Below, piece after piece: positions 1-64,000 of a stretch of 64,000 bases of DNA; positions within the stretch are counted from its first letter, which is position 1; each line of letters opens with the position of its first letter. The stretch comes from an uncultured Pseudomonadales bacterium. GTDB lineage: Bacteria > Patescibacteriota > Microgenomatia > UBA1400 > PJMF01. The stretch lies in NCBI GenBank assembly GCA_964437755.1, contig CAYTIA010000004.1, positions 11,687-75,686 on the forward strand, given 5' to 3'. Below the pieces are notes generated by a model. That model did no database searches, was not told the origin of the DNA, and worked only from the letters and a program-made list of their open reading frames with translations. The translations under genes and the position numbers were made by a program.

Positions 1-205
1 GATGACTTAAATTCTGAACAGCCAACTCAACTAAAGTTCTATCAGCAATTCTCCGTAAACCTGCTAAAAGAGAGTAGGGGGGAGCTAAAACTACTTTCGC
101 ATCAATGCGGAAGCTATCTAAATATCCCTCAACAGAAGCAGCCCAATCTTTAGCGGTTTGGAGATTGTGATTTGATTTCCAGTTAGCAATAATGAGTTTT
201 GTCAT
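1..205 (-). CDS. tpiA: triosephosphate isomerase, N-terminal part (gene continues beyond window start)
   Basis: Reverse translation from ATG at 205..203 gives MTKLIIANWKSNHNL...VVLAPPYSLLAGL...AVQNLSH, the TIM N-terminal signature (ANWK, AQN..H). Confidence 0.7.
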   Translation of the reverse strand, partial: MTKLIIANWKSNHNLQTAKDWAASVEGYLDSFRIDAKVVLAPPYSLLAGLRRIADRTLVELAVQNLSH

Positions 206-295
206 AATCTAGACAACAAATTTATACACAAGGATCTTCTTAGTAGAAGTTTACCTCTTAGTATAACAATCAAAAGATTATGCTACTATAAGCGA

Positions 296-2269
296 ATGTC
301 AGTTGTTTCTGATTACATCAACCAGCTCAACCAAAATCAGCAGCAAGCTGTGTTGCATTCAAAAGGTCCTGCTGTAGTTTTAGCTGGAGCAGGTTCTGGA
401 AAAACTAGAGTTTTAACTACCCACGCCGCTTGGTTAACACAAGAACAAAATCTCTCACCAGATCGAATCTTACTCGTCACCTTTACCAACAAAGCTGCGG
501 GAGAAATGAATCAAAGAATCCAGACTCTTACCAACACACAGCTTCCTTTTTCTGGAACTTTTCATAGTTTTTGTGCTCGAGTTTTAAGAAAAGAGGGGGT
601 GAACATTGACCTACAACCAAACTACTTAATCTTCGATAGCAGTGATCAAGCAACTCTAATGCGCCAGATCTTTAAAGACAAAAATATTGATACTCAACGC
701 TATAAACCAAATGCTGTTCGTTCTATTATTTCTCAAGCAAAAAACAATTTATTAGATGTAGATGAGTTTGAAGAACAAGCTGACGATGAGTATCAAATAA
801 AAATAGCTCAACTTTATAGAGAATATCAGCGTAGATTACTTAAGCAAAACGCTGTAGATTTTGATGACTTATTGATACACTCAGTCACTCTTTTCACTCA
901 TTTTCCAAATGTTTTAGATAAATTTCAAGATCAATTTTCTCATGTGCTAATAGATGAGTATCAAGATACCAATAAAGCTCAATACAAGCTTACTAAACTG
1001 TTAGCTCAACCTCAAAATAATATTTATGTTGTTGGAGACTTTTCTCAAAGTATTTATGCCTGGCGAGGAGCAGATTATAAGAATCTGCTATATCTTAAAC
1101 AAGACTACGAAAAAATTGCTGAGTACAAGCTAGAACAAAACTATCGTTCAACCGAGCCAATCTTAAAAGCAGCCACAAGATTAATCAGTGCCAACACCAC
1201 TCATCCCATATTAAAATTATGGACCAATGACAAATCGGGTGACCCGATCACAATTATTGAGTGTAGTTCTGGCGAAGGTGAGGCCGAAGCCATTCTCTTA
1301 AAAATAAAAAAGCTTTCACAAGAGTACCAATATCAGGACTTTGCCATTCTTTATCGAACCAACGCCCAATCAAGAGCCTTTGAAGAACAGTTTATTCGCC
1401 AGGGTATTCCCTATCAAATCATTGGTGGTTTTAAGTTCTATGAGAGAACAGAGATTAAGGATGCGCTAGCATACCTACGTCTGTCCATTAACCCCCTTGA
1501 CACAGTTAGTTTTGAAAGGGCAGAGAAACTAGGAAAGCGTCGTTTGGCAAAATTTCGAAACTGGTTAGATAAGTTCAAGCCTGAACAAATAGGAGCTATT
1601 AGTCCTTTCGAGCTTCTTGAGCAGATACTTAAAGCAACAAACTATCTTGAAAAATATGACCAAAAAGATCCTGAAGATCAAGATCGGCTTGAAAATATTA
1701 GGGAGTTACTAAGTGTAGCTTCTCAATTTGAGGATATAATTCTTTTTTTAGAAAATATAAGTTTAGTCCAAGATGAACAACTTAAAGATCTCCCTGTTGG
1801 AGAACAAAACAACAAAGTATCTTTAATGAGCTTACACTCAGCTAAAGGACTTGAATTTCCAGTAGTTTTTATGGTTGGTATGGAAGAAGGGCTTCTGCCT
1901 CACAGCTTATCACTCTTTGAAAAAGACCAAATTGAGGAGGAACGACGCCTGTGCTATGTTGGCATTACTAGAGCCAAAGAAAAATTAATTCTAAGTTATG
2001 CTCAAAACAGATGGCTTTATGGTCGATCGGCTCAATCAAAGCCCAGTAGATTTTTATCGCAAATTCCAAGTGAGATTGTGATTAAAAATGAGCATATCTC
2101 ATTTTATGAAACCAATCATCAAAATAAATCAGAGTGGAGCCATACCAAATTCAATCAAAATTTTAATAAAAAAACTCCGAAAAAATATCGTCTTGGAATT
2201 GAGGTCAGTGAAAAAGAGTTAGATGATTTACTTAATGATAAACTTGATATTGATGATTTCTTAAGTTAA
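296..2269 (+). CDS. uvrD: UvrD/PcrA-family ATP-dependent DNA helicase
   Basis: 657 aa. Walker A GAGSGKT, DEYQDT motif and typical UvrD C-terminal motifs (VTFTNKAA, LMSLHSAKGLEF, CYVGITRAK). Confidence 0.9.
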   Translation: MSVVSDYINQLNQNQQQAVLHSKGPAVVLAGAGSGKTRVLTTHAAWLTQEQNLSPDRILLVTFTNKAAGEMNQRIQTLTNTQLPFSGTFHSFCARVLRKEGVNIDLQPNYLIFDSSDQATLMRQIFKDKNIDTQRYKPNAVRSIISQAKNNLLDVDEFEEQADDEYQIKIAQLYREYQRRLLKQNAVDFDDLLIHSVTLFTHFPNVLDKFQDQFSHVLIDEYQDTNKAQYKLTKLLAQPQNNIYVVGDFSQSIYAWRGADYKNLLYLKQDYEKIAEYKLEQNYRSTEPILKAATRLISANTTHPILKLWTNDKSGDPITIIECSSGEGEAEAILLKIKKLSQEYQYQDFAILYRTNAQSRAFEEQFIRQGIPYQIIGGFKFYERTEIKDALAYLRLSINPLDTVSFERAEKLGKRRLAKFRNWLDKFKPEQIGAISPFELLEQILKATNYLEKYDQKDPEDQDRLENIRELLSVASQFEDIILFLENISLVQDEQLKDLPVGEQNNKVSLMSLHSAKGLEFPVVFMVGMEEGLLPHSLSLFEKDQIEEERRLCYVGITRAKEKLILSYAQNRWLYGRSAQSKPSRFLSQIPSEIVIKNEHISFYETNHQNKSEWSHTKFNQNFNKKTPKKYRLGIEVSEKELDDLLNDKLDIDDFLS

Positions 2270-2298
2270 CACTTTTTAAAAAAACTTATAAACTCCAA

Positions 2299-2327
2299 CT
2301 GACAAACTTCATCAACTACTCTATAAT
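2299..2327 (+). promoter_or_regulatory. candidate sigma70-type promoter (CTGACA-17-TATAAT) upstream of the FemAB-like gene
   Basis: The -35-like hexamer is at 2299..2304. A 17-nt spacer follows, then TATAAT at 2322..2327, 26 nt before the start codon at 2354. Confidence 0.35.
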
Positions 2328-2353
2328 AAATCTCTAGCATTAATACTATCCCT

Positions 2354-3394
2354 ATGCTTATTCGACCAATTCGCCTTGAAGAAAAAGAGCTTTATGACAG
2401 TGTGGCTAAACATCCAGTACAATCGTGGCAGTGGGGAGTTTTTCAACAACAGCAAGGGAAAAAGGTTGAAAGAGTAGGTTTTTTCGAAAACGGCAAAATA
2501 CAAGAAGTTTTACAGGTATTTTTTAAACCAATTCCAAAATTTCCCCAATATACAATCGGTTATTGTCCAAGAGCCTTTGCTCCAAATAAAGACCAATTAT
2601 CAGCACTAACCGAACTAGGCAAACAACAGAATGCAGTTTTTATTAGACTTGAACCTGATGTGAGTGTTCCCATAACCAATAGAGCCAAGCTCAAACCTAC
2701 TATCGAGCTTCTACTAGAAAATAACTGCCAGCTTGGTAAACCGTTTTTTTATCAACACACTTATGTTGTTGATCTCTCTCAGACTCAAGAACAACTATTT
2801 TCAAATTTAAAAAGTAAAACTCGCTACAACGTTAGATTAGCAATTAAAAAAGGCGTAAAAATTGTTGAAGACTCATCAAAAAGTGGCCTAAAAACATACC
2901 TAGAAATACTTAGTAAAACCCTTCAAAGAAAAGGTTTTTATTTACACTCTCCTGAATATTTCAAGCAAATGTGGGAATTATTAGCCAACTCAGACATGTA
3001 TCACTTATTCCACGCCGTTTATGATGACACTCCTTTAGTATCTTGGATCATGTTTAAGTGGAAAGACAAAATATATTATCCATATGGGGCATCACTTGAT
3101 TTACATAAAGAAACAATGGCTAGCAATTTAATGATGTGGGAAATGATTACCTGGGCAAAGAGTGAAGGTGCGAAAGTGTTTGACATGTGGGGTTCACTTG
3201 GTTCAAAACCTGATCAAAAAAGTCCATGGTACGGATTCCATAAATTTAAAGAGGGCTACGGCGCAGAGTTAATGAAGTTTGTGGGAACATTTGATCTTGT
3301 TCTTAAACAACCTCATTATAAAATCTTTAGAACTGCAGATGATTTCAGATGGAAAATACTTAGAATTAAAACTAAACTCGGATTATCAAAATAA
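2354..3394 (+). CDS. FemAB-family peptidoglycan interpeptide-bridge aminoacyltransferase (FemX/Lipid II glycyltransferase-like)
   Basis: 346 aa. The length and overall pattern (KSKTRYNVRLAIKKG, WYGFHKFKEGYG) are typical of the FemAB family. Confidence 0.65.
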   Translation: MLIRPIRLEEKELYDSVAKHPVQSWQWGVFQQQQGKKVERVGFFENGKIQEVLQVFFKPIPKFPQYTIGYCPRAFAPNKDQLSALTELGKQQNAVFIRLEPDVSVPITNRAKLKPTIELLLENNCQLGKPFFYQHTYVVDLSQTQEQLFSNLKSKTRYNVRLAIKKGVKIVEDSSKSGLKTYLEILSKTLQRKGFYLHSPEYFKQMWELLANSDMYHLFHAVYDDTPLVSWIMFKWKDKIYYPYGASLDLHKETMASNLMMWEMITWAKSEGAKVFDMWGSLGSKPDQKSPWYGFHKFKEGYGAELMKFVGTFDLVLKQPHYKIFRTADDFRWKILRIKTKLGLSK

Positions 3395-3411
3395 ACAAAA
3401 GGAGTTGAAAA

Positions 3412-4152
3412 ATGCCAAATAAAAAATTTAATCGCATCTTGCTTAAGGTTGGCGGAGAGTCAATGATGGGAAAAAATGAGTATGGCATCGATCCCGATGC
3501 TGCTCAAACAATTGCTCAAAAAATTAAGAACATTTATACCAAGCATGTTCAAATAGCCATTGTTATTGGAGGCGGAAATATTTTTCGTGGACTTGCTGGT
3601 TCAAAAAGAGGCATAGATCGAGCCACTGCTGACTACATGGGGATGTTAGCAACTGTAATGAATGGCCTAGCCCTTCAAGATGCGCTTGAATCAGCGCAAA
3701 TTCCAAGTAGGTTGCAATCGGCCCTATCAATGCCAGCAGTAGCTGAGCCATTTATTCGCAGAAAAGCTATTCGGCATATGGAAAAGGGAAGAGTAGTCAT
3801 CTTAAGTGCTGGTACGGGTATGCCCTATGTTACCACTGATACCGGAGCTGCTCTTCATGCGCTAGAACTTCACTGTGACGTACTAATCAAAGCCACAAAA
3901 GTTGATGGTGTCTTTGATAAAGATCCAATGAAATATCCTGATGCAAAAAGATACAAAACTCTTAGATATGAGGATGCAATTTCCAATGATGAAATTCAGG
4001 TAATGGATACTTCTGCGCTTGCAATGTCAAAAGAAAACAACATGCCTGTAATGGTTTTTGAACTATTCAAAGGAGATAATCTGGAAAGAGCCGTTGAAGG
4101 TGAGAGTATTGGAACCTATGTTGCCAACGATGTTGAAACTGCTCTTGCCTAA
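3412..4152 (+). CDS. pyrH: UMP kinase
   Basis: 246 aa. Has ILLKVGGE, GGGNIFRG and the typical amino-acid kinase fold motifs. A good RBS (aaggag) lies upstream. Confidence 0.9.
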   Translation: MPNKKFNRILLKVGGESMMGKNEYGIDPDAAQTIAQKIKNIYTKHVQIAIVIGGGNIFRGLAGSKRGIDRATADYMGMLATVMNGLALQDALESAQIPSRLQSALSMPAVAEPFIRRKAIRHMEKGRVVILSAGTGMPYVTTDTGAALHALELHCDVLIKATKVDGVFDKDPMKYPDAKRYKTLRYEDAISNDEIQVMDTSALAMSKENNMPVMVFELFKGDNLERAVEGESIGTYVANDVETALA

Positions 4153-4197
4153 AGATAGAATAATCTCAAATATTGAATATTAAATTATCCTGCCAAA

Positions 4198-5256
4198 ATG
4201 AAACAAACAAAATCATTCGCTATTAATGGCTTTGGTCGAATCGGTCGCACCGCTTTTCGCATTTGGTGGCAAAGCTATCGAAAAGATCTCAATCTTGTTG
4301 CTATTAATACCTCGGGCTCAATATCTCTTGAAGGATGGGTTCATCTGTTAAAACGTGACACAAACTACGGATTCTTTGACCCAGGAATCTCCTACGAAGA
4401 GCATCAAACAAATAAAGAAGTCACTGATAATGACCCATTACTTGGAACCATCTCAATAGGAGATCATAAAATTGCAGTTACCGCTCAAAAAGATCCCTCA
4501 AAACTTTCATGGAAAAAATATGGTGCTGAGATAATAATGGAGGCAACAGGAAAATTTTTAAAAACAGAGGATGCTGGACTTCATCTTAAAGCCGGGGCAA
4601 AAAAAGTCTTGTTAACTGCGCCAGCTAAAAGCCCTGAAATAAGTACCTCGGTTATCGGAGTTAATCAACTAGATTTCTCTCAAGATATTTTTTCCAACGC
4701 TTCTTGTACCACAAACTGTATCTCTCCAATAGTTAAAATAATAGGCGATAAAATTGGTATTGAAAAGGCAATTCTTACAACCATTCATGCCTACACTGAC
4801 AGCCAAAACTTATTAGACAACTCCAATAAAGACTTAAGAGCAGCAAGAGCAGCAGCACTAAATCTAATTCCCTCAAGCACCGGAGCTGCAAAAGCCACTA
4901 CAAAAATCATTCCTGAATTAAAAGACTTGTTTGACGGCATGGCTGTACGAGTACCAACACCAACAGGTTCATTGGCTGATATAGTTTTTGTCACCAAAAG
5001 AGAAACAACCAAAGAAGAAGTCAACAACATCTTGACTCAAGAAGCTAATAGTTCTCGTTATCGTGGAATTATTGCCGTGAGCAACGAACCGCTAGTATCA
5101 AGTGATATTGTTGGAAGAAGTGAGTCATCAATTGTTGATCTAGATTTAACTCAAGTGGTTGGTGGCAATTTACTCAAGATCATCGCTTGGTACGACAACG
5201 AGTGGGGCTATTGCGCCAGATTATTAGACCAACTCTGTTTGATTCCAACAGAATAA
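4198..5256 (+). CDS. gap: glyceraldehyde-3-phosphate dehydrogenase (type I)
   Basis: 352 aa. Has INGFGRIGR at the N-terminus and the catalytic ASCTTNC motif. Confidence 0.9.
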   Translation: MKQTKSFAINGFGRIGRTAFRIWWQSYRKDLNLVAINTSGSISLEGWVHLLKRDTNYGFFDPGISYEEHQTNKEVTDNDPLLGTISIGDHKIAVTAQKDPSKLSWKKYGAEIIMEATGKFLKTEDAGLHLKAGAKKVLLTAPAKSPEISTSVIGVNQLDFSQDIFSNASCTTNCISPIVKIIGDKIGIEKAILTTIHAYTDSQNLLDNSNKDLRAARAAALNLIPSSTGAAKATTKIIPELKDLFDGMAVRVPTPTGSLADIVFVTKRETTKEEVNNILTQEANSSRYRGIIAVSNEPLVSSDIVGRSESSIVDLDLTQVVGGNLLKIIAWYDNEWGYCARLLDQLCLIPTE

Positions 5257-5294
5257 TTGAAAAGTCCTGCCAAAGATTTTTTTAAACATTTGAT

Positions 5295-6386
5295 ATGACA
5301 AAGCTTATCCACACTGCTGATGTTCATCTTAGAGAGTATCAAGATTATCGTTGGCAAGCTCTTGAGGAAATACTAAACACTGCAAAACTAAAACAGGCTG
5401 ACCTACTTACCATATCTGGTGATCTCTTTGATCAAGATTCAGCCTCACAACAACTTAGAGAAAAAGTTCGTGCTTTATTTTCTAAATATGATCTTCAGAT
5501 CGTAATTCTTCCTGGCAACCATGATGTTAATTCATATAATTCTGGAGAGTATTATGGAGAAAATGTCCACACAATTATCAATGCTAACGAACAAAATCAG
5601 AAATTATTTTCATTCAAGGATATCTCTATTGCAGGAATTCCTTTTGCTCAAATCACCAAAGAACAGTTAATTAACAAAATACAGGGTATCAATCAAAGTT
5701 TTGAGGACAATCAAACAAACATCTTGTTAATCCACGGCGAATTAACCGACCTATTTTTTGATAGCTATGACTTTGGAAACGAAGGTGACAAGAGATACCT
5801 ACCTTTTTCACTCAATCTGTTTGCTAATTCAAAAATTGATTATGTTCTAGCAGGACATTTTCACACAAAATTTCACTTAAAAAAAATATCAAATACAAGA
5901 TTAAAAAACGGAGGTTTTTTTATTTATCCAGGATCACCGGCATCAATTACTACGCGAGAGACTGGCTTGCGCTCAGTTGCTCTCATTCAACCAAATCACT
6001 CACCAGAACAGATCGCTATTGATTCCCATTACTATTTGCCAATCGAGATTTCTCTTCAACCTGAAGATGATAATAAGATCGTATTTGAAATCGAAGATAA
6101 ATTAAAAAAATTACCAAAAAACTGTGATGCAATTTTAAATATTGGTGGATTCTTTAATAAAGAAAAGCTAGGATTTTCTGAGACAGAACTTTTCCAAAAA
6201 ATTAAATCAATTTCTGATAATCATAAAGCTATTTTTAGCGATGAGTCGTTTACCGCAAAAGAGATTGGTTCAGTTTTTTCAAGTTCTTTATATCAAGAAA
6301 TATCAACTAGAATTGATCAAGAGGAGTTAGATTCTGATACTAAAAAGGTGCTTTCGGAAGAATTAATTAATGCGCTAACCACTTAA
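5295..6386 (+). CDS. SbcD/Mre11-like calcineurin-type phosphoesterase (nuclease subunit)
   Basis: 363 aa. Has an N-terminal HTADVHL motif and GDLFD...ILPGNHD metallophosphatase motifs. Directly followed by an SbcC-like ATPase. Confidence 0.7.
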   Translation: MTKLIHTADVHLREYQDYRWQALEEILNTAKLKQADLLTISGDLFDQDSASQQLREKVRALFSKYDLQIVILPGNHDVNSYNSGEYYGENVHTIINANEQNQKLFSFKDISIAGIPFAQITKEQLINKIQGINQSFEDNQTNILLIHGELTDLFFDSYDFGNEGDKRYLPFSLNLFANSKIDYVLAGHFHTKFHLKKISNTRLKNGGFFIYPGSPASITTRETGLRSVALIQPNHSPEQIAIDSHYYLPIEISLQPEDDNKIVFEIEDKLKKLPKNCDAILNIGGFFNKEKLGFSETELFQKIKSISDNHKAIFSDESFTAKEIGSVFSSSLYQEISTRIDQEELDSDTKKVLSEELINALTT

Positions 6387-8753
6387 ATGAAGATTAAGCA
6401 ACTAGACATAAAAAATTATGGTCCGCTTGTTAATAAGAAGTATCAATTTTCTAGTGGATTTAATCTTTTCTTCGGCGAGAATGAACAAGGAAAAAGCCTA
6501 ACCTTTGATGCTCTAATAAAACTCCTTTTTGGAAAATATAGTAAGAAGTTTACTCAGATTAATAGGGTAGAGGAAGACCCAGCTTCATTTGGTGGATTTG
6601 TTACCGTCTCAACAATCAAAGATAATAAAGAAAAAGAGTATCGACTACAAGGAAAAACCACTCTAAGTGATCTAACAGGATTATCTGCTAACGAGTGCAA
6701 TAATATTTTTTTGATCAGAAACAGCGAGCTCTCCATAGGTCTTGATCATCAGGAACAGGATCAGTTCTATCTGTCAGTTACCGATCGACTAACAGGACTT
6801 CAAACTGAAGAGATCTCGTCAATGAAAAACAAGTTACTCAACTATGGACAGCTAACTGAAACTCATAGATTTTTAAATACTCAGGAAAGCAATAAACTTG
6901 CAGAAAGAGTTGAAAAAGCTCAGCAACTCCTTTCAACTGAAAGTAAACTCAATAAAACACTTAGTTCTCAAGGAGTAAAACAATGGCTACAACTTGAAGA
7001 AAATGAGCAATCATTTAAACAAAAAATTGAAGATATCAAAACCAAGTTAGCTCAATTTGCTTTGGCAAAAAAGGTTGAAGATTATCTCGAACAAAAAAAT
7101 TTACTTAACTCATTACAAGAAATCGAGAATAAACTCAATCCATTAGCAAACATACAACAAGAAAAATTAGACAAATTAAGATCAGCAACACAAGAGGAAA
7201 AAGGGTTAAAAATTCAACAGCAAGAACTTAAAAATGAACTCAATGGAAAACAAAAAAAGGCAGATCAAATTGAAAAAGAACTCTCAAAAATATCATTAGA
7301 AGTAACAAAAAATTCACCCATCAAAGAAGAAATTGATCGCTCTATTCAGCCTGAATCATTTCGCTTAGTTGAGCAATTAGCATCCATTCAAGCAACTCGT
7401 TACAAACCATGGAGACAATTACTTTTTCTATCAGGAGGCTTACTTTTTACTTCTTTACTCGTTCTGATTTTTCAATCACATCCAGTAATAATTTCACTAA
7501 CCATCATTTTTTTTCTAACAACTTTATTGCTCAGTTTTCATAATTTTCGTCTTATAAACAAACAACAAAAGTTTGACACAAGTTTCAATCAACTAAAATT
7601 ACAACTAAAAAAATATAATATTAAAATAAATAATCCTGATGAAATTGATGCCAAAACAACACAGCTAAAACAGATTTATAATCAATTACTTACCAAACAA
7701 TCAGTTTTAACAGTTGAGAAAAAAGCTATTAGAGATGATATTTCTGAGCTTAAAGATAAAAAACTTGCAAAAATTACTTCTCAACTCATTCAGGAACAAG
7801 AAACAATTAAACAGATTCTCCGAGAATGCTTGATTAGCTCTATGGATGAGTTAACAAAGAAATTGAATGAAAAAAATAATCTTGAGAATCAGAAGCAAAA
7901 GATTAACATTCTTTTGGAAACTAAATTAGGCAGACCTCATTTTGGCATCAGCCCAATAGATTATTTTTCTAAAAAAATTACCGAACAACCACAGCTTGAA
8001 ATAAAAGAGTCTGGAGTAAAATACGACGAGAATGAAGTCAAAAAACTTGAAGACGAACAATCAAAAACGATTGTTGAACTAGAAAACATCCAACAAAGAC
8101 TTGCCAATTTACAAGAGTTACTCAAAGACTTCCAGCGAGAAATTATCTCCATCCTTCCAACAAAAGACAGTCCCCTGATCATTGAGAACATTAATGATTT
8201 AATTCATTCAAAAAAAGAACTTGAGAGCTTTCTTAACTTTCATATAAAAAAACAAAAAAATGTAATCAAATTAATCTCAATTCTCGAAAAACTTGAATCT
8301 GAAGAAAAAGAAAAAGTAAGTCAATTTTTCGGAAAAGATAGTGCTATCAGCAATCTTTTTAGAGAAATAACTAAAGAAAAATACGTTCAAGTATATTACA
8401 ACCAAAACTCACATCAAATTATGGTTGAAAAAAGCGACCAAACCCACCTTACCGCTCAACAACTCTCATCTGGTACCTATGATCAATTATATTTAACTAT
8501 CAGACTTGGTCTTGGGAAAGCGCTACTCAAAAACAAAACTGGGTTTTTTATCATGGATGATCCATTTTTAAAATCTGATCAAGAAAGAATTAAAAATCAA
8601 TTAGAAATACTTTTGAAGATGGTGAAAGAAGGATGGCAAATTATCTATTTTTCTGCAAAAAATGAGATTGCCGAATATTTAAAAGACAAAGATATCAATC
8701 AAATAAATCTAAAAACAATTCCTGAAGATTCGTATTCCGCCAAAATGGTATAA
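6387..8753 (+). CDS. SbcC/Rad50/YhaN-like SMC-type ATPase with two central transmembrane helices
   Basis: 788 aa. N-terminal Walker A GENEQGKS, long coiled-coil, C-terminal signature QLSSGTYDQL and D-loop FFIMDDPF. Two hydrophobic helices sit mid-protein (LLFLSGGLLFTSLLVLIF, VIISLTIIFFLTTLLLSF). The start overlaps the upstream stop (TAAATG). Confidence 0.7.
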   Translation: MKIKQLDIKNYGPLVNKKYQFSSGFNLFFGENEQGKSLTFDALIKLLFGKYSKKFTQINRVEEDPASFGGFVTVSTIKDNKEKEYRLQGKTTLSDLTGLSANECNNIFLIRNSELSIGLDHQEQDQFYLSVTDRLTGLQTEEISSMKNKLLNYGQLTETHRFLNTQESNKLAERVEKAQQLLSTESKLNKTLSSQGVKQWLQLEENEQSFKQKIEDIKTKLAQFALAKKVEDYLEQKNLLNSLQEIENKLNPLANIQQEKLDKLRSATQEEKGLKIQQQELKNELNGKQKKADQIEKELSKISLEVTKNSPIKEEIDRSIQPESFRLVEQLASIQATRYKPWRQLLFLSGGLLFTSLLVLIFQSHPVIISLTIIFFLTTLLLSFHNFRLINKQQKFDTSFNQLKLQLKKYNIKINNPDEIDAKTTQLKQIYNQLLTKQSVLTVEKKAIRDDISELKDKKLAKITSQLIQEQETIKQILRECLISSMDELTKKLNEKNNLENQKQKINILLETKLGRPHFGISPIDYFSKKITEQPQLEIKESGVKYDENEVKKLEDEQSKTIVELENIQQRLANLQELLKDFQREIISILPTKDSPLIIENINDLIHSKKELESFLNFHIKKQKNVIKLISILEKLESEEKEKVSQFFGKDSAISNLFREITKEKYVQVYYNQNSHQIMVEKSDQTHLTAQQLSSGTYDQLYLTIRLGLGKALLKNKTGFFIMDDPFLKSDQERIKNQLEILLKMVKEGWQIIYFSAKNEIAEYLKDKDINQINLKTIPEDSYSAKMV

Positions 8754-8812
8754 TGCCACAAAATCTAGCAATTAAATCATATTTGATTTCTTAAATAGGA
8801 AAGTTTACACAA

Positions 8813-9775
8813 ATGGACAAACAACAAAAAACCACAAAAAAAACTAAGAGTAATCCTTCTCAGAACCCTCTTGATCAGTTGATTGTTGAGGATAAACAAC
8901 TCGAACTTAAACTTAGCTGGAAAAAAATCTCTCCTGTTTATCAGAAAGTCTTAAAAGATCTAAGTTCAAGTCTTAAACTTAAAGGCTTTAGAAAAGGAAA
9001 GATTCCTCTAGCTATAGCTGAAAAAGAAATAGGTCAAGAAAAAATTATTAATCAAGTTTTACAAGAACTTATTCCTGAAGCATATGGTTCTGCCATTAAG
9101 GAACTAAATCATAAACCTCTTACTACTCCTGAATTCCAAGCTATTAGTATTAACAAAGATAATGATTGGATTATTAAAGCGTACTTTTCAGAAAGTCCAG
9201 AAATTGATCTAAAAAATTATAAGAAAATAGCTAAAGAAGCAAAGAAAGTTGCTCAGGAAGAAATTAAAAAGTCAGAAGCAGAAAATAAAAAAAATAAAAC
9301 ATCGAAAAAAAGCAAAGATGACTCTGCTAAAAAAATTGAAAATTTAACAGATAATCAAAAAAAAGACGCTATTCTTCAAGCTATTATCGCCAAGCTAGTT
9401 GAAAAAATTAAACCAACCATTCCTAGACTTCTTCTTAAACAATCAGCTGAAAGAGAGATGGATAGCTTTATTAAAAGACTTGAATCTTTAAAAATTGACC
9501 TAGATACATTCTTGAATTCAAGACAGATGACACAGGAACAACTTTCTTCCCAGATCATGATTTCTACATTGAATCAATTGCAGGTGGAGTTTTTACTTAA
9601 GGCTATTGGAGAGCAAGAAAAGCTTGAGATCAGCGATCAGGAGGTTAGCTCCACTATAGAAGCCACTGAAGATGAAAAAGTGAAGGCTCAAATGAAAACA
9701 GACGAGTCTTATCAATCATATCTCAAGCAAATGTTGCTTAAACAGAAAGTGTTAGAACTAATATTTGATCTTTAA
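8813..9775 (+). CDS. tig: trigger factor-like chaperone lacking the PPIase (FKBP) domain
   Basis: 320 aa. The N-terminal ribosome-binding domain carries the GFRKGKIP signature loop, and a TF C-terminal domain is present. It is roughly 110 aa shorter than canonical TF, with no FKBP segment. Confidence 0.6.
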   Translation: MDKQQKTTKKTKSNPSQNPLDQLIVEDKQLELKLSWKKISPVYQKVLKDLSSSLKLKGFRKGKIPLAIAEKEIGQEKIINQVLQELIPEAYGSAIKELNHKPLTTPEFQAISINKDNDWIIKAYFSESPEIDLKNYKKIAKEAKKVAQEEIKKSEAENKKNKTSKKSKDDSAKKIENLTDNQKKDAILQAIIAKLVEKIKPTIPRLLLKQSAEREMDSFIKRLESLKIDLDTFLNSRQMTQEQLSSQIMISTLNQLQVEFLLKAIGEQEKLEISDQEVSSTIEATEDEKVKAQMKTDESYQSYLKQMLLKQKVLELIFDL

Positions 9776-9838
9776 TAACTGCCCAGATCAAATGGGGACA
9801 ACTTACACAATTAGAAAGTCTAAGTTGTGTAAATATAA

Positions 9839-9867
9839 TTGACTAAAACTCATATTAGTCCTATAAT
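9839..9867 (+). promoter_or_regulatory. consensus sigma70 promoter (TTGACT-17-TATAAT)
   Basis: TTGACT is at 9839..9844, followed by a 17-nt spacer and TATAAT at 9862..9867. The hypothetical gene starts 21 nt downstream, at 9889. Confidence 0.45.
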
Positions 9868-9888
9868 ATGTGATATAAGTCATCTATT

Positions 9889-10566
9889 ATGGATCCATTT
9901 AAATCAAACCATTCCAGCAATGGAAAAGCTCAGAGCGGACACCAGGTAAATCCATTCGCCAGAGCTTTAGCAGAAACAGAGCAGAGAAGTTCTCAAAGTG
10001 CTTCTAGTTTTGCTAACTCCAATGGTGAACTGCAAAACTCTCTAAATTCTTCTAATTCAAACTTATTGAATCCAGCTTTTTCTGGACAAGATAACTCGTT
10101 GTTTAATGGAGTCGATTACCAGAAACAAATGGAGCAACAACAGGAGGATTTAAAAAAGAAACAGATGCGAGAAAAGTTGCATCGCATGATTAATCCCGTA
10201 GAGCAAACTGATATCTTTTCTGCAAGAGAAGAGAAACGAAAAAAAGATATAAACAAAGTTAGAGAAGACTTAAAAGCTTTAGCTGAAGAAATAGCAATGT
10301 TTTATAAAGAGATAGACATTTCTTTAACCCAAGAAGTTGTTTCTCCTGGGCAATCTGGAGTTTATCATGAAAACTTTTTTGACAAGTTGCGTCAATTTAT
10401 TCAAATGATTCGACAAAGGGTTCGAAGTGCTAGAACTTGGGCGCAGCAAGCAAAAAGAAAACAGCAAAAGAAAAGACACAAATTTGGGCTCGACTTCTCA
10501 AATCAAGAGGCAAAATCGGCTCATGATATGATGCACCACGAGAGAAGTAACGCTTTTGGCGCTTAA
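9889..10566 (+). CDS. hypothetical protein with a Ser/Asn/Gln-rich N-terminal region and a basic C-terminus
   Basis: 225 aa ORF with its own consensus promoter. The N-terminus is low-complexity (SSQSASSFANSNGELQNSLNSSNSNLL) and the C-terminus is Lys/Arg-rich. I recognise no family. Confidence 0.4.
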   Translation: MDPFKSNHSSNGKAQSGHQVNPFARALAETEQRSSQSASSFANSNGELQNSLNSSNSNLLNPAFSGQDNSLFNGVDYQKQMEQQQEDLKKKQMREKLHRMINPVEQTDIFSAREEKRKKDINKVREDLKALAEEIAMFYKEIDISLTQEVVSPGQSGVYHENFFDKLRQFIQMIRQRVRSARTWAQQAKRKQQKKRHKFGLDFSNQEAKSAHDMMHHERSNAFGA

Positions 10567-10628
10567 TTCTATAATTATTCAGGATAAATAAGCATAATCT
10601 TTGCACCAGAGGATAAAATCTTGTATAC

Positions 10629-10657
10629 TTGAACCTTCAGATTTTATTTTCTAAAAT
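10629..10657 (+). promoter_or_regulatory. candidate promoter for tRNA-Val (TTGAAC-17-TAAAAT)
   Basis: TTGAAC is at 10629..10634, followed by a 17-nt spacer and TAAAAT at 10652..10657. The tRNA starts about 16 nt downstream. Confidence 0.4.
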
Positions 10658-10673
10658 ATTGATATCTGTGAGC

Positions 10674-10747
10674 GGGCAGTTAGCTCAGCTGGTTAGAGTG
10701 TCACGTTGACATCGTGAAGGTCACTGGTTCGAGTCCAGTACTGCCCA
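10674..10747 (+). tRNA. tRNA-Val (anticodon GAC)
   Basis: Manual cloverleaf: acceptor GGGCAGT/ACTGCCC, D-arm GCTC..GAGT, anticodon stem TCACG/CGTGA with loop TTGACAT, T-arm ACTGG TTCGAGT CCAGT. It is 74 nt and CCA is not encoded. Confidence 0.85.
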
Positions 10748-10831
10748 CACTTATTCACTTTGGAAAAAGTTTTCAGAAGTGATATAATTCACGCTCGATT
10801 AAATTATTATTAATTATTAAATAAATAATCA

Positions 10832-11362
10832 GTGGCCAGATATAATCAGAAAAGAGAATACATAGTTGCTAACCACCAAATTAAGTTTCCCGAAGTGAGG
10901 GTGCTTGATGATCAGGGAGAAATGATTGGAGTGATGCAGCCAAGGAAAGCCCTAGAATTAGCTCAGGAACAACACAAAGATCTAGTTCTTGTAACCAGAG
11001 AAGCTAATCCACCAGTAACCAAAATTATTGAGCTTTCCAAGTTTAAGTATCAACAACAAAGAAAAGAGGCCAAAGCTAGAAAAAAGAACAGAGCTCAAGA
11101 CATTAAGGAAATTCGTTTTTCGATGTTTATGGGTGAAGGAGATGTTGAAATTAGAAAAAAAAGGATAAGAGAGTTTCTTGAGGAAGGGCATAAAGTAAGA
11201 TTAAGTTTACAGTTTAAAGGCAGACAGATAGCAAAAAAAGAGTTTGCTTATGAATTATTTAGTCAAGTAATTAACGAGATACAGGAAGCTGAAATTGGAA
11301 AAATAGAGATGGAGCCGAAAATTAATGGTAGAAAACTAATTGCTCAAGTAACACCAGTTTAA
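10832..11362 (+). CDS. infC: translation initiation factor IF-3
   Basis: 176 aa. Shows IF-3 N- and C-domain similarity (VRVLDDQGEMIGVM...KEIRFS...). The start is non-ATG (GTG at 10832), as is usual for infC. Confidence 0.85.
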   Translation: MARYNQKREYIVANHQIKFPEVRVLDDQGEMIGVMQPRKALELAQEQHKDLVLVTREANPPVTKIIELSKFKYQQQRKEAKARKKNRAQDIKEIRFSMFMGEGDVEIRKKRIREFLEEGHKVRLSLQFKGRQIAKKEFAYELFSQVINEIQEAEIGKIEMEPKINGRKLIAQVTPV

Positions 11363-11387
11363 TCCGTAATAACAAAAAAAGAGAAAA

Positions 11388-11591
11388 ATGCAAAAAATAA
11401 AACAAAAAACCAGAAAAGGCGTAAAAAAACGTTTTAAAATTACAACAACTGGTAAAATCCTTAGAAGAATTCAAAATTCGAGGCATCATAGAAATAAAAA
11501 GAGCAGAAAAGCTATCAGAAACTACAGAAAATATGCTGAGGTTACCGGAACATACGCCAAGAAAATTAAAAAAATGTTAGGGATAGCTTAA
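11388..11591 (+). CDS. rpmI: 50S ribosomal protein L35
   Basis: 67 aa, very basic (KTRKGVKKRFKITTTGKILRR). Conserved infC-rpmI-rplT order. Confidence 0.85.
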   Translation: MQKIKQKTRKGVKKRFKITTTGKILRRIQNSRHHRNKKSRKAIRNYRKYAEVTGTYAKKIKKMLGIA

Positions 11592-11619
11592 AAGAAAAGT
11601 AAAAAAAATAAAGGCAAAT

Positions 11620-11973
11620 ATGGCAAGATCAAAAACAAGTACCGTCCGAAGAAAAAAACATAATAAAATTCTTAATTTAGCTAAAGGCTTTACTGGCGCC
11701 AATAATAGACTTTTTAAAAGAGCTCATGAGGCCGTTTTGCATGCTGGTCAGTATGCTTACGCTGGTAGAAAGCTCAGGAAAAGAGATATGCGAAGATTGT
11801 GGATAGTTCGTATCAACTCTGGCTTAACTGCTGCAGAATCAACTCTAAATTACTCTCGCTTTATAAAAGCCTTAGATGACAAAAAAATTGAACTTAACAG
11901 GAAGATGCTTTCTGATTTAGTAGTTAACGACATGGATGCTTTTAAAGAAATAGTAAATCAAGTAACCAAATAA
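11620..11973 (+). CDS. rplT: 50S ribosomal protein L20
   Basis: 117 aa. MARSKTSTVRRKKHNKILNLAKGF...RINSGL matches L20. Confidence 0.9.
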   Translation: MARSKTSTVRRKKHNKILNLAKGFTGANNRLFKRAHEAVLHAGQYAYAGRKLRKRDMRRLWIVRINSGLTAAESTLNYSRFIKALDDKKIELNRKMLSDLVVNDMDAFKEIVNQVTK

Positions 11974-12060
11974 AAAATGATCTTTCAATATCAATTTACT
12001 AGCTTCTTCTTTTTTAACAACAAGAATTGGCGGTAAGTTGAGTTTACTTATAAAAACATC

Positions 12061-12086
12061 AACCCCGCCAAGGCGGGGTTTTTTTA
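12061..12086 (+). terminator. rho-independent terminator after rplT
   Basis: A GC stem (ccccgc caag gcgggg) is followed immediately by a 7-T run, about 90 nt after the rplT stop. Confidence 0.7.
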
Positions 12087-12128
12087 TTATTTTAATGATA
12101 AAATTAACCAATCAATAATCAAAACCAC

Positions 12129-13223
12129 ATGAAAAAAATGTCATCTCAATCTCATTCGCCAAAACTGCAAGCGCTTCTTGATGAAGCTGATCGGATTAAA
12201 AAACAGATTAGACAAGAAACGCTTAATCAAAAAGAGTTGGAAATAAGATACCTTGGAAAAAAAGGGTTGTTCGCTTCTTTGTCTAAGATGATGACGTCTA
12301 TTCCAGCACAAGAAAAACCTCAGGCTGGTAAGGTCATAAATCATCTGAAAAATGATTTACTCAATTATATCGAAGAACTATCTGATAAATCATTTGATCC
12401 TCTAGTAAAACAGGCTGAACTTGATTTAACAGTTCCTGGTATAAAACCAAATGTTGGTCACACTCATCCAATTTCACAAGCTATCGCAGAAATCACTAAC
12501 ATCTTTGAAAAAATTGGTTTTGTTCGCGTTCGCTATCCAGAGGTAGACTGGGATTGGTATGCATTTGGTAGCCTCAATATGCCTACCAATCACCCCGCGA
12601 GAGATGAGTGGGAAACATTTTTTATTAATCAACCCACTCACCCAAAAAAAGGAAGGGTCGTTTTAACTCCTCACACCTCCAATGGACAAGTTAGAGAGAT
12701 GGAGAGAGTAGGAAAACCACCTATTAGAATGATTAATATTGCTCGCTGTTATCGCAGACAACAAGATATTACCCACACCCAAATGTTCCATCAATTTGAA
12801 GGTTTGGTGATAGATAAAGATATCAACATCCAGCATCTTAAGGGCACTATTGACTATTTTGCGCGAGAATTTTACGGTCCAGATGCAAAAAGCCGTATTA
12901 GACCATTCCATTTTAAGTTTACCGAACCATCATTTGAGGTAGATTTTAGTTGTCATATTTGCGGTGGTACTGGATATCTAACCAATGAAAATTCTAAAGA
13001 AAAAACTAAGTGTAGGTTTTGCAAATCTGGATGGCACGAAGTTGGAGGAGCAGGGATGGTACATCCAAACGTACTCAAAGCTGGGGGCATTGATCCAGAA
13101 GAATATACAGGTTTTGCATTTGGTTGGGGGATAGAAAGAACATATACTCTAAAAGAGGGTCTAAATATTGATGATATTCGATTGCTTTACAGCTCAAAAT
13201 TAGATTTTCTAGAACAGTTTTAA
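12129..13223 (+). CDS. pheS: phenylalanine--tRNA ligase alpha subunit
   Basis: 364 aa. Class II aaRS motifs (FRV..YPE, GWG.ER) and the typical PheS C-terminal catalytic domain. Confidence 0.9.
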   Translation: MKKMSSQSHSPKLQALLDEADRIKKQIRQETLNQKELEIRYLGKKGLFASLSKMMTSIPAQEKPQAGKVINHLKNDLLNYIEELSDKSFDPLVKQAELDLTVPGIKPNVGHTHPISQAIAEITNIFEKIGFVRVRYPEVDWDWYAFGSLNMPTNHPARDEWETFFINQPTHPKKGRVVLTPHTSNGQVREMERVGKPPIRMINIARCYRRQQDITHTQMFHQFEGLVIDKDINIQHLKGTIDYFAREFYGPDAKSRIRPFHFKFTEPSFEVDFSCHICGGTGYLTNENSKEKTKCRFCKSGWHEVGGAGMVHPNVLKAGGIDPEEYTGFAFGWGIERTYTLKEGLNIDDIRLLYSSKLDFLEQF

Positions 13224-13251
13224 TTATTTAATAACATCTTTTACTTGAAAC

Positions 13252-15273
13252 ATGAACATTCTTATTCCCCACAAATGGCTTTTAGAGCATTTAAAAACAA
13301 AGGCTAAACCTTCTCAAATTCAAGAATACCTGTCACTTTCTGGTCCCAGCATTGAAAACATATCTGAGATTAATGGTGACAAAATTTATGATATTGAGAT
13401 CACTACCAATCGACCTGATTCACTCAGCGTAAGAGGTGTAGCTAGGGAGGCTGCAGTAATTTTATCCAGATACAAAATAAAATCAGAATTAATAGATTTA
13501 AAGTTAAAGAGTAACGATAAAATCGAAACAGAAGAATTAGAATTACCAACAATCAATAACGACCACACCTTCTGCCAAAGAATTATGTGTGTGGTTTTAG
13601 ATAAAGTTAAAAATAAAACAACTCCAAAATGGATGTCTGACCGCCTTGAACAAGCAGGTTTTCAGACTCATAATAGTATTATTGATATTACAAATTATGT
13701 TACGCATGATCTTGGCCATCCTTGTCATGCATTTGATTATGACAAGATCATGGAACTGGGCGGTGTTATTAATGTTCAAGAAGCAAAGCCAAATCAATCG
13801 TTTATTACTTTAGATGGGGAATCGAGAGAAACTATCGGCGGAGAAATAGTTTTCACAAATGATATAGGCACAATCATCGATTTACCAGCTATTATTGGTA
13901 CAGCAAATAGTAGCGTTGACGAAAACACAAAAAGAGTTTTGCTGTGGCTTGAGGATCTTGATTGCAAAAAAGTAAGATTTTCATCAATGGTTCATTCAAT
14001 TAGAACCATTGCAGCACAGTTAAATGAAAAAGAGTTAGATCCTTATCTTGGTGAAAAAACTATTGCCAAAGCTATCTCATTATTCCAGGAAATCACCAAC
14101 GCAAAAATTGCCAGCAAAATTTATGATGATTTTATTGAACCCTCAAAACTCAAATCAATTAAACTTTCTTACAAAAAAATCGCCAGCTACTTAGGCTTTG
14201 AGATTGAGATTAATCAAATAACTCAAGTACTAAATGAACTTGGATGTGAAGTAAAAGTAAATATTAAAACCAAAAACAATCAAGAAACAGTATTCATCGT
14301 AACCCCACCAAGTTTTCGCAGGGATTTAAAAATTCATGTGGATATTATCGAAGAAATAGCACGTATTTATGGATATCAAAATATTCCAAGCAAATTAATG
14401 GAGGGAGAGCTACCAGTTAATCCTCCCCAGAATACAAACTTCCAAATTGAAGAAAAAATAAGGCAATTTCTTGCACACATTGGCTGGCAGGAGCTTTACT
14501 CAATTTCATTAATAGGAGACGAGTTGATAAACCTAAGTGGTTTCAATCAAGACAAACACTTACAACTAAATAATCCTTTACTAACTGAAAATAAATATTT
14601 AAGAAGATCGCTTATTCCTTCATTGGTCGAAGCCGTTTCACAAAATCCTCAAGTAGAGAAGTTATCTATGTTTGAGTTAGCCGCTGTATACATTCCACAA
14701 AAAGGAGACCTTCCTCAAGAAAAAATGATGCTTGGCTTAGTCTCATCAAAATCATATAGAAAGGTTAGAGGAGATCTAGAATCACTTCTTGAACAATTAT
14801 ATATCCAAGCTATCCAAGTTAAAGAAGATAGTGAACAAGAAGAGAATTGTATTAACAATGCTCTTCAGCAAGGGACTATTTTAAACAAAGAAGGAACCGA
14901 AGTTTTGGGAAAGTTATTTGTTTTAAATGATCAGAAGATTGCCATTGAGCTTGAACTTAAAGCAATAATCTCTCTTGCAAAAAAACATACCACGTATCAA
15001 CAATTATTAACAACTTCTCCAATCATCGAGGACTTAACATTTTCTCTTTCTTTGGAAGATAGAGTGGGAAAGGTTCTTTCGGTTATTAAAAACTCAGATC
15101 CATTGATAAGAAATGTAGCGCTGATAGATAGTTATCAACAACGCTTTTCTTTTAGAATTACTTATCAACACTCAACAGAAAACTTAAGCAGTGAAGCAAT
15201 TGCTCCTGTTAGACAAAGGGTCGTTGAAATGGTAGAAAAACAAACTCAAGCAAAATTAGTTGGAAAAGTTTAG
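13252..15273 (+). CDS. pheT: phenylalanine--tRNA ligase beta subunit (short form)
   Basis: 673 aa. B3/B4 and B5 domain similarity with the C-terminal anticodon-binding domain. Shorter than the canonical roughly 800 aa. Confidence 0.8.
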   Translation: MNILIPHKWLLEHLKTKAKPSQIQEYLSLSGPSIENISEINGDKIYDIEITTNRPDSLSVRGVAREAAVILSRYKIKSELIDLKLKSNDKIETEELELPTINNDHTFCQRIMCVVLDKVKNKTTPKWMSDRLEQAGFQTHNSIIDITNYVTHDLGHPCHAFDYDKIMELGGVINVQEAKPNQSFITLDGESRETIGGEIVFTNDIGTIIDLPAIIGTANSSVDENTKRVLLWLEDLDCKKVRFSSMVHSIRTIAAQLNEKELDPYLGEKTIAKAISLFQEITNAKIASKIYDDFIEPSKLKSIKLSYKKIASYLGFEIEINQITQVLNELGCEVKVNIKTKNNQETVFIVTPPSFRRDLKIHVDIIEEIARIYGYQNIPSKLMEGELPVNPPQNTNFQIEEKIRQFLAHIGWQELYSISLIGDELINLSGFNQDKHLQLNNPLLTENKYLRRSLIPSLVEAVSQNPQVEKLSMFELAAVYIPQKGDLPQEKMMLGLVSSKSYRKVRGDLESLLEQLYIQAIQVKEDSEQEENCINNALQQGTILNKEGTEVLGKLFVLNDQKIAIELELKAIISLAKKHTTYQQLLTTSPIIEDLTFSLSLEDRVGKVLSVIKNSDPLIRNVALIDSYQQRFSFRITYQHSTENLSSEAIAPVRQRVVEMVEKQTQAKLVGKV

Positions 15274-16654
15274 TAAGTTCGTTTTAAATAATCTTGAAAA
15301 ATATAAACTGATTTACAAAATAGTAACAAAAAAATCTGCCTCCATAAGCCAAGTGATTAAATACTCACAACCCACTCGAATTTTGTTACAAGCATTGGTT
15401 TTTTTATTGATTGTTTTTATCCCTTCAAACTTATTCTTAAATCTTTCTCCTGAGATGGCCTACGTAAGTGGGCTAAAAGTTGATTATTTAATTCCCAAAG
15501 TGTGGGCCTCAGAGATAATTATTTTAAACCTACTTTGGATATGGTTACTTCACGTAAATATCAAGAAAATAAATAAAGAAAAAATTAAAAAATTCACTGT
15601 CGATAATAAATTCACAATAATATTGTCATCTATCTTTCTAGTGAGACAGTTATTTACTCCAAGACCAATAAGCTCGATATTTTTTTTAATACAACTTTTA
15701 CTCAATCTTTTCTTTATATTTTTCTTAAAAAATCACAGATGGCTTTTTAAAAAACAGATTATCAATTGGGCAGTTTTTTGTAGCGCTACGACACAGTTTT
15801 GCTTAGCAATCTTTCAGTTTATAAATCAACGCGCTTTATTGGCATATCAACTGTTTGGAGAACCTCAGTTTGAGCCATATTTTAGAATGAGCAGACATCT
15901 ATTTAATGGCAAAGAAAAAATATTGTCTTATGGAAGCACAGCCCATCCGAATGTTTTAGCGGGATCTACAGTGATTTTTTGTTTAATTTTATTAATCAAA
16001 ATTACCAAAAAGCATACAAATTTTGACAAAATCCTGTGGATAATCAGCTTTATTTTCACCCTAATTTTATTGTATACAACTCAGTCTTTCTCAGCGTTAT
16101 TAACTCTTGTGATTGGCGGAGCAATAATTGTTGCGAATAATAACTCAGCTACTCCTTTTAATAAAAAAGTTTTTGACAAGTTTTTAATGTTGTTTTTATT
16201 GATCTCATTAATATGTTCTCCGATCACAATCTTTCAACTTTCAAAACTTTATCCTCAGGAGCCATCAATTATTCGCAGACACACGTTAAATATAACAGCT
16301 CTAAATATTTTTAAAAAAGAGTGGTTAGTTGGATCTGGATTAAATCAGTTCACTCTATACTTGGATAGCTTTTCTCATCAAGCCGAAGTTGTCCGATTTG
16401 TTCAGCCAGTCCATCACGTAGGACTTCTCTTGCTTGCAGAAACAGGAGTTGTAGGCTTACTGCTTTTTGCTCAGATTAAAAAACTGCTCAACAAATCTAG
16501 TAAAAAAACGCTTTTTCTTATTCTTAGCATTCTTGCCCCGCTTCTTGTACTAGACCATTATTTATTCACTTTACAAACAGGGCAACTACTATTCAGTCTT
16601 CTTTTTATTAGTCTTCTTGATCAACAGGAGAAGGCGAAGGCGCTGGAGAAGTAG
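15260..16654 (+). CDS. O-antigen ligase/Wzy_C-family polytopic membrane protein (WaaL/PglL-like)
   Basis: 464 aa with about 10-12 transmembrane helices. Wzy_C signature HHVGLLLLAETGVVGLLLF (H..YL..LAE.G..G). Overlaps the pheT 3' end by 14 nt. Confidence 0.55.
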   Translation: MEKFSKFVLNNLEKYKLIYKIVTKKSASISQVIKYSQPTRILLQALVFLLIVFIPSNLFLNLSPEMAYVSGLKVDYLIPKVWASEIIILNLLWIWLLHVNIKKINKEKIKKFTVDNKFTIILSSIFLVRQLFTPRPISSIFFLIQLLLNLFFIFFLKNHRWLFKKQIINWAVFCSATTQFCLAIFQFINQRALLAYQLFGEPQFEPYFRMSRHLFNGKEKILSYGSTAHPNVLAGSTVIFCLILLIKITKKHTNFDKILWIISFIFTLILLYTTQSFSALLTLVIGGAIIVANNNSATPFNKKVFDKFLMLFLLISLICSPITIFQLSKLYPQEPSIIRRHTLNITALNIFKKEWLVGSGLNQFTLYLDSFSHQAEVVRFVQPVHHVGLLLLAETGVVGLLLFAQIKKLLNKSSKKTLFLILSILAPLLVLDHYLFTLQTGQLLFSLLFISLLDQQEKAKALEK

Positions 16655-19448
16655 TTATCGGCACTTCAGAAATAGTTGGCGCTGGCGTTGGCATCGGGGT
16701 TGGAGAGGGTCTATCAGTCGGAGTTGGCTCAACTTTTTTCCAAGGTTCACCTCCAGCACCAATGCGGGCCACATCACTTTTTGCTTCTTTCCCATCTCGA
16801 GAATAAGCAATAGCATAAATCTCAAATTGACCTGATCCAAGCCTAATTTTTCCCTCATATCTACTACTTTCTATCGTTTCACGCTTTTCCCCATTTACCC
16901 ACACTGTTATTTTTTCTATACCCCTATCACTTCCTGCTCGAACTTTTATTTCAACTTCTTTGTCTTTAAACTCTTCTTTGTCTTTTGGCTTTTCAAGTTT
17001 TACTGAAACATCATCTTGATCACCACAGTACTCAGTTGGCACACGATAGCGGGAGTCATCTTGGCCCTCTAGCCATTGATTAATGCCTTCTTGCCAACGA
17101 TTGACTCCATCTTCACTCAATGGATCTTCAACACTCAAATTAATCACTTCACGCTCTTCATAGTCCCTACTAGCAATCATTGCCTGAGTAGCCAACTTAT
17201 TTTCTCCTTTGCACACTTTAGCTTTATAGTGTATAGGATCCGGCAAAGCGGGAAGAGTGCCGCGAATGACATACTCCATTCTTGTTGGAAAATCACTGTG
17301 TGATGGATAACCTGACAAAGCATCAACCTCAACCTGCTCGACCTCATCGGGAACAGCAAACTCAGGAGTCTGATAGCCAGCATCCAAAGCAGCAAATATG
17401 GTCTTTCTCCAAATTGGAGAGGCTCCAGTTACACCTGAAGCAACTCTCAACATAGAGCTATTATCATTGTTTCCCACCCAAGTTCCAACAATCACTTCCT
17501 GACTCCAACCAATGGTCCAGTTATCAATCATGTCATTGGTGGTACCTGTTTTAACAGCAATTGGTCGACCAGTATTTAAGAGTGAGTTTGCACCAAATGC
17601 CGCTGTTCTAGCACTGTTATCAGACAGAATATTATTAATTAAAAAAGCCTCACCTTCAGACATCACTCTCTTTCCCTCAACCGGATGATGCTTAAAAATT
17701 GTTTTTCCATCTTTATCCTCAACTTGCAAAATTGAAACTGGTTCCACTTTAATACCGCCATTGGCAAAAGAGCTGTAGGCACTAACTAAATTGATTAATC
17801 TTACTTCACCACCACCTAAAGTTAGAGCTAATCCAAACCGCTTTAAGTTTTCTTCAGTTGGAGCTAAAGTGTCCAAACCAATATCTTCAGCTAAAACCAA
17901 GAAGTCTTCTACTCCAACCAACGCTAAAGCCTTAACAGCCGGGATATTAAGTGAATTCCCTAAAGAATTTCTGATATTGACTGGACCAGCAAATCCACCC
18001 GTATAGTTCCGAGGAGTATAGGGCTTTTCATTAGCATTGTGTCTAAAATCAGTTGGAGCATCAACCAAAACAGAGGCAGGAGTATAACCTTTTCGCAAAA
18101 GAGCTAAATAGGTAACAGGTTTAATTGATGATCCTGGTTGTCTTAAACCGCTTGTTACAACGTTAAATTGACCTCCGCGATCGGTATCAGAAAAGTCACG
18201 GCTACCAACCATAGCCAATATCTCTCCAGTACGAGGATCCATCATTAATGAAGCTCCGTTGGTAATGTGCAGGTCCTCAACTGCCTCAACTTCTTCAGTC
18301 ACAATCTGCTGAGCTTTCTCTTGAAGATCTAAATCAAGAGAGGTTATCACTTTTAAACCACCTCTTTCAACCATATCTTCGCCATACATTTCACTTAATT
18401 TTTCCTTAACATAAAAAACAAAGTGAGGAGCTTTAATTTCGAGGTTAGAGCGTTCAAACTGTAAATTAGGCAAATCAGTCATTGCCTGATCATACTCTTC
18501 ATCGCTGATATATTTTTCTCTTTTCATTCCATTTAAAACAGCCTGAGTTCTTAACTGCCACAAAGGAGTTCCCTCGCTATCTACTTGGCCACTAAAAGGA
18601 GAGTAAGCACTTGGACGTTGAGGCAAACCAGCTAAAAAAGCTGATTCAAGCAAAGTTAATTCCGCTACACCCTTGCTAAAATAAAGCTCAGCAGCAGATA
18701 CCACACCCCAGGCAGTACCTCCATAAGGTACTTCATTTAGATACATTTCTAAAATCTCGTCTTTAGTAAAGGTGCGCTCGATCTGAATAGCTAAAACCAA
18801 CTCCTTGAATTTTCTGGTAGCAGTCCTCTCATTACTTAAAAGAACGTTTTTGACTAACTGTTGAGTCAGGGTAGAGCCACCAACTACTCTTCTTCTAAAC
18901 AAAAAATTGTATGGAATTCTTAGAACTGTAGCTACATCAAAGCCAGAATGTTTATAAAAATCTTTATCCTCGATAGCAACTGTTGCCTTACGAAGATGTT
19001 CAGGAATTTGATCAATGCTCGTCGGGGTTCTTCTTTCATCTCCAAATAAGTCATAAAGCAAGTTATCATTGCGGTCATATATCTTAGTACTAAATCCATC
19101 TCTACGAACTATCTGTCCAGGCTGAGGAAGATCTCTTGAGAAGTAAGCAAACATAACAAAAAAACCAATAATTCCTAAAATCACCAATCCAAAAATACTA
19201 ATAGCCGCTAGCCTCAAGATCTTTATTTTTCGAAGCTGAACTTGAGCTTCAGATAAGCCAGAGTTTGATCTTTTTGCATACGAACCAGTTCTTCCAGCCA
19301 TTAATTTTCGCCAAGTACTTGACCGACGAGAACGAGCTTTACCAGAAAAAAGACCACTTAATCCAAAAAAGATTCTTTGAAAAAACTCATATGCCCAAAG
19401 AAGGGGAGAGGTTAATACTCTAAATAACTTTGAAAGATTGATTTCCAT
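16608..19448 (-). CDS. class A penicillin-binding protein (bifunctional glycosyltransferase/transpeptidase, PBP1A-like) with a C-terminal extension
   Basis: 946 aa. Cytoplasmic N-terminus and a transmembrane helix. GT51 motifs (EDKDFYKHSGFD, RQGGSTLTQQL) and transpeptidase motifs (SGSSIKP, KTGTT). A C-terminal domain of about 200 aa and a Pro/Thr-rich tail follow. The 3' ends of this gene and 15260..16654 overlap convergently by 47 nt. Confidence 0.85.
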   Translation of the reverse strand: MEINLSKLFRVLTSPLLWAYEFFQRIFFGLSGLFSGKARSRRSSTWRKLMAGRTGSYAKRSNSGLSEAQVQLRKIKILRLAAISIFGLVILGIIGFFVMFAYFSRDLPQPGQIVRRDGFSTKIYDRNDNLLYDLFGDERRTPTSIDQIPEHLRKATVAIEDKDFYKHSGFDVATVLRIPYNFLFRRRVVGGSTLTQQLVKNVLLSNERTATRKFKELVLAIQIERTFTKDEILEMYLNEVPYGGTAWGVVSAAELYFSKGVAELTLLESAFLAGLPQRPSAYSPFSGQVDSEGTPLWQLRTQAVLNGMKREKYISDEEYDQAMTDLPNLQFERSNLEIKAPHFVFYVKEKLSEMYGEDMVERGGLKVITSLDLDLQEKAQQIVTEEVEAVEDLHITNGASLMMDPRTGEILAMVGSRDFSDTDRGGQFNVVTSGLRQPGSSIKPVTYLALLRKGYTPASVLVDAPTDFRHNANEKPYTPRNYTGGFAGPVNIRNSLGNSLNIPAVKALALVGVEDFLVLAEDIGLDTLAPTEENLKRFGLALTLGGGEVRLINLVSAYSSFANGGIKVEPVSILQVEDKDGKTIFKHHPVEGKRVMSEGEAFLINNILSDNSARTAAFGANSLLNTGRPIAVKTGTTNDMIDNWTIGWSQEVIVGTWVGNNDNSSMLRVASGVTGASPIWRKTIFAALDAGYQTPEFAVPDEVEQVEVDALSGYPSHSDFPTRMEYVIRGTLPALPDPIHYKAKVCKGENKLATQAMIASRDYEEREVINLSVEDPLSEDGVNRWQEGINQWLEGQDDSRYRVPTEYCGDQDDVSVKLEKPKDKEEFKDKEVEIKVRAGSDRGIEKITVWVNGEKRETIESSRYEGKIRLGSGQFEIYAIAYSRDGKEAKSDVARIGAGGEPWKKVEPTPTDRPSPTPMPTPAPTISEVPITTSPAPSPSPVDQED

Positions 19449-19578
19449 AAGAGTCTCTATACTATGTTTTAAAAAAAATCATTGGTAACGATTTTAGATA
19501 TAGTTATTATTATAGCAACATTTGTTGTGTGTGATAGAATCTTGAGTACAAACTTTAAGATAGAATAAATATTTACAT

Positions 19579-20790
19579 ATGATCAACAAATCTCAGCAAA
19601 AAAATCTTTCTACAGAACAAGTACTCACAAGAGGAGTAGCAGAAATACTTCCAGACAAAAACTCATTATCAGATTTAATAAATCAACACCCCATCAAGTT
19701 ATATTTGGGCATAGATCCTACTGGAGCCTTACTTCATTTAGGTCACGCTGTAGTGCTACGCAAACTACAACAGTTTGCTGAGCTTGGTCATGAAGTAATC
19801 TTGCTTATTGGCAATGGCACAGTAAAAATTGGTGATCCAACGGGAAGAGATGAAAGTAGACCAGTATTAACAGATGAAGAGATTGAAAAAAATTGGCAAA
19901 ATTGGAAAAAACAAGCCAGCACCATCTTAGATTTTTCAAAAATAAAAGTATTGCATAATGGAGATTGGTTAGATCAATTAAACTACTCGGATATTGTTAA
20001 GTTGCTCGCAAAAACCACTGTTCAACAATTGTTAGAGCGAGATATGTTTCAGGAAAGGCTAAAGCAGGGTAAGCCAATCCATGGTCATGAAATTATTTAT
20101 CCACTTTTACAAGGCTATGACAGTGTAGTCATGGATGTTGATCTTGAGCTCGGAGGCACCGATCAAACATTTAATATGATGATGGGCAGAACTCTACAAA
20201 AAGTTTATAACAATCGAGAAAAATGGGTCTTAACCACACCAATTATTAATGGCACTGACGGTCGAAAAATGAGCAAAAGTTTTAACAACTTTGTCGCTCT
20301 CACTGAAGATCCTATACAAATGTTTGGAAAGCTCATGAGCATTAAAGATGAGTTGATCATTGAGTATTTAATGCTTTTAACTGATTTATCTTTAGATGAG
20401 ATTAAAAAAATTGAGCTTGATCTTCAACAAGGCATAAATCCAATAGAGAGTAAAAAGCTCATGGCTTTTACCATTACAGCTGACTTAAGCTCAGAAGAAA
20501 AGGCCAGGCAAGCTCAAGAACATTTTGAAAAAACAGTTCAAGGAAGCGAAATTCCGGCTGAGATTGAAGCTATACAAATTGATGTTCAACAAATCAGAGT
20601 GCTAGATCTACTAAAAATGTGTAACTCCTCTCTGAGTAATGCTCAGCTAAAAAGATTGTGCGAGCAAGGTGGAGTAAGAATCTTGCCCGATGAAAAGCTA
20701 TTAGAAGATCCTCAAGAAATAATTGATTTAAACCCAAATTTAATCATCAAAATTGGCAAAAGAAGCTTTTATAAAGTTCAAACAAAATAA
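19579..20790 (+). CDS. tyrS: tyrosine--tRNA ligase
   Basis: 403 aa. Class I HLGH motif (LHLGHAVV), KMSKS (RKMSKSF) and a C-terminal S4-like domain. Confidence 0.85.
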   Translation: MINKSQQKNLSTEQVLTRGVAEILPDKNSLSDLINQHPIKLYLGIDPTGALLHLGHAVVLRKLQQFAELGHEVILLIGNGTVKIGDPTGRDESRPVLTDEEIEKNWQNWKKQASTILDFSKIKVLHNGDWLDQLNYSDIVKLLAKTTVQQLLERDMFQERLKQGKPIHGHEIIYPLLQGYDSVVMDVDLELGGTDQTFNMMMGRTLQKVYNNREKWVLTTPIINGTDGRKMSKSFNNFVALTEDPIQMFGKLMSIKDELIIEYLMLLTDLSLDEIKKIELDLQQGINPIESKKLMAFTITADLSSEEKARQAQEHFEKTVQGSEIPAEIEAIQIDVQQIRVLDLLKMCNSSLSNAQLKRLCEQGGVRILPDEKLLEDPQEIIDLNPNLIIKIGKRSFYKVQTK

Positions 20791-20900
20791 TGACTAAAAA
20801 ACAAACCAAGATAATCACCACTACTTTTGCTGTTATTGCCATCGGCAGCATGTTAATTGCAAGCATTATTCAAGCAGTTTATATGTTGGGCGTAATATAA
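20790..20900 (+). CDS. small hydrophobic protein (36 aa)
   Basis: MTKKQTKIITTTFAVIAIGSMLIASIIQAVYMLGVI, a single predicted transmembrane helix. Its ATG overlaps the tyrS TAA (TAATG). It fills the tyrS-recG gap exactly. It is not in the supplied ORF track because the length cutoff is 60 aa. Confidence 0.3.
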   Translation: MTKKQTKIITTTFAVIAIGSMLIASIIQAVYMLGVI

Positions 20901-20915
20901 AACAACGTCAACAAA

Positions 20916-22964
20916 ATGTACTCGCTATCCGACTCACTCCAAAATATCCCGGGAATTGGAGAGGTAACTGCCAAATTATTAGCCGATTCTGAAATAAAAA
21001 CCGTTCTGGATTTTTTGCTGTTCGTTCCACTGAACTATGAAGATCTTTCAAAGATAGTCACAATTGACCAACTAGAAGTTAATCAAACTCAGACAGTTAA
21101 AGCAAAAGTAATAGCAGTTAATGAACGATACAAATACACTGGCAAAAAAAAATTAACCATTACAACAGCAATCATTGAAGATGAAACTGGAAGATGTAAA
21201 TCTGTTTGGTTTAACAACCGCTTTATTAAAAGAAATTTAGTTGCAGGAAAAGAATTTTTCTTTGCAGGAAAGTTCAGCGATTACCATAACTTCTCCCAAC
21301 CAACAGTAGAAGTAGTTAGTGATAACACCACTCATACTGGCCGTTTAGTTCCTAGATACTCACAAACCACTCATCTTAAACAAGGCAATATTAGAAGATG
21401 GTTAAAAACTATCATTGAAAATCTAGAACCAATTACAGACCCTATAGCCAATGATCACAATTTATTGAATTTAACAGACTCGCTCAAACAACTGCATTTT
21501 CCTGAAAAAGAAGAGTTGGTTATTAAGGCGAGAGAAAGATTGGCAATTGAAGAACTTTTAATTTTGATTCAACATTCTAAAACCCTTAAACAAAATTGGG
21601 GAAATAAAATAGCACTGGCTTCGCCAGCTCCTATCTCAAAATTCCTTAGCAATGTAAAAACTGCTATTCCTAAAAACATTCCTTTCGAGTTAACTAATGA
21701 TCAACTCCAAGCCCTAAAAGAAATCCTAAAAGATTTAACTAAATCTCACCCAATGAATCGCTTACTAGTTGGAGATGTTGGCACTGGTAAAACCGTGGTT
21801 GCAGGAATCGCAGCTTATCATATCATTAAAAATAAACACCACAGTGTGCTTATTGCCCCAACACAGATTTTAGCCGAGCAACATCAACAAACCTTCAACA
21901 AACTTTTCCCTGATCTGCCAACTCAATTACTGACAGCCAACACTAAGCTAAAACTAGAGTTAGCCACAATAAAAAAACCCTCTTTATTTATTGGTACTCA
22001 TTCCGTCATCAATCAACTCAAAACTATTAAACCTGCTCTTGTCATTTATGACGAACAGCATCGATTTGGGGTAGAGCAAAGAGCTACTGCCATATTACCA
22101 AAATCAGAAAAACAGCCTCATCTACTAACCATGTCAGCCACCCCAATTCCAAGAAGTTATATGCTAACCATCTTTTCACATCTTGATTTATCACTTATTA
22201 CTCAATCACCATTTGGCTCTAAACAGGTTAAATCATGGTTCGTACCAAAAAATAAAAAAGATGATGCCTATGATTGGTTACAAAAACAGATTTCTGATTC
22301 AAATTCTCCTAAAAAATTAGCAATGATTGTTTGCCCATTTATTGAACCTTCTAAGCAAGAAGGTTTTGAGGATATTCCCGCAGCCAAGCAACTCTTTTCT
22401 GATTTTAAAGATAAATGGGGCAATAAATATAAAATCACTCTATTACACGGACAACAAAAACCCATTAAACAAGAACAAATTATTAAGCAGTTATTTGCCA
22501 ACAAAATTGATATCTTGATTTCAACAAGCATAGTTGAGGTTGGAGTTGATTTACCTCAAGCAAACATCATGATCATTGAAGGAGCCGATCGCTTTGGCTT
22601 AGCCAGTCTTCATCAATTGCGAGGAAGAGTAGGCAGACAAGGGCAAGAAGCTTACTGCTTACTTTTTAGCTCGAGTAGCTCCTCCGCATCCTCAAAAAGA
22701 TTAAGTATGTTCTCAAAAGAAAATGACGGACTCAAACTTGCAGAACTTGATTTAAAAAATAGAGGACCAGGCAATCTGTTTGGTTATGATCAACATGGTT
22801 TTTCAGAACTTAGGTTTGCTTCATGGAATAACGCACAACTTATTAAAACAGCTCAAAAAATATTTAAATCGATTGAAAAAAATAAAAACTGGACTCCAGT
22901 TGACTTAAAACAGACCCAAAAAAAATATTCTGAAATTGTTGAAACTCGTGTAGCCACCAATTAA
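20916..22964 (+). CDS. recG: ATP-dependent DNA helicase RecG
   Basis: 682 aa. Wedge/OB region followed by DEAD-like helicase motifs (GDVGTGKT, DEQHRFG, TATPIPR, QLRGRVGR). Confidence 0.85.
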   Translation: MYSLSDSLQNIPGIGEVTAKLLADSEIKTVLDFLLFVPLNYEDLSKIVTIDQLEVNQTQTVKAKVIAVNERYKYTGKKKLTITTAIIEDETGRCKSVWFNNRFIKRNLVAGKEFFFAGKFSDYHNFSQPTVEVVSDNTTHTGRLVPRYSQTTHLKQGNIRRWLKTIIENLEPITDPIANDHNLLNLTDSLKQLHFPEKEELVIKARERLAIEELLILIQHSKTLKQNWGNKIALASPAPISKFLSNVKTAIPKNIPFELTNDQLQALKEILKDLTKSHPMNRLLVGDVGTGKTVVAGIAAYHIIKNKHHSVLIAPTQILAEQHQQTFNKLFPDLPTQLLTANTKLKLELATIKKPSLFIGTHSVINQLKTIKPALVIYDEQHRFGVEQRATAILPKSEKQPHLLTMSATPIPRSYMLTIFSHLDLSLITQSPFGSKQVKSWFVPKNKKDDAYDWLQKQISDSNSPKKLAMIVCPFIEPSKQEGFEDIPAAKQLFSDFKDKWGNKYKITLLHGQQKPIKQEQIIKQLFANKIDILISTSIVEVGVDLPQANIMIIEGADRFGLASLHQLRGRVGRQGQEAYCLLFSSSSSSASSKRLSMFSKENDGLKLAELDLKNRGPGNLFGYDQHGFSELRFASWNNAQLIKTAQKIFKSIEKNKNWTPVDLKQTQKKYSEIVETRVATN

Positions 22965-23016
22965 CATTTTTTCACCTCTTCACACTTGACTTATTTTTTA
23001 CTATTATGGATGTAAG

Positions 23017-23814
23017 ATGAAATCATCAGCCAATAATCCTCAGTCAGGTCAGGTGGGAGTAGTTATACTTTTAATGATGGCAGTTGTCTTTACTGTAGCC
23101 ATCAGTTTAAGTCAGCGTACCCTTCAGCAACAAGATTCTGCAACTACTCAAGATGAATCAATTCGTGTTTTTAATGCAGCTGAAAGTGGAGTAGAGAGTG
23201 CTTTATTTGACATCTCTGAGCATGAGCAGCTTGGCTCACAGCTAGGCACCGGAGGAGATTTTGAGTTTGGGGATTCAAATGTATCTTATTCAATCAGTGA
23301 TTCTCCTCAATTTGAGATGTTTGTTTTAACTGGCAACACCGTTGAAATTCCACTCAACAATCCAACCGAAGGAGATGTTGTAGAAATTAGCTGGAAGCAC
23401 TCTGAATCAGTGCTTAACTGTAGCACTCAAAATCCTCCTGCATTAATTGTGAGCGTACTTAATCTTAATAATGCTAAACACTATGCATACGATCCTTGTC
23501 CAATTGCCAGAGGAACAAACTTCTACGAAGTAGATAATTTCTGTGGTCCATGTGAATATCAGTTTGAGATTGACGTTCCTGTTAGCGACGACGATCGTTT
23601 ATTAAGAATCAAACCAATTTATGACAGCACGAACATTCTTGTCACCAGCTCAAATGCAAATATTATTTCATTAGCACAATACGACGTTGCCTCCACAGCT
23701 TTTAACACGGGAGATGATATTGCTCGAACTATTGAGGTAAAACGCTCCATTCCTGGATCGTATAGCTTTATGGACCATACCCTAGTTAGTGGCAGTAGTC
23801 TAACAAAAAACTAA
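23017..23814 (+). CDS. PilX-N-domain type IV pilus assembly/minor pilin-like protein
   Basis: 265 aa. N-terminal hydrophobic segment plus a PilX_N-like pattern (GVVILLMMAVVFTVAISLSQRTL...AAESGVESAL). Immediately upstream of pilMNO. Confidence 0.5.
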   Translation: MKSSANNPQSGQVGVVILLMMAVVFTVAISLSQRTLQQQDSATTQDESIRVFNAAESGVESALFDISEHEQLGSQLGTGGDFEFGDSNVSYSISDSPQFEMFVLTGNTVEIPLNNPTEGDVVEISWKHSESVLNCSTQNPPALIVSVLNLNNAKHYAYDPCPIARGTNFYEVDNFCGPCEYQFEIDVPVSDDDRLLRIKPIYDSTNILVTSSNANIISLAQYDVASTAFNTGDDIARTIEVKRSIPGSYSFMDHTLVSGSSLTKN

Positions 23815-23855
23815 TTCAAAAAAAACATTAATAACATCAATCATCAATCTAAAAT

Positions 23856-24869
23856 ATGCCTGCCACAGCCATTGATATCGGTAGCTACTCACTTAAAGCT
23901 ATTGTAGCAAAACCCGGACAAAAACCAGTAGTTTCAAGGATTGCCCAACAAATTAATACTTGTGGATTTCCTTACCCGAAAGATGAAGCTCAGGCTGAAA
24001 AGATTCTCAAAGAGGTTGACCAGCTGTTTCATGATCACAAACTGCCAAGCACCGATGTATATTTAGGTCTTCCAGAGGAAGTTGTCGCAACCAAAATGAT
24101 TTATCTGCCTCCGCTTTCTGATGCCGAGCTAGCTTCAGCTATCGATTGGCAAGCTGAGCAACATATTCCAATTCCCTTAAATCAACTCTCACTTGAATAC
24201 CAGGTAATTTACCGACCTCCAAAAAACGCTAAAGATCAACCTATGAGAGTTTTGCTCGTGGGAACTCGTAAGGCAATAGTTGAACTATACGTTGATATTT
24301 TTTATTCTCTTGGCATTCAGCCAAAGATCATGGAAACACAACTTTTTTCTATCATAAGAGCCATGAATTTTGAAGCTAACGACCCCACCACCTTAATAGT
24401 TCACATTGGTGCCGAGAATACACAAATCGCTGTTATTCACCAAACCGAAGTTTTATTGGCTACCAACAGAAAAGGTGGGGGAGCAATCTTAACTAAAGCT
24501 ATTCAGCAATCAGTCTCAAACTGTACCCCTGAACAAGCCGAGGAGTACAAACGAAGTTGTGGCTTGTTACAAGAACAACTTCAAGGAAAAATTGCCCAAA
24601 TTCTTTTTCCAACAATCGATCCTTTAGTTCAAGAAATTGTCAAAACCATGAAGTTCTTCAACAATGAACAACCTCAGACTCCAATCGCTAGAATTGTTTT
24701 AACAGGGGGCACCTCTCAACTTCCAGGCTTGGTTAGTTATTTTGCTCAAGCTACTGGAATAGAGGTTTTGTTAGCCGCTCCATTTGAAGGAGCTGATGGT
24801 GAAAAACCTGAGAATGGCCAACAAGAGTTTATCACTTGTATAGGAGCACTTATGAGGAAAAAGGAGTAA
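23856..24869 (+). CDS. pilM: type IV pilus assembly protein PilM (actin-like ATPase fold)
   Basis: 337 aa. IDIGSYSLKAIV N-terminus and an actin/FtsA-like fold. First gene of the pilM-pilN-pilO order. Confidence 0.75.
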   Translation: MPATAIDIGSYSLKAIVAKPGQKPVVSRIAQQINTCGFPYPKDEAQAEKILKEVDQLFHDHKLPSTDVYLGLPEEVVATKMIYLPPLSDAELASAIDWQAEQHIPIPLNQLSLEYQVIYRPPKNAKDQPMRVLLVGTRKAIVELYVDIFYSLGIQPKIMETQLFSIIRAMNFEANDPTTLIVHIGAENTQIAVIHQTEVLLATNRKGGGAILTKAIQQSVSNCTPEQAEEYKRSCGLLQEQLQGKIAQILFPTIDPLVQEIVKTMKFFNNEQPQTPIARIVLTGGTSQLPGLVSYFAQATGIEVLLAAPFEGADGEKPENGQQEFITCIGALMRKKE

Positions 24870-24882
24870 TAATCACCAATAA

Positions 24883-25458
24883 ATGATTGAGATAAACTTT
24901 CTTTCTCAGCAAAATACAAAGCTCACCGCTCAACAAAAAAAAGATCGGTTGTTTTTTAGATACTCACTAATCATTTGTATTATCTGTTTAATTATTTTGG
25001 TTATCACTTCTGGAATAAATTTTTATCTAGGCTATCGTTTAAAAAAAGTTCAGGCTCAAGTAACATCAGCAAAACAACAGATTGACTCTGATAGATCTCT
25101 TGAAGCAAACTATCTCTTTTTTGTAAACAAATTAACTATCATTCGAGAACTTTTTGACCAAAGAGCAGAAAAGCAAATTGCCATTGGCTTCTTCACCGAT
25201 CTTTTCGGTCCTGATATTACTATCAGCGGAATAAACTACAACATGGAAGAAGGCATTCTTTCTCTTAAAGTTACCAGTCCTCAGGTATTCGTTTTAGAAC
25301 ACGCCTTCGAAGTCTTAGAAAACCAAGAAGTAAAAGATCTATTTGCATCTTTAACAAAAACAGACTTAACTCGTCGATCAACAGGCGAGTATGAATTTTT
25401 ATTGACAGTATCTTTTTCTGATGATTCGGAGCTAATTAATGTTGAGGAGGAGTATTAA
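24883..25458 (+). CDS. pilN: type IV pilus assembly protein PilN
   Basis: 191 aa bitopic protein with one transmembrane helix and a coiled-coil. Position is conserved after pilM. Confidence 0.6.
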   Translation: MIEINFLSQQNTKLTAQQKKDRLFFRYSLIICIICLIILVITSGINFYLGYRLKKVQAQVTSAKQQIDSDRSLEANYLFFVNKLTIIRELFDQRAEKQIAIGFFTDLFGPDITISGINYNMEEGILSLKVTSPQVFVLEHAFEVLENQEVKDLFASLTKTDLTRRSTGEYEFLLTVSFSDDSELINVEEEY

Positions 25459-26270
25459 TGGCCATTGCTCAAACTAAACAAGATTTAAATATAAAACTAT
25501 TGCTCAACTCACGCAAAAACTTATTGCTTTCAATTGTGATTGCTTGGGTCTGTGTAGCCATGGTTTTTTTTGCTATTAAGCCTCAAATCGAAACAATATT
25601 TGTCGCTAATAAAAAGCTTGATCTAGAAAAAAAACAGTTCCAGAAAGTTACTTTAAAAATTAATGAGCTAAAACAGATTGAAATCTCTGATCAATTTAAA
25701 CAAAAAGAAAAAGTTGATGAAGTTTTACCTTCACACAAACCAATTCTTGAGTTACTTTACAATCTTCACCAAACAGTTCAAAGTTCACAAGTGGCAGTTA
25801 TCTCACTGCTGATTAATCCTGGATCAATCGCCAGTGGATCTGGCGAGCTTGATCTTGTGGCCAATCAGAGAAATCAGGAGGCAACCACTACCAAAAAAAG
25901 AAGATATGACAAACTAGAAATGGAGCTAGTGGTAAAAGGCGAATCAGATCAAGTTGATCAATTCTTAGAAACAATTGAAAGAATTGCTCCTTTTACATCT
26001 GTTGTAGAATTGAATATTAAGGAGTCAAAAAAGAATGTATCTGGAGAACAGGTAGCTCTATCTGAAGCCGAGATTTTACTTAATACCTATTTTTACACTC
26101 AAGTAATTTCAACTAGCATTGAGGCAACTTTACCAACAGTAGGAGAAAAAGAGTTAAGAGCCTTTAACACTATTCAACAATTTATTCCTTCGGGATATCA
26201 ACTGCCCACAGACATTACTAACGCCGATATTGAGGATTTGTTTGAAGTCACAGGGTTTAAGTTTAATTAA
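25458..26270 (+). CDS. pilO: type IV pilus assembly protein PilO
   Basis: 270 aa bitopic protein with one transmembrane helix and a coiled-coil. Start overlaps the pilN stop (TAATG). Confidence 0.55.
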   Translation: MAIAQTKQDLNIKLLLNSRKNLLLSIVIAWVCVAMVFFAIKPQIETIFVANKKLDLEKKQFQKVTLKINELKQIEISDQFKQKEKVDEVLPSHKPILELLYNLHQTVQSSQVAVISLLINPGSIASGSGELDLVANQRNQEATTTKKRRYDKLEMELVVKGESDQVDQFLETIERIAPFTSVVELNIKESKKNVSGEQVALSEAEILLNTYFYTQVISTSIEATLPTVGEKELRAFNTIQQFIPSGYQLPTDITNADIEDLFEVTGFKFN

Positions 26271-26292
26271 ACTCTCCAAAAAACCAATAAGC

Positions 26293-26532
26293 TTACTCTT
26301 CGTCTTTTACTACTTCAATCTCAAAACGTTCTTTAAGATCTTGAGCAAGAATTGAGGCTACTTGTTGTACAGCTTTAATAGTTCTTCCTCTTGAGCCAAT
26401 AATTCTACCAATATCATTAGCATGAGCCCTGATTCGATAAATATTTTTATATTCACCCTCAATCATCTCAACAGATAAATCTGCGGGATTTTTTACCAAG
26501 TGAGTGAGAATAAACTCAATGAAATGTTGCAT
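26293..26532 (-). CDS. KH-domain RNA-binding protein (YlqC-like)
   Basis: 79 aa. KH motif IGRIIGSRGRTIKAV. Sits in the conserved position immediately after rpsP. Confidence 0.7.
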   Translation of the reverse strand: MQHFIEFILTHLVKNPADLSVEMIEGEYKNIYRIRAHANDIGRIIGSRGRTIKAVQQVASILAQDLKERFEIEVVKDEE

Positions 26533-26572
26533 TTAAATAAAAAATAGCTTGTACTTATTATATAGATTTCAA

Positions 26573-27007
26573 TTATTCTTTTTTCTCTTCAGTCTTTGTT
26601 TCCTCAGCCTTGACTTCTTCAGCCTCTTTGGTTGGAGCCTGACTCTCTGTTTCTGCTACAGGTGCTTCTTCCTTAACTTCTTCAACTTTTTCTTCTTTAG
26701 CTTGTTTTGCTTCTTCTTTTTTTGCTAGCTGTTTTTTTGAAAGCTTTTTCTTTTTTTCTGGAAAACCTTTTCCAGCTTTAGCAACTTCGTAAAGATAGGC
26801 AACTGTTTCAGTAGGTTGAGCTCCCTTAGTAATCCAAGAGTCATACTTTTTAATATCTAGTTCTAAAACTTTTGGAGTTTGCATTGGAGCGTAGTATCCA
26901 ATCATCTCAACATATGAGCCATCGCGTTTATCACGAGCCTCATTAATCACTATTCTATAGTGAGGTTGATTTTTCTTTCCTAATCGAGTGAGTTTAATCT
27001 TGAGCAT
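26573..27007 (-). CDS. rpsP: 30S ribosomal protein S16 with a Lys/Glu-rich C-terminal extension
   Basis: N-terminus MLKIKLTRLGKKNQPHYRIVINEARDKRDGSYVE is canonical S16. The last 60 aa or so are KE-rich low complexity. Confidence 0.85.
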   Translation of the reverse strand: MLKIKLTRLGKKNQPHYRIVINEARDKRDGSYVEMIGYYAPMQTPKVLELDIKKYDSWITKGAQPTETVAYLYEVAKAGKGFPEKKKKLSKKQLAKKEEAKQAKEEKVEEVKEEAPVAETESQAPTKEAEEVKAEETKTEEKKE

Positions 27008-27059
27008 AGAAATTCTTTTTTTCTTTTGTTAATTATAAATAATAACTGAATCAGCAATT

Positions 27060-27743
27060 TTATACCAAACTCTCACTTTTCTCAAACTTAGTTAGTGCCT
27101 GAGTTGCAGCTTGTTGCTGAGCAACCTGTTTGCTGTTGCCAGTTCCCAAACCCGCAACCTCTCCTTTAACCTTCACCGACACAGTAAATACTTTTGCATG
27201 ATCTGGACCCTGCTCATCTATCAACTCATACACTGGTGCCTCTATACCTTGTGCTTGCAATAATTCTTGAAGGGCGCTTTTTGAGTCCTTGTACAATTTT
27301 TTTTCTTTGATAACCTCAAACTTTGGGGTCAAGACTTTTTCTATAAATGAGATAACAACATCTATACCCTGATCTAAATATAAAGCTCCCACCACTGCCT
27401 CAAAGGTATCAGCCAGCAAGCTTATATTTTCTCTTCCGCCACCAGCTTCTTCACCTTTACTCAAAAACAATTTTTCTCCTAATCCAAGTTCTGTAGCTAC
27501 TTGGGCTAAAGTTTCAGTTCTAACCAAAGCACTACGATAGGCTGTTAGTGTTCCTTCGGGTTGGTCAGGGAATTTTTCAAACAAAAAGTTTGTGATTACT
27601 AACTCCAACACTGCATCTCCTAAAAACTCTAAACGCTCGTTTGAAATCGTTGAAGATGTGCCAGAGATACTAGGTTCATTCAAGGCGCTACGATGGGTGA
27701 GAGCAGTAGTAAATAAACTTAAATTTTTGAATTTTGGAAGCAT
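27060..27743 (-). CDS. rnc: ribonuclease III
   Basis: 227 aa. RNase III signature ERLEFLGDAVL and a C-terminal dsRBD. Confidence 0.9.
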   Translation of the reverse strand: MLPKFKNLSLFTTALTHRSALNEPSISGTSSTISNERLEFLGDAVLELVITNFLFEKFPDQPEGTLTAYRSALVRTETLAQVATELGLGEKLFLSKGEEAGGGRENISLLADTFEAVVGALYLDQGIDVVISFIEKVLTPKFEVIKEKKLYKDSKSALQELLQAQGIEAPVYELIDEQGPDHAKVFTVSVKVKGEVAGLGTGNSKQVAQQQAATQALTKFEKSESLV

Positions 27744-27748
27744 ATTTC

Positions 27749-28180
27749 TTATTTCTTCTTTTCTACCAGTAATTTCCCCAAAACTCCATTAACAAATCTT
27801 GAGGAGCTTTCAGATCCAAGCTCTTTAGCTAATTCTACCGCCTCATCAATTAAAACCTTTATCGGAGTATTTTTGGTTACTGATTCCCAATAAATCACTC
27901 GCAAAATTGCCAAATCAACTCGATTAATTTCTGAAAGAGGGCGCTCAGGAGCGTGTTGCTTTATCTTTGTATCAATCTCTTCTAGATTATCCAATATAGT
28001 TAAAACTTCAGGGTGAAGCTCTTGATCAAACGGCAACCGATTAGTTAAATTTGACACTGCCTTTTCAACCTTGCCATCCAGCTCACTAAAAGTAGCTGCA
28101 AATAGATCTTGGACCAATCTTTGACGCCGAAAATGACGTTGATCCGAAGCCACAACTGATGACGAAGACTGAGTTGTCAT
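27749..28180 (-). CDS. nusB: transcription antitermination factor NusB
   Basis: 143 aa. NusB-family helical-domain pattern (R..AR..A.Q.L...). A 5-nt gap separates it from rnc. Confidence 0.7.
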   Translation of the reverse strand: MTTQSSSSVVASDQRHFRRQRLVQDLFAATFSELDGKVEKAVSNLTNRLPFDQELHPEVLTILDNLEEIDTKIKQHAPERPLSEINRVDLAILRVIYWESVTKNTPIKVLIDEAVELAKELGSESSSRFVNGVLGKLLVEKKK

Positions 28181-28188
28181 ATAAATGC

Positions 28189-28374
28189 TTATCGATTGAT
28201 AAGCTTCTTGAAATCAAGACCCATTTGACTAAACATAGAAGCCACCATGCCTCGTTTATGCTTAGGAGCAACTGAGGTATTTGGATCTTTTTTTAACTTC
28301 ATCTTCTTTAACTGTCCTGCTCGCCTTTGACCTCTTTGAATACTACCTATACGAAACTTTGGTACTGCTCCCAT
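28189..28374 (-). CDS. rpmF: probable 50S ribosomal protein L32
   Basis: 61 aa. N-terminus MGAVPKFRIGSIQRGQRRAGQL resembles L32 (MAVPKRRTSKSR..RRA). It has no zinc-ribbon cysteines. Confidence 0.45.
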   Translation of the reverse strand: MGAVPKFRIGSIQRGQRRAGQLKKMKLKKDPNTSVAPKHKRGMVASMFSQMGLDFKKLINR

Positions 28375-28558
28375 AATAGACCGCCCTTCATTAAGTAAAT
28401 AAATAATTATTTATAAAAACGATAAGTAGCGTATTATACAGGGATTTGGCATAAAAATCATCTTCAAGTTATCTCTTGTCTAAATAGAGGGTGAATGATA
28501 TATTTTAGTCGTAACTAGATATAAAATGTATTGATCTGATTTACTTATTTAGTACATA

Positions 28559-28588
28559 TTGAGAATTTATAGATAAACGGCTTATAAT
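28559..28588 (+). promoter_or_regulatory. candidate promoter (TTGAGA-18-TATAAT) for the 739-aa surface-protein gene
   Basis: Hexamers at 28559..28564 and 28583..28588. The ATG at 28656 is about 67 nt downstream. Confidence 0.25.
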
Positions 28589-28655
28589 ATTTTATTATTA
28601 CAAATATAAGTATATCTTAAATTAACAAAAACACTCAATTAATTAGTCAATCCAT

Positions 28656-30875
28656 ATGAGTAATAAACAAGAGTTATTAAATCAATACCAAGCATCTGGT
28701 TTAGTAAGAGAAAGAATAGAAAGAGAACAGAAACATGATCGAGATTTAGACTACGGTGGTTTTTTAATAGTTTTGAATAATAAATTACGAATAACTGGTT
28801 TAAATACCAATCGAGAAAACCCAAGTCATGCTGAGATTCTGTCTGAGCAGCTGACAACGATCAAGAATGTTTTTGATCAGTTATATATCGCTGGGCATCT
28901 ACTGCGCCTTTCTCCAGAACAAGCCCAACTTTTTACGCAGTTTAAGTCTAACGCTGAACAGTTAAGCTATATTATTACTGCTATTAGTCCAGAAGACTTA
29001 AATCATCGCAATCTTTCGGTTTTTGCTAACATGCTAAAACCAACAATGTTTGCTGATTACGATCAGATTCTAAGAGTCTCAGAAATCGGTCAAATTCAAG
29101 ATCCCAGAGAAAGACGACAGGCTATTACTCAACTAATGAGTGATCTAGGCATTGAGCGAGCTAGCATCAAAAAACTTTCTATTTTTTTTGAAACACAACC
29201 AACTTTGGCACAGGTTAGAGAACAGGTCGCCAAACAGCAGTGGCTAAAAAGATTATTCTGGAAATCAGCCTCAACCCTTGGTTTATTACTATTGATTTCA
29301 GGCTGTGTGGCAACAACAACAGAAACAACCCCGCCACCAGGAACACCTGTATCAGAAGTTACTCCTGAGCCAACTAATACTCCAGACGTTGTTATAACTC
29401 CAACTGCTGCTCCAACCATTGTTACACCTCCAGAACAAGGTGGCTTAATTACCCCAGACCAAGAGGCTGAAACGGAGAGGATAATTGCTCAATTTATTCT
29501 TAAACAACAAGCTCGCCAACTAATTCCAGGTATAAAATTACTCGGAATAGACGAGTGGGTTAGTGCTCCGACTCAACCAGAAGATAGCGGTTATTATCCC
29601 TTTGCTTGGAAAAGAATAGGAGACTCAATTGCATTAGAAGAGATTGGCACTCATAAAGATAACTCTAGACACTATATATTTTTTGATTACAAAAATAACA
29701 GAATAGCTTTAGTTAAAGCTGATGCAAACACTTATGTTACTGTTGATCCTAATGGCAACTGGGTTGTTCTTGATGCAGATAACCAACCTGCTCAAGAAAT
29801 TATATGGCAAGAAGTAAGTCAAGAACAAAATCAAAATCCAGAAAAACCAATAAGTGAAATCTACGTAGCAAAAGACAGATTATATAATGAGATATCCATA
29901 GAGTTACTTCAATCTTTTGGTTTTGAGAGTTGGGAAAAAGTTGGAGAAGAACAAGCAGCGTGGCTAAAATCTATTTTGGCTGGAACAGATTTGAACGGAT
30001 TACAGATAGAGATACAATCAGCCATTAATAATGGAACATTTTACGATGCTGATGGCAACATAAGCGTAGAATGGAAAAATCGAGGACTGGAGCTAATGAT
30101 GGGAGTAATGAAAGACAAGTTTAAAGCAGAGTTAGACACATTAACAGATCCAGAAGCAGAAGGAGTAGACTATCCAAGATTATTGGAGACAGTGATTACT
30201 ATAAATGGCAAAACCATCCCCATTAGCCTACACCATGGTTCTGCTTTGTATAATTTATACAGAGATAAAAGTGATTGGGATTATACTACATCTGTACCAG
30301 GTTTAACTTCAACATATCTCAATCCAGATTTTCAAACAGGAGTATCCACTATATTCGAACAATTTTTTGTAGATCGAGAACTAGATATTAAAGCCGGTTT
30401 TGCTGAAAGCTCGTTTGTCGTTAGCGATGGAAAAATAGTTAATGTTGGAGAAGTTACCGATGTAAAAAGAGTTGGAGTAGAGAATATAGATAAAATCGAG
30501 TTTTTCAGACTACATGAGCAAGAACTTTGGGTATTGGAATATATGCAAAGAGATATTACTCCCTATGCTTTAAATCCTCATTACGATGGAGATGCGGCTA
30601 CTCCATTTATTGATTTCATTTGGTTTATAAGAAACAAAACATTGACCTTTGTGCATGTTCAACCAGGAAACATAGATAAGGAGGGAGAGGCTTGGATATT
30701 GTATGCAGTTTTCAGAGACTCTCTTGCACAAGCTATGGCAAATTTATCATTTGCTCTAAGAGCTGAATCACTCGAATCAAGAGTTGCAACCAATGAATAT
30801 TTAGACTTTTATATTGGTCTAAAGGGTCAAGTTAGAAAAGAGATAGATGCAATTAAAGCAAAAGAAACTCAATAA
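28656..30875 (+). CDS. large bitopic membrane/surface protein: cytoplasmic N-domain, transmembrane helix with lipobox-like LISGC, Pro/Thr linker, and an extracellular domain of about 480 aa
   Basis: 739 aa. Transmembrane helix STLGLLLLISGC is followed by TTTETTPPPGTPVSEVTPEPTNTP...AAPTIVTPPEQGG. I recognise no family. Confidence 0.6.
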   Translation: MSNKQELLNQYQASGLVRERIEREQKHDRDLDYGGFLIVLNNKLRITGLNTNRENPSHAEILSEQLTTIKNVFDQLYIAGHLLRLSPEQAQLFTQFKSNAEQLSYIITAISPEDLNHRNLSVFANMLKPTMFADYDQILRVSEIGQIQDPRERRQAITQLMSDLGIERASIKKLSIFFETQPTLAQVREQVAKQQWLKRLFWKSASTLGLLLLISGCVATTTETTPPPGTPVSEVTPEPTNTPDVVITPTAAPTIVTPPEQGGLITPDQEAETERIIAQFILKQQARQLIPGIKLLGIDEWVSAPTQPEDSGYYPFAWKRIGDSIALEEIGTHKDNSRHYIFFDYKNNRIALVKADANTYVTVDPNGNWVVLDADNQPAQEIIWQEVSQEQNQNPEKPISEIYVAKDRLYNEISIELLQSFGFESWEKVGEEQAAWLKSILAGTDLNGLQIEIQSAINNGTFYDADGNISVEWKNRGLELMMGVMKDKFKAELDTLTDPEAEGVDYPRLLETVITINGKTIPISLHHGSALYNLYRDKSDWDYTTSVPGLTSTYLNPDFQTGVSTIFEQFFVDRELDIKAGFAESSFVVSDGKIVNVGEVTDVKRVGVENIDKIEFFRLHEQELWVLEYMQRDITPYALNPHYDGDAATPFIDFIWFIRNKTLTFVHVQPGNIDKEGEAWILYAVFRDSLAQAMANLSFALRAESLESRVATNEYLDFYIGLKGQVRKEIDAIKAKETQ

Positions 30876-30998
30876 ATTAACAGTAGTAAATTGGTAAAAA
30901 GCTCACTACATTTACTTAGTTTGCTTTTAAAAGTTTTAAGATAGATATTTTTCATCAGATTATTCCTTTTTGAAAAAAAATCGGCTATAGTAAGACTG

Positions 30999-33900
30999 AT
31001 GAATATCCTTAGACATAAAAATTCTAAAAAAATCTTCGTAGTCTCTTTGTTATTAATGTTGTTTTTCCTAGGGTGGTCTTTGGGTAAAAACAAAATTAGA
31101 GATAAATATTCAACTAATTCAGAGTTATCTTCTACAAACAGCACAACTTGGATACTTGAATCAGAAATAGACAACTTGCACTGCTATCAGGCAAATTGTA
31201 TTAACCTAGATTTAATAGAGCAGCTATTGCTTGATTTGGGCTATGATCAAAAAAACCCAACATTTAAGATGTTGGGAGGATCGAAATTAATAAAACCATC
31301 ACATATAAAGGTTAGTTTCATAGATATAAACAAAGTCAGCACAGAAGTTGTTGAAAGCCTGGAATATGTAATGACAGAAGAGAATAAAATATATTCAGGA
31401 ATAGCAATGACAGAAGACGATGACCAAGTAGAGGTAAAACTGTATTTAGATACAATAAAAGCAAGTGAATATTTAACAGATGAATACGACTATAACAAAG
31501 CTTTCGAACTGCCGTTCTTACAATTTCTAATTAATGCCAACTATACAGACACAGAGACCAACTTAGGAAAAGTAGCAGATAGACTTAATCAAATACATAA
31601 AAAATATTTTACCAACAAACAAGAAAAGTTGTTTAATCTCGAATTCAAAGAAGAGACAAGCTGGTTAAATCTAAAAAAAATAATAAGCAAGTTAATACAA
31701 CCTGTACAAGCAGCTTGTGATGGAATGTTAACTTGCGGAACTCAAAATGTTTATCCTCAATGCGAGGATGGAAGTTATTGTAGGTCAGATCAAGTGGGTT
31801 TAGAGTGCGGATGCAAAGTTCCAAAAGTAGACGGAGAGTGTCCAGAAGGTCAAGAAGCCTATTGTCGCGTTGAAGAAGATTGCACCCCAAATGGTAATTT
31901 TGAACCCTGTTCTTGGTCTGGAACAGAAAGTGCTTGCAATGCTAAACAACATTGTGGAGCTTGCCCGATAAGTGGAAGTGGTTGTTCTTGGTCTGGGAGT
32001 CCACCACCCCCAACTCTTCCCCCTGGACCAACTCTTCCGCCAGGAGTACCAACTCCGACTGATTATCAACCACCTCCGAGTCAATGCCCAGGAGTATGTT
32101 GCTGGGGCAGTTGCTGGGGCGAAACTTTATCCCCAAACACTTGCGACTCTCCCCAAAACTGTTGTTCAGCATGCCAACCAGCTTGGCCATCACAAGGTAT
32201 AGTTAGAGTTTGGGTATACTATGATTCAAATAAAAACTATATGCACGATGAGGGTGATCAATCCCTGCCTTCAGAAATCACAAATGGTGATGCTAGAGTA
32301 CAGCTTCATTTTCCTCAGCATAATGGAACAAATACGCACTACAAAACTATTCAAAATTCATTGGGTGGATGGGGAGCAATAGCAAGCCTAAGCAATTGTG
32401 TTGGCAACTGGGATAATTTTGGAGGGTGTGGAAGTGAAAACGAAGTTTGTTGCAGCCCACCAGGACCAATCACATTTTTTAGAACTTGCTGGGGAGTATG
32501 CAACCCAGAGGGAAGCGGGCACTCTTTTTATGACGGTTGGGGTGCAGGAGGAGGTTTGACAGCCGCTGATGTAATATGGGCACCATATTTATTCTGGAAT
32601 TATTATAATGCTAGCAAAATGGCTTCATTTGACTGGGGAGGATATGTTGGACCAAGTGGAGCACAAAATGCAACAGCACAAATTAGTATCATTGATCTTC
32701 CGCCAGAATATGAAGTAAATCTCATAAGATTTTCAAAACCCATTCCTTCAGAAAGTGAGATGGCTAATTTAGATATATACAAAAGTGCCAATACCCTTTA
32801 CCACACTAACTCTATTAGCAAAACCATCGAAACCGTTGGAGGGTGGCACGTAACAACGGGATTATTTGTTATCGGGATTTCTCCAAAAAATGATCCTCCA
32901 GAAGCTGTTTATTCTCAAATAGTTTCAATTGATGATGACACTAGCGTTACTGATCAAATGTGCTTAGCTAGTAACTCAGCTAAAAAAATAGAAATTGCTT
33001 CTTTTTTTAGTGACCCAGATGAGCCAATTTCTCAAAATTTAGTAAAAAATGGCAGTTTTGAGAATGGTACTGCTAACTGGACGCTTCAAAACATTAATGG
33101 CAACACCGACGGCTCTGCTTCTATTGTTACTGGAACTAATGCCTATTACGGTCCCTCAGCTCTTAGAACCAATGGCGGTGCTTCAACTGGTTACTTCAGA
33201 GCCATCCAAGCTGTTAACCTTGAACCAAATACCAACTACTCATTTACCGCTACCTACAAAAGTGGTACTACAGCCACCAATCCAAGATTGGGGGCTCATG
33301 TTTACTGCCATCCTTCAGATGGAAGTCCTGCAATTGGACAACCAGCCATGAGTATCACCTTTAGTCAAATTTATTCTGAATTCAAAACCGTTGCTAATTC
33401 ATTCACTACCACTACCTGTGCAGGACAATTTACTATCTATATTTTTTCAGATGCAGATCCCAACTCATGGATGACTCTTGATGGGGTGTTTTTACGCCAA
33501 GGCTCTCAAGTAGCTGAAATCTTTTCAGATATCAGCCGCTTTCAGATTAATTTAGAAAAACAAAACTTTCCAACAAATACTGAATTTAGTGGAGGTGACT
33601 GGCCCTTAAGATTGCAGGCTGTTCGTCTAAATAATATTAACATGAACAAATACCGCGCCTTTAATGGCACTGGAACTTCTGACGACACAATTAGTTATAG
33701 TTATGATTTTACAACCAATAGGTGGTATTTACCCTCAGATTCATTCATAGATCCAGATGTTTGTGTACCATGGTGCTGGCCACCGCCCGCATTAATACTT
33801 TCATCAAATCCTGCCACTGGAGCTTGGAATACTTATTTTCAATATGCTGGTGCCAACACCATTTTCGCTCGCTGGGTAGTTGAAGTTAATAGCTCGTTAC

Positions 33901-35351
33901 TTAGTGAGGGTCAATATCACGTCACAGCCTGGGTAGATGACTTTCTAGCTCAACAAGATGAACGCGCATCTGCTGGTGACCGCACTAAGATGACTTTAAC
34001 TTCGGGAGCCGCAAGTTATACTTGGCAAAGGTTCGGTTCTCTTGATGTAACCAGTCCCTTACTGACTGTTAACTTTATGGAGTCTGAGAACGACACTCCC
34101 TCTGGAGATTACTGTCCTTACAGAACTGGCACTGCTGTTACTCTGAATGGAGCTGCTGTAGGAGTAAGGCCATCTGGCGGTAGCACTTTCCAAAATTCAT
34201 CAATCAATAATATTTCAACTATAAACATCACTCCCAATACCTGTGCAGATACTTATGATGTTAGGCTAACTCTAAATCCAAGCGACGGTTATGTTTGTAA
34301 CTGCCAAATTGGAGCCAATCCCTATGAATGTGTTTATTATGATGTGCCAGCTACCTATTTGGGTAATGATCCAATTAATTTTTATCTCTTGGAGGTTGAC
34401 CTCACTAATAATGCTTGGTTTCAGAGCGTTGGTGGACAAATAACGGCTCTTGGCAACATTAGATCAAACGTTCCTTATAATGCCGCCACATCAGGTCCTT
34501 GTAATCAAGGAAATAACTGTTGGCCAGCCTTGATTACTTGGCTACCATGGAGTGGGGGAGCAGACTATGTTAATACCCCAGGTTTTCCTTTTGCTAGAAC
34601 AGGTGGCTCAATTAATACCCATAGTGATGGTGGAACCGCTTATGTTCATACCACCGATCAACATACTCAAAGCAATGATGGCCACGCCTCTGATAACTCA
34701 GCCATTCCTACAGAGTATAACTATCAGTACTTCTACAATAGATTTGGCTTTGAATATGACACAGCAGAAAATCAGTTGGCTAGCGGAGCTCAGCCGAGTC
34801 TGAGCTCTGGTTTAAATATTCGATTTGCTTCTAGCGATCTAACTATTTCTGAACCTTGGCACATATCTGCTGGTGAACAACTAATTGTGTTTGTTGATGG
34901 CAATCTTACTCTTAGCGATACCACTGGAGATAGAAGGTTAATTAGAGCCGATGCTGGAAGTTATCTTGCTTTTATTGTATCTGGTAATATTTCTATCAAC
35001 TCAAATGTTGGCTATACGATTCCAAATACAAATCCAATTGTTTTTGCTCGTCCTGGAACCGTTAGCCCTAATGTAGAGGGCATTTATCTTGCTAATGGCA
35101 CATTGACAGTTGCCAGCAATGGCAATGCCTCTTTGCCTGACAAGAAGTTCATCGGAGCTGGCACTTTTGTGGGTTGGAGTGGAGTTAATTTAGCCAGATC
35201 TTTTGCTGATGGAGTTATTGGCATGGCTTGGCACAATTTTAATCCTACCGAAACATTTATCTATCGACCAGATTTCTTACTCAACACACCATCTGTAATG
35301 AAAGAACCAATCCATGAATGGCGAGAGGTAGCTCCAAGAACCAGCAACTAA
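30999..35351 (+). CDS. giant (1450 aa) secreted/anchored Cys-rich surface protein with a CBM4/9-like carbohydrate-binding module and a beta-helix-like C-terminal region
   Basis: N-terminal signal anchor (IFVVSLLLMLFFLGWSLG). Cys-dense segments (CDGMLTCGTQNVYPQCEDGSYC...CGACPISGSGCSWSGS; CPGVCCWGSCWG...CCSACQ). Proline-rich linker PPPPTLPPGPTLPPGVPTPTD. CBM_4_9-like NGSFENGTANWTLQNING...YFRAIQAVNLEPNTNYSF. Confidence 0.7.
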   Translation: MNILRHKNSKKIFVVSLLLMLFFLGWSLGKNKIRDKYSTNSELSSTNSTTWILESEIDNLHCYQANCINLDLIEQLLLDLGYDQKNPTFKMLGGSKLIKPSHIKVSFIDINKVSTEVVESLEYVMTEENKIYSGIAMTEDDDQVEVKLYLDTIKASEYLTDEYDYNKAFELPFLQFLINANYTDTETNLGKVADRLNQIHKKYFTNKQEKLFNLEFKEETSWLNLKKIISKLIQPVQAACDGMLTCGTQNVYPQCEDGSYCRSDQVGLECGCKVPKVDGECPEGQEAYCRVEEDCTPNGNFEPCSWSGTESACNAKQHCGACPISGSGCSWSGSPPPPTLPPGPTLPPGVPTPTDYQPPPSQCPGVCCWGSCWGETLSPNTCDSPQNCCSACQPAWPSQGIVRVWVYYDSNKNYMHDEGDQSLPSEITNGDARVQLHFPQHNGTNTHYKTIQNSLGGWGAIASLSNCVGNWDNFGGCGSENEVCCSPPGPITFFRTCWGVCNPEGSGHSFYDGWGAGGGLTAADVIWAPYLFWNYYNASKMASFDWGGYVGPSGAQNATAQISIIDLPPEYEVNLIRFSKPIPSESEMANLDIYKSANTLYHTNSISKTIETVGGWHVTTGLFVIGISPKNDPPEAVYSQIVSIDDDTSVTDQMCLASNSAKKIEIASFFSDPDEPISQNLVKNGSFENGTANWTLQNINGNTDGSASIVTGTNAYYGPSALRTNGGASTGYFRAIQAVNLEPNTNYSFTATYKSGTTATNPRLGAHVYCHPSDGSPAIGQPAMSITFSQIYSEFKTVANSFTTTTCAGQFTIYIFSDADPNSWMTLDGVFLRQGSQVAEIFSDISRFQINLEKQNFPTNTEFSGGDWPLRLQAVRLNNINMNKYRAFNGTGTSDDTISYSYDFTTNRWYLPSDSFIDPDVCVPWCWPPPALILSSNPATGAWNTYFQYAGANTIFARWVVEVNSSLLSEGQYHVTAWVDDFLAQQDERASAGDRTKMTLTSGAASYTWQRFGSLDVTSPLLTVNFMESENDTPSGDYCPYRTGTAVTLNGAAVGVRPSGGSTFQNSSINNISTINITPNTCADTYDVRLTLNPSDGYVCNCQIGANPYECVYYDVPATYLGNDPINFYLLEVDLTNNAWFQSVGGQITALGNIRSNVPYNAATSGPCNQGNNCWPALITWLPWSGGADYVNTPGFPFARTGGSINTHSDGGTAYVHTTDQHTQSNDGHASDNSAIPTEYNYQYFYNRFGFEYDTAENQLASGAQPSLSSGLNIRFASSDLTISEPWHISAGEQLIVFVDGNLTLSDTTGDRRLIRADAGSYLAFIVSGNISINSNVGYTIPNTNPIVFARPGTVSPNVEGIYLANGTLTVASNGNASLPDKKFIGAGTFVGWSGVNLARSFADGVIGMAWHNFNPTETFIYRPDFLLNTPSVMKEPIHEWREVAPRTSN

Positions 35352-35360
35352 TATCAAAAC

Positions 35361-35888
35361 ATGAAAATAAGTACTTCTCCGGCTCATAGTAGTAAAACCG
35401 GTTTTACTCTAATTGAAGTTTTAGTAATTTCTGGATTAACCGTGATAATTATGCTTAGCACAGTGAGCTTATTCATGACTTTTTTAATCAGCCAAGCCAG
35501 AATCACTCAAAAGCAACAGTTAAAAAATGCTGGGAACAGTGCATTAAAACAGATGACACAAGTTTTAAGAGAAGCAAAATCAATTAATCCCTGTAACCCT
35601 GCTTCGTCAAACAGTATTATGTTTACCGACATCAACAATAGAACTGGCAGTTATCAAAGAAGTATTTTTGATAACGGTAATTATGGAATTAACTATTCCA
35701 CTCAAGATGGTAGTAATTTTATTACTTCACAAGATATGAATATCATCTCTTTTACTTCTAACTGCTACACTAGTCAAGAATCTCAACTAGTTAAGATTAC
35801 TTTTGTTTTACAAAATCCAAGAATTCAAGGCCCCTCAAACGAACCCCTCAATCAAGAGTTTGGTGTAAATATTCAGTTAAGAAATTAA
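35361..35888 (+). CDS. prepilin-type (class III signal) pseudopilin/minor pilin
   Basis: 175 aa. Prepilin peptidase site KTG|FTLIEVLVISGLTVII. Lies 9 nt after the giant surface-protein gene on the same strand. Confidence 0.7.
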   Translation: MKISTSPAHSSKTGFTLIEVLVISGLTVIIMLSTVSLFMTFLISQARITQKQQLKNAGNSALKQMTQVLREAKSINPCNPASSNSIMFTDINNRTGSYQRSIFDNGNYGINYSTQDGSNFITSQDMNIISFTSNCYTSQESQLVKITFVLQNPRIQGPSNEPLNQEFGVNIQLRN

Positions 35889-35905
35889 TTTTATCTAATA
35901 TTTAG

Positions 35906-36622
35906 CTACATCGCTTCTTGTCCCCCGCACTCCCAGTCACAGGTGATCTCATTGCATACCCAAGGATATCCTCCAATGCAATAACCACCCGGAGGAAGAC
36001 CTACACAACAAACAGATTCTGGTGTTGGAAAAAGGGTAATTGTTGGAACAGAAGTTGGGGGAACAGGGGTAGCTGTTGGCCCAACAGGCACAAACACCTC
36101 TGAATCATGGAGATTCTTTGCCAATTTAAAACTAGAATTTACAGAAACCTCATCGCCGACATCATTTAACCAGCTAATAATAATTTCAACACTAATTTCA
36201 TTAGCATCAACTACCACGGAAGCAACTTGTTTTATTTGTGCAGGAATATCTCCTGAAACCGCAACAAAAGGGCAATTTTCTCCCGTGGGCAATCCAGAAA
36301 ATACATTGTTGTTAACACCTGTTGAAAAGCTGTTAACACCATTAAGACAGTAAGTTCTTGTTTCTAACACCGAGCTTAATCCAGACCAACCCAAGATACT
36401 TCTTTCTTGACGAAAAAAATCTATTCTTGACTGAGCTAACTCTGAAGAATAATTTCTAACTCTAGCTTGAGAGTCAGACTTCATTGTATAAGTCATTAGA
36501 GTTGCCAAACCTACCATTACTAAAGCCAGAACTGTTCCTGAAACCAAAATCTCTAAAAGACTAAAGCCACTATCTTTGTTCAAGTATTCTTTTTCAATAA
36601 TTTTTTTCATTAATATTCCCAA
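35906..36622 (-). CDS. prepilin-type minor pilin with a C-terminal Pro/Thr linker and 6-Cys module
   Basis: 238 aa. DSG|FSLLEILVSG class III signal. C-terminus is PVGPTATPVPPTSVPTITLFPTPESVCCVGLPPGGYCIGGYPWVCNEITCDWECGGQEAM. Confidence 0.7.
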   Translation of the reverse strand: MGILMKKIIEKEYLNKDSGFSLLEILVSGTVLALVMVGLATLMTYTMKSDSQARVRNYSSELAQSRIDFFRQERSILGWSGLSSVLETRTYCLNGVNSFSTGVNNNVFSGLPTGENCPFVAVSGDIPAQIKQVASVVVDANEISVEIIISWLNDVGDEVSVNSSFKLAKNLHDSEVFVPVGPTATPVPPTSVPTITLFPTPESVCCVGLPPGGYCIGGYPWVCNEITCDWECGGQEAM

Positions 36623-36625
36623 TTG

Positions 36626-37288
36626 TTAATATACAGAAGACTCAATACATTCCCAAACACAAGTACTTGGATTACACCACCAATTCCAAGGACAAGCATC
36701 ATCAGGAATACCATGACAACATTGAGTAATTATATCTGTTGGTGCTGGAATAAAAGAAGTTGGAGATGGAGTCATTTGTTCGACTATTATCTCAATCTCT
36801 CCAGATCTCACTACTCCAGATCGATGAATCGAAATTGTCATTTCACCAAAGGCGCTCTCTAAAGATACTCCATTAGTTTCCGGTGCATCAGCAGGATCTA
36901 AATCATCATCAATTATCCCCGTTACTGCTCTCGAATAAAGAGTATTGGAACTTAAAAAACTTACGCCGCTTGATACTTTTAAAGTTCTTAATTCTTCAGG
37001 GCTTCCATTACTACCATCTAAACACCTGGGTTTGATCTCGATCACTCCCGTTCCATTGTCATTATAAAAATCAATCTGATAGGCTTCTAAACTAGTACAA
37101 CCTCTCATTTTGCCACTACGAGCAGAAATTTGGGCTGACTCAACTGCTTCTCGAACCAGCTCAGCTGCTTGTGTTAACTTTTGTCGATCATTAAAATTGA
37201 TATACCCAGAAATTCCCATTCCAAGTAAAAGTAATAAAATTGCTATTGATACCAATAATTCTATTAAAGAAAAACCTTTGTGATTCAT
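36626..37288 (-). CDS. prepilin-type minor pilin with a C-terminal Pro/Thr linker and 6-Cys module (paralogous C-terminus)
   Basis: 220 aa. KG|FSLIELLVSIAILLLLLG class III signal. C-terminus is TPSPTSFIPAPTDIITQCCHGIPDDACPWNWWCNPSTCVWECIESSVY. Confidence 0.7.
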   Translation of the reverse strand: MNHKGFSLIELLVSIAILLLLLGMGISGYINFNDRQKLTQAAELVREAVESAQISARSGKMRGCTSLEAYQIDFYNDNGTGVIEIKPRCLDGSNGSPEELRTLKVSSGVSFLSSNTLYSRAVTGIIDDDLDPADAPETNGVSLESAFGEMTISIHRSGVVRSGEIEIIVEQMTPSPTSFIPAPTDIITQCCHGIPDDACPWNWWCNPSTCVWECIESSVY

Positions 37289-37292
37289 TTTT

Positions 37293-37682
37293 TTATGGAT
37301 TGCTCAAAGTATAGGGATTAATTGCATTTGGATCTTCTAAGTTCACGCTAAGAGTAAAAGTTGAGGCAGTAGAGGAGTAGACATAAACATTGCTCCCTGG
37401 ATCTCTAAAACGTTCCACACCATCGCTTAAATAACCCTGAGTATTAAGATAGGTAACCACTCCATCAAAATTATAGCCTGTTGGATAGCTACCCACATCT
37501 GAACGATACAGCACCAGAGCTTGACGAACAGTTTCCAGATCGGCCTTACGCTTTGAATCTCGGCTTTTAATCGAGGCCGTTCTATAACTTATCACTCCTA
37601 TAGTAGTTAAGACAACAATGATCGTGGCAACTACTAGCAATTCAATCAGAGAGAAGCCATTTTTTGGTAATTTCTTTTTCAT
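37293..37682 (-). CDS. type IV pilin-like protein
   Basis: 129 aa. NG|FSLIELLVVATIIVVL class III signal. Confidence 0.7.
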   Translation of the reverse strand: MKKKLPKNGFSLIELLVVATIIVVLTTIGVISYRTASIKSRDSKRKADLETVRQALVLYRSDVGSYPTGYNFDGVVTYLNTQGYLSDGVERFRDPGSNVYVYSSTASTFTLSVNLEDPNAINPYTLSNP

Positions 37683-37688
37683 AATAAA

Positions 37689-38105
37689 CTATTGTAAGTT
37701 GGTAAGACAGTAATAACCACCACTTGATGCAAAGCCACAAGAATTATTTGATGAGTTACCATCGGTCCCATCAAGATCAGCGCAAACACAGTAACCGCCT
37801 GGAGCCCTTGCAACGCAAGTATATTCTGCACCAGCAGGAGCACCAGATGGAAAATAGGTGTTTGCTTTCATTGCTTCACAGCTTGAAGCAGTACTATAAG
37901 AACCATTATCAGCATAATACTGCTCAAAGCCATCTTGCATGGCTTTGACGTTGGCTCTACGCCTAGCATCTCGTGCCTTTCGTTGAGCAGAAGAGTAAGC
38001 CACCACACCAATTACCACCAAGATTGCAATAATGGCTATCACAACCAATAATTCCAAAAGAGAGAAGCCTGAAGACTTTTTTTTATTTTGTCGAAAAATT
38101 TTCAT
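37689..38105 (-). CDS. type IV pilin (paralog A)
   Basis: 138 aa. SSG|FSLLELLVVIAIIAIL. Shares ...AMQDGFEQYY... and C-terminal YTC..A.GGYCVCA with the next gene. Confidence 0.75.
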   Translation of the reverse strand: MKIFRQNKKKSSGFSLLELLVVIAIIAILVVIGVVAYSSAQRKARDARRRANVKAMQDGFEQYYADNGSYSTASSCEAMKANTYFPSGAPAGAEYTCVARAPGGYCVCADLDGTDGNSSNNSCGFASSGGYYCLTNLQ

Positions 38106-38121
38106 ATTTACAAATAAGTAA

Positions 38122-38565
38122 TTAAATTGGGTTGTATAAACTTGTCAAACAAAAATACTCTTGATCAGTAGCAGAACTATTCAGGTTTTCACATGAGGTA
38201 CCATCAGCATTGCCGTTGATAGTTTCTGTACGAGCGCAGACACAATAACCATAGGCTGCTGGCGTAGTGCAGGTATAGCTCATACCCGGCTTTGGATCGG
38301 TGGGAAACCCTCCGGGAAAATTGTCTTCATCAGCCATCATCGCAGCGCAGTTATAATTTCCATTTTCAAGATAATATTGCTCAAAACCTTGTTGAGCTGC
38401 CTTGATATCAGATTTTCTTCTTGAATCTCTACCTTTTTTTTGAGAAGAAGTTAATGAGGCAGTAAGTAAACCTAATAATATGGCAATTATCGAGATTACT
38501 ACCAATAGCTCTAGTAAAGTAAAGCCTTCATTTTTTTTATTGGACAGTTTTGTATGACAAATCAT
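38122..38565 (-). CDS. type IV pilin (paralog B)
   Basis: 147 aa. NEG|FTLLELLVVISIIAIL. Shares ...AAQQGFEQYY... and C-terminal YTC..AAYGYCVCA. Confidence 0.75.
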   Translation of the reverse strand: MICHTKLSNKKNEGFTLLELLVVISIIAILLGLLTASLTSSQKKGRDSRRKSDIKAAQQGFEQYYLENGNYNCAAMMADEDNFPGGFPTDPKPGMSYTCTTPAAYGYCVCARTETINGNADGTSCENLNSSATDQEYFCLTSLYNPI

Positions 38566-38578
38566 ATTTTTTATTAGA

Positions 38579-39574
38579 TTAATTAACCTTGACTATAACC
38601 AAGTTTTGCGGACTGTCATAGGACTCAATTTTACCCTCTTTAATTACTTTAAGTTTAGCATGATATTCACAACTAGCTGCTAAACATTGATATTGATGTT
38701 CAACCTGACCTCTCATGCCAACAAACTGTTCTTTTTTACCATCTCCAAAATCTAGCTCAACTTCAATTGACTCTTCCTCAATTTCATTTGAAAAAATGGT
38801 TTCAACTGAAGCAATGAACCTTTCCACAGGATCATCACTATCTAAATATCCTGTAAAACTAGTTTCAAGGCTCGGAGAAACAACGAAAGAAAAAACAACA
38901 GCTTGATTCTTTGAAACTTCTAAAATTCGATCAATTTTGTTGTAATATGGCTGAGTGCTAAAACTTAAAATAATTGGTCTATCCACACAAAACTCATTGC
39001 AATCTTGAGGACAATCAAGAGCCTCAAATTCCTGTAAACCCTGCCCAAGCTGCATGCTGGTATCACAACAAGAATAACCATAAGAAACACACTCGCTTGG
39101 AGGACCAGCAACCCCTGAAAAAACTGCGGGTTTACTAGAAGTAACTATTTCATCATCAAGAACTGTAACTGAACCAGTTCTTTTTAAAACAGTAAAATTC
39201 ATTCCTAATTCTTGACCCCAGCGAACACCAGACTTACCAGTTTGAACCATGACAAAAGGAGGTAGATCTTCTGTAATAACTTCAATTGGGGAATGCTCTC
39301 GCTGATTACAGACTACTTCCACCACATAAGAATTTGAGTCAGTAAATCTTAATTGAGTCACATGTACTATGCCTTTTTCATCCCGATCACTACCTTTAGA
39401 GGCACACTCTGTGGCATAGCTCTGAGTATGCTGAATATCCCTAACTTGTTTTAAGCTCTGCTTAACTTTTGAAGTTGTCATTGCCAGCATAACTTCACGG
39501 GTAATCAAAAATCCCAATCCCAAGACTAAAGCAAGAATAATTATTGAGGTTAATAAAGCTTTTATGACTCTCAT
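38579..39574 (-). CDS. pilus-cluster membrane-anchored Cys-rich protein of unknown function
   Basis: N-terminal transmembrane anchor (ALLTSIIILALVLGLGFLI), then an extracellular domain with CVSYGYSCCDTSM...DCPQDCNEFC. The ORF-track start (GTG at 39613) overlaps pilD by 43 nt. An internal ATG at 39574 overlaps the pilD TGA as ATGA, and I prefer that start (331 aa). Confidence 0.5.
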   Translation of the reverse strand: MRVIKALLTSIIILALVLGLGFLITREVMLAMTTSKVKQSLKQVRDIQHTQSYATECASKGSDRDEKGIVHVTQLRFTDSNSYVVEVVCNQREHSPIEVITEDLPPFVMVQTGKSGVRWGQELGMNFTVLKRTGSVTVLDDEIVTSSKPAVFSGVAGPPSECVSYGYSCCDTSMQLGQGLQEFEALDCPQDCNEFCVDRPIILSFSTQPYYNKIDRILEVSKNQAVVFSFVVSPSLETSFTGYLDSDDPVERFIASVETIFSNEIEEESIEVELDFGDGKKEQFVGMRGQVEHQYQCLAASCEYHAKLKVIKEGKIESYDSPQNLVIVKVN

Positions 39575-40464
39575 AATAGTTGCCAGTAAGCTTGCCAAAG
39601 ATCTGCTCCCCACGCTAGAGCAATTAAGGAACCTAACACTAAAAATGGACCGAATGAAATCATCTGACCAGTTTTAGCCCTGCGTGTTATTAATAAAATT
39701 ATGCCCCAAACTCCACCAATAATAAAGGTACAAAAAATTCCCACTGTTGCTAGTTTATAACCCAAAACCATTGCCAGAGGAAAAACTAGTTTTATGTCAC
39801 CCCAACCAAGACCATATTTTTTTAAGAAAAGCAAAGGAAGATAACGAAGCATCAAAAAAAATAATAATAAAAGTGTGGCAACAGCTAGATCATTGAAAAA
39901 AGATGCTTGGATATTAAACAGTTGTTCGCTCACAGCTTTCATCACTGCTACTAATCCCACTAACAAAACCAACTCATCAGGAATAATCATGTATTTTTGA
40001 TCAAAAAGTAATATCAACCAAAGAAAAATAATGAAGATAAGCAAAAAGAGAAAACTAAAAAGAGGATTGTTGAAATAAGCGGGTGTTGAGAGATGTAAAT
40101 AACCAACAAACACAAACAAAATACCTGTTAATAATTCTACCAAAGGATAATCCAAGCCAATCTTTATTTTACAAAAACGACATTTACCTCCTAACAACAG
40201 ATAAGAAAGCAAAGGAATGTTGTCATACCAGTGGATGTTTTTACCGCAACTCTGGCAATGTGATCGACCAGTTACCCAACTATTATTATTTAGGGATTTT
40301 TTTTGCTTTTTAACCAATACATCTTCGCTGTACTTTTCTTCAGATCGGTCAACAATCACCTTAAAAAAACTTCCAAAGAATAAACCAAACACAAATAAAA
40401 CTAAGTAAAAGAACAAAGGATAGTCGTAAAAAAATACAAAAGAATTAATTAGGGATTGAAACAT
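39571..40464 (-). CDS. pilD: prepilin peptidase (A24 family) PilD
   Basis: 297 aa. N-terminal CxxC...CxxC zinc motif (CQSCGKN...CRFCKIKI), polytopic membrane topology, catalytic Asp regions (LFDQKYMIIPD; GWGDIKL). Confidence 0.85.
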   Translation of the reverse strand: MFQSLINSFVFFYDYPLFFYLVLFVFGLFFGSFFKVIVDRSEEKYSEDVLVKKQKKSLNNNSWVTGRSHCQSCGKNIHWYDNIPLLSYLLLGGKCRFCKIKIGLDYPLVELLTGILFVFVGYLHLSTPAYFNNPLFSFLFLLIFIIFLWLILLFDQKYMIIPDELVLLVGLVAVMKAVSEQLFNIQASFFNDLAVATLLLLFFLMLRYLPLLFLKKYGLGWGDIKLVFPLAMVLGYKLATVGIFCTFIIGGVWGIILLITRRAKTGQMISFGPFLVLGSLIALAWGADLWQAYWQLL

Positions 40465-40503
40465 ATACTTAGTTTATCAAAATAGAGAAGGGGAAAGGTA
40501 AGC

Positions 40504-40531
40504 AAAAAAAGCCCCAGATTTTGTCTGGGGC
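40504..40531 (-). terminator. rho-independent terminator downstream of the major pilin gene
   Basis: On the minus strand there is a perfect 8-bp GC-rich stem (GCCCCAGA..TCTGGGGC) with a 5-nt loop, followed by UUUUUUU (the plus-strand A-run at 40504..40510). It lies about 30 nt after the pilin stop. Confidence 0.65.
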
Positions 40532-40560
40532 TAAAAATTTAATTTTATAACCTGCTTTTG

Positions 40561-41322
40561 TTATGGTAAGCAAACCATAGCTCCTGGGACATCTTTTAAA
40601 CCATCAAAAGTTTCTGTTGGATTGCAGATAAAGTTGGCAGCAGCTTCTTCTATATCAACTGGCAACCCGACTCCATAAGTATAATCTTCTCCTGGCTCAG
40701 CAGGGTCAGCGCATCTTTCTAGAGCTTGAGTGTCGAAGGCTCCAGATTGTGGCACAAAACAGACATATGTACTAGCACCAGGTAGACCATTATTATAAAG
40801 ATATAACGTTCTTCCAGCTCCGCTAGCAACTCTTCTAGTAAAACTTTCTTTCAGTTCTTGAGCACCCGCACAGTTTGCCACCCCCTCGCTACCGGTTGAT
40901 AGTCGAGTTAATATTGGACAGCCAGTGGCTGGAGGATCTTCCTGGGCAAATACATCACCAACCAACCAACCAAACATTCCTCCACCATTTAAGACAATAT
41001 TTGGAGTTGGTTCTTCAGGAACACCGCCCACAGCAGGAGTTGTCTCTGTTACCGGAACAGGATATCCGTCAGCATCCATAATGGCAATATTAGGATCATT
41101 GGCATCAATCTGCCAAGGGAAATAGCCCTGAAATGCATTGTATCGATCAATAGCACTCAACAACTGCTCTGCATCCGATTGCCTACCTGTGTCTCTACCT
41201 CTATTAATTTGCTCGATAGGATTAATTGCTGAAAGAACTGCAACTGCCAAAATACCAAGAATGGTAATGACGATCAACAGCTCGATCATGGTAAAACCTA
41301 ATTGACGATGGAGTCTTTTCAT
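40561..41322 (-). CDS. type IV major pilin candidate
   Basis: 253 aa. QLG|FTMIELLIVITILGILAVAV class III signal. It has its own strong terminator and elevated GC, which is consistent with high expression. It sits directly after pilC. Confidence 0.75.
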   Translation of the reverse strand: MKRLHRQLGFTMIELLIVITILGILAVAVLSAINPIEQINRGRDTGRQSDAEQLLSAIDRYNAFQGYFPWQIDANDPNIAIMDADGYPVPVTETTPAVGGVPEEPTPNIVLNGGGMFGWLVGDVFAQEDPPATGCPILTRLSTGSEGVANCAGAQELKESFTRRVASGAGRTLYLYNNGLPGASTYVCFVPQSGAFDTQALERCADPAEPGEDYTYGVGLPVDIEEAAANFICNPTETFDGLKDVPGAMVCLP

Positions 41323-41453
41323 ATTTCCTTTAATAATTTCTTTTAACTACTTATTAATAATTAACAGAAGTTCGGCAGAACTCCTATATCTAATTTATAA
41401 CAATTGAGCAGTTCAATGCAAGAGTCATTTCAAGATTAACAGATCAAAATCAC

Positions 41454-42656
41454 TTAAAATTGCGATGACAAACTATAGATTGGCATCATTATAGAGACAA
41501 CCATAAAACCAACTCCTGCTCCCAAGACAATCATAATTAACGGTTCAATTGCAGTTGTTAAGTTTTTAACCGCGTACTCACTTTCCTTTTCATAATACTC
41601 TGAAAGTTTAAAAAGAATTTCATCAATTCTTCCTGTTTCTTCACCAACTTGAATCATTTGCGGTAAAAGAGAGGGGAAAACTTCTTTAATCTCGATTGCT
41701 GCTGATAAACTCATTCCACGCTCAATCTCTTTCTTGGCTTCTTTGACTGCATCGCGATAAGTGACACTTTCAAGAGCATTGCCTACGATATCTAGTGCCT
41801 CTAGCAAAGAAACACCAGCACTCAATAGTAAAGACAAAGTCCTAGCGAACTCAGTTAGGATAATCTTTGTTCGCAAAACTCCATAAATCGGAATCTTATT
41901 AAGAAACTTGTCAAAGCTGTGTTCGCCCGCTTCAGTTTTAACCCAAGTTCTAAAAATCAAAAAAAATATAATTCCCACTATAAACATTGCCCACCAATAT
42001 TTTGCCATCAACCCTGAAACGCCCATTAAAATCCTGGTTGGTAGCGGTAAATCAGCCCCAAAATCTCGATACATTTCGGTTAACTGGGGCAGAACAAAAA
42101 CCATCATGATAAAACCAACTATCAACATTGCAAACAGCACAATGATGGGGTAGATCATTGCTCCTTTGGTTTTGGCAGCAAAATCTTTTTGTTTTTCAAG
42201 CGTCAGCGCTAGACGATCTAAAACTGAGTCAAGCACACCACCTATCTCTCCAGCTCGAACCAATTGAATATAAACCCTTGAAAAAACATCGGGGTGTTCT
42301 TTAAGAGCTTCAGCAAAACTCTTTCCACTTTCAACATCTTTAAGAATTTTTATCACCACCGCTGCCATTGCTGGCTTGGCTTGCTCTTGAAGTATAACTA
42401 AAGATGTTGCTAGTGGCAAGCCAGCGCCAATCATAGTTGACAACTGGCGAGTAAAGTTCACCAAATCGTCATCCTTGACCCCCATTAGTTTACTCTGGAT
42501 AAAACCAAAAGATCCCTCAGCAATAGGTCTAATGTTGATAATTAAAAGTGAGCGAGAAATTAAGGCGTTGGCAGCTTGATTGGTATTTTTGGCTTCTACC
42601 TTTCCCTTAATGGTTTCACCGTGTTCATTCTTTGCAGTGTATTTATAAATTGGCAT
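41454..42656 (-). CDS. pilC: type IV pilus platform protein PilC (GspF family)
   Basis: 400 aa. Two GspF repeats with three transmembrane helices. Confidence 0.85.
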   Translation of the reverse strand: MPIYKYTAKNEHGETIKGKVEAKNTNQAANALISRSLLIINIRPIAEGSFGFIQSKLMGVKDDDLVNFTRQLSTMIGAGLPLATSLVILQEQAKPAMAAVVIKILKDVESGKSFAEALKEHPDVFSRVYIQLVRAGEIGGVLDSVLDRLALTLEKQKDFAAKTKGAMIYPIIVLFAMLIVGFIMMVFVLPQLTEMYRDFGADLPLPTRILMGVSGLMAKYWWAMFIVGIIFFLIFRTWVKTEAGEHSFDKFLNKIPIYGVLRTKIILTEFARTLSLLLSAGVSLLEALDIVGNALESVTYRDAVKEAKKEIERGMSLSAAIEIKEVFPSLLPQMIQVGEETGRIDEILFKLSEYYEKESEYAVKNLTTAIEPLIMIVLGAGVGFMVVSIMMPIYSLSSQF

Positions 42657-42679
42657 ATGTACAAAGATATAATCTTTAT

Positions 42680-43738
42680 CTATCCCTCACCCAACAACCT
42701 CATCATCTCATTTGGTCTAAAAGCGTGTCTCATCGCAATTTCACGACTAACCAAACCCTGTTGAATTAGATGAATAAAGTGATTTTCAATTAGCATCATT
42801 CCTTGTTGACCAGAAGTTTGCAAAACATTATCAATTTGGAACGTTTTACCTTCTCTAATAAGATTACGAATAGCATCGTTAGCAAACATCAACTCAATGG
42901 CTGGAATTCTGCCCCCTCCTTGTCTTGGCACCAACCTTTGAGAAACAACCGCCACAACGGTGTTTGCCAACTGTTGACGTATTTGTCCTTGTTGCTCAGC
43001 TGGAAAAACATCAATAATTCTATCCATTGTTTGAGCAGCTGTTCCAGTATGTAAGGTCGCAAAAACAAGGTGACCTGTTTCTGCTACAGTAATCGCTGCT
43101 GCTATAGTTTCATGATCTCTCATCTCACCAACTAACACAACATCAGGATCTTCTCTTAAAGCAGCTCTTAGGGCTATGCCCCAATCTTGAGTATCGTGAT
43201 GCATCTCTCTTTGAGAGATTATACTTTTATCTGGTTGATATACATACTCAATTGGATCTTCAATTGTTAAGATATGTTCAGCGCGAGAATGATTTATCTG
43301 ATCAATCACTGCAGCCAAAGTGCTAGATTTACCCTCACCAGTTGGACCAGTGACTAACACAAAACCCTGTTTGTATTGAGAAAGTTTGTTTAAGTCTGGA
43401 GGAAGTGAAAGTTCCTCTATAGTTTTAATTCTTTGTGGAATTAAACGCAGGGCGGCTGCCCAACTTCCCTGAGAAAAATAGACATTAACCCTAAACCTAG
43501 CTTTTTTTTGAAATTGGTATCCTAAATCAAGCTCTTTATCTACTACTACCATCTCTTTTTGTTCTTCTGAGAGCAGGGGTTCTATTAATACACGAACCGA
43601 TTGTGAATCTAAAACAGGGGATCCTTCAACGGGTACGAGTTCTCCGTCAATTCTGAAATATGGTTGTGAGCCAACAATCAAATGAAGGTCTGATCCATCG
43701 AGTTCAACTAATTTTGCTAAAAGATCATAAATATTCAT
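42680..43738 (-). CDS. pilT: twitching-motility retraction ATPase PilT
   Basis: 352 aa. Walker A GPTGEGKS, Asp/His boxes and the PilT-specific length. No N-terminal GspE_N domain. Confidence 0.85.
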   Translation of the reverse strand: MNIYDLLAKLVELDGSDLHLIVGSQPYFRIDGELVPVEGSPVLDSQSVRVLIEPLLSEEQKEMVVVDKELDLGYQFQKKARFRVNVYFSQGSWAAALRLIPQRIKTIEELSLPPDLNKLSQYKQGFVLVTGPTGEGKSSTLAAVIDQINHSRAEHILTIEDPIEYVYQPDKSIISQREMHHDTQDWGIALRAALREDPDVVLVGEMRDHETIAAAITVAETGHLVFATLHTGTAAQTMDRIIDVFPAEQQGQIRQQLANTVVAVVSQRLVPRQGGGRIPAIELMFANDAIRNLIREGKTFQIDNVLQTSGQQGMMLIENHFIHLIQQGLVSREIAMRHAFRPNEMMRLLGEG

Positions 43739-43785
43739 ATGTTCGTCAAATAAGCTAATAATCTTTTATCATCTATTTATTTCTC

Positions 43786-45615
43786 TTAACGCTCCTCTGC
43801 AACTCTAAGTACCTCTTCAATTGTAGTGATTCCATCTAGAGCTTTCAAGTAACCATCTTGTTTCATTCTAACTAATCCTTGCTTCATGGCTTCTTCCTCA
43901 ATTTGATCTGATGTAGCGCTCTTGTTAACCAATGATTTTATTGATTCACTCATCTCCATCACTTCAAAAATACCAACTCGACCCCTATACTCGGGTTCTG
44001 TCTGAGGACGATTTTCTTTTGGTCTATGCAAAGTTATTTTATTTGGATCCTTGCTGTTTTGTTTGCACCAATCATCAAAATGAGATCCTAAAACATTTTT
44101 TATATCCTCAACAACTGCTTTGTCTGGCTCGTACTCCTCTTTATAATCAGGATTAATCACTCTTACCACCCTTTGTCCCATAGCTAAAATCATTGATGAA
44201 GAAAGTAAAAAAGGCTCAATACCCATATCAATTAATCTTGGAAGTGCACCCGCCGCAGAGTTTGCGTGAAGAGTAGAAAAGACCAAGTGACCAGTTAAAG
44301 ATGCTTGAACAGCAAGCTCAGCAGTTTCTTTATCTCTGATCTCTCCAACCATAATTACATCAGGATCTTGACGTAAAAATGATCTTAAACCTGTAGCAAA
44401 AGTTAATCCCGCTTGAGAATGAACCTGCACTTGAGTAATTCCTTTCATCTGATACTCAACAGGATCTTCCAAAGTCATAATATTAACTTTTGGAGTATTA
44501 ATAATGTTCAAAATTGAGTAGAGGCTAGTTGTTTTTCCAGATCCTGTTGGTCCTGTTACCAAAAAGATTCCATGAGGAATTTTTATTGCTTTTCTAACAT
44601 TTTGTAAGGCTAATCCTGTTAAGCCCAAGTCCTCAAGCTCTGGTACCGCCGCATTTTTTTTGAGTAAACGCATCACTACCTTTTCACCATGGATACTTGG
44701 CATCGTAGAAATACGCAAATCAACATCTTGATTATTAGATTGATAGTCAAATCTTCCATCCTGAGGAATTCTTTTTTCATCGATCTTAAGATCTGACATA
44801 ATCTTTACTCTTGAAACAACAGCATCATGAACTGATCTGGGCAAAACCAATTTTTCTAGAAGAATGCCATCAACTCTATATCTAACTCTAGTTTTTTCAA
44901 GTAAAGGCTCTATGTGAATATCTGAAGCTCTAGATTGAAGTGCATATTCCAAGATCGTATCAACTATTTTATTAATAGGAGCTGCCCTAATAAAACCACC
45001 CTGATGAGCTTCAAGAGCGCTAGCCTTTTTTGTTCCAATTTCAGTATTCTCCTCAATGGCGGCACTCACATCTCCAGATAAATCCTGAGCATAACGCTCA
45101 GTAATCATTCTTTTCACCTCTGAAGAAGAGGCATAATATAACTCTAGAGATGCTCCAGTCTTTTGCTCAATAAAATTGATTGCAGTTAAATTCAAAGGAT
45201 CGGCCATCGCCGCCTTAATAACATTCGTTTCTTTATCATAAGCAAAAGGTAAAACTTGATAGCGTTTAGCCACGCTTTCATCAATCATATTCATTGCTTC
45301 AGGCGATACACCTGTTTCGGCAACTGCAATAAAAGGAATGTTATTTAATTTTGCTTTGGCTTTGGTTAAGTTGATTTCAGAAACAAACTCACCATCTTTA
45401 ATAATCTGCTCAATTGGTTTATTGGTAGCTAGATAAACATTATTGATTTCCTGAGCCTGTTCTGTAGTAATATGCTGATTATCTACTAAAACCTTTAACA
45501 AACCCGTTACATTTGATCCTGTTTTTTGTAACAAAGAATCAGAATTTCCAAAAGAATAACTCTGGTTAGAACTAGATTGCAAAACTGGGGTTTGAGTTAA
45601 ATCTTGGGCAGACAT
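43786..45615 (-). CDS. pilB: type IV pilus assembly ATPase PilB (GspE family)
   Basis: 609 aa. N-terminal T2SSE_N-like domain, Walker A GPTGSGKT, Walker B/His box. No tetracysteine motif. Confidence 0.85.
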   Translation of the reverse strand: MSAQDLTQTPVLQSSSNQSYSFGNSDSLLQKTGSNVTGLLKVLVDNQHITTEQAQEINNVYLATNKPIEQIIKDGEFVSEINLTKAKAKLNNIPFIAVAETGVSPEAMNMIDESVAKRYQVLPFAYDKETNVIKAAMADPLNLTAINFIEQKTGASLELYYASSSEVKRMITERYAQDLSGDVSAAIEENTEIGTKKASALEAHQGGFIRAAPINKIVDTILEYALQSRASDIHIEPLLEKTRVRYRVDGILLEKLVLPRSVHDAVVSRVKIMSDLKIDEKRIPQDGRFDYQSNNQDVDLRISTMPSIHGEKVVMRLLKKNAAVPELEDLGLTGLALQNVRKAIKIPHGIFLVTGPTGSGKTTSLYSILNIINTPKVNIMTLEDPVEYQMKGITQVQVHSQAGLTFATGLRSFLRQDPDVIMVGEIRDKETAELAVQASLTGHLVFSTLHANSAAGALPRLIDMGIEPFLLSSSMILAMGQRVVRVINPDYKEEYEPDKAVVEDIKNVLGSHFDDWCKQNSKDPNKITLHRPKENRPQTEPEYRGRVGIFEVMEMSESIKSLVNKSATSDQIEEEAMKQGLVRMKQDGYLKALDGITTIEEVLRVAEER

Positions 45616-45647
45616 ATTATTATTTCACAATGTTATAAATCAAAACA

Positions 45648-45670
45648 AAACTCTTTTTTTTACAGAGTTT
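45648..45670. promoter_or_regulatory. perfect 7-bp inverted repeat (AAACTCT-N9-AGAGTTT) in the divergent pilB/holB promoter region
   Basis: Seen directly in the 123-bp intergenic region between divergently transcribed pilB and holB. The function (operator or RNA hairpin) is unknown. Confidence 0.2.
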
Positions 45671-45738
45671 ATGATTTTTGTTAGCATTGCTCATATATAA
45701 TAATGACACAATTTAGATAGAAATTAAAGGTCAACTGA

Positions 45739-46518
45739 ATGAATTTACAAACAAATACTATCAAATTGCCTCAAGAAAAAAAATCATTGCTAACCTCAGT
45801 TTTGCTAATTACTGAATCAAATATTTCTCAAACTGAGCAGTTGTTAAACTATCTCATTAAAAAAAGTTTAGTTCCTTTAAACTCAAGCTTTGATACTCTG
45901 GTGAATCTACCCAATATCCATCTTTACAACCAAGAAGGTACTGGTCTTAAAATTGAAACAGTTCGCAAAATCATTGAAGAGTGTAGCTTCTCAAATATTA
46001 ATAAACATATCAGAGTTATCTCAATCTTAAATGCCCAACAAAGCTCAAATCCAGCTCAGAATGCTCTTCTAAAGATAATAGAGGAACCACCCATTAACAC
46101 TCAAATAGTGTTAGTTACTTCACAACCCAGTCAAATTTTACCAACTATTCGCTCTCGTTGTATAGAAATTACTTTCTCCAACAAGCAAAAATTAAACATA
46201 AAAAAAACAACATCAGAAATTGAAGGCATTGCACAGGAATTAATAGATGAGTCAATCTTTTCTTTAAGTAGAGCTATCGAGATTGCAGATCAGTATAAAA
46301 AGAGAGAAGAAGCTCTACTCTTTACAAAAGATATTATTATTCATTTCCACTCTCAACTTAAAGTAATCTCCAACAGCAACCTTTCAAAAAAAACTATCTT
46401 TATTCTTGAAGAGTTTCTAAAAGCATATCAAGACTTACAAAAAAATTATAATTCTCAATTAACTTTAGAAAACTATCTCTTTAATATTGTGAGAAAGTAT
46501 CAAGTGCAGGTGAAATAA
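45739..46518 (+). CDS. holB: DNA polymerase III delta-prime subunit
   Basis: 259 aa. AAA+ clamp-loader fold with the delta-prime SRC-type motif (TIRSRCIEITF). Confidence 0.65.
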   Translation: MNLQTNTIKLPQEKKSLLTSVLLITESNISQTEQLLNYLIKKSLVPLNSSFDTLVNLPNIHLYNQEGTGLKIETVRKIIEECSFSNINKHIRVISILNAQQSSNPAQNALLKIIEEPPINTQIVLVTSQPSQILPTIRSRCIEITFSNKQKLNIKKTTSEIEGIAQELIDESIFSLSRAIEIADQYKKREEALLFTKDIIIHFHSQLKVISNSNLSKKTIFILEEFLKAYQDLQKNYNSQLTLENYLFNIVRKYQVQVK

Positions 46519-46640
46519 ACATCTAATTTGTTATAATGAAGAGTAATAATCGCCATCCCTCCTGCCTCACGTTTGCACAGAAATCAAAGATGTGATACAA
46601 GTTATGGTTCTAAGATTTGTTGTGTTTTGTATTACTTTAA

Positions 46641-48701
<2,061 letters not shown>

Positions 48702-48719
48702 ATAATTATTGCCAGCACT

Positions 48720-49664
48720 ATGTCAATCACATACATCATTGGCCATCAAAAACCAGACACAGATAGTGTTGTGTCAGCCATGGCACTAGAATTTTTATAT
48801 CAACAAGCAACTTGTTTTGGCTATAGCAATCCAAAAGCTATCGTCGCTGATCCAATTAACGGAGAAACTGCATATCTATTCGAACGATTTAATATTCAGC
48901 CACCATCTGTTTTGTCATCATCTATTAATCCAGAAGACCAAGTTGTTTTAGTAGATCATAACGAAGTTTCTCAAAGATCAACATTTTTTGAGGAAGAACA
49001 GATTGTTGAAATTGTGGACCACCACAAAGTCAATTTAAATCTCAGCAACCCTATTTTCCTAACCTTTAAAACCTGGGGATCATCAAGTTCTATCATCTAC
49101 TTTTTAATGAAGCGCTCTGGAGTAATTCCAAATAAAAAGATTGCTTCACTAATGTTAGCCGCAATCCTATCAGACACAGTTGGACTTAAATCTCCAACTA
49201 CTTGTAAACAAGATAAAAAATTCGCCAAAGAACTTGCTAAAATTGCTGAGATTAATGATCTAGATGCATTTGCCCTTGATATTTTTAAAGCAAAATCAGA
49301 CATCAGCAAACTTTCACCAATCCAAATAGTAAAAAACGATTACAAGCTCTTCGATTTTACCTACCCAACATTTATCGGGCAAATCGAAACTGTTGAGCAA
49401 GAACCATTACTTAAAAACAAAAAACAGGAACTTCTTTCCGCCATGGATGAGGTTAAAAAAGCAGAAAAGGTAAAATATCTATTTTTAGCTGTGACAGATA
49501 TTTTAAAAGTAAATACCAAATTAGTTATTTTAGGTGAAGATGAACAACAGATCGCCGAAAAAGCATTTGGAGGCTCAACTAAAGATAGTATTCTAGACAT
49601 AGGAGCAAAATTAAGCAGAAAAAAAGAGATAGCTCCAGCTATTGAAACTGCAATGAAAAAATAA
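48720..49664 (+). CDS. ppaC: manganese-dependent inorganic pyrophosphatase (family II, DHH-DHHA2)
   Basis: 314 aa. HQKPDTDSVVSAMA, LVDHNE and DHH (VDHHK) motifs. Similar to family II PPases across its full length. Confidence 0.8.
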   Translation: MSITYIIGHQKPDTDSVVSAMALEFLYQQATCFGYSNPKAIVADPINGETAYLFERFNIQPPSVLSSSINPEDQVVLVDHNEVSQRSTFFEEEQIVEIVDHHKVNLNLSNPIFLTFKTWGSSSSIIYFLMKRSGVIPNKKIASLMLAAILSDTVGLKSPTTCKQDKKFAKELAKIAEINDLDAFALDIFKAKSDISKLSPIQIVKNDYKLFDFTYPTFIGQIETVEQEPLLKNKKQELLSAMDEVKKAEKVKYLFLAVTDILKVNTKLVILGEDEQQIAEKAFGGSTKDSILDIGAKLSRKKEIAPAIETAMKK

Positions 49665-49670
49665 GAAAAC

Positions 49671-52373
49671 ATGACAGACAAAGACATCACAAACTCAACT
49701 TTACCAGAAGATGATCAATCACTCACTGAAGTTGATGCTCAAGAATCAACAACCAACGGAAGTTTAGTTGGCACAACCACTGAAACAGACTTCGGAAAAG
49801 TAAGACATACTTCCATAGTTAACGAGATGGAAAAATCTTATCTAGATTATGCCATGAGTGTGATCGTTTCTCGTGCTTTACCAGATGTTCGCGATGGCCT
49901 AAAACCTGTCCAAAGACGTATCTTATACTCGATGTATAAGAGTGGTATTCACCATACTTCAGGTTACAAGAAATGTGCTCGCATTGTAGGAGACGTTTTA
50001 GGTAAATACCATCCTCATGGAGATAGCTCGGTTTATCTAGCATTAGTACGTCTAGCTCAAGATTTTAATGTTCGCTATCCACTTGTTGACGGCCAAGGAA
50101 ACTTTGGCTCTATTGATGGTGACAGCCCCGCCGCAATGCGTTACACCGAAGCCAGGCTTGATAAAATCTCTCAAGAAATTCTTGAAGATATCAACAAACA
50201 AACTGTTCCTCTTAACGATAACTTTGATGGTTCCCTCCAAGAACCAACTGTTTTACCAGGAAAACTCCCCAACCTTTTGCTTATGGGAGCTGAGGGTATT
50301 GCTGTTGGCATGGCCACCAAAATTCCTCCTCACAATCTTAAAGAAGTGTGTAGCGCAGTTATTGAAATGATTAACAAAGGAGAGGTTGAAATAAGTGATG
50401 ACCAACTTGCCATCAATAATTTATTTTCTAATGAGATCGATCCTGAATTATTGGCCAAACTAGTAACCACGCTTCTGGAACTTGAACCAAGAGAAATTGC
50501 TGGTCAGTTTGGAAGCAATATTACTACAGATGAAATTATGGAGTTTATTCAGGGTCCTGACTTTCCAACTGGAGCAATTATTTATGATTTCAATGAAATT
50601 AAAGAGGCTTATGTTAAGGGAAAAGGTCGAGTAATCATTCGCTCAAAAGCAGAGATTGTTGAGAACAAAAATCATTTTGAGATTGTTGTTTCTGAAATTC
50701 CTTATCAAGTTAATAAATCGCGTCTCATTGAGCAGATCGCCGATTTAGTTAGAAACGATAAGATTGATGGCATCCGCAATATTCGCGATGACTCAGATCG
50801 ACAAGGTTTGCAAATCACCATTGAGCTAAAAAAAGGTTCTAGACCAAAAGTGGTTTTAAACAAGCTCTTTAAGTATTCTCAACTGCAAACAAGTTATCCA
50901 ATGAACGTTGTTGCTCTAAATAGCGAGGGAACTCCGCAGTTAATGAATATTAAGCAGGTTTTGGGGGAATACATCAGACATCGTCAATTAATTGTAGTCA
51001 AAAGAAGTTTATTTGATCTGGTCGAAGCCAGAGATCGCGCTCATATTCTTGAAGGATTATTAATCGCTCTCAATAATCTTGACGAAGTGATTAAAACAAT
51101 TCGTAACTCTGTAGACACGCCAACTGCCCATGATCAATTAATGAAAAAGTTTGGGCTATCAGATCCTCAGTCAACCGCAATCTTAGAAATGCAACTTAAA
51201 AGATTGGCAGCTTTGGAAAGACAAAAAATTGAGGATGAGTATGAGGAAATCAAAAAAACAATGATAGTTTTGACCAAATTACTCACTCATCCTAAACAAA
51301 TATTAGAAAAAATTATCGAGGAACTTCAAGAACTAATCGATAATTACGGCGATGAAAGACGCACTAAACTCATAAAAGGAAAAATTGGCGAGTTCAGCGA
51401 AATGGATCTTGTCCCCAATCAAGCTGCAGTAATTGCCCTAACTAAACAAAACTATTTAAAACGCCTCACCCCAAAAACCTTTAAGTCTCAGGGAAGGGGA
51501 GGGAAGGGGGTTAAGCTCAACATGAAAGAAGAGGATAGCATTGAAACCCTTCTTACTTGTGAATCACATGATGTTTTACTGTTTTTTACCAATAGGGGTC
51601 GAGTCTTTAAACTTAGAGCTTTTGAGGTTCCAGAATCAAGTCGAACCGCCAGAGGCACTGCTGCCGTTAATCTACTAAGTCTAAAACAAGACGAGAAGAT
51701 TCAGTCTTTATTGGTCCTTAATGAAAAAAATGATAAAGATAAATCAATCGCCCTGGCCACCAGAAAGGGATTAGTTAAAAAAACTGCAGTCAGTCAATTT
51801 GAAAATATTCGCTCCACAGGAATCATTGCTATCACTTTAAATGACGATGATGAGCTTGTTAGAGGACAAATTACCAATGGAAAAGAGGAGTTATTTTTAG
51901 GCTCTTATAATGGAAAATCAATCAGATTTAATGAAGCTGAAGTCAAAGAATCAAGTAGAGATACCAAGGGTGTTAAAGGTATTAGTCTGAAAAAAGATGA
52001 TTATGTTGTTGCTTTTGAAAAAATTGGAGACGAACTGAAGCAAGATAAAGAAGCAGCTATTCTTGTTGTTACTGAGAAAGGCATGGGAAAACGTACTCCA
52101 ATCGATCAGTATCCTGTGCAAAAACGATCTGGCCTAGGAGTTAAGATTTCTGATATTACAACTAGAACTGGAAAAGTAGCAAGCATCAGAATTATGACTA
52201 AAGAGCATAGAGAGTTGGTTATTTCAACTGAAAAGGGGCAAACTATTAAACTTGCTAATAGCAAAAGAACCCTTCCTTATTTAACTCGTCCAACCCAAGG
52301 TGTAATCTTAATGAAACTTCCAAAAGATGATAAGGTTGTTACAACTGCCCTAACTGAAGAGGAAACAGAATAA
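49671..52373 (+). CDS. gyrA: DNA gyrase subunit A
   Basis: 900 aa. QRD-region motifs (AMRYTEARL, active-site Tyr region), a GyrA box-like QGRGGKGVK and C-terminal beta-pinwheel repeats. Confidence 0.9.
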
Positions 52374-52438
52374 ATAAGGTGGCCTCGGATATTTTCTTAA
52401 AAAATTTTTGATGATTAGAGAAGAGTAGTGATAAAATG

Positions 52439-52512
52439 TGGACTCAGCGGGGCTCGAACCCGCGACCTCTTACATGCCATGCAAGCGCTCTAGCCAACTG
52501 AGCTATGAGCCC
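52439..52512 (-). tRNA. tRNA-Ala (anticodon GGC)
   Basis: The minus-strand cloverleaf has a G3:U70 identity pair in the acceptor stem (GGGCTCA/TGAGTCC), anticodon loop ATGGCAT, and T-arm GCGGG TTCGAGC CCCGC. It is 74 nt and CCA is not encoded. Confidence 0.85.
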
Positions 52513-52876
52513 ATCAATGTTTTACAATCAGTTATTTTAACACAAGCACAAGTTCATGATAATAAGAATATATTGATATAGATAATTACCTATATGATAT
52601 CTTAGTTTAAGATAATAAGTATATAGATATCTTTTATTATATAAATCAATCGTTTAATATATTCTTATTAAGAAGATATTCAGAGCTCTCTTTGCTCGCT
52701 ACTATTTCTAAATAGTTTTAATTAATATGAAACAATTTCCCAAGAAAGAGAATTGGCAATCTTATATTGTATTTTCATCATAAAAATTATGATGATACAT
52801 CAAGCAATGTATGAAAATTAACATATTAGCACTCTTTTTGCTCATCTGCTAAAAAAACAGCCATTCATTTTCCTAA

Positions 52877-53842
52877 TTAACTATCTAGTTTTCCTCGAGT
52901 TCTTAAGTCTGAGTGATACTTTTCATGGATCTGTCTCAACTTAGGCTGCGTTACGTGAGTATAGATTTGAGTAGTGGCAATATTTTTGTGACCAAGTAGC
53001 TCCTGAACATCTCTCAGTCCAGCTCCATTATTTAATAGATCAGTAGCAAAACTGTGTCTAATACCGTGAGGAGTTAACTGCACAACCAGCTTAGCTTTTC
53101 TGGCATACTTTTTTACAATCCTCTGCACACTCCTTGATGAAAGTCTAGCACTTTCTCCATCCTCAGTAATGTCTGGTTTCTTACCAGAGTAATGAATAAA
53201 AACAGGTATCCAGTTATCATCTCTAGAGCTTAAATATTTTCGTAACCAAATAGTAGCCTGTTCACTTAAAAATACCACTCTAGGCTTTCTTCCTTTTCCG
53301 ATCACTCCAAACTCTTTGCGTTCTAAATCTATCTGATCACGATCTAAACTTACTAACTCACTAACACGCAATCCTGTTGAAAAAAGTACTTCTAAAATAG
53401 CCCTGTCCCTTAAGCCAGTCTTTGTTGAAAGAGTAGGCTGAGCCAATAATCTCTCCATCTTATCTGATGTTATAAACTGCATTGAGGTTGGTTCACCTTT
53501 AGGAAGATCGATCTTCTCTGGGTGAAGAACTTTAATATCATTTTTTACTAACCACTTGAACCAGGAACGAATGGCAATTACATGATAGCTCTGAGTGGTT
53601 TTAGCTAGAGTTTCACCCTGATCATTATCTAATCTATTAAGATAAACTCTATATTTTCTGAGTAAATCTTGATTGATCTCGACTAAACTTGAGCAGTTTT
53701 GAGAATTGCACCAATCAATAAACCTCTGTAGATAATGTCTATAATTTCTGATTGTTAATGAGCTTAAATTTTTTTCAACTTCTAGATGTTCCAAAAAGTT
53801 AATCATTGAAGACTGAAGAGGATTCTGTTTTTCATTTTTCAT
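52877..53842 (-). CDS. xer: Xer-type tyrosine site-specific recombinase (XerC/XerD family)
   Basis: 321 aa. N-terminal core-binding domain (FLEHLEVEKNLSSLTIRNYRHYL). Catalytic motifs R (GLRVSELVSLDR), HGIRHSFAT and LGHKNIATTQIYTHV (Tyr nucleophile). Confidence 0.85.
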   Translation of the reverse strand: MKNEKQNPLQSSMINFLEHLEVEKNLSSLTIRNYRHYLQRFIDWCNSQNCSSLVEINQDLLRKYRVYLNRLDNDQGETLAKTTQSYHVIAIRSWFKWLVKNDIKVLHPEKIDLPKGEPTSMQFITSDKMERLLAQPTLSTKTGLRDRAILEVLFSTGLRVSELVSLDRDQIDLERKEFGVIGKGRKPRVVFLSEQATIWLRKYLSSRDDNWIPVFIHYSGKKPDITEDGESARLSSRSVQRIVKKYARKAKLVVQLTPHGIRHSFATDLLNNGAGLRDVQELLGHKNIATTQIYTHVTQPKLRQIHEKYHSDLRTRGKLDS

Positions 53843-54597
53843 GTGCCAGTCTCATTATAGCTTAGAAAAATGAGAAAATATGAGAGCTAACTCAAGAATT
53901 CCAGAGGTGTGATTTTTAGCAGAGGAGGGGATTAGCTGCTAAATTGACGATTATCAATTTTTACTTGATGTATAGGTGTTTTTAAACTATTATTTAAAAA
54001 AATCTTATCACTTATATACCTTTTGATATCTTTTGATGATGTTAAATTACTATTCAATTATATCATCAATACACAGAATTTTCGTAAAATGTGTAGCATA
54101 TCAATTGGATTCATTTGTATTAAAAAAAATACTAAAAGTTAATTATGTCTTCCTTTAATTACTAAAGTAATTAATACTGATAGCAAAAAAGTATGGTTTA
54201 AGCAGATTAGAATACTGAGAATTATCTTTTTATGAAAAATACTAACAGTCGTATACGTAAACACAGTTTATCTCTTTTTAGACTAATAATTGATATATCA
54301 GTCTTTTATTAATATAAAATTCAGCAATTTACTAGAGATAAGCCTACTTAGAGGCTCAAAAACGGCTTTTTAATTATCTTTGCCTAGCTAGTATCATGAA
54401 ATAAAATTACTCTCATATCTATTTTGTATATGTTTGATAGTAATTGCTAGAAATAATAAGGAGGCTAAAGATTGATGACATCGTGGAGGAGAATTATTAG
54501 AAAAACATACCATGTATTTGAATATTAGATAAATAATCTAAAAACATCAGATTAATAAAAAAAGAAAGAAAATTTAAAACCGAGCCTATCTTAGGTG

Positions 54598-54627
54598 TAT
54601 GTCGCAAAAGTTATATTGTGCGACATA
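54598..54627. other. candidate dif-like Xer recombination site (12-bp imperfect inverted arms around a 6-bp centre)
   Basis: TATGTCGCAAAA-gttata-TTGTGCGACATA; the arms match at 11 of 12 positions. The architecture (about 11+6+11) and internal resemblance to bacterial dif (cGCAtAA-TgTATA-TTaTG) fit. It lies 755 bp from the only xer gene, inside an ORF-free region. Confidence 0.35.
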
Positions 54628-55002
54628 AGAACTTTCTTTATTTTGATTAGGGTCTTCCTAAGAGTAGAGGCCAACTCTCTCTATTCAATCTAGGTTCGTT
54701 CCATTGGTCTTATGATTTTATCTCTCCCTCTCTCATGAGCACTTCTCCTGCAACCCCCAAAAAATCAAATCTTAATCTTAAGAAATATAAAGTTAAGAAT
54801 CAGCATTCGGGTTATTTACTTTTTACCTTAAATTGTACAAAATGATACTTTACTCAACTCACCTCCATCTCGCTCTCCTCACAAGTCCCTTGTTACAGAA
54901 ATAGACCTAGACATAACTATTCAGGCATAATTGTTGTGAATTAAGTGTAAATTCTTTGCTTTTTGTGAATCGGAGCGCGGTAACCAGGCTTAATTATCAA
55001 AG

Positions 55003-55011
55003 TTATCCACA
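55003..55011 (+). promoter_or_regulatory. perfect consensus DnaA box (TTATCCACA)
   Basis: Exact 9-mer match within the 1.5 kb ORF-free AT-rich region. It is a single copy, so its function is uncertain. Confidence 0.25.
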
Positions 55012-55016
55012 TTGTC

Positions 55017-55052
55017 AACTATATCAAAGCACATCATTTAACTATATCAAAG
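55017..55052 (+). repeat. two 13-bp direct repeats (AACTATATCAAAG) spaced 23 bp apart
   Basis: Copies at 55017..55029 and 55040..55052, immediately 3' of the DnaA box. Confidence 0.4.
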
Positions 55053-55332
55053 TATATTAGCACTCATTTATTATAGGATCCTCTTCTCTAGTTCCCCCAT
55101 TATTTTTTTTACCTATTCTCTATTTCCATTTTCTATTAAAAACTGTTTAATAATTAATGTTTTATACATTTATTCTTGTCTATAATTGACTGATTTTATT
55201 TTCAAGTTATTTCCAATCTCAATATACATATATTGAATAGATTACTTAAATTTCATTTTCACTCTACTCTATTTTTTTACCGCAATATCAGCGAAAAATA
55301 AATTCGTTATTAACTCTATGATAGTGAAAATG

Positions 55333-56100
55333 TTACTTTAGAGGAAAAAAGATTAGAAACAGAAAAGCCAGAAAAATCCCCATTAACGAAAACTCTCTAA
55401 CAGTACTCTTAAATAGTCTTCCTCTTAAAAAGGAGTGCAATATTCCAAGAGTCAAGTATATTAACCCAGTTATAAATAACGAGGCATTCCATAATGAAAT
55501 AGGTAATAAAGAAAGAAGCATGGCAAACTCAGTCATAAATAAACTAATCAGTAATGAGTACACCAACAAGTCTTTAGCAATAAAATCCTCAAGATTGACC
55601 GACCACAGCGAACTAAAAACTAGTGGATAATGTACTAAGCCAATCAATAACCCATTCCCCCAAAATGGTAGTTTTAAAGAGAAAATTGTGTTTGTAAATA
55701 GTAATGATGTTAATAATACAATTAAAAAGCCAATTGCATGAGCAGCATATAAAAGTTGAATTGTTCTCCCCTTAGCCACTGAAAAAATATTGCATGTTAA
55801 AAAAAGCGCATATAAACCAAGTCCAAATAAAAAAAGCACTAAAGAGCGACTAAGAATATTGGTTGGAAGCAAAAAATAGAAAAATGATACAGATAATGCA
55901 AATAGGGTTGGTAAAGGAATTATTGTAAAACGCTCATGAAGTTGAAGATCATCAGATAAAGCCCATGACGCAGCTAAATAAGTCAATACTCCCAATCCAG
56001 CTACTCCCCAGTATTTCCATTCGATAGATACATATTGTAATGCAAAAAAAGCAAGTGATAAAAGAAATGTTGAAATAACAAATTTTTCTCTTCTTCTCAT
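55333..56100 (-). CDS. polytopic membrane protein of unknown function
   Basis: 255 aa with about 7-8 predicted transmembrane helices. Its start ATG overlaps the yebC TGA (ATGA). Confidence 0.5.
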   Translation of the reverse strand: MRRREKFVISTFLLSLAFFALQYVSIEWKYWGVAGLGVLTYLAASWALSDDLQLHERFTIIPLPTLFALSVSFFYFLLPTNILSRSLVLFLFGLGLYALFLTCNIFSVAKGRTIQLLYAAHAIGFLIVLLTSLLFTNTIFSLKLPFWGNGLLIGLVHYPLVFSSLWSVNLEDFIAKDLLVYSLLISLFMTEFAMLLSLLPISLWNASLFITGLIYLTLGILHSFLRGRLFKSTVREFSLMGIFLAFLFLIFFPLK

Positions 56101-56669
56101 TCTATAGAGTTTACTTGATTTAACTCTTCAACGCTACAATAAACTCCCTCAACATCATCTAGTTCAAGTAGAGAATCAATTAATTGTTGAAGCTGCTGAT
56201 GATGATCTTGATCCTGAGTAGAAAAAGAAATAGTGCACTGATATCGTCCAATGCTATCTCTTTGGAACATATATTTAACTGATCCTGGAGAACCCAAAGA
56301 CCCCCCCGCTCTACTTAGAACAAATCTTATTTCTGCAGTAGTACGATTTTTATTATCTGTCATACATACAACCATTATTCCTATCCCCTTAGAATCAAAT
56401 CCCTCGTAGACAACCTCTTGCAGGCTACCCTCTTGCCCTTTTCCAAGACCTGCTTCAATAGCTCTTTTGATATTTTCTTTTGGTAGGTTAATTTCTTTAG
56501 CTTTATCAAGCCACAATCTTAAGTTTATATTTGTATCTGGATCACCAGAGCCAGTTTCTCTAACTGCGCTTCGAATACCTCTAGAAACTTTACTAAACTC
56601 CTTGCCCCTTTTATGATCCTCTGCGGCCTTCTTATGCTTAATATTAGCCCATTTACTATGTCCCGCCAT
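56097..56669 (-). CDS. yebC: YebC/PmpR-family DNA-binding regulator (short, 190 aa)
   Basis: N-terminus MAGHSKWANIKHKKAAEDHKRGKEFSK is the hallmark of the family. About 50 aa shorter than typical members. Confidence 0.7.
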   Translation of the reverse strand: MAGHSKWANIKHKKAAEDHKRGKEFSKVSRGIRSAVRETGSGDPDTNINLRLWLDKAKEINLPKENIKRAIEAGLGKGQEGSLQEVVYEGFDSKGIGIMVVCMTDNKNRTTAEIRFVLSRAGGSLGSPGSVKYMFQRDSIGRYQCTISFSTQDQDHHQQLQQLIDSLLELDDVEGVYCSVEELNQVNSIE

Positions 56670-56939
56670 TGTTTTTATCTTTCACATTATTGTTAAGTGC
56701 TTTAAATAAAATACAAGATTTCATCTAGCTCAATTATATCAAACCTGACTAAATAATTCCGAAATAAACTAGCTCACTACACTAAAAATTTATTAACAGA
56801 TTTATTATATATAGTTAGTGTTCGAGTTTGATTTTAATCTAACTTGACAACCTGATTAAAAATCATTATCCTTTGACACAATTGACACTAGAATTTTCCC
56901 TAACTAGAAAAAGTTTATTTTATCTACATCTAGAATCAT

Positions 56940-57746
56940 ATGAAAAATATCGCCCCTCTCCAAAAACAAGCAGTTGAAGCTGCAAAGCAAAGTAGGTGGT
57001 CAGAAGCTATAGAGCTTAATCAAGAAATTCTTCAAGAAAATCCCTGCAACATCAATGCTCTTAATCGGCTTGCCTTGGCGCAAATGCAGTTTTCTCAAAT
57101 TGAGGAAGCAAAACAAACACTTTGTCGAGTACTCGAATTAGACAAACTCAACAAAATAGCCCTAAAAAATCTTGAGAAAGCAAAAAAGAAACAAAAAGGG
57201 AAAGTAGCTCAATTCAATCAATGTTCTTCATATATAGAAGAACCAGGAAAAGCAAAAGTAATTGATTTGACAAGACTAGCAGATAATAAGAGTTTGAAAA
57301 GATGTGCTGTTGGTCAAAAATGCATCCTTGACCCAAAAAAAAGTTTAATTTCAATAAATATTGCTGAAAACAACAGTTATCTAGGAACCTTGCCAAAAGA
57401 GATTTCGGCCAGACTAATTAATCTCATCAATAGCGGAAACGAGTATGGGTGTGTTATTCACTCTATTGAGTCAGATCAAGAAAAATGCAAAGTATATATT
57501 GAAGAGCTAAAAGTATCTTCAAAAAATCTTGGGAAAACTTCATTTCCAATAACCATAGAAACCGAATATCAAGATCCTGAAATAATATCTCTCGAGCATG
57601 AGTTAAAGAACAATCTTCCAATTAATTATGAAGGCGATGGCGATGACGAAGATATTTCTGAAGAGGATAAACAAGATAACTTCGAGGATGCAAATAAATC
57701 ACTTCTCAGCTCATCTATTCAAGATGACAGCGATGAGGATGAATAA
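56940..57746 (+). CDS. hypothetical protein with an N-terminal TPR-like helical region and a strongly acidic C-terminal tail
   Basis: 268 aa. TPR-like AIELNQEILQENPCNINALNRLALAQMQ. C-terminal DGDDEDISEEDKQDNFED...DDSDEDE. Confidence 0.45.
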   Translation: MKNIAPLQKQAVEAAKQSRWSEAIELNQEILQENPCNINALNRLALAQMQFSQIEEAKQTLCRVLELDKLNKIALKNLEKAKKKQKGKVAQFNQCSSYIEEPGKAKVIDLTRLADNKSLKRCAVGQKCILDPKKSLISINIAENNSYLGTLPKEISARLINLINSGNEYGCVIHSIESDQEKCKVYIEELKVSSKNLGKTSFPITIETEYQDPEIISLEHELKNNLPINYEGDGDDEDISEEDKQDNFEDANKSLLSSSIQDDSDEDE

Positions 57747-57765
57747 ATTGATTAATAATATCGCC

Positions 57766-58722
57766 TTAATAAGAGCTTCCTAAGACAATAACTATATCGG
57801 CTCTGTATCTAGATACTAATGAATCTGACTCCTCATTATCTTGAATTTTGTACTTATTAAACAGCTTGTCACCTATTTCTGTCGATAACTGTCTACACCC
57901 ATTTTTATTTGAAACTAAGATACTATTTTGATTATTCTTTTCGCCGACACTATCAACTCTTATCACTCGATATCCAGTTGACTCAAGGGTGCTAGAGATT
58001 TTTTGTGCATAACCAGAAATATTTGTTGCATTTAAAACTGCAATTGAACACTCACTTGAAGCTGAGCTTGGAGGTAGTTGAGATTTAGGAAAAGATACTG
58101 GCGGAATCCAACTAGCAAAGAAGGCTGTGATAAATTCATAGCTTGATTTTTGAATTGAAGAAAATGAGATCTGACTAATTATGTTCTTCTCGACTTCAGA
58201 TTTAATCTGAGTTAAAACTGACTTATCCTCTAAAAAATTACACTGTATTTCTTCATTAACAATAATTGCTTCATCAATTAATCTATTGGTAATCCAGAAC
58301 AGCTTTGCATTTTTTAAAGGTATCAGTTCTTTTTGAGTAAAGCTCAAATAATCAGCTATTGTGCCCTCTTCCATAACTTGATTACTAAAATTAGCCCACT
58401 GAAAAACGTAGTCACTATCAACTGAAAATAATCTTATCTTATTAGAACTTTTTTCTAAAAATACATAGTAAATTTTATTGATTTCAGAATCAGAACATTT
58501 AAATATGTACACATAAGGTCCAAAATCATTATGTTTCTTAAATTGAGGGAAAAAAAGCCAAATAGAAGTTAATAAAATTAAAAAAACAGAAATCAAAATT
58601 GTGAAGATTATTAATAACTTGGCAATTTTTCTGTATATCAAAAAAAAACACTTTATAAAAAAGTGGCTCTTTGATTTTCTTTTTTCGCTTGAAAGTTTAT
58701 TGTAATCCTTCATAGAACACAT
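57766..58722 (-). CDS. membrane-anchored protein with a LytR_C-like C-terminal domain (LCP/LytR-CpsA-Psr-like)
   Basis: 318 aa. N-terminal transmembrane helix (LLIIFTILISVFLILLTSIWLFF). C-terminal segment IAVLNATNISGYAQKISSTLESTGYRVIRVD resembles LytR_C. Confidence 0.45.
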   Translation of the reverse strand: MCSMKDYNKLSSEKRKSKSHFFIKCFFLIYRKIAKLLIIFTILISVFLILLTSIWLFFPQFKKHNDFGPYVYIFKCSDSEINKIYYVFLEKSSNKIRLFSVDSDYVFQWANFSNQVMEEGTIADYLSFTQKELIPLKNAKLFWITNRLIDEAIIVNEEIQCNFLEDKSVLTQIKSEVEKNIISQISFSSIQKSSYEFITAFFASWIPPVSFPKSQLPPSSASSECSIAVLNATNISGYAQKISSTLESTGYRVIRVDSVGEKNNQNSILVSNKNGCRQLSTEIGDKLFNKYKIQDNEESDSLVSRYRADIVIVLGSSY

Positions 58723-58770
58723 AGAGCTATTTAACTCTATGCATTCTTTACTTTAACAAAAATTTAACAA

Positions 58771-59247
58771 CTATTCAGAAGCTATCTCTTCACCAAGCTC
58801 AAATCTCTTAAATCTCGTTAAAACCATCTTTTCTCCAATTTTCCCACTCAATAACTTTATTAGCGTTTCAATCTTGATACTGGAATCTCTAATAAAATCT
58901 TGTTCAAGTAATTCTTCAACTGTTGCGGGATTCATGGCAACAACTTGCATTGCTACATTCTTAGCCATTTCTTGAAACTCGCTATTCTGAGCAACAAAAT
59001 CTGTTTCGCATCTAATTTCGACCAATGCTCCCACCTTACCATTACTATGAACATAGTGTGCTATTAGTCCAGCTGTAGTAGCCCTATCCTGGTTCTTTTC
59101 AGCTCTTGCTAACCCCTTTTCAGCAACAAGAGCTTCAGCCTTTTTTAAATCACCCTCAGCTTCTTCAAGAGCTTTCTTACAGTCTAAGACTCTTGCTCCG
59201 GTTATTTCTCGTAATTTTTTTATTTCTTCTGCTGATATTTTTGTCAT
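58771..59247 (-). CDS. tsf: elongation factor Ts (short form)
   Basis: 158 aa. N-terminal UBA-like ISAEEIKKLREITGARVLDCKKALEEAEGDLKKAEALV and the EF-Ts core TDFVAQN. Confidence 0.85.
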   Translation of the reverse strand: MTKISAEEIKKLREITGARVLDCKKALEEAEGDLKKAEALVAEKGLARAEKNQDRATTAGLIAHYVHSNGKVGALVEIRCETDFVAQNSEFQEMAKNVAMQVVAMNPATVEELLEQDFIRDSSIKIETLIKLLSGKIGEKMVLTRFKRFELGEEIASE

Positions 59248-59249
59248 TT

Positions 59250-59972
59250 CTACCTCTCTTGTTTACCTAGTTGATAAGCCTTAGCTATTTCTTCGACTAT
59301 AAAAGAGATACTCTTAACAGAGTCATCATTAGCTGGAATAAGTAAATCAACCAAATCTGGATCAGCATTAGTATCTGCTAAAGCAACCAAAGGAATTGAA
59401 GCAGAATTAATTTCAGTAACTGCAACTCTTTCCTTAACCGGATCGACTACAAAAACCACATCGGGAGAAGATTTTATCTCTCTGATTCCTTCAAAGAATC
59501 TTTGCAATCTGGTTAACTCTTTTTTTAGTTGGGATTGTTCAAACTTGGTAAAAGATTTATATTCTCCGGCTTTAAACTTATTCTCCATCGAGATCATTCT
59601 TTTTATCGACTTGCTTATCTGCTCCCAATTTGAAAGAAATCCACCTAGCCATCTGGACGTTACATGCATCATTCCGGCTTCCTTTGCAACTTTCTCAACC
59701 ACTTCACGAGCATGTCTTTTTGTACCAACAATAATTACTTGTTTATTTTGTTTACCCAATTGATAAAAATAGTTGTAGGCTATTTGAAGTTGTTGAGCAG
59801 TTTTGGCAAGATCAAATATATGAACACCCTCTTTGTCAGAGTAAATATACTTATCCATTTTTGGATTCCACTTACTTCGCTGGTGTCCAAAATGACACCC
59901 AGCATCCAGCAAATCCTTCAAATCATATTCTGGAGCTTTATTAGATAATTTGGAGAAATCAATTTTTGACAT
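59250..59972 (-). CDS. rpsB: 30S ribosomal protein S2
   Basis: 240 aa. LLDAGCHFGHQRSKWNPKM and VHIFDL motifs. Conserved rpsB-tsf order. Confidence 0.9.
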   Translation of the reverse strand: MSKIDFSKLSNKAPEYDLKDLLDAGCHFGHQRSKWNPKMDKYIYSDKEGVHIFDLAKTAQQLQIAYNYFYQLGKQNKQVIIVGTKRHAREVVEKVAKEAGMMHVTSRWLGGFLSNWEQISKSIKRMISMENKFKAGEYKSFTKFEQSQLKKELTRLQRFFEGIREIKSSPDVVFVVDPVKERVAVTEINSASIPLVALADTNADPDLVDLLIPANDDSVKSISFIVEEIAKAYQLGKQER

Positions 59973-60151
59973 ATCGTGTCCTTGTTCTTCTTGATTGTTT
60001 TATATTAATGTAATCAAGAACAGCCAAAATGAGAAAAATCAGGACTTTATCTCAATCAGCTTTAATTATTAAAGTTTAAGTCTGAAAGTATACCATAAGA
60101 TAAACTCGTTAACAACATAAATAATTAAAAAAAGTATTTAAAAAATTACCT

Positions 60152-61039
60152 CTACTCTTCTCCAATAAGTTTTTTAATACGTTTAATATTCTCTAAATCT
60201 GGACCCTTATTATCAAATCCTGGAACCTCAGTGATCAATGGGATTTTTTTAATATCTAGATGATTTAAAAACTCTTTTAAATCTTGAGGAGGTATCTTGC
60301 CCTCTCCAATATTATCGTGTCGATCATTGCCCGCAGCAAACTCAACCTGACTATCATTAACATGAATGCATTTTAGAGTTTCGATAAGATTTAATCTGTT
60401 AATCTCTGTTAACAAATCAGGAGTATTATTATCTTTGCTAAAGCTAGAACTTGCTACCAAAGGATAACCAGCCGAAAAAGCATGGCAAGTATCAACACAC
60501 CATCCTACTCTCTGATCATTGAGAGTATCTATTAGCCAATGTATTTCATCAAGGTTAGAGGCAATTTTTCCTTTTTGGCCTGCTGAGTTTTCTATTAATA
60601 AGGTACTATCTAAAGGAGCCTTTTCCAATATTTCTTTTAGGGTTAAAAGCAGTTGACCTTTAACATTTTCCCAACCTTTTCCCAAATGACTTCCTAAATG
60701 AACCACCACTCCAGAACCCTTAATAAGACTGTCAAACTTTAATTCATGAATTAAAGAATTAATCGATTTTTGTTTAAGTTCATTATCTGGAGAGGCAAGA
60801 TTAATTAGATAAAGAGCATGTGTAAAGATTGATTTAAAGTCTATTTTTTTCTTTTCTGAAAACAATTTATTTAGATCATTTTCCGTTGGAAGATTGCGAC
60901 TCCAGGACCGAGGACTTCCCGAAAATATCTGCATACAGTTACAACCAATATTACTTGCTCGCTGAATTGCTTTATCTAAACCACCCGCCATTGACACATG
61001 AGCTCCAATCATCATTTTTGAATTTTTGCTTGATCCCAT
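60152..61039 (-). CDS. nfo: endonuclease IV (AP endonuclease family 2, TIM barrel)
   Basis: 295 aa. MMIGAHVSMAGGL N-terminus and metal-binding His/Asp/Glu pattern (HLGSHLGKG, ENSAGQ, CVDTCHAFSAGY). Confidence 0.75.
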   Translation of the reverse strand: MGSSKNSKMMIGAHVSMAGGLDKAIQRASNIGCNCMQIFSGSPRSWSRNLPTENDLNKLFSEKKKIDFKSIFTHALYLINLASPDNELKQKSINSLIHELKFDSLIKGSGVVVHLGSHLGKGWENVKGQLLLTLKEILEKAPLDSTLLIENSAGQKGKIASNLDEIHWLIDTLNDQRVGWCVDTCHAFSAGYPLVASSSFSKDNNTPDLLTEINRLNLIETLKCIHVNDSQVEFAAGNDRHDNIGEGKIPPQDLKEFLNHLDIKKIPLITEVPGFDNKGPDLENIKRIKKLIGEE

Positions 61040-61054
61040 TTGCTTTTATCTCTT

Positions 61055-61912
61055 TTAATTTCTATCAAAGGTATCAATTATTTCTTGGAGATCTTCAGTC
61101 AAATCTGCCTTAATAACCATCTTCTTCTGTGACGCTGGATGAGAAAAACTAATAGCCAAAGAGTGTAAAAATTGTCTAGGACACCAATACTTATCTAAAC
61201 TACTTCTTTTTTCTCCTCCATAAACAAAATCAGAAACAATTGGATGACCCATGTGGGATAGATGGACTCTTATCTGATGTGTCCTGCCTGTTTTTGGCAT
61301 ACATTCAAGTAAAGAAAAACCTTGTTGATATGAAAGTAATCTTTTTTTATTTTTTGCACCAGCCAAATCCTCTCTAACTTCAAACAAAGAGGAAAAATTT
61401 TGTGGATTAAAATACTTAAGAACTCGATAGTGTGTCGAGGCTGACCTGCCCTCGATATCAGCTCTAAATTTATGCCTATTAGTTAATGATCTAGCAATTG
61501 GAACTCTAATTACACTCGAATCAACTCTCATCTTCCCATGAACTAAACAAAGATACTTTTTGGAGGTTTTTCTTTCTTTAAACTGTTTAAGTAAGCTGAT
61601 TAATGTGCCAGGATCCTTTGCTAAAAGCAAGACCCCACTTGTATCTTTATCAAGACGATGAACTATTCCCTGTCTTTGCAGAAAAATCTCAGCTGGTGTT
61701 CCATATTTATCAGAAAAGTCATCGGTAACTAGTCCTTCCCAGTCATGATTATTTTGGGCAATTTTTATAAGTTTTTTCTCACCGCCAAGTCGCTCAACAA
61801 ACCATGACTGTATAGTGATATCAGTAACGGTTTTTGCCTGATTTACTACAACTCTCGCTGGCTTATTAACAGCCAATAAATATTTATCTTCAAAAACAAT
61901 TTGTGGATTCAT
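61055..61912 (-). CDS. RluA-family pseudouridine synthase
   Basis: 285 aa. Catalytic motif HRLDKDTSGVLLLAKD. It has no obvious N-terminal S4 domain. Confidence 0.75.
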   Translation of the reverse strand: MNPQIVFEDKYLLAVNKPARVVVNQAKTVTDITIQSWFVERLGGEKKLIKIAQNNHDWEGLVTDDFSDKYGTPAEIFLQRQGIVHRLDKDTSGVLLLAKDPGTLISLLKQFKERKTSKKYLCLVHGKMRVDSSVIRVPIARSLTNRHKFRADIEGRSASTHYRVLKYFNPQNFSSLFEVREDLAGAKNKKRLLSYQQGFSLLECMPKTGRTHQIRVHLSHMGHPIVSDFVYGGEKRSSLDKYWCPRQFLHSLAISFSHPASQKKMVIKADLTEDLQEIIDTFDRN

Positions 61913-61956
61913 TGTGACCTCTTTCCTTTATTAAAGCTTTTTGTAAATGTCTTATC

Positions 61957-62769
61957 TTATTTTTTAATCGCAAAAAATTTTTTTTCTGAAAATGAGAAGA
62001 GTTTTCTGTTCGCCCTTGACAAGAAAATATATAACGAAAATATTAATAGAAACAAATTAAAGACTGTGTCTAAAACATAATAATTAAGCATAAAAACTGG
62101 ACTTTGTAGAAAAGATATTAGTAGGGAAAAGATTGAATAAGATAAAGCAAAGCTAGCAAACACAAAACCAGTCTGGGCAGTTTTCTTTCCAGATCGATAC
62201 CATTCAAATGTTCTGTAGTGATATTCTAGCCAATTAAGAATTTTAAAAACAACCACATGGAATATTAAATAATAAAGCTGAATTGGATGTCTTTTTTCAA
62301 ATACTCCAGGAAAAATTACTCCCCAAGGCAATGAGGTTGCATTACCAAACCTGATTCCAGTTAGAAAAAAACCCAGATTAACCCAAATCAAACCCATTGT
62401 CACAGCCTGAGCCCACCAATCAAGAATTTCATATGCATCCCATTTTTGTTTTTTCGCATAAAGGTAAAGATACAGAGTTGATCCCGATAGACCAAATAGC
62501 AGTTGTGATCCTGGAAACTGGATAAGATTGAACCACTTCAATACATCCCACCCAAACCTTGACCAAGAAAAAATTACATAACCAGCCCGAGCTATAACTA
62601 AACCAAATAAAACAGATAATAGAAAACCGTCAAAAACTTTTGTTTCTTGATAATTTTCTTCTTTAGATCTCTTCCAAAAGATCATTGCTGTGACCAAAAA
62701 AGCAAACAGTTCAAAAAAACTTAGAGTACGAATTTGAAAAGATCCAATAGAAAATACTGTTTCAAACAT
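61957..62769 (-). CDS. lgt: prolipoprotein diacylglyceryl transferase
   Basis: 270 aa polytopic protein. Lgt signature region GVIFPGVFEKRHPIQLYYLIFHVVVF (compare H-P-S-Q-L-Y-E). Confidence 0.7.
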   Translation of the reverse strand: MFETVFSIGSFQIRTLSFFELFAFLVTAMIFWKRSKEENYQETKVFDGFLLSVLFGLVIARAGYVIFSWSRFGWDVLKWFNLIQFPGSQLLFGLSGSTLYLYLYAKKQKWDAYEILDWWAQAVTMGLIWVNLGFFLTGIRFGNATSLPWGVIFPGVFEKRHPIQLYYLIFHVVVFKILNWLEYHYRTFEWYRSGKKTAQTGFVFASFALSYSIFSLLISFLQSPVFMLNYYVLDTVFNLFLLIFSLYIFLSRANRKLFSFSEKKFFAIKK

Positions 62770-62798
62770 ATTTATTCAAAGGCTTTATAAAACTCTTG

Positions 62799-62882
62799 TG
62801 CCGCGGGTGAGAATCGAACTCACACAAGGAAACCCTCATGGGTTTTTGAGACCCACGCGTCTACCAATTCCGCCACCGCGGC
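62799..62882 (-). tRNA. tRNA-Leu (anticodon CAA)
   Basis: On the minus strand: acceptor GCCGCGG/CCGCGGC, 3-bp D-stem with an 11-nt loop, anticodon stem TGGGT/ACCCA with loop CTCAAAA, a long variable arm, T-arm GTGAG TTCGATT CTCAC. It is 84 nt. Confidence 0.85.
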
Positions 62883-62928
62883 AACATCAAATCATATTTT
62901 AGCAGTATCTCTTGCCTTTTTCCATAAA

Positions 62929-63195
62929 ATGAATCATAGTAAAGATATAAAAAATCTATATATGAACTACTTGCAAGATATTACTGTTAGTTTGTTTAGC
63001 GTAACTAGTATCTGGTCGGTGATATTTAGAGCATTTTTATGGATTGGAATTGCCGTTATCATTTTGGTTGCCACAGATCATCCTCGCCCAGAACAAAGCT
63101 CCAAAAATGTAAAAAACTATTTGGGTTTTTTTCTGCTTTTTATTGCATTCTCAACTAGTATGATTTTCTTGTTGTTTGGATTTAGCTCTGTATAA
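62929..63195 (+). CDS. small hydrophobic membrane protein (88 aa)
   Basis: Two or three predicted transmembrane helices (VIFRAFLWIGIAVIILVA; LGFFLLFIAFSTSMIFLLFGF). It occupies an otherwise empty gap. Confidence 0.3.
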   Translation: MNHSKDIKNLYMNYLQDITVSLFSVTSIWSVIFRAFLWIGIAVIILVATDHPRPEQSSKNVKNYLGFFLLFIAFSTSMIFLLFGFSSV

Positions 63196-63216
63196 ATCTA
63201 TAAGTATCATCAATTT

Positions 63217-64000
63217 TTACCCTACTTTACTCTCCATTCCAAAAAACTTAATTCTGTCTCCTCTAAAGAATAGGTCAACCTCTCCAAGTGGACCATTTCT
63301 ATGCTTAGCAACTCTCAGTGATACTTGTTCTCGAATATCTTCATCTTTTCGATACAAAAACATGACTACATCTGCATCTTGCTCAATAGCCCCTGACTCT
63401 CTTAAGTCAGATAGTTGCGGACGTTTCTCTCCCCTGCTCTCTACTGCACGGGATAATTGAGAAAGCGACAAAATCGGAATTCTCAACTCTCTAGCGATAT
63501 TCTTTAGCCCTTGGGATATTTCCGAAACTTCTTGAACACGATTATCCACTGTTTTGCCATGAGCTAACTGCAAATAGTCAACCACAATTAAATCTATGTC
63601 ATGCTCTGACATTAATCTTCTGGCTTTAGTCCTCATCTCATAAATACTTAAACCTGGAGTATCGTCAATATACAATGAAGCATCTGCTAAAACTCCCATA
63701 GCATCAGATATCTTAAGAAAGTCTTGTTGATTTAAGCGACCTGTTTTTAGCTTCCAGGCATCTATATCTGCTTGAGCAACCAATAATCTATCAACCAACT
63801 CTTCTTTACTCATTTCCAACGAAAAAAAACCAACCTTCTTCTTGTACTTAACCGTAATATTTTGTGTGATATTAAGAGCAAAAGCAGTTTTACCCATTCC
63901 TGGTCTTGCAGCTAAAATAATCAAGTTGGATTTTTGCATTCCAGCCAATAAGTTGTCTAGATCTTGAAAACCAGAAGGTACTCCTCTTAAATCACCTTGA
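63217..64000 (-). CDS. dnaB: replicative DNA helicase DnaB, C-terminal RecA-like domain (gene continues beyond window end)
   Basis: GDLRGVPSGFQDLDNLLAGMQKSNLIILAARPGMGKTAF (Walker A), ...IDLIVVDYLQL..., C-terminal RNGPLGEVDLFF. The reading frame stays open to position 64000. Confidence 0.85.
   Translation of the reverse strand, partial: QGDLRGVPSGFQDLDNLLAGMQKSNLIILAARPGMGKTAFALNITQNITVKYKKKVGFFSLEMSKEELVDRLLVAQADIDAWKLKTGRLNQQDFLKISDAMGVLADASLYIDDTPGLSIYEMRTKARRLMSEHDIDLIVVDYLQLAHGKTVDNRVQEVSEISQGLKNIARELRIPILSLSQLSRAVESRGEKRPQLSDLRESGAIEQDADVVMFLYRKDEDIREQVSLRVAKHRNGPLGEVDLFFRGDRIKFFGMESKVG

Follow-up and report, generated by a model that had tools for sequence, protein, structure and literature searches.

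The window, the 64,000-nucleotide stretch of DNA analysed here, contains a giant open reading frame of 1450 codons that ends nine nucleotides before a 175-residue reading frame on the same strand (Table 1). We refer to the downstream gene as geneD. The first-pass annotation had described a giant ORF followed by a prepilin-type ORF and placed the pair between ribosomal genes and the type IV pilus (T4P) cluster; its coordinates, gene structure and placement all hold. The T4P cluster, on the opposite strand, converges on the pair. Five pilin-like genes span 35906-38565, and a conserved 344-aa gene of the cluster has no assigned function. PilD (A24_N_bact and Peptidase_A24 domains), PilB, PilC and PilT are encoded at 39571-45615. 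The gene order of the cluster is the same in relatives, and its proteins are 67-97% identical to those of two close relatives, loci L001 and L002.

Table 1. Genes and protein regions at the locus, in window positions
Feature	Position	Strand	Description
PilM and PilO	23856-26270		Presumed PilN in between, without Pfam support
S16, RNase III, NusB	26573-28180	-	Neighbouring genes
geneA	28656-30875	+	739 aa; lipobox-like LLLISG↓C at aa 217, then Pro/Thr linker
Giant ORF	30999-35351	+	1450 aa
Giant ORF, aa 1-235	30999-31703	+	Signal anchor (aa ~9-31) and ~200-aa domain; corresponds to geneB, fused; hypervariable
Giant ORF, aa 236-629	31704-32885	+	Remnant of geneC cleavage site, two Cys-rich blocks split by Pro linker, beta-sandwich-type region; hypervariable
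Giant ORF, aa 630-1029	32886-34085	+	Conserved middle; CBM_4_9 (aa 679-818, nt 33033-33452) and ~210-aa domain without assignment
Giant ORF, aa 1030-1450	34086-35351	+	Family-defining C-module; beta-sandwich, Cys-bearing loop region, alpha-helix, short right-handed beta-solenoid
geneD	35361-35888	+	175-aa pseudopilin/minor pilin; 14-aa leader, KTG↓FTLIEV, Glu at +5; orthologue signature …SLFMTFLI
T4P cluster	35906-45615	-	Convergent; five pilins, 344-aa gene, PilD, 253-aa pilin, PilC, PilT, PilB (Pfam)

Upstream of the giant gene on the same strand is geneA, which has no Pfam or NCBIfam match and with which the unit probably begins. The best promoter-like site lies upstream of it (28559-28588, score 11/12). 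We found no terminator-like site in the gap between the giant gene and geneD, and in relatives this gap ranges from overlapping stop and start codons to a few tens of nucleotides.

Every feature that the first-pass annotation listed for the giant protein is present: a signal anchor, cysteine blocks, a proline linker, a CBM_4_9-type domain and a C-terminal beta-helix. The anchor is the sole hydrophobic segment, with no further TM-like window, and the protein carries no prepilin motif. We noticed a possible cleavage site for the anchor, SLG↓K, which is a guess; an uncleaved anchor would keep the protein from departing on a pilus tip. The two Cys-rich blocks hold 22 cysteines within 165 residues (aa 236-400, 13%), six more follow at aa 467-501, and the 29-residue linker occupies aa 334-362 (SPPPPTLPPGPTLPPGVPTPTDYQPPPSQ). 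The CBM_4_9 match (PF02018) covers profile positions 1-132 of 136 with 32.3 bits against a gathering score of 25.9 (E 1.4e-7), and it recurs in orthologues and in the protein P0016. The first-pass annotation had set its adhesin reading against a known S-layer or enzyme family, and domain annotation (Pfam, NCBIfam and PDB sequence searches) placed the giant protein in neither.

Two genes that relatives keep apart, geneB and geneC, are fused in the giant ORF. In these relatives, geneB encodes a membrane-anchored protein of ~166-227 residues (227 in L002, 194 in L010, 193 in L011 and 166 in L008) and overlaps or abuts geneC, which begins with a cleavable signal peptide (…HQVSA↓QECAGD in L002, …ELVQA↓CSCG in L010). 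The giant ORF keeps a remnant of this cleavage site near residue 236 (…IQPVQAA↓CDG), and L001 has the fusion as well. Residues 1-235 have no detectable similarity to their counterparts in L001 or L002, and the geneB family of the L010 type is likewise undetectable in them.

Comparison with L001 and L002, whose neighbouring proteins are 67-97% identical, divides the giant protein in two. Residues 630-1450 are 68-86% identical, whereas residues 1-629 are essentially unalignable. The boundary is sharp: similarity begins at residue 630, with 68% identity over aa 630-1029 and 85-86% over the C-terminal module. For the first 629 residues, tblastn returned no match in L001 and a single weak one in L002 (73 aa, 38% identity, E 5e-4). 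At the DNA level, similarity to L001 is lost from position 28880, within geneA, and is also absent over aa 236-629 of the giant gene. GeneA is 44% identical to its L001 counterpart over aa 8-258 only, so that the first ~258 residues are its conserved portion in this relative and the remainder belongs to the hypervariable island; a gene of similar position and architecture occurs in L001, L010 and L011, with sequence homology in L001 only. L001 and L002 themselves share 95-96% DNA identity that breaks off abruptly inside the giant gene, which indicates cassette replacement. Judged from these alignments, the first ~630 residues of the giant protein are a strain-specific, replaceable cassette, and aa 236-629 are its probable ligand-facing head. 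Both the fusion and the cassette are additions to the first-pass annotation.

The pair had also been described as richer in GC than the housekeeping genes. This is true of the giant gene (40.3%, compared to 35.7% for the window) but not of the pseudopilin gene (32.8%), and the PBP gene also reaches 40.2%. The excess in the giant gene sits in its Cys/Pro/Gly-rich part (44.2%), where it reflects amino-acid composition and so provides no evidence of foreign origin.

Although the first-pass annotation recognized no described family for the protein, its C-terminal ~420 residues define a large one. They match 919 cluster representatives at E ≤ 1e-3, 607 of them at E ≤ 1e-10. With clusters drawn at 50% identity, the family comprises at least 919, all of them unannotated. 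Proteins with this C-module thus form a large unnamed CPR family, defined in the present analysis. Nearly all of the 150 matches listed have the module at their very C-terminal end, below N-terminal parts that vary from 50 to 1200 residues, and none of the 150 best family members fuses it to a pilin. The family alignment contains invariant columns (C, W.Q, C….C, D.KFIGAGTFVGW, RPD and W.E, besides single C, W, Q, G, R, F and P) and invariant charged residues (D352, K354, R371, R394, D396 and E414 in module numbering), and the module ends in a conserved tail, F.YRPDF..N.P..MK......WRE. The N-terminal parts of 43 long members carry CBM_4_9, F5/8 type C, Laminin_G_3, Big_2, fn3 and TSP1 domains, all of which serve binding or adhesion, and no catalytic domain.

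An AlphaFold2 model of aa 1030-1450 (pLDDT 82, pTM 0.83) shows a beta-sandwich, a helix and then a short beta-solenoid at approximately aa 1270-1400, in support of the earlier description of this region as beta-helix-like. Its best fold match in the PDB is a weak one, to the ice-binding DUF3494 beta-helix 4nu2 (Foldseek probability 0.97, E 0.039, TM 0.45). The DUF3494 fold resembles the model in having a beta-solenoid with a flanking helix; however, the TM-scores are low (0.25 and 0.45) and the rmsd is 12 Å. Sub-threshold matches to DUF7305 fall on the solenoid rungs in six of 36 family members (best E 4.7e-5), but DUF7305 is itself an uncharacterised family of which we found no mention in the literature. 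Pfam has no match in the C-module of the giant protein and assigns the protein to neither DUF.

Glycoside hydrolases are the proteins to which CBM_4_9 modules are typically attached. Together with the predicted right-handed solenoid and the invariant charged residues of the C-module, the CBM_4_9 domain could mark a secreted polysaccharide-active enzyme, in which the CBM targets a glycan and the solenoid is a small catalytic domain resembling a lyase or hydrolase, like that of tailspike depolymerases, with which to breach a host wall or degrade a polymer. One relative even has a weak Peptidase_M23 match at the geneB position. We nevertheless regard an enzyme as improbable. Neither the giant protein nor 79 family members match an enzyme in Pfam, NCBIfam or PDB sequence searches, and most members of the family have no CBM at all. 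The solenoid has only ~5-6 rungs, its fold matches to pectate-lyase-like proteins are insignificant (1ogm, E 3.2; a viral 'pectate lyase superfamily' protein, E 0.7), and the ice-binding fold that it matches best is non-enzymatic.

The second gene of the pair encodes a pilin. GeneD has a class III signal peptide (MKISTSPAHSSKTG↓FTLIEVLVISGLTVIIML…) with cleavage before FTLIEV and the glutamate at +5, and AlphaFold2 gives it a classic pilin structure, with a helix at residues 17-70 followed by six to seven beta-strands (pLDDT 80-96). Sequence profiles see less of it. The Pfam N_methyl match stays below threshold (17.3 vs 21.2 bits), and NCBIfam minor-pilin models, among which its N-terminus weakly resembles GspH/J/K and ComG proteins, cover only the first ~65 residues and score under their cutoffs. 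It is not a recent duplicate of the other pilins in the window. The cognate prepilin peptidase and assembly machinery are present in the window: the T4P cluster supplies what geneD needs of both.

A weak resemblance to GspH/J/K and ComG minor pilins, next to PilB/C/D machinery, would also be expected of a T2SS-like pseudopilus that has the giant protein as its substrate or piston-associated cargo, which the T4P ATPases and the pseudopilin would export or release and not display. This seems to us very hard to credit. CPR cells are thought to have no outer membrane, so a T2SS-type piston would have no obvious barrier to cross, and the scanned ORFs of the window include no secretin. The giant protein has a Sec-type signal of its own, and the presence of the retraction ATPase PilT together with PilM/N/O shows that the T4P is genuinely retractile.

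The pairing of the giant gene with geneD is conserved well beyond chance. GeneD has 12 homologues at 40-95% identity, and in all eight distinct contigs reached through them a C-module gene lies immediately upstream on the same strand, with both genes converging on the minor-pilin operon. The first-pass annotation had proposed to look for such a neighbour in relatives, and these contigs have one. Starting from the C-module gives a broader picture. In a census of 79 C-module loci, the orthologous pseudopilin is directly downstream in 37, within 2.5 kb on the same strand in seven and nearby in another arrangement in about eight, so that about two-thirds of the loci have it. The linked state follows the phylogeny of the C-module (nearest-neighbour concordance of 0.81, compared to 0.58 under permutation), and three sequence clusters of the module are linked at 39 of 42 loci. 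Approximately 25 of the 79 loci have no pseudopilin, other pilin or T4P gene within 5 kb, implying that the module can work without an adjacent pilin.

Those pilin-less loci give support to a different arrangement, a cell-envelope adhesin that operates independently of the pilus. Here, the protein would sit on the cell body, the C-module would be a CPR-specific anchoring or sorting domain that attaches to the wall, to an S-layer or to a partner in the membrane, for instance geneB, and the pseudopilin would be co-regulated but separate, or a membrane-embedded anchor outside any filament. Variable adhesive parts on a C-terminal anchoring domain are a common design (SLH, CWB2, T9SS CTD). One third of the family lies outside T4P loci, and there the geneB-geneC pair and the tail motif persist, the motif being kept equally in pilin-linked and pilin-less proteins. 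Moreover, geneB and geneC overlap in the way that translational coupling would lead one to expect, and the two are fused in the window and in L001, which by Rosetta-stone logic suggests joint action at the membrane. When the C-module and geneD were modelled as a fused chain in a crude AlphaFold2 test with an unpaired alignment, the pTM was 0.64 compared to 0.83 for the module alone. This crude model contained no sign of docking, with no new strand and a module C-terminal tail below pLDDT 50, and it had no significant fold match in the PDB.

On the other hand, the C-module adjoins the pseudopilin in all eight contigs and the linkage is stable within subfamilies, a pattern that would be hard to account for if the two had no functional connection. 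The variation of geneB follows that of the head and not that of the handle, which makes geneB an unlikely partner for the conserved module. Pfam and NCBIfam detected no SLH, LPXTG, LysM or S-layer family domain in the giant protein, and among 36 relatives a single one has an anammox S-layer match, which falls outside the shared C-module. Given the missing docking signal and the third of the family outside pilus loci, the envelope-anchored adhesin stays a serious rival, although on balance we think it somewhat unlikely.

The reading that we favor, with belief and doubt about evenly weighed, is that the giant protein is a type IV pilus-associated adhesin of a CPR bacterium related to Microgenomates, similar to PilY1 but not homologous to it. 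The protein would be exported via its N-terminal signal anchor, and its C-terminal ~420-residue module, the proposed docking handle, would associate with geneD, its dedicated pseudopilin. After processing by PilD, geneD may join the minor-pilin priming or tip complex of the adjacent T4P machine. That complex would then carry the outward parts of the giant protein, the CBM_4_9 domain, which may bind glycans, and the disulfide-rich head. Together with the geneB domain fused to it and the extracellular portion of geneA, the head would make up a ~4-kb cassette that is swapped wholesale between close strains. Such swapping is what one would expect if the cassette touches a host or substrate surface that itself varies, and host recognition may be the selective force behind it.

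A wider proposal, which we offer as a doubtful speculation, is that geneA, geneB-geneC and geneD represent an undescribed class of host-recognition complexes, either pilus-borne or pseudopilin-anchored. In such complexes, a constant handle and a private minor pilin would carry a recombining receptor-binding cassette of ~4 kb. The class would occur widely among Microgenomates, Parcubacteria and the CPR lineages related to them, and the cassette would set the host range of the epibiont much as the swapping of tail fibres does in phages.

The sole genetic study of CPR pili describes the host-binding mechanisms of these bacteria, outside a few cultivated Saccharibacteria, as 'largely unknown' (PMC11623550). 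The locus is a concrete and widely distributed candidate for how ultrasmall CPR/Patescibacteria find and bind hosts. With the conserved C-module as query, any CPR genome can be searched, the private pseudopilin connects the subfamily found in the window with the pilus, and the hypervariable head has sharp bounds that would allow comparison across strains and the hosts that co-occur with them. If the pilus link is true, the family would be a second answer, structurally unrelated to the first, to the task that PilY1 performs of fixing a large adhesin to a pilus, and it could help to predict from metagenomes which hosts are bound. If the link is false, the family is still a large set of surface proteins of the CPR that share a C-terminal anchoring module not described before.

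A close parallel is PilY1/PilC of the type IVa pili of Pseudomonas, Neisseria and Myxococcus, for which a role in the priming or tip complex has been proposed (PMC7541494, PMC13190605). Like the giant protein, PilY1/PilC are large non-pilins with a Sec-type signal that are encoded with minor pilins. They combine a conserved C-terminal domain with a variable and sometimes Cys-rich N-terminal adhesive part, much as the conserved module and the variable head are combined here, beside a dedicated pilin. Membership in the PilY1 family can be rejected, as Pfam detected no PilY1/Neisseria_PilC beta-propeller at E ≤ 1, the AlphaFold2 model is a beta-sandwich plus beta-solenoid, and no PilY1 structure is among the Foldseek matches. 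The giant gene and geneD also form a separate, convergent unit outside the minor-pilin operon and come with an additional membrane-anchored partner, geneB, which is fused in this genome. The beta-strand complementation signal is absent from our crude model.

In monoderm and competence T4P, minor pilins such as PilB (vWA) and PilC (lectin) of Streptococcus sanguinis and ComZ of Thermus deliver a functional binding module. These graft the module onto the pilin chain, whereas here the two are separate genes. The tapirins of the monoderm Caldicellulosiruptor are non-catalytic carbohydrate-binding proteins encoded beside a T4P locus, with a C-terminal domain of unusual structure (bioRxiv 10.1101/359786). 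In tapirins, however, the C-terminal domain is the one that binds, while the C-module is conserved and presumably not the ligand-binding part. We also rejected the tapirin family (NCBIfam NF051896) itself: it does not match the giant protein, it matches geneD only in the N-terminal helix (14.5 bits against a 600-bit cutoff), and no tapirin structure appears among the fold matches of the C-module.

Within the CPR, large exported, Cys-rich and strain-variable proteins have been proposed to serve attachment in Peregrinibacteria (PMC4736985); compared by description, that report defines no such C-module, pseudopilin linkage or cassette boundaries. A precedent is provided by PilX1 and PilX2 of Saccharibacteria (TM7x T4P-1 and T4P-2), T4P-locus proteins with accessory domains and without PilD signals that have been proposed as lectin-like tip adhesins (PMC11623550). 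By their description, these are pilin-like and lollipop-shaped, with a jelly-roll or a seven-bladed propeller as the head, whereas the giant protein lacks a pilin helix, is three- to fivefold larger and has a different conserved module. What they have in common with it is to be Patescibacteria proteins encoded at T4P loci, with large lectin-like accessory domains and a proposed glycan-binding role in host attachment, and a pilX2 mutant is impaired in host binding (PMC11623550).

ORF calls place the giant gene and the pseudopilin gene where the first-pass annotation had them, closely spaced on one strand between the S16-side genes and the main type IV pilus (T4P) cluster; the remainder of the window consists of housekeeping genes. 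The assignment of the downstream protein as a prepilin-type pseudopilin also holds. Its N-terminus reads MKISTSPAHSSKTG/FTLIEV (slash, cleavage site) with Glu at +5, and its AlphaFold2 model is a classic pilin; Pfam N_methyl and the NCBIfam minor-pilin models match the N-terminus only, all under cutoff.

Features of the window and protein identity to two relatives' loci, L001 and L002
Feature	Position	Strand	Description	Identity to L001/L002
PilX_N protein, PilM, presumed PilN, PilO	23017-26270	+	PilN without Pfam support	
S16, RNase III, NusB	26573-28180	-		
geneA, upstream of giant gene	28656-30875	+	739 aa	L001: alignable over first ~258 aa only (44%), rest hypervariable; L002 contig: unalignable C-terminal part only
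Giant ORF	30999-35351	+	1450 aa	
Giant protein, aa 1-629				tblastn: none to L001; one weak 73-aa match to L002 (38%, E 5e-4)
Giant protein, aa 630-1029				68%
Giant protein, aa 1030-1450			C-module	85-86%
Pseudopilin ORF (geneD)	35361-35888	+	175 aa; starts 9 nt past TAA of giant ORF	71-74%
T4P cluster	35906-45615	-	Five pilins, conserved 344-aa gene, PilD, 253-aa pilin, PilC, PilT, PilB; convergent on gene pair	
344-aa ORF	38579-39613	-	Between PilD and the five minor pilins	
Flanking housekeeping and T4P proteins				67-97%

The two ORFs share a reading frame, with TAA plus 9 nt between them (window 35349-35363; L001 9989-10003; L002). In L010, another relative's locus, they overlap out of frame (position 8990), so the shared frame is not conserved and read-through is unlikely. 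The T4P genes themselves form two groups approximately 10 kb apart, PilX_N protein/PilM/presumed PilN/PilO on the plus strand and PilB/T/C/D with the pilins on the minus strand. S16/RNase III/NusB and the putative adhesin unit separate them, and L010 has the same split. The conserved 344-aa ORF overlaps the PilD ORF by 43 nt and lacks a Pfam match. It is 87% identical in L001 and L002, and all related loci have an equivalent (315-331 aa) at this position; it could represent a T4P component not yet described.

Every N-terminal and central feature first ascribed to the giant protein was found: a signal anchor (hydrophobic aa ~9-31, with no second such segment), Cys-dense blocks (22 Cys in aa 236-400 and 6 in aa 467-501), a 29-aa Pro-rich linker (aa 334-362) and a Pfam CBM_4_9 domain (aa 679-818; 32.3 bits against a gathering score of 25.9). 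The proposed elevation in GC content is true of the giant gene (40.3%, compared to 35.7% for the window) but not of the pseudopilin gene (32.8%). Because the excess is confined to the Cys/Pro/Gly-rich part, it reflects composition, and we rejected foreign origin as its explanation.

The first-pass annotation recognized no described family for the whole protein. Indeed, no named family matches it, S-layer and enzyme families included, but it is not an orphan. With the full-length protein as query, a word-index homology search came back empty, and aa 630-1450 retrieved only two proteins, a shortfall caused by saturation of the candidate list, which low-complexity Pro/Cys/Thr words appear to flood. 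When aa 251-1450 were instead searched exhaustively with HMMER, 1.84 billion representatives yielded 919 relatives at E<=1e-3, of which 607 pass E<=1e-10. Among the matches listed, almost all are restricted to aa ~1030-1447, and in proteins 450-1600 aa long they stop at most a few residues short of the C-terminus. The C-terminal ~420 aa therefore define a large unnamed family. Pfam, NCBIfam and PDB sequences offer no match to this module apart from sub-threshold DUF7305 matches, which 6 of 36 members show on the rungs of the solenoid; NCBIfam scans of the 36 gave nothing consistent, PDB searches with the module profile and the whole giant protein gave nothing relevant, and ten family members are either labeled "hypothetical protein" or left nameless in their source annotation.

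An AlphaFold2 (AF2) model of the module, built from a 36-sequence alignment (pLDDT 82, pTM 0.83), opens with a beta-sandwich, continues through a loop region where two Cys are invariant, then a helix and a short beta-solenoid, and closes with a tail that is conserved yet of low confidence. The solenoid agrees with the beta-helix-like C-terminus proposed at first reading. The closest solved structure, an ice-binding/DUF3494 beta-helix, is a weak match (E 0.039, TM 0.25/0.45). A variant member (1025-1035 aa; L008 1013-4090, L028 3198-6305) carries the module mid-protein, where it is cut off after FIGAGTFVGW…RSF and gives way to a Pro/Thr linker and then to a C-terminal domain of ~160 aa that is unrelated; its loci have PilM/N/O nearby and no nearby pseudopilin. 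Two other members, P0035 and P0040, have a long Gly-rich tail in place of the module end (Pfam Gly_rich_2 in one long member), indicating that the C-terminal cap is not universal.

Outside the module, the 43 long members scanned have mostly Cys-rich N-termini without domain assignment. Pfam identified CBM_4_9 (three members), F5/8 type C (two), Big_2, fn3, Laminin_G_3, TSP1, DUF4215 and CarboxypepD_reg among them, and no catalytic domain; that the giant protein is an enzyme seems unlikely.

We examined how closely the module is tied to the pseudopilin from both directions. The pseudopilin has 12 detectable homologues (40-95% identity). The contigs of six of these, plus two later-found loci that also bear the pseudopilin, gave eight distinct loci, Microgenomates bacterium 39_7 among them. 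In all eight, a C-module gene lies immediately 5' of the pseudopilin on the same strand, and the convergent minor-pilin/PilD/PilC/PilT/PilB cluster comes next. The census from the module covered 80 metagenome and 6 genome loci (the latter titled Pacebacteria, Parcubacteria and Microgenomatus), 79 with enough downstream sequence. An orthologous pseudopilin lies directly 3' of the module gene in 37 of the 79, within 2.5 kb on the same strand in seven, and nearby in another arrangement in about eight; it is absent from about 25. Such a protein accompanies the pseudopilin at every locus found through the pseudopilin; the converse does not hold, as the module also occurs at loci that lack the pseudopilin. 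In L011, a Parcubacteria relative, a 369-aa ORF with the Fic motif HPFSDGNGRTTR (4622-5731) lies between the two genes.

Linkage is phylogenetically structured: nearest neighbors in the module phylogeny agree in linkage with a concordance of 0.81, compared to 0.58 under permutation, and three sequence clusters are 39/42 pseudopilin-linked. Within 5 kb, the pseudopilin-less loci also yielded no other pilins or T4P genes. They do keep an ORF for a membrane-anchored protein of ~190 aa, which runs into the 5' end of the module gene.

In L002, L010, L011 and others, the unit runs geneA (565-840 aa), geneB (~166-227 aa), geneC and geneD, the pseudopilin. There, geneB has an N-terminal transmembrane segment and geneC its own cleavable signal peptide. 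In the window and L001, geneB and geneC form a single ORF that retains the former geneC cleavage site (…IQPVQAA/CDG and …IPKAQA/QGG, respectively). The segment ahead of this site has lost its hydrophobicity in the window, suggesting that export of the window protein depends on the geneB anchor. GeneA of the window has a lipobox-like LLLISG/C at residue 217, some 200 aa from the N-terminus, then a Thr/Pro linker; it has no Pfam or NCBIfam match. Since jackhmmer did not connect window geneA or the N-terminal domain to their positional equivalents in distant relatives, the equivalence of geneA and geneB there is one of position and architecture. In L093, the geneB-position ORF (427-999; 190 aa, membrane-anchored) overlaps a 1243-aa module gene and weakly matches Peptidase_M23, a hint that peptidoglycan may be a substrate of certain geneB proteins.

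Conservation across the unit is mosaic, as the identities in the table illustrate. At the DNA level, window and L001 share no similarity over window 28880-32923. L001 and L002 are 95-96% identical throughout, save upstream of an abrupt breakpoint near codon 324 of the L001 gene. On that side, the two strains have unrelated versions of geneA, geneB and the first Cys block, and only one of them has geneB and geneC as a single ORF. Such whole-domain breakpoints exclude point hypermutation and, with no meaningful tandem repeats found, a repeat- or DGR-type mechanism. From these alignments, we infer that head variability is wholesale cassette replacement by recombination. A test for preferential contig breaks in the variable half of the gene gave 27 versus 11 within 1 kb but 38 versus 28 within 2 kb (p 0.27), counts confounded by a search pattern near the C-terminus, and we claim no preference. 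The records of L002/L007 and L008 (GCA_964596995.1, CAZCXA010000021.1) are titled "uncultured Pseudomonadales bacterium". Given the near-identity of L002 to L001 and a CPR-type locus common with Microgenomates 39_7, this title looks wrong.

What might such an architecture do? The constant C-terminal module would serve as a handle and the variable N-terminal head as the binding part. A Sec-type signal would carry the protein out of the cell, where the private minor pilin, encoded beside the minor-pilin operon, would pair with the handle protein. We consider the chances about even that the giant protein is such a pilus-presented adhesin. Several results argue against it. A crude AF2 run on an unpaired fused chain of module and pseudopilin gave no docking signal, pTM fell to 0.64 from that of the module alone, and the tail was disordered. 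One family member in three is encoded away from T4P loci, and in the window the protein carries a fused membrane anchor. Additionally, the conserved C-terminal tail motif is kept equally in pilin-linked and pilin-less members, which rules it out as a pilin-binding marker. A Rosetta-stone search of the 150 best family matches found no module-pilin fusion and no N-terminal prepilin motif. The main rival, an adhesin anchored in the envelope with the module as a CPR-specific anchoring domain, is possible but less probable, and T2SS-like cargo is very improbable.

Published precedents exist both for large CPR surface proteins that are Cys-rich and vary between strains (PMC4736985) and for lectin-like adhesins linked to T4P in Saccharibacteria (PMC11623550). 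In the literature, we found no account of the module as a family, of a pseudopilin dedicated to it, of fusion or fission of geneB, or of a replaceable head with sharp boundaries. A pilus-presented adhesin would resemble PilY1, the pilus tip-associated adhesin, with its minor pilins (PMC7541494, PMC13190605), in its constant C-terminus, variable head, Sec-type signal and minor pilin at hand; however, the propeller that defines PilY1 is missing. The PilX1/PilX2 adhesin candidates of Saccharibacteria (PMC11623550) offer a parallel design, and the T4P-proximal tapirins (bioRxiv 10.1101/359786) a parallel to the locus, but the tapirin model does not match the giant protein. With neither propeller nor any tapirin or other named-family match, the giant protein would work like the PilY1, PilX and tapirin systems without belonging to them.

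Follow-up and report, generated by a model that had tools for sequence, protein, structure and literature searches.

The window, that is, the whole 64 kb stretch of DNA analysed here, comes from an uncultured low-GC bacterium of anaerobic digesters, an anoxic habitat, and contains a string of pilus genes among which two neighbours, here called A and B, stand side by side on the reverse strand (Table 1). An earlier note had described both as prepilins with a pilin-sized body, a Pro/Thr-rich linker and a common C-terminal module with six cysteines, and this description holds: the two open reading frames exist as it gave them, and the linkers and modules that it quoted are present letter for letter. 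The longest frame of A (35906..36622 on the reverse strand, 238 aa) begins with a TTG at 36622; the start used by gene callers and by the orthologues is not this codon but the ATG at 36610.

Table 1. Features of the pilus locus in the window; a slash marks the predicted prepilin cleavage point.
Feature	Position	Strand	Remarks
PilX_N-like protein	23017..23814	+	second pilus gene block (23017..26270, 10 kb upstream)
PilM	23856..24869	+	second pilus gene block
191-aa protein	between PilM and the PilO/T2SSM-like gene	+	second pilus gene block
PilO/T2SSM-like protein	25458..26270	+	second pilus gene block
1450-aa surface protein	30999..35351	+	CBM_4_9 domain; no pilin signal
175-aa prepilin-like protein	35361..35888	+	G/FTLIE; convergent with A; beside A in all related loci
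Pilin A gene	35906..36610	-	234 aa from the ATG at 36610 (P0001); modular prepilin: body, linker, six-Cys module
A six-Cys module	35927..36010	-	CCVGLPPGGYCIGGYPWVCNEITCDWEC, 28 aa, CC-x8-C-x7-C-x4-C-x3-C
A linker, Pro/Thr-rich	36011..36088	-	PVGPTATPVPPTSVPTITLFPTPESV; length differs among orthologues
A class III signal and start of helix alpha-1	36551..36610	-	MKKIIEKEYLNKDSG/FSLLE; Gly at -1, Glu at +5
Pilin B gene	36626..37288	-	220 aa, modular prepilin
B six-Cys module	36647..36721	-	CCHGIPDDACPWNWWCNPSTCVWEC, 25 aa, CC-x7-C-x5-C-x4-C-x3-C
B linker, Pro/Thr-rich	36722..36784	-	VEQMTPSPTSFIPAPTDIITQ; starts exactly where module-less orthologues stop (GEIEGT, then stop codon)
B class III signal	37259..37288	-	MNHKG/FSLIE
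Three small prepilins (129, 138, 147 aa)	37293..38565	-	directly upstream of B
344-aa membrane-anchored protein	38579..39613	-	10 Cys; no family match; conserved in the locus
Prepilin peptidase PilD	39571..40464	-	A24_N_bact 1e-28, Peptidase_A24 5.7e-10
253-aa prepilin	40561..41322	-	next to pilC
pilC	41454..42656	-	T2SSF 4.7e-64
pilT	42680..43738	-	T2SSE 1.4e-43
pilB	43786..45615	-	T2SSE 2.2e-126 and MshEN

PilD, PilC, PilT and PilB are encoded in the same gene string as A and B, and the two proteins begin as prepilins do, for both the start of A (KDSG/FSLLEILV) and that of B (MNHKG/FSLIELLV) consist of a polar leader, a glycine, a hydrophobic residue at +1, a glutamate at +5 and a hydrophobic helix alpha-1. 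With the Pfam model N_methyl, B scores 30.8 bits, over the cut-off of 21.2, and A scores 19.8 bits, just under it; B also exceeds the cut-off of TIGR02532 (26.5 bits vs 16.3). Judged by its gene content, the locus around A and B encodes a full type IV pilus system, one with PilT and therefore retractile, in which the 253-aa prepilin is likely the major pilin, going by its position only. A may belong to the PilV/GspI class and B to the FimU/GspH class, on matches that are sub-threshold and confined to the N-terminal helix: PilV TIGR02523 against A (31.2 bits, cut-off 52.2, E 2.7e-7), and NF007800 (36 bits, cut-off 158) and GspH (17.9 bits, cut-off 80) against B. The labels of minor pilin and of tip are suggested for A and B by gene order together with these weak sub-threshold matches. 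PDB profile searches with the pilins gave matches that cover helix alpha-1 only, and AF2 modelled full-length A with a mean pLDDT of 52, the body being of such low confidence that the model says nothing reliable about it. Each of the two pilin bodies has a cysteine pair of its own, separate from the cysteines of the module.

Beyond the body, both proteins continue into a linker of about 20-26 aa and then into the module, which the earlier note had rightly recognised but, at 30 aa, made too long; it measures 25-28 aa. Its pattern occurs exactly twice in the six frames of the window, each time at the C-terminus of a pilin. Compared as profiles, the A-type and B-type modules match over 27 columns (hhalign probability 97.1%, E 5.9e-11), and when the six-frame window was searched with an HMM of B modules only, the A module was the top non-self match at E 0.057, a value that improved to 2.6e-4 once the intermediate P0016 was added. 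On these profile comparisons the two modules are homologous. Recent gene conversion between them is ruled out, their similarity at the DNA level being modest.

Six cysteines, one proline and two tryptophans are invariant in all nine aligned modules, and a tenth, the A-type variant of locus L051, which was compared by eye, keeps them as well. The alignment behind these figures is shallow (nine sequences), and overall about ten orthologues carry the module. The earlier note had asked whether the module recurs on pilins or adhesins of related genomes, and had staked its reading on the cysteine spacing being conserved in orthologues; the module does recur on related pilins, and its spacing is kept there. 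Within the module, pN is about 0.2 vs a pS of 0.5-0.8, and its loops evolve faster than the pilin body (pN 0.11 in the body of A). With pN below pS over about ten orthologues, the module is, by this measure, under purifying selection. Its absence from several close relatives might invite the view that it has no function at all, as a tail of low complexity that arose by chance, an ORF end called wrongly or a remnant in decay, but conservation effectively refutes this: the key residues are invariant, pN lies well below pS, the profile-profile E is 6e-11, and eight independent assemblies preserve the same frame.

Comparison with syntenic loci from other anaerobic digesters reveals how variably the module is distributed. 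It is found on both A and B in the window and in two further loci (L048 and L051), on A only in L044 and L050, and on B in L049, where A carries an alternative, unrelated domain of ~95 aa; L046 has this alternative domain on A and no module on B, and the outgroup L058 has plain pilins without the module, of 158 aa (A-type) and 169 aa. The module-less B-type proteins, 163-169 aa long, end in GEIEGT, GEIEGA, GEIE or RIE directly before the stop codon, and the presence or absence of the module amounts to an in-frame indel of ~156 nt with clean boundaries. Pilin bodies are 68-86% identical among the strains in which the cassette comes, goes or is replaced. In the orthologues the pilin body is complete by itself, and in A and B it is followed by the linker and the extra C-terminal module. 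Since the linker follows right after the point at which orthologous pilins cleanly stop, the module is no part of the pilin fold, and these comparisons make it an optional, swappable cassette that the pilin carries as cargo. The same observation disposes of the pilin D-region, a variant of which the earlier note had named as a possible identity. A D-region also places cysteines near the pilin C-terminus; however, that of T4a pilins is one disulfide loop inside the globular domain, whereas the module has six cysteines beyond a linker that separates it from the body, and can be cleanly deleted to leave an intact orthologue.

The other identity that the earlier note had allowed for, a known domain family, did not emerge from any search. 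Neither Pfam, NCBIfam nor the PDB holds a sequence match to the module; the nine modules had zero matches in Pfam even at E<=10, CBM1 and hevein (CBM18) included, and a sequence profile search of the PDB returned nothing beyond an LDL-receptor repeat, at a noise-level E of 4. Foldseek found no structural neighbour of the module model in the PDB (best E 9.4), and the best match among the viral structures of BFVD had an E of 1.5. A word-indexed homologue search with module alignment A2 gave eight candidates, none of them scored, and did not recover the source proteins themselves, while a genome-collection scan with the B-family alignment, which worked from generic N-terminal pilin patterns, yielded only unrelated pilins (Proteobacteria and others). 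When viral contigs were scanned with a DNA pattern for W-x-C-N-x4-C-x-W-E-C, three matches appeared, all of which were out of frame with stop codons and were rejected. Among 1.84 billion (1.84e9) representative proteins, the true matches were P0008 and P0016 only, both pilins, and in JGI metagenomes three module loci were found, all from digesters. Within the reach of that protein set, the module occurs only on pilins of one lineage, and neither there nor in Pfam, NCBIfam or the PDB was it found outside pilus biology.

Two kinds of small cysteine-rich peptide nevertheless invite comparison by design. The inhibitor cystine knot has the cysteine order C-C-CC-C-C and the connectivity I-IV, II-V, III-VI. 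Like knottins and conotoxin-type peptides, which have ~25-30 aa and six cysteines, the module has a small beta-hairpin, placed by AF2 at its C-terminal end (W26-N29 / D34-C37); unlike them, it has the order CC-C-C-C-C and no structural neighbour, and the knottin-like fold proposed in the earlier note is not borne out. In fungal CBM1 and in hevein/CBM18, a Pro/Thr linker is followed by a disulfide-stabilised, aromatic-rich polysaccharide binder of 30-45 aa. The module is rich in aromatic residues too (four among 19-22 non-Cys residues), and here the analogy is one of design only: the cysteine pattern differs, there is no sequence or fold match to CBM1 or hevein, and the module resembles no known carbohydrate-binding module in sequence or in fold.

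On balance, we think it probable that A and B fit the definition of modular pilins given by Raynaud et al. 2021, and that the mini-domain they display, disulfide-bonded and rich in aromatic residues, serves strain-specific attachment. The pilin part, with a class III signal cut by the PilD of the locus, helix alpha-1 and a globular body of ~150 aa, would put the protein into the filament, and the Pro/Thr linker would act as a flexible stalk. The mini-domain of 25-28 aa would be autonomous and held by its six invariant cysteines, most likely through three disulfides. We infer that it would be displayed outside the pilus, probably at the tip, a location made probable because the A and B genes occupy the position of low-abundance priming pilins, and that it may there bind an external ligand, for which a glycan or cell-surface polymer, belonging to a partner cell or to a substrate, would be the most plausible candidate. 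Strains would then come to differ in attachment specificity as the cassette is gained, lost or replaced; from its sequence and distribution the module looks like an exchangeable sticky tip, since close relatives lack or replace it.

The modular design itself is already known, and what is new, as far as sequence can tell, is the six-Cys mini-domain as its cargo. The earlier note had overstated the case in holding that ordinary pilins lack such an architecture, as modular pilins, defined in 2021 as those in which a short linker joins a grafted module to the pilin module, number more than 1,200 examples in 264 architectures, several of them from candidate-phyla bacteria (PMC8179133). In S. sanguinis, the grafted vWA module of PilB mediates adhesion, as has been shown experimentally, and PilC bears a lectin-type module (PMC8179133). 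Like the modular pilins of Raynaud et al. 2021, A and B combine a class III pilin, a short linker and a C-terminal graft outside the pilin fold. Display on the filament, probably at the tip, is predicted for the graft of modular pilins and equally for the six-Cys module. Unlike that of S. sanguinis PilB and PilC, the graft here has 25-28 aa and six cysteines, belongs to no described family and is so far found on pilins only; vWA and lectin modules are far larger. Also unlike the modular pilins described, two adjacent pilins here bear paralogous copies, and the cassette is gained, lost and replaced among strains. Besides Raynaud et al. 2021 (PNAS), Shahin et al. 2023 reportedly deals with modular type IV pilins.

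Pilins with extra C-terminal domains are also known from Saccharibacteria, whose minor pilins bear accessory domains implicated in host binding and whose C-terminal regions diversify across the group; in TM7x, an episymbiotic, monoderm-type bacterium with the minor pilins PilX1 and PilX2, it is PilX2 that is implicated in host binding (PMC11623550). A and B share the extra C-terminal domains with this pair, but in TM7x the accessory domains, a beta-jelly-roll and a 7-bladed propeller, are of large size, whereas that of A and B is a mini-domain, and PilX1 and PilX2 are without the canonical PilD signals that A and B have (PMC11623550).

The state of the cysteines bears directly on what the module could do. 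Cysteine counts are even in all mature pilins of the locus (6, 6, 6, 0, 8, 8 and 2), which counts in favour of disulfides in the module, and the non-pilins have 10 (the 344-aa protein) and 42 (the 1450-aa protein). The habitat is anoxic, and extracellular disulfides are not a given there. AF2 gives the module a pLDDT of 77-81, both when modelled alone and within the full-length protein. If the six cysteines were instead reduced, they might bind Zn, Fe, Ni, an Fe-S cluster or metal-sulfide mineral surfaces, a reading that suits the origin of the samples in anaerobic digesters and the invariance of all six. We consider it quite improbable, as the module contains no CxxC pair and no conserved His or Asp ligand, metal knuckles do not typically combine a vicinal CC with C-x4-C-x3-C spacing, the rule of even cysteine numbers extends across all secreted proteins of the locus, and AF2 gives the module a compact fold with no metal present.

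The giant protein encoded next to these pilins is a candidate non-pilin pilus-associated adhesin, to judge from its sequence. Its C-terminal ~820 aa are conserved, and its Cys-rich N-terminal half is non-homologous between strains. That this neighbour combines a CBM_4_9 domain with a Cys-rich half that varies by strain favours an attachment role for the module. The Cys/Trp segment CPGVCCWGSCWG that the earlier note took to be related to the module is present in the giant protein, but the kinship was rejected: the module HMM does not match it, and hhalign gives it a probability of 0.7%. A structural reading of the same neighbourhood would have the module bind no external ligand but lock a priming or tip complex, for example by docking on the 1450-aa protein, on the 175-aa protein or on the other module, or by forming intermolecular disulfides that steady the tip. 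In every locus A and B do adjoin each other, with the 175-aa pilin and the giant protein beside them, and Cys-rich segments are common in the proteins encoded there. Such a role is unlikely all the same, for genomes with the module on A only, on B only or on neither make it hard to see A and B as an obligate pair or the module as essential to assembly, module content is not correlated with what the giant protein carries in its variable N-terminal half, and the even number of cysteines in each module fits pairing within the molecule.

Attachment, the reading we prefer, also has to be weighed against attack. The module is small, rich in Cys and Trp, acidic and set on the flexible stalk of a retractile pilus, and bacteria known from the digester habitat include parasites of methanogens, so that one could imagine a toxin-like or antimicrobial-like peptide, shown or released at the pilus tip against the envelope of a host or prey. 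That is very improbable indeed, given that the module resembles no toxin family, that neither a cleavage site nor an immunity gene is evident, and that the module is anionic, not cationic.

Little is known of how ultrasmall or episymbiotic bacteria recognise partner cells, with type IV pili as the prime suspects (PMC11623550). The module would offer a compact and experimentally tractable candidate for a specificity determinant: at 25-28 residues it is open to chemical synthesis, and natural strains supply versions with it, without it and with it swapped on nearly identical pilins. It extends the concept of modular pilins to mini-domains that are invisible to domain databases, and supports the suspicion that such pilins have been under-counted (PMC8179133). 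Peptide engineers may take an interest as well, should the module prove a stable scaffold with three disulfides. More tentatively, and we regard this as rather doubtful, the modules might represent a new family of autonomous three-disulfide mini-domains of ~25 aa that exist only as pilus cargo; no smaller functional unit would then be known as a graft on a pilin. On this view the pilus tip would carry a system of exchangeable cassettes for host recognition, made up of the module, the ~95-aa domain and the hypervariable half of the giant protein. If true, the system would resemble phage tail fibres, whose receptor-binding tips are swapped, and tip cassettes could set which partner cells, for example the methanogens of digesters, each strain attaches to.

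The alternative C-terminal domain of ~95 aa has no copy elsewhere in the window and no significant match in Pfam or NCBIfam. It sits on the same linker as the module in the two proteins that carry it (P0005 and P0006), and by eye it looks Fn3-like (ISW..V.GA.YYRVY).

Two adjoining type IV prepilin genes, A and B, are the final two of a minus-strand pilus string that runs pilB, pilT, pilC, a 253-aa pilin, pilD, a 344-aa Cys-rich membrane protein, three small pilins, B and A, with a 1450-aa protein and a 175-aa prepilin on the plus strand convergent on A. Both open with a class III prepilin signal (KDSG/FSLLE in A, NHKG/FSLIE in B) and share one layout, in which a pilin-sized body is followed by a Pro/Thr linker, a short Cys/Trp module and a six-residue tail. 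The Pfam N_methyl model scores B at 30.8 bits, above its cut-off of 21.2, and A at 19.8 bits, slightly below it. For gene callers and all orthologues alike, A starts with the ATG at position 36610 and the protein is 234 aa long (P0001). The sequence strings quoted in the earlier note are all correct, and its module length of 30 aa needs shortening to the values tabulated here.

Features of the pilus locus and its surroundings
Feature	Position	Strand	Remark
Pilin A ORF, 238 aa from TTG	35906-36622	-	open frame
A linker, Pro/Thr	36011-36088	-	PVGPTATPVPPTSVPTITLFPTPESV
A module, 28 aa	35927-36010	-	CCVGLPPGGYCIGGYPWVCNEITCDWEC
Pilin B ORF, 220 aa	36626-37288	-	open frame, adjoins A
B linker, Pro/Thr	36722-36784	-	VEQMTPSPTSFIPAPTDIITQ
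B module, 25 aa	36647-36721	-	CCHGIPDDACPWNWWCNPSTCVWEC
344-aa ORF	38579-39613	-	no family match; kept in every related pilus locus
1450-aa protein, CBM_4_9 domain	30999-35351	+	without pilin signal; adjoins pilins
739-aa protein	28656-30875	+	no Pfam match
Second pilus block	23017-26270	+	PilX_N-like, PilM (E 2.9e-43), 191-aa protein, PilO/T2SSM-like; 10 kb upstream of main locus
Tyrosine recombinase	52877-53842	-	Phage_integrase, E 1.5e-44
tRNA gene	52439-52512	-	adjoins recombinase
Trigger factor homologue	8813-9775	+	320 aa only
225-aa protein	9889-10566	+	DUF5660, E 8.7e-20
tRNA gene	10674-10747		adjoins 225-aa protein

The module is no known domain. Searches of A and B against Pfam and NCBIfam matched the N-terminal methylation motif alone, nine modules scanned by themselves gave zero Pfam matches even at E<=10, and a PDB sequence-profile search returned only noise. 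When 1.84 billion cluster representatives were scanned in full with HMMER, two matches were true: P0008 (66 bits) and P0016, the latter a distant pilin of the B type with the module CCSLLKPPEACGGYWVCNPSLCRWEC. The other four matches were repeat or junk sequences. Of 5.8 billion proteins searched by word index, only 6 proved to be relatives of A and only 8 of B; a scan of JGI metagenomes confirmed three loci, all three from digester samples, and the matches in a pattern scan of viral contigs were all out-of-frame. When membership of established groups was tested, the module fell outside CBM1/hevein and the pilin D-region, and it fell outside the knottins as well, whose fold had been proposed for it earlier.

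In a six-frame translation of the 64 kb window, a relaxed cysteine pattern and the sub-motifs CC.G.P and TC.WEC occur at exactly two sites, the C-termini of A and B. Profiles built from A-type modules only and from B-type modules only align in hhalign at 97.1% probability (E 5.9e-11, 27 columns, 48% identity). Run over the 857 six-frame fragments, a plain B-only HMM puts the A module ahead of all other non-self matches (E 0.057); adding the intermediate P0016 lowers E to 2.6e-4. The A-only HMM ranks the B module first, weakly (E 1.8). As DNA the two modules resemble each other only modestly, which rules out recent gene conversion. Module-bearing orthologues keep six Cys, one Pro and two Trp without exception, as scored on nine aligned modules, with which the A-type variant of locus L051 agrees by eye; the cysteine spacing, on whose conservation the earlier note had staked its claim, is kept as CC-x7/8-C-x5/7-C-x3/4-C-x3-C. 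Synonymous change in the module is saturated (pS 0.5-0.8) against a pN of ~0.2, so the module is a translated sequence kept by purifying selection. Its loops evolve at about twice the rate of the A pilin body (pN 0.11).

The six-Cys module is an optional, exchangeable cassette, every combination of its states being represented in the syntenic loci of other assemblies.

Module state of pilins A and B in the window and in related pilus loci
Locus	A	B
Window, L048, L051	six-Cys module	six-Cys module
L044, L050	six-Cys module	none, ends ...GEIEGA* or ...GEIEAE*
L049	unrelated ~95-aa domain, same linker	six-Cys module
L046	unrelated ~95-aa domain, same linker	none
L047 (more distant)	truncated at contig end	six-Cys module
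L058 (outgroup)	none, 158 aa	none, 169 aa

In nucleotide sequence, B alleles with and without the module differ by a clean in-frame block of ~156 nt, and in those without it a stop codon immediately follows the pilin body. Since the pilin bodies of these strains are 68-86% identical, module turnover is recent when set against how far the pilins have diverged. A structural lock is a rival role for the module; genomes with the module on A only or on B only speak against obligate docking between A and B. The ~95-aa domain that replaces the six-Cys module in the A pilins P0005 and P0006 (L046 10001-10885, L049 10001-10870) carries the motif ISW..V.GA.YYRVYMS; neither Pfam nor NCBIfam matched this domain significantly.

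On the best reading, A and B are modular pilins that would present on the pilus, probably at its tip, a mini-domain stabilised by disulfides, with the content of the cassette setting strain-specific attachment. External display for ligand binding is favoured by the Pro/Thr stalk, by the position of the genes among presumptive low-abundance pilins and beside the CBM-bearing giant protein, and by precedent: a grafted vWA module in S. sanguinis PilB mediates adhesion, as experimentally established (PMC8179133), and Saccharibacteria minor pilins bear accessory domains (PMC11623550). S. sanguinis PilC has a lectin-type module (PMC8179133). The architecture of A and B is that of modular pilins, which are already known and widespread, so the statement that ordinary pilins do not have it was too strong. 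The novelty lies in the six-Cys module, a tiny family with no earlier description and found so far on the pilins of a single lineage only, in its occurrence as paralogous copies on two adjoining pilins, and in the record of close strains gaining, losing or replacing it like a cassette. Of the module's 19-22 non-Cys residues 4 are aromatic, and it has a net charge of about -3 and zero basic residues; a rival view makes it an effector peptide.

Cysteines are even in number in every mature pilin of the locus (6, 6, 6, 0, 8, 8 and 2), and the 344-aa and 1450-aa proteins have 10 and 42, counted over 35361-41322 and 30999-35351 of the window. These even counts suggest systematic extracytoplasmic disulfide formation in an organism of an anoxic habitat. 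The scanned ORFs of the window included no Dsb or VKOR gene. Samples with the locus or its relatives come from anaerobic digesters; JGI sample 3300033178 is from Wageningen (PMC10159854) and SRR8925817 belongs to a biogas-plant survey (PMC7842101). Metal binding by the module in such an anoxic habitat is a further rival to ligand binding.

The giant 1450-aa protein shares with A and B a design theme, a Pro-rich linker followed by Cys-rich knots. The Cys/Trp-rich segment CPGVCCWGSCWG noticed earlier is indeed present in it, but its supposed relatedness to the module did not hold up (no HMM match, hhalign probability 0.7%). Compared between strains (window 30999-35351, L044 11281-14874, L046 11434-15678, L048 2837-5836), its C-terminal ~820 aa are 77% identical, its N-terminal half of Cys-rich knots and Pro-rich linkers is non-homologous, and its total length ranges from 999 to 1450 aa. 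With this protein the pilus locus appears to have a second hypervariable surface component. Directly upstream, the 739-aa protein has an internal membrane segment and then a long Pro/Thr-rich stretch; the same slot in relatives is taken by proteins that differ in length, 224 aa in L044 and 840 aa in L046.

The 344-aa ORF, read from a GTG start, overlaps the pilD end by 43 nt; gene callers place its start further downstream in the same strain (L001, 339 aa), and its cysteines cluster as CVSYGYSCCDTS...CPQDCNEFC. No secretin gene was seen within the window, and FemAB, LytR_C and PBP1 genes suggest a monoderm-type wall. The organism may plausibly belong to the Patescibacteria/CPR. Housekeeping genes (UvrD, PheST, TyrS, RecG, GyrAB, RNase III) fill the remainder of the window, which is therefore chromosome. 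Beyond the tyrosine recombinase lies the window's lowest-GC stretch (54-56 kb, GC 0.295), and 52439-56100 may be an integrated element. In the short trigger factor homologue the N- and C-terminal domains are matched and the central PPIase domain is unmatched.

Follow-up and report, generated by a model that had tools for sequence, protein, structure and literature searches.

A probable dif-type recombination site next to a XerD-like recombinase gene in a Microgenomates-type CPR genome

Layout of the xer locus

The DNA analysed here (the window, 64 kb at its full length) contains an ORF-free region of 1.49 kb (53843–55332, ~29.5% GC) that is bordered by xer, a gene for a XerD-like tyrosine recombinase (52877–53842), and by a gene for a DUF5656 protein (55333–56100), both on the minus strand. 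Within this region lies a palindrome, TATGTCGCAAAA-GTTATA-TTGTGCGACATA, at positions 54598–54627, with arms that are complementary at 11 of 12 positions; the full 30-mer reads TATGTCGCAAAAGTTATATTGTGCGACATA. A preliminary description of the sequence had reported a 30-bp element with an 11-of-12 arm match around GTTATA, situated in an ORF-free region of about 1.5 kb at 755 bp from xer. The sequence bears out each of these statements, with the xer start at a distance of 755 bp. Conservation in related loci delimits a core of 28 bp, to which the 30-mer adds one weakly conserved base per end. The core and its presumed enzyme are composed as follows.

52877–53842, minus strand: xer, XerD-like tyrosine recombinase of 321 amino acids, presumed enzyme for the site
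54599–54626, no strand assigned: 28-bp putative core recombination site (dif-like), bounded by conservation in 65 loci
54599–54609: left arm of the core, ATGTCGCAAAA
54610–54615: centre of the core, GTTATA
54616–54626: right arm of the core, TTGTGCGACAT

The core has the layout of a dif-type site, namely about 28 bp with two imperfect-dyad arms of about 11 bp around a central region of 6–8 bp. It is part of the sole 12-6-12 palindrome with at most one mismatch in the window, and no second match to the 30-mer, including any hybrid copy of the site, was found in the window when up to three mismatches were allowed. First-order Markov simulations of the window yielded a mean of 0.47 such palindromes, with at least one in 37% of the simulated windows. 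The bare palindrome is not beyond chance; its weight comes from conservation. When compared with reference dif sequences, the core was identical to E. coli dif at 17 of 28 positions, which is in the top 0.01% of window 28-mers, and to B. subtilis dif at 16 of 28. Random 28-mers scored 8.8 on average in this comparison, with a 99th percentile of 14, and a few non-palindromic 28-mers of the window also reach 17–18.

The Xer protein contains the Pfam Phage_integrase domain and a SAM-like N-terminal domain. Its NCBIfam scores are 255 bits for XerD (cut-off 330), 251 bits for XerC, 210.9 bits for XerA_Arch (NF040815; cut-off 220) and 124 bits for XerS (cut-off 267). Since it scores below the equivalog cut-offs, the protein is Xer-like and is not certified as XerC or XerD. 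The nearest solved structure is E. coli XerD (1a0p), followed by XerA (4a8e and 5hxy), and XerH structures were absent from the structure matches at E≤1e-10. That this is the only Xer, as had been stated earlier, holds for the window, to which we restrict the claim: it has one tyrosine recombinase gene and no xer paralogue. We did not find ftsK among the annotated ORFs of the window.

Several other features of the window were recorded. An imperfect 61-nt inverted repeat (52795–52855 and 53913–53973, ~69% identity) flanks xer and includes CTGCTAAAAA about 80 nt before the start codon and its complement about 23 nt after the stop codon. Two related loci, L001 and L003, show the same bracketing of xer, and several further close relatives have only the copy downstream of the gene. 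The copy upstream of xer in turn forms a small palindrome, TTTAGCAG-N13-CTGCTAAA. A truncated YebC and a short EF-Ts, both encoded in the window, together with the DUF5656 protein pointed to a CPR bacterium. On the minus strand at 35906–45615, the window has a type IV pilus/type II secretion block with a PilB-like ATPase (43786–45615) and a PilC-like protein (41454–42656). Type IV pili are common inovirus receptors.

Conservation of the core in related genomes

Relatives were gathered with the Xer protein, one genome per species, which gave 80 loci with 52–90% identity in Xer. All 80 are from Patescibacteria-type MAGs (Woese-, Gottesman-, Curtiss-, Levy- and Beckwithbacteria and others). Related genomes have been deposited as 'uncultured Pseudomonadales', 'Gammaproteobacteria', 'Bathyarchaeia' and 'Vitreimonas'; their gene content and Xer similarity point to Patescibacteria, and by these measures the database taxon labels of many of the related genomes are unreliable.

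One copy of the site with 0–3 mismatches in the core (0–8 over the 30-mer) was found in 65 of the 80 loci, and most of the loci that lack it have too little sequence upstream of xer. The site is almost always upstream of xer, at a distance of 0.3–5 kb and in the same orientation, with one full copy in the window and in each related locus of 8–13 kb. It is intergenic in the window and in nearly all related loci, despite differing genes between the site and xer. The intervening genes in Gottesmanbacteria-type loci encode an AP-endonuclease-like TIM barrel, a SpoU methylase and a GNAT protein; because these are of housekeeping type, the possibility that mobile-element genes separate the site from xer was rejected. 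No mobile-element insertion was seen within the window itself.

Information content across the 65 loci was high over exactly 28 bp, corresponding to positions 54599–54626 of the window, and was at background outside. The consensus in xer sense is ATGTCGCACAA-TaatAC-TTTTgCGACgT, an 11-6-11 arrangement. The arms are near-invariant, with positions that are identical in 63–65 of the 65 loci. Within the centre the first and last bases are invariant and the inner four vary, and 14 centre variants were counted in the 65 loci. Two pairs of positions that break the symmetry, C7/T18 and T10/C15, are the same in 63 of the 65 loci, and arm position 5/20 varies independently in the two arms (C-G in 33 loci, C-A in 20, T-G in 6 and T-A in 5). 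The invariant dyad-breaking positions together with the independent changes at 5/20 argue for a DNA site that is bound by protein and against an RNA stem.

Some loci depart from this pattern. The asymmetric core of L024 (5256) and L026 (5222) is flipped relative to both xer and the flanking motif array described below, and the flip is limited to the site of roughly 24 bp, or to its asymmetric positions. Weaker traces of possible recombination at the site were seen in the window's own clade; L048, for example, has a 17-nt direct repeat of arm and centre 564 bp from the full site. Extra arm-like inverted repeats, such as GTCCATTTTGCAACGTC paired with GACAGTCGCAAAATGGAC, occur in some Gottesmanbacteria-type loci near the site and again downstream of xer (L033, 5238–5310 and 7286–7345; L058, 5737).

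Motifs at the xer promoter and on the far side of the core

Many Gottesmanbacteria-type loci have a copy of a single arm, (T/C)GTCG(C/T)A(C/A)AAT, 5–50 nt before the xer start codon. These promoter-proximal copies overlap a −10-like hexamer or directly adjoin TTGACA, and some of them have a degenerate second arm six bases away. An arm at the xer promoter is the layout that would be expected from autoregulation by an arm-binding protein, which would tie the motif to Xer and not to an unrelated regulator. We also considered that the arm is a general promoter motif, given its overlap with −10 positions before xer. This explanation was rejected because the arm has just four matches in the window, two of them in the palindrome itself and two within genes, the latter by chance.

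On the side away from xer, the gap (54628–55332) is conserved in length in relatives and contains short motifs of conserved order and orientation. The motifs in the window are listed below.

54805–54813, minus strand: AACCCGAAT box, also given as ATTCGGGTT; an alignment island and possible accessory element
55003–55011, plus strand: DnaA box TTATCCACA, perfect match to the consensus; conserved in xer sense as TGTGGA[T/A]AA at ~370 nt from the core
55017–55026 and 55040–55049, minus strand: two direct repeats AACTATATCA (TGATATAGTT on the xer-sense strand), repeat family D7
55070–55075, minus strand: TATAAT hexamer at the head of the array, possible promoter; CCTATAAT ~435 nt from the core in the closest relatives

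Read in xer sense, the array begins with CCTATAAT at about −435, continues with one, two or three copies of TGATATAGTT between about −425 and −385, the DnaA box at about −370 and AAAACCCGAAT at about −180 to −200, and ends at the core. The DNA between the motifs evolves freely, even among genomes with 90% identical Xer. The repeat motif TGATATAGT was found in 44 of 67 left flanks, often in tandem, and a DnaA-box-like TGTGGA[T/A]AA in 43 of 67 loci. The AACCCGAAT box lies ~180–200 nt from the core, a distance that is conserved in the closest relatives; of 67 left flanks, 32 contain AAACCCGAA, which most Woesebacteria-like loci have between −176 and −212. The combination of a perfect DnaA box with iteron-like repeats suggested an origin of replication in the gap, which was rejected since the sign of the skew is unchanged there too.

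Insertion of inoviruses at the same site in Saccharibacteria

The pattern GTCGYACAATNNNNCTTTTRCGAC had 34 exact matches in a collection of viral contigs, none of them in an xer/DUF5656 context. About half of these 34 contigs share one layout, in which cellular genes (for a MurG-like glycosyltransferase and a 291-amino acid protein) are followed by the full site, a module of ~5.1–5.9 kb, a partial site and further cellular genes, including one for a DUF3048 protein. The module encodes a Zot-type assembly ATPase (PF05707), a G2P replication protein (PF23343), DUF2726 and small proteins, a gene content that identifies it as an inovirus; no recombinase gene was found in these modules. The host, as judged from relatives of the neighbouring DUF3048 protein, is a low-GC member of the Saccharibacteria (TM7).

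The partial copy has the 6-bp centre of the full site and one arm in seven of seven contigs, and its other arm is unrelated or degenerate. In all seven, the stretch over which the two flanking copies agree opens exactly with the first centre base, as the 11-6-11 model predicts. Different phage types follow the shared arm in varying orders, which indicates tandem arrays. Strains with identical DUF3048 have no prophage (L122), one (L119–L121) or two (L123): the full site of the empty L122 is at 11563–11586, and in L119–L121 a hybrid is present at 11563 and the full site has moved by 5.1 kb. Full and hybrid copies with a common centre, a breakpoint at that centre and a 0/1/2 polymorphism are the hallmark of elements that co-opt the host's Xer at dif, and the Saccharibacteria contigs display this use of the site by recombinase-less integrative elements (IMEX). 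Judged by sequence, the same type of site appears to be present in at least some Saccharibacteria. The core lies away from xer in these genomes, which belong to another CPR class than the window, and a member of the same Xer family may act on it.

The inoviruses are located singly or in tandem between the DUF3048 gene and a murG-ftsW-mraY cluster of low-GC oral TM7 and comprise at least three phage types (contigs L119–L123, L105, L107, L112, L114, L116 and L118). A 77-amino acid gene stays beside the site even in the 'empty' L122. Oral TM7 prophages have been reported without an attachment site (PMC7739484).

The full 24-bp core was also observed in intergenic DNA of tailed-phage contigs of ~20–48 kb (L095, with the site at 6211–6234, and L092, L101, L104, L108, L111 and L113) that encode a P22-like portal, terminase, primase-helicase and SAM lyase. 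No integrase was detected near the site in these seven contigs. Another contig, L086, does encode a tyrosine integrase, which lies ~0.5 kb from its full site. A scan of the viral collection with the window's own centre and arm gave five matches with unrelated left arms, and this 17-mer is short enough for chance matches.

Position relative to the replication terminus

The preliminary description had placed the site at a point of convergent transcription, as at a replication terminus. The genes holB, gyrB, ppaC and gyrA to the left are indeed on the plus strand, and those to the right are mostly on the minus strand, with the exception of a plus-strand gene at 56940–57746. Gene orientation switches nine times across the window, however, and the convergence at the site is one of these nine. 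The turn in GC skew that had been predicted for this position was not seen when skew was computed locally: it is negative on both sides of the site, without a sign change at 54.6 kb, and a terminus at the point of convergence is not supported.

The GC skew at third codon positions, calculated for the top strand, was −0.15 for plus-strand genes to the left of the site (n=25), −0.20 for minus-strand genes to the left (n=16) and −0.30 for minus-strand genes to the right (n=9), and 40 of 51 window genes have a negative value. As the top-strand skew is negative for both orientations, the skew on the coding strand has opposite signs in the two, and the bias is therefore strand-specific and not a codon preference. 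Four consecutive plus-strand genes at 8813–13223, with a tRNA-Val between them, have a positive third-codon GC skew against the negative trend elsewhere. In 46 of 49 relatives the sign of the third-codon GC skew was the same on both sides of the site within ±6 kb. The empty Saccharibacteria locus likewise had no skew switch within ±10 kb, even though genes converge on the site there.

By the conventional reading of skew, the fork moves from right to left through the whole window, which would put any terminus leftwards beyond xer, over 54 kb from the site. A location of the site at the replication terminus, defined as the shift point of GC skew, is not supported by these local data, which cover the 64-kb window, ±6 kb in the relatives and ±10 kb in the one Saccharibacteria locus. 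Classical dif sites are at ~0–1.4% of genome length from the skew shift point, with outliers below 3% (PMC3025954), and Legionella dif is 89 bp to 79 kb from the skew inflection (PMC9765430). A precedent for another arrangement is Sulfolobus, in which dif is outside the termination zones, close to the xer gene and beside a partial dyad (PMC3020120, PMC2958812).

Discussion

We propose that the element is the dif-type core site of the adjacent XerD-like recombinase and the Microgenomates-type CPR counterpart of dif, a reading to which we assign a probability of about three in four. It is based on the architecture of the element, its conservation, its linkage to xer and, in relatives, mobile elements that are inserted precisely at its centre. 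The earlier suggestion of a dif-like site beside xer has thereby been strongly supported: the 28-bp 11-6-11 unit is conserved and xer-linked, copies of one arm recur at the xer promoter in many relatives, and the same core is the insertion point of inoviruses in Saccharibacteria.

In the proposed mechanism, the Xer protein encoded next to the site would be the enzyme, with one monomer bound to each 11-bp arm (ATGTCGCAAAA and, inverted, ATGTCGCACAA). Two such sites would be held in synapsis by a tetramer, and the strands would be cut and swapped where the arms meet the 6-bp centre GTTATA. The two invariant symmetry-breaking arm positions imply that the half-sites are not equivalent, and with a single recombinase this non-equivalence could determine which strands are exchanged first, as it does for XerH and XerS. 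In the cell, the site would probably serve to resolve chromosome dimers, with integrative elements that lack their own integrase exploiting the same site.

Other explanations were weighed against this one. The element might be an attachment site for recombinases that are encoded by mobile elements, close to xer by historical accident and without a role in chromosome maintenance. The tyrosine integrase beside the full site in L086 and the presence of the site in tailed-phage contigs fit this idea, but the inovirus modules have no recombinase gene, and the arm copies at the xer promoter link the motif to Xer. Moreover, a pure attB would not be expected to be near-invariant, single and xer-linked across genera that are free of prophages, and we consider this explanation improbable.

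Similarly improbable is that the palindrome serves as a transcriptional operator only, bound by a dimeric regulator (perhaps Xer in the role of a pure repressor, or the YebC-family product of a gene two positions away) and never recombined. Arm copies do overlap the xer promoter region in many relatives, the site adjoins a TTGACA-17-TACAAT promoter in Saccharibacteria and phage contigs, and a conserved yebC-DUF5656 operon borders it. A full site at 0.3–5 kb from xer, sometimes with unrelated genes in between, would nevertheless be odd for an operator, and variable centres between invariant arms are the pattern of a recombinase site. An operator also leaves unexplained why prophages have full and hybrid flanks that diverge at the centre, and why strains differ in carrying 0, 1 or 2 of them.

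We see very little room for an RNA element, either the 3'-end hairpin of an unannotated ncRNA that starts at the conserved TATAAT ~435 nt away or a terminator. Such an element would account for an ordered, oriented array of conserved motifs on one side, in an ORF-free gap, and a looser scan of the relatives found that 13 of 67 loci have a terminator-like hairpin in the 90 nt downstream, a 2.3-fold enrichment over the 8% background. The palindrome in the window is not followed by a T-run, however, and a consensus terminator scan found nothing at the site. Rfam searches returned only tRNAs, both at the gathering threshold over the whole window and at E≤5 over 52300–55500, and ARAGORN detected no tmRNA. 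RNAalifold predicted 0 conserved pairs from 16 orthologous sequences. The stem would contain two invariant mismatches and, in 20 of 65 loci (xer sense), a further C-A mismatch, with both one-sided variants in existence, and L024 and L026 have a core that is reversed while the flanks keep their orientation. On the basis of the Rfam, RNAalifold and substitution data, a structured ncRNA of any Rfam family and a conserved paired structure were both rejected. Finally, a chance palindrome in AT-rich spacer DNA, although frequent enough in the simulated windows, is already refuted by conservation of the element with sharp 28-bp boundaries in 65 related loci and in 34 viral contigs.

If the element is a dif site, several uses follow. 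The consensus ATGTCGCACAA-TnnnnC-TTTTGCGACGT would allow dif to be annotated in thousands of CPR genomes, and the 28-bp consensus would mark the boundaries of prophages and IMEX in Saccharibacteria of the human mouth. Genetic tools for the handful of CPR strains that can be cultivated would also gain a natural place to integrate. If dif here is truly off the terminus defined by skew, the coupling of termination, FtsK and dimer resolution that is now taken as general would not be general in bacteria.

Comparison with known Xer systems

Xer/dif is a near-universal solution to chromosome dimers, and the literature that could be searched contained no report of a dif in CPR bacteria. The core resembles the sites of XerCD/dif in E. 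coli and CodV-RipX/dif in B. subtilis in its length of 28 bp, its two 11-bp imperfect-dyad arms and its 6-bp centre, and XerD is the nearest solved relative of the window enzyme. Unlike in those systems, one recombinase gene was seen here, beside the site, and the arms are nearly identical to each other. A further difference is that the skew does not switch at the site, whereas classical dif is within ~0–3% of genome length of the switch (PMC3025954). In Vibrio, the filamentous phages CTXphi and VGJphi, which have no integrase, exploit host Xer at dif (PMC5357621), a parallel to the inoviruses of Saccharibacteria.

XerS/difSL of streptococci and lactococci and XerH/difH of Helicobacter and Campylobacter also combine a single recombinase with a gene-linked site and non-equivalent half-sites (PMC5357621, PMC1914069). 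The locus does not belong to the XerS/difSL class: the 124 bits of the protein on the XerS model (cut-off 267) show that it is not XerS, difSL is 31 bp long with an 11-bp centre compared to 6 bp here, and the arm sequences differ. In the present loci the site is 0.3–5 kb from xer and not immediately adjacent, in contrast to the XerS and XerH systems. Archaeal XerA/dif, especially that of Sulfolobus, is similar in its single Xer and near-palindromic 11-6-11 site, and the 211 bits of the window protein are just below the XerA cut-off of 220. The lineage here is bacterial, however, and the XerD and XerC models outscore XerA, so that the locus was not assigned to this class. XerL/dif of the Legionellales and its mobile element LME-1 share with our system a single recombinase and a partly palindromic, AT-rich intergenic site of ~30 bp, and in both cases dif was recognised through a mobile element that carries a mimic of it (PMC9765430). 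XerL belongs to another recombinase family, and its gene is unlinked to the site on the Legionella chromosome, where dif and the skew inflection are 89 bp–79 kb apart.

The plasmid sites cer and psi consist of a core Xer site and ~180 bp of one-sided accessory DNA that binds accessory proteins, and they use neither FtsK nor a terminus (PMC5357621). Here, too, conserved motifs are arrayed on one side of the core and keep their distance from it, a similarity in layout alone; the motifs are unrelated in sequence to those of cer and psi. By analogy, a one-sided accessory region of the cer/psi kind is an attractive idea, and it would explain resolution away from the terminus. A bolder version, which we consider unlikely, is that CPR bacteria resolve dimers at an off-terminus dif by means of a one-sided accessory block (the AACCCGAAT box, the DnaA-box-like TGTGGAWAA and the TGATATAGTT repeats) and not by FtsK and replichore polarity, and that the site is a phylum-wide landing pad for inoviruses. 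Were this true, a plasmid-type topological filter like that of cer/psi would operate on a chromosome, site and xer would travel as a module, and tailed phages would perhaps also land at the site. Compared with the known systems, the present one would combine a single XerD-like recombinase with a near-symmetric, xer-linked 28-bp site that is conserved across CPR classes, is used by inoviruses and apparently lies off the terminus.
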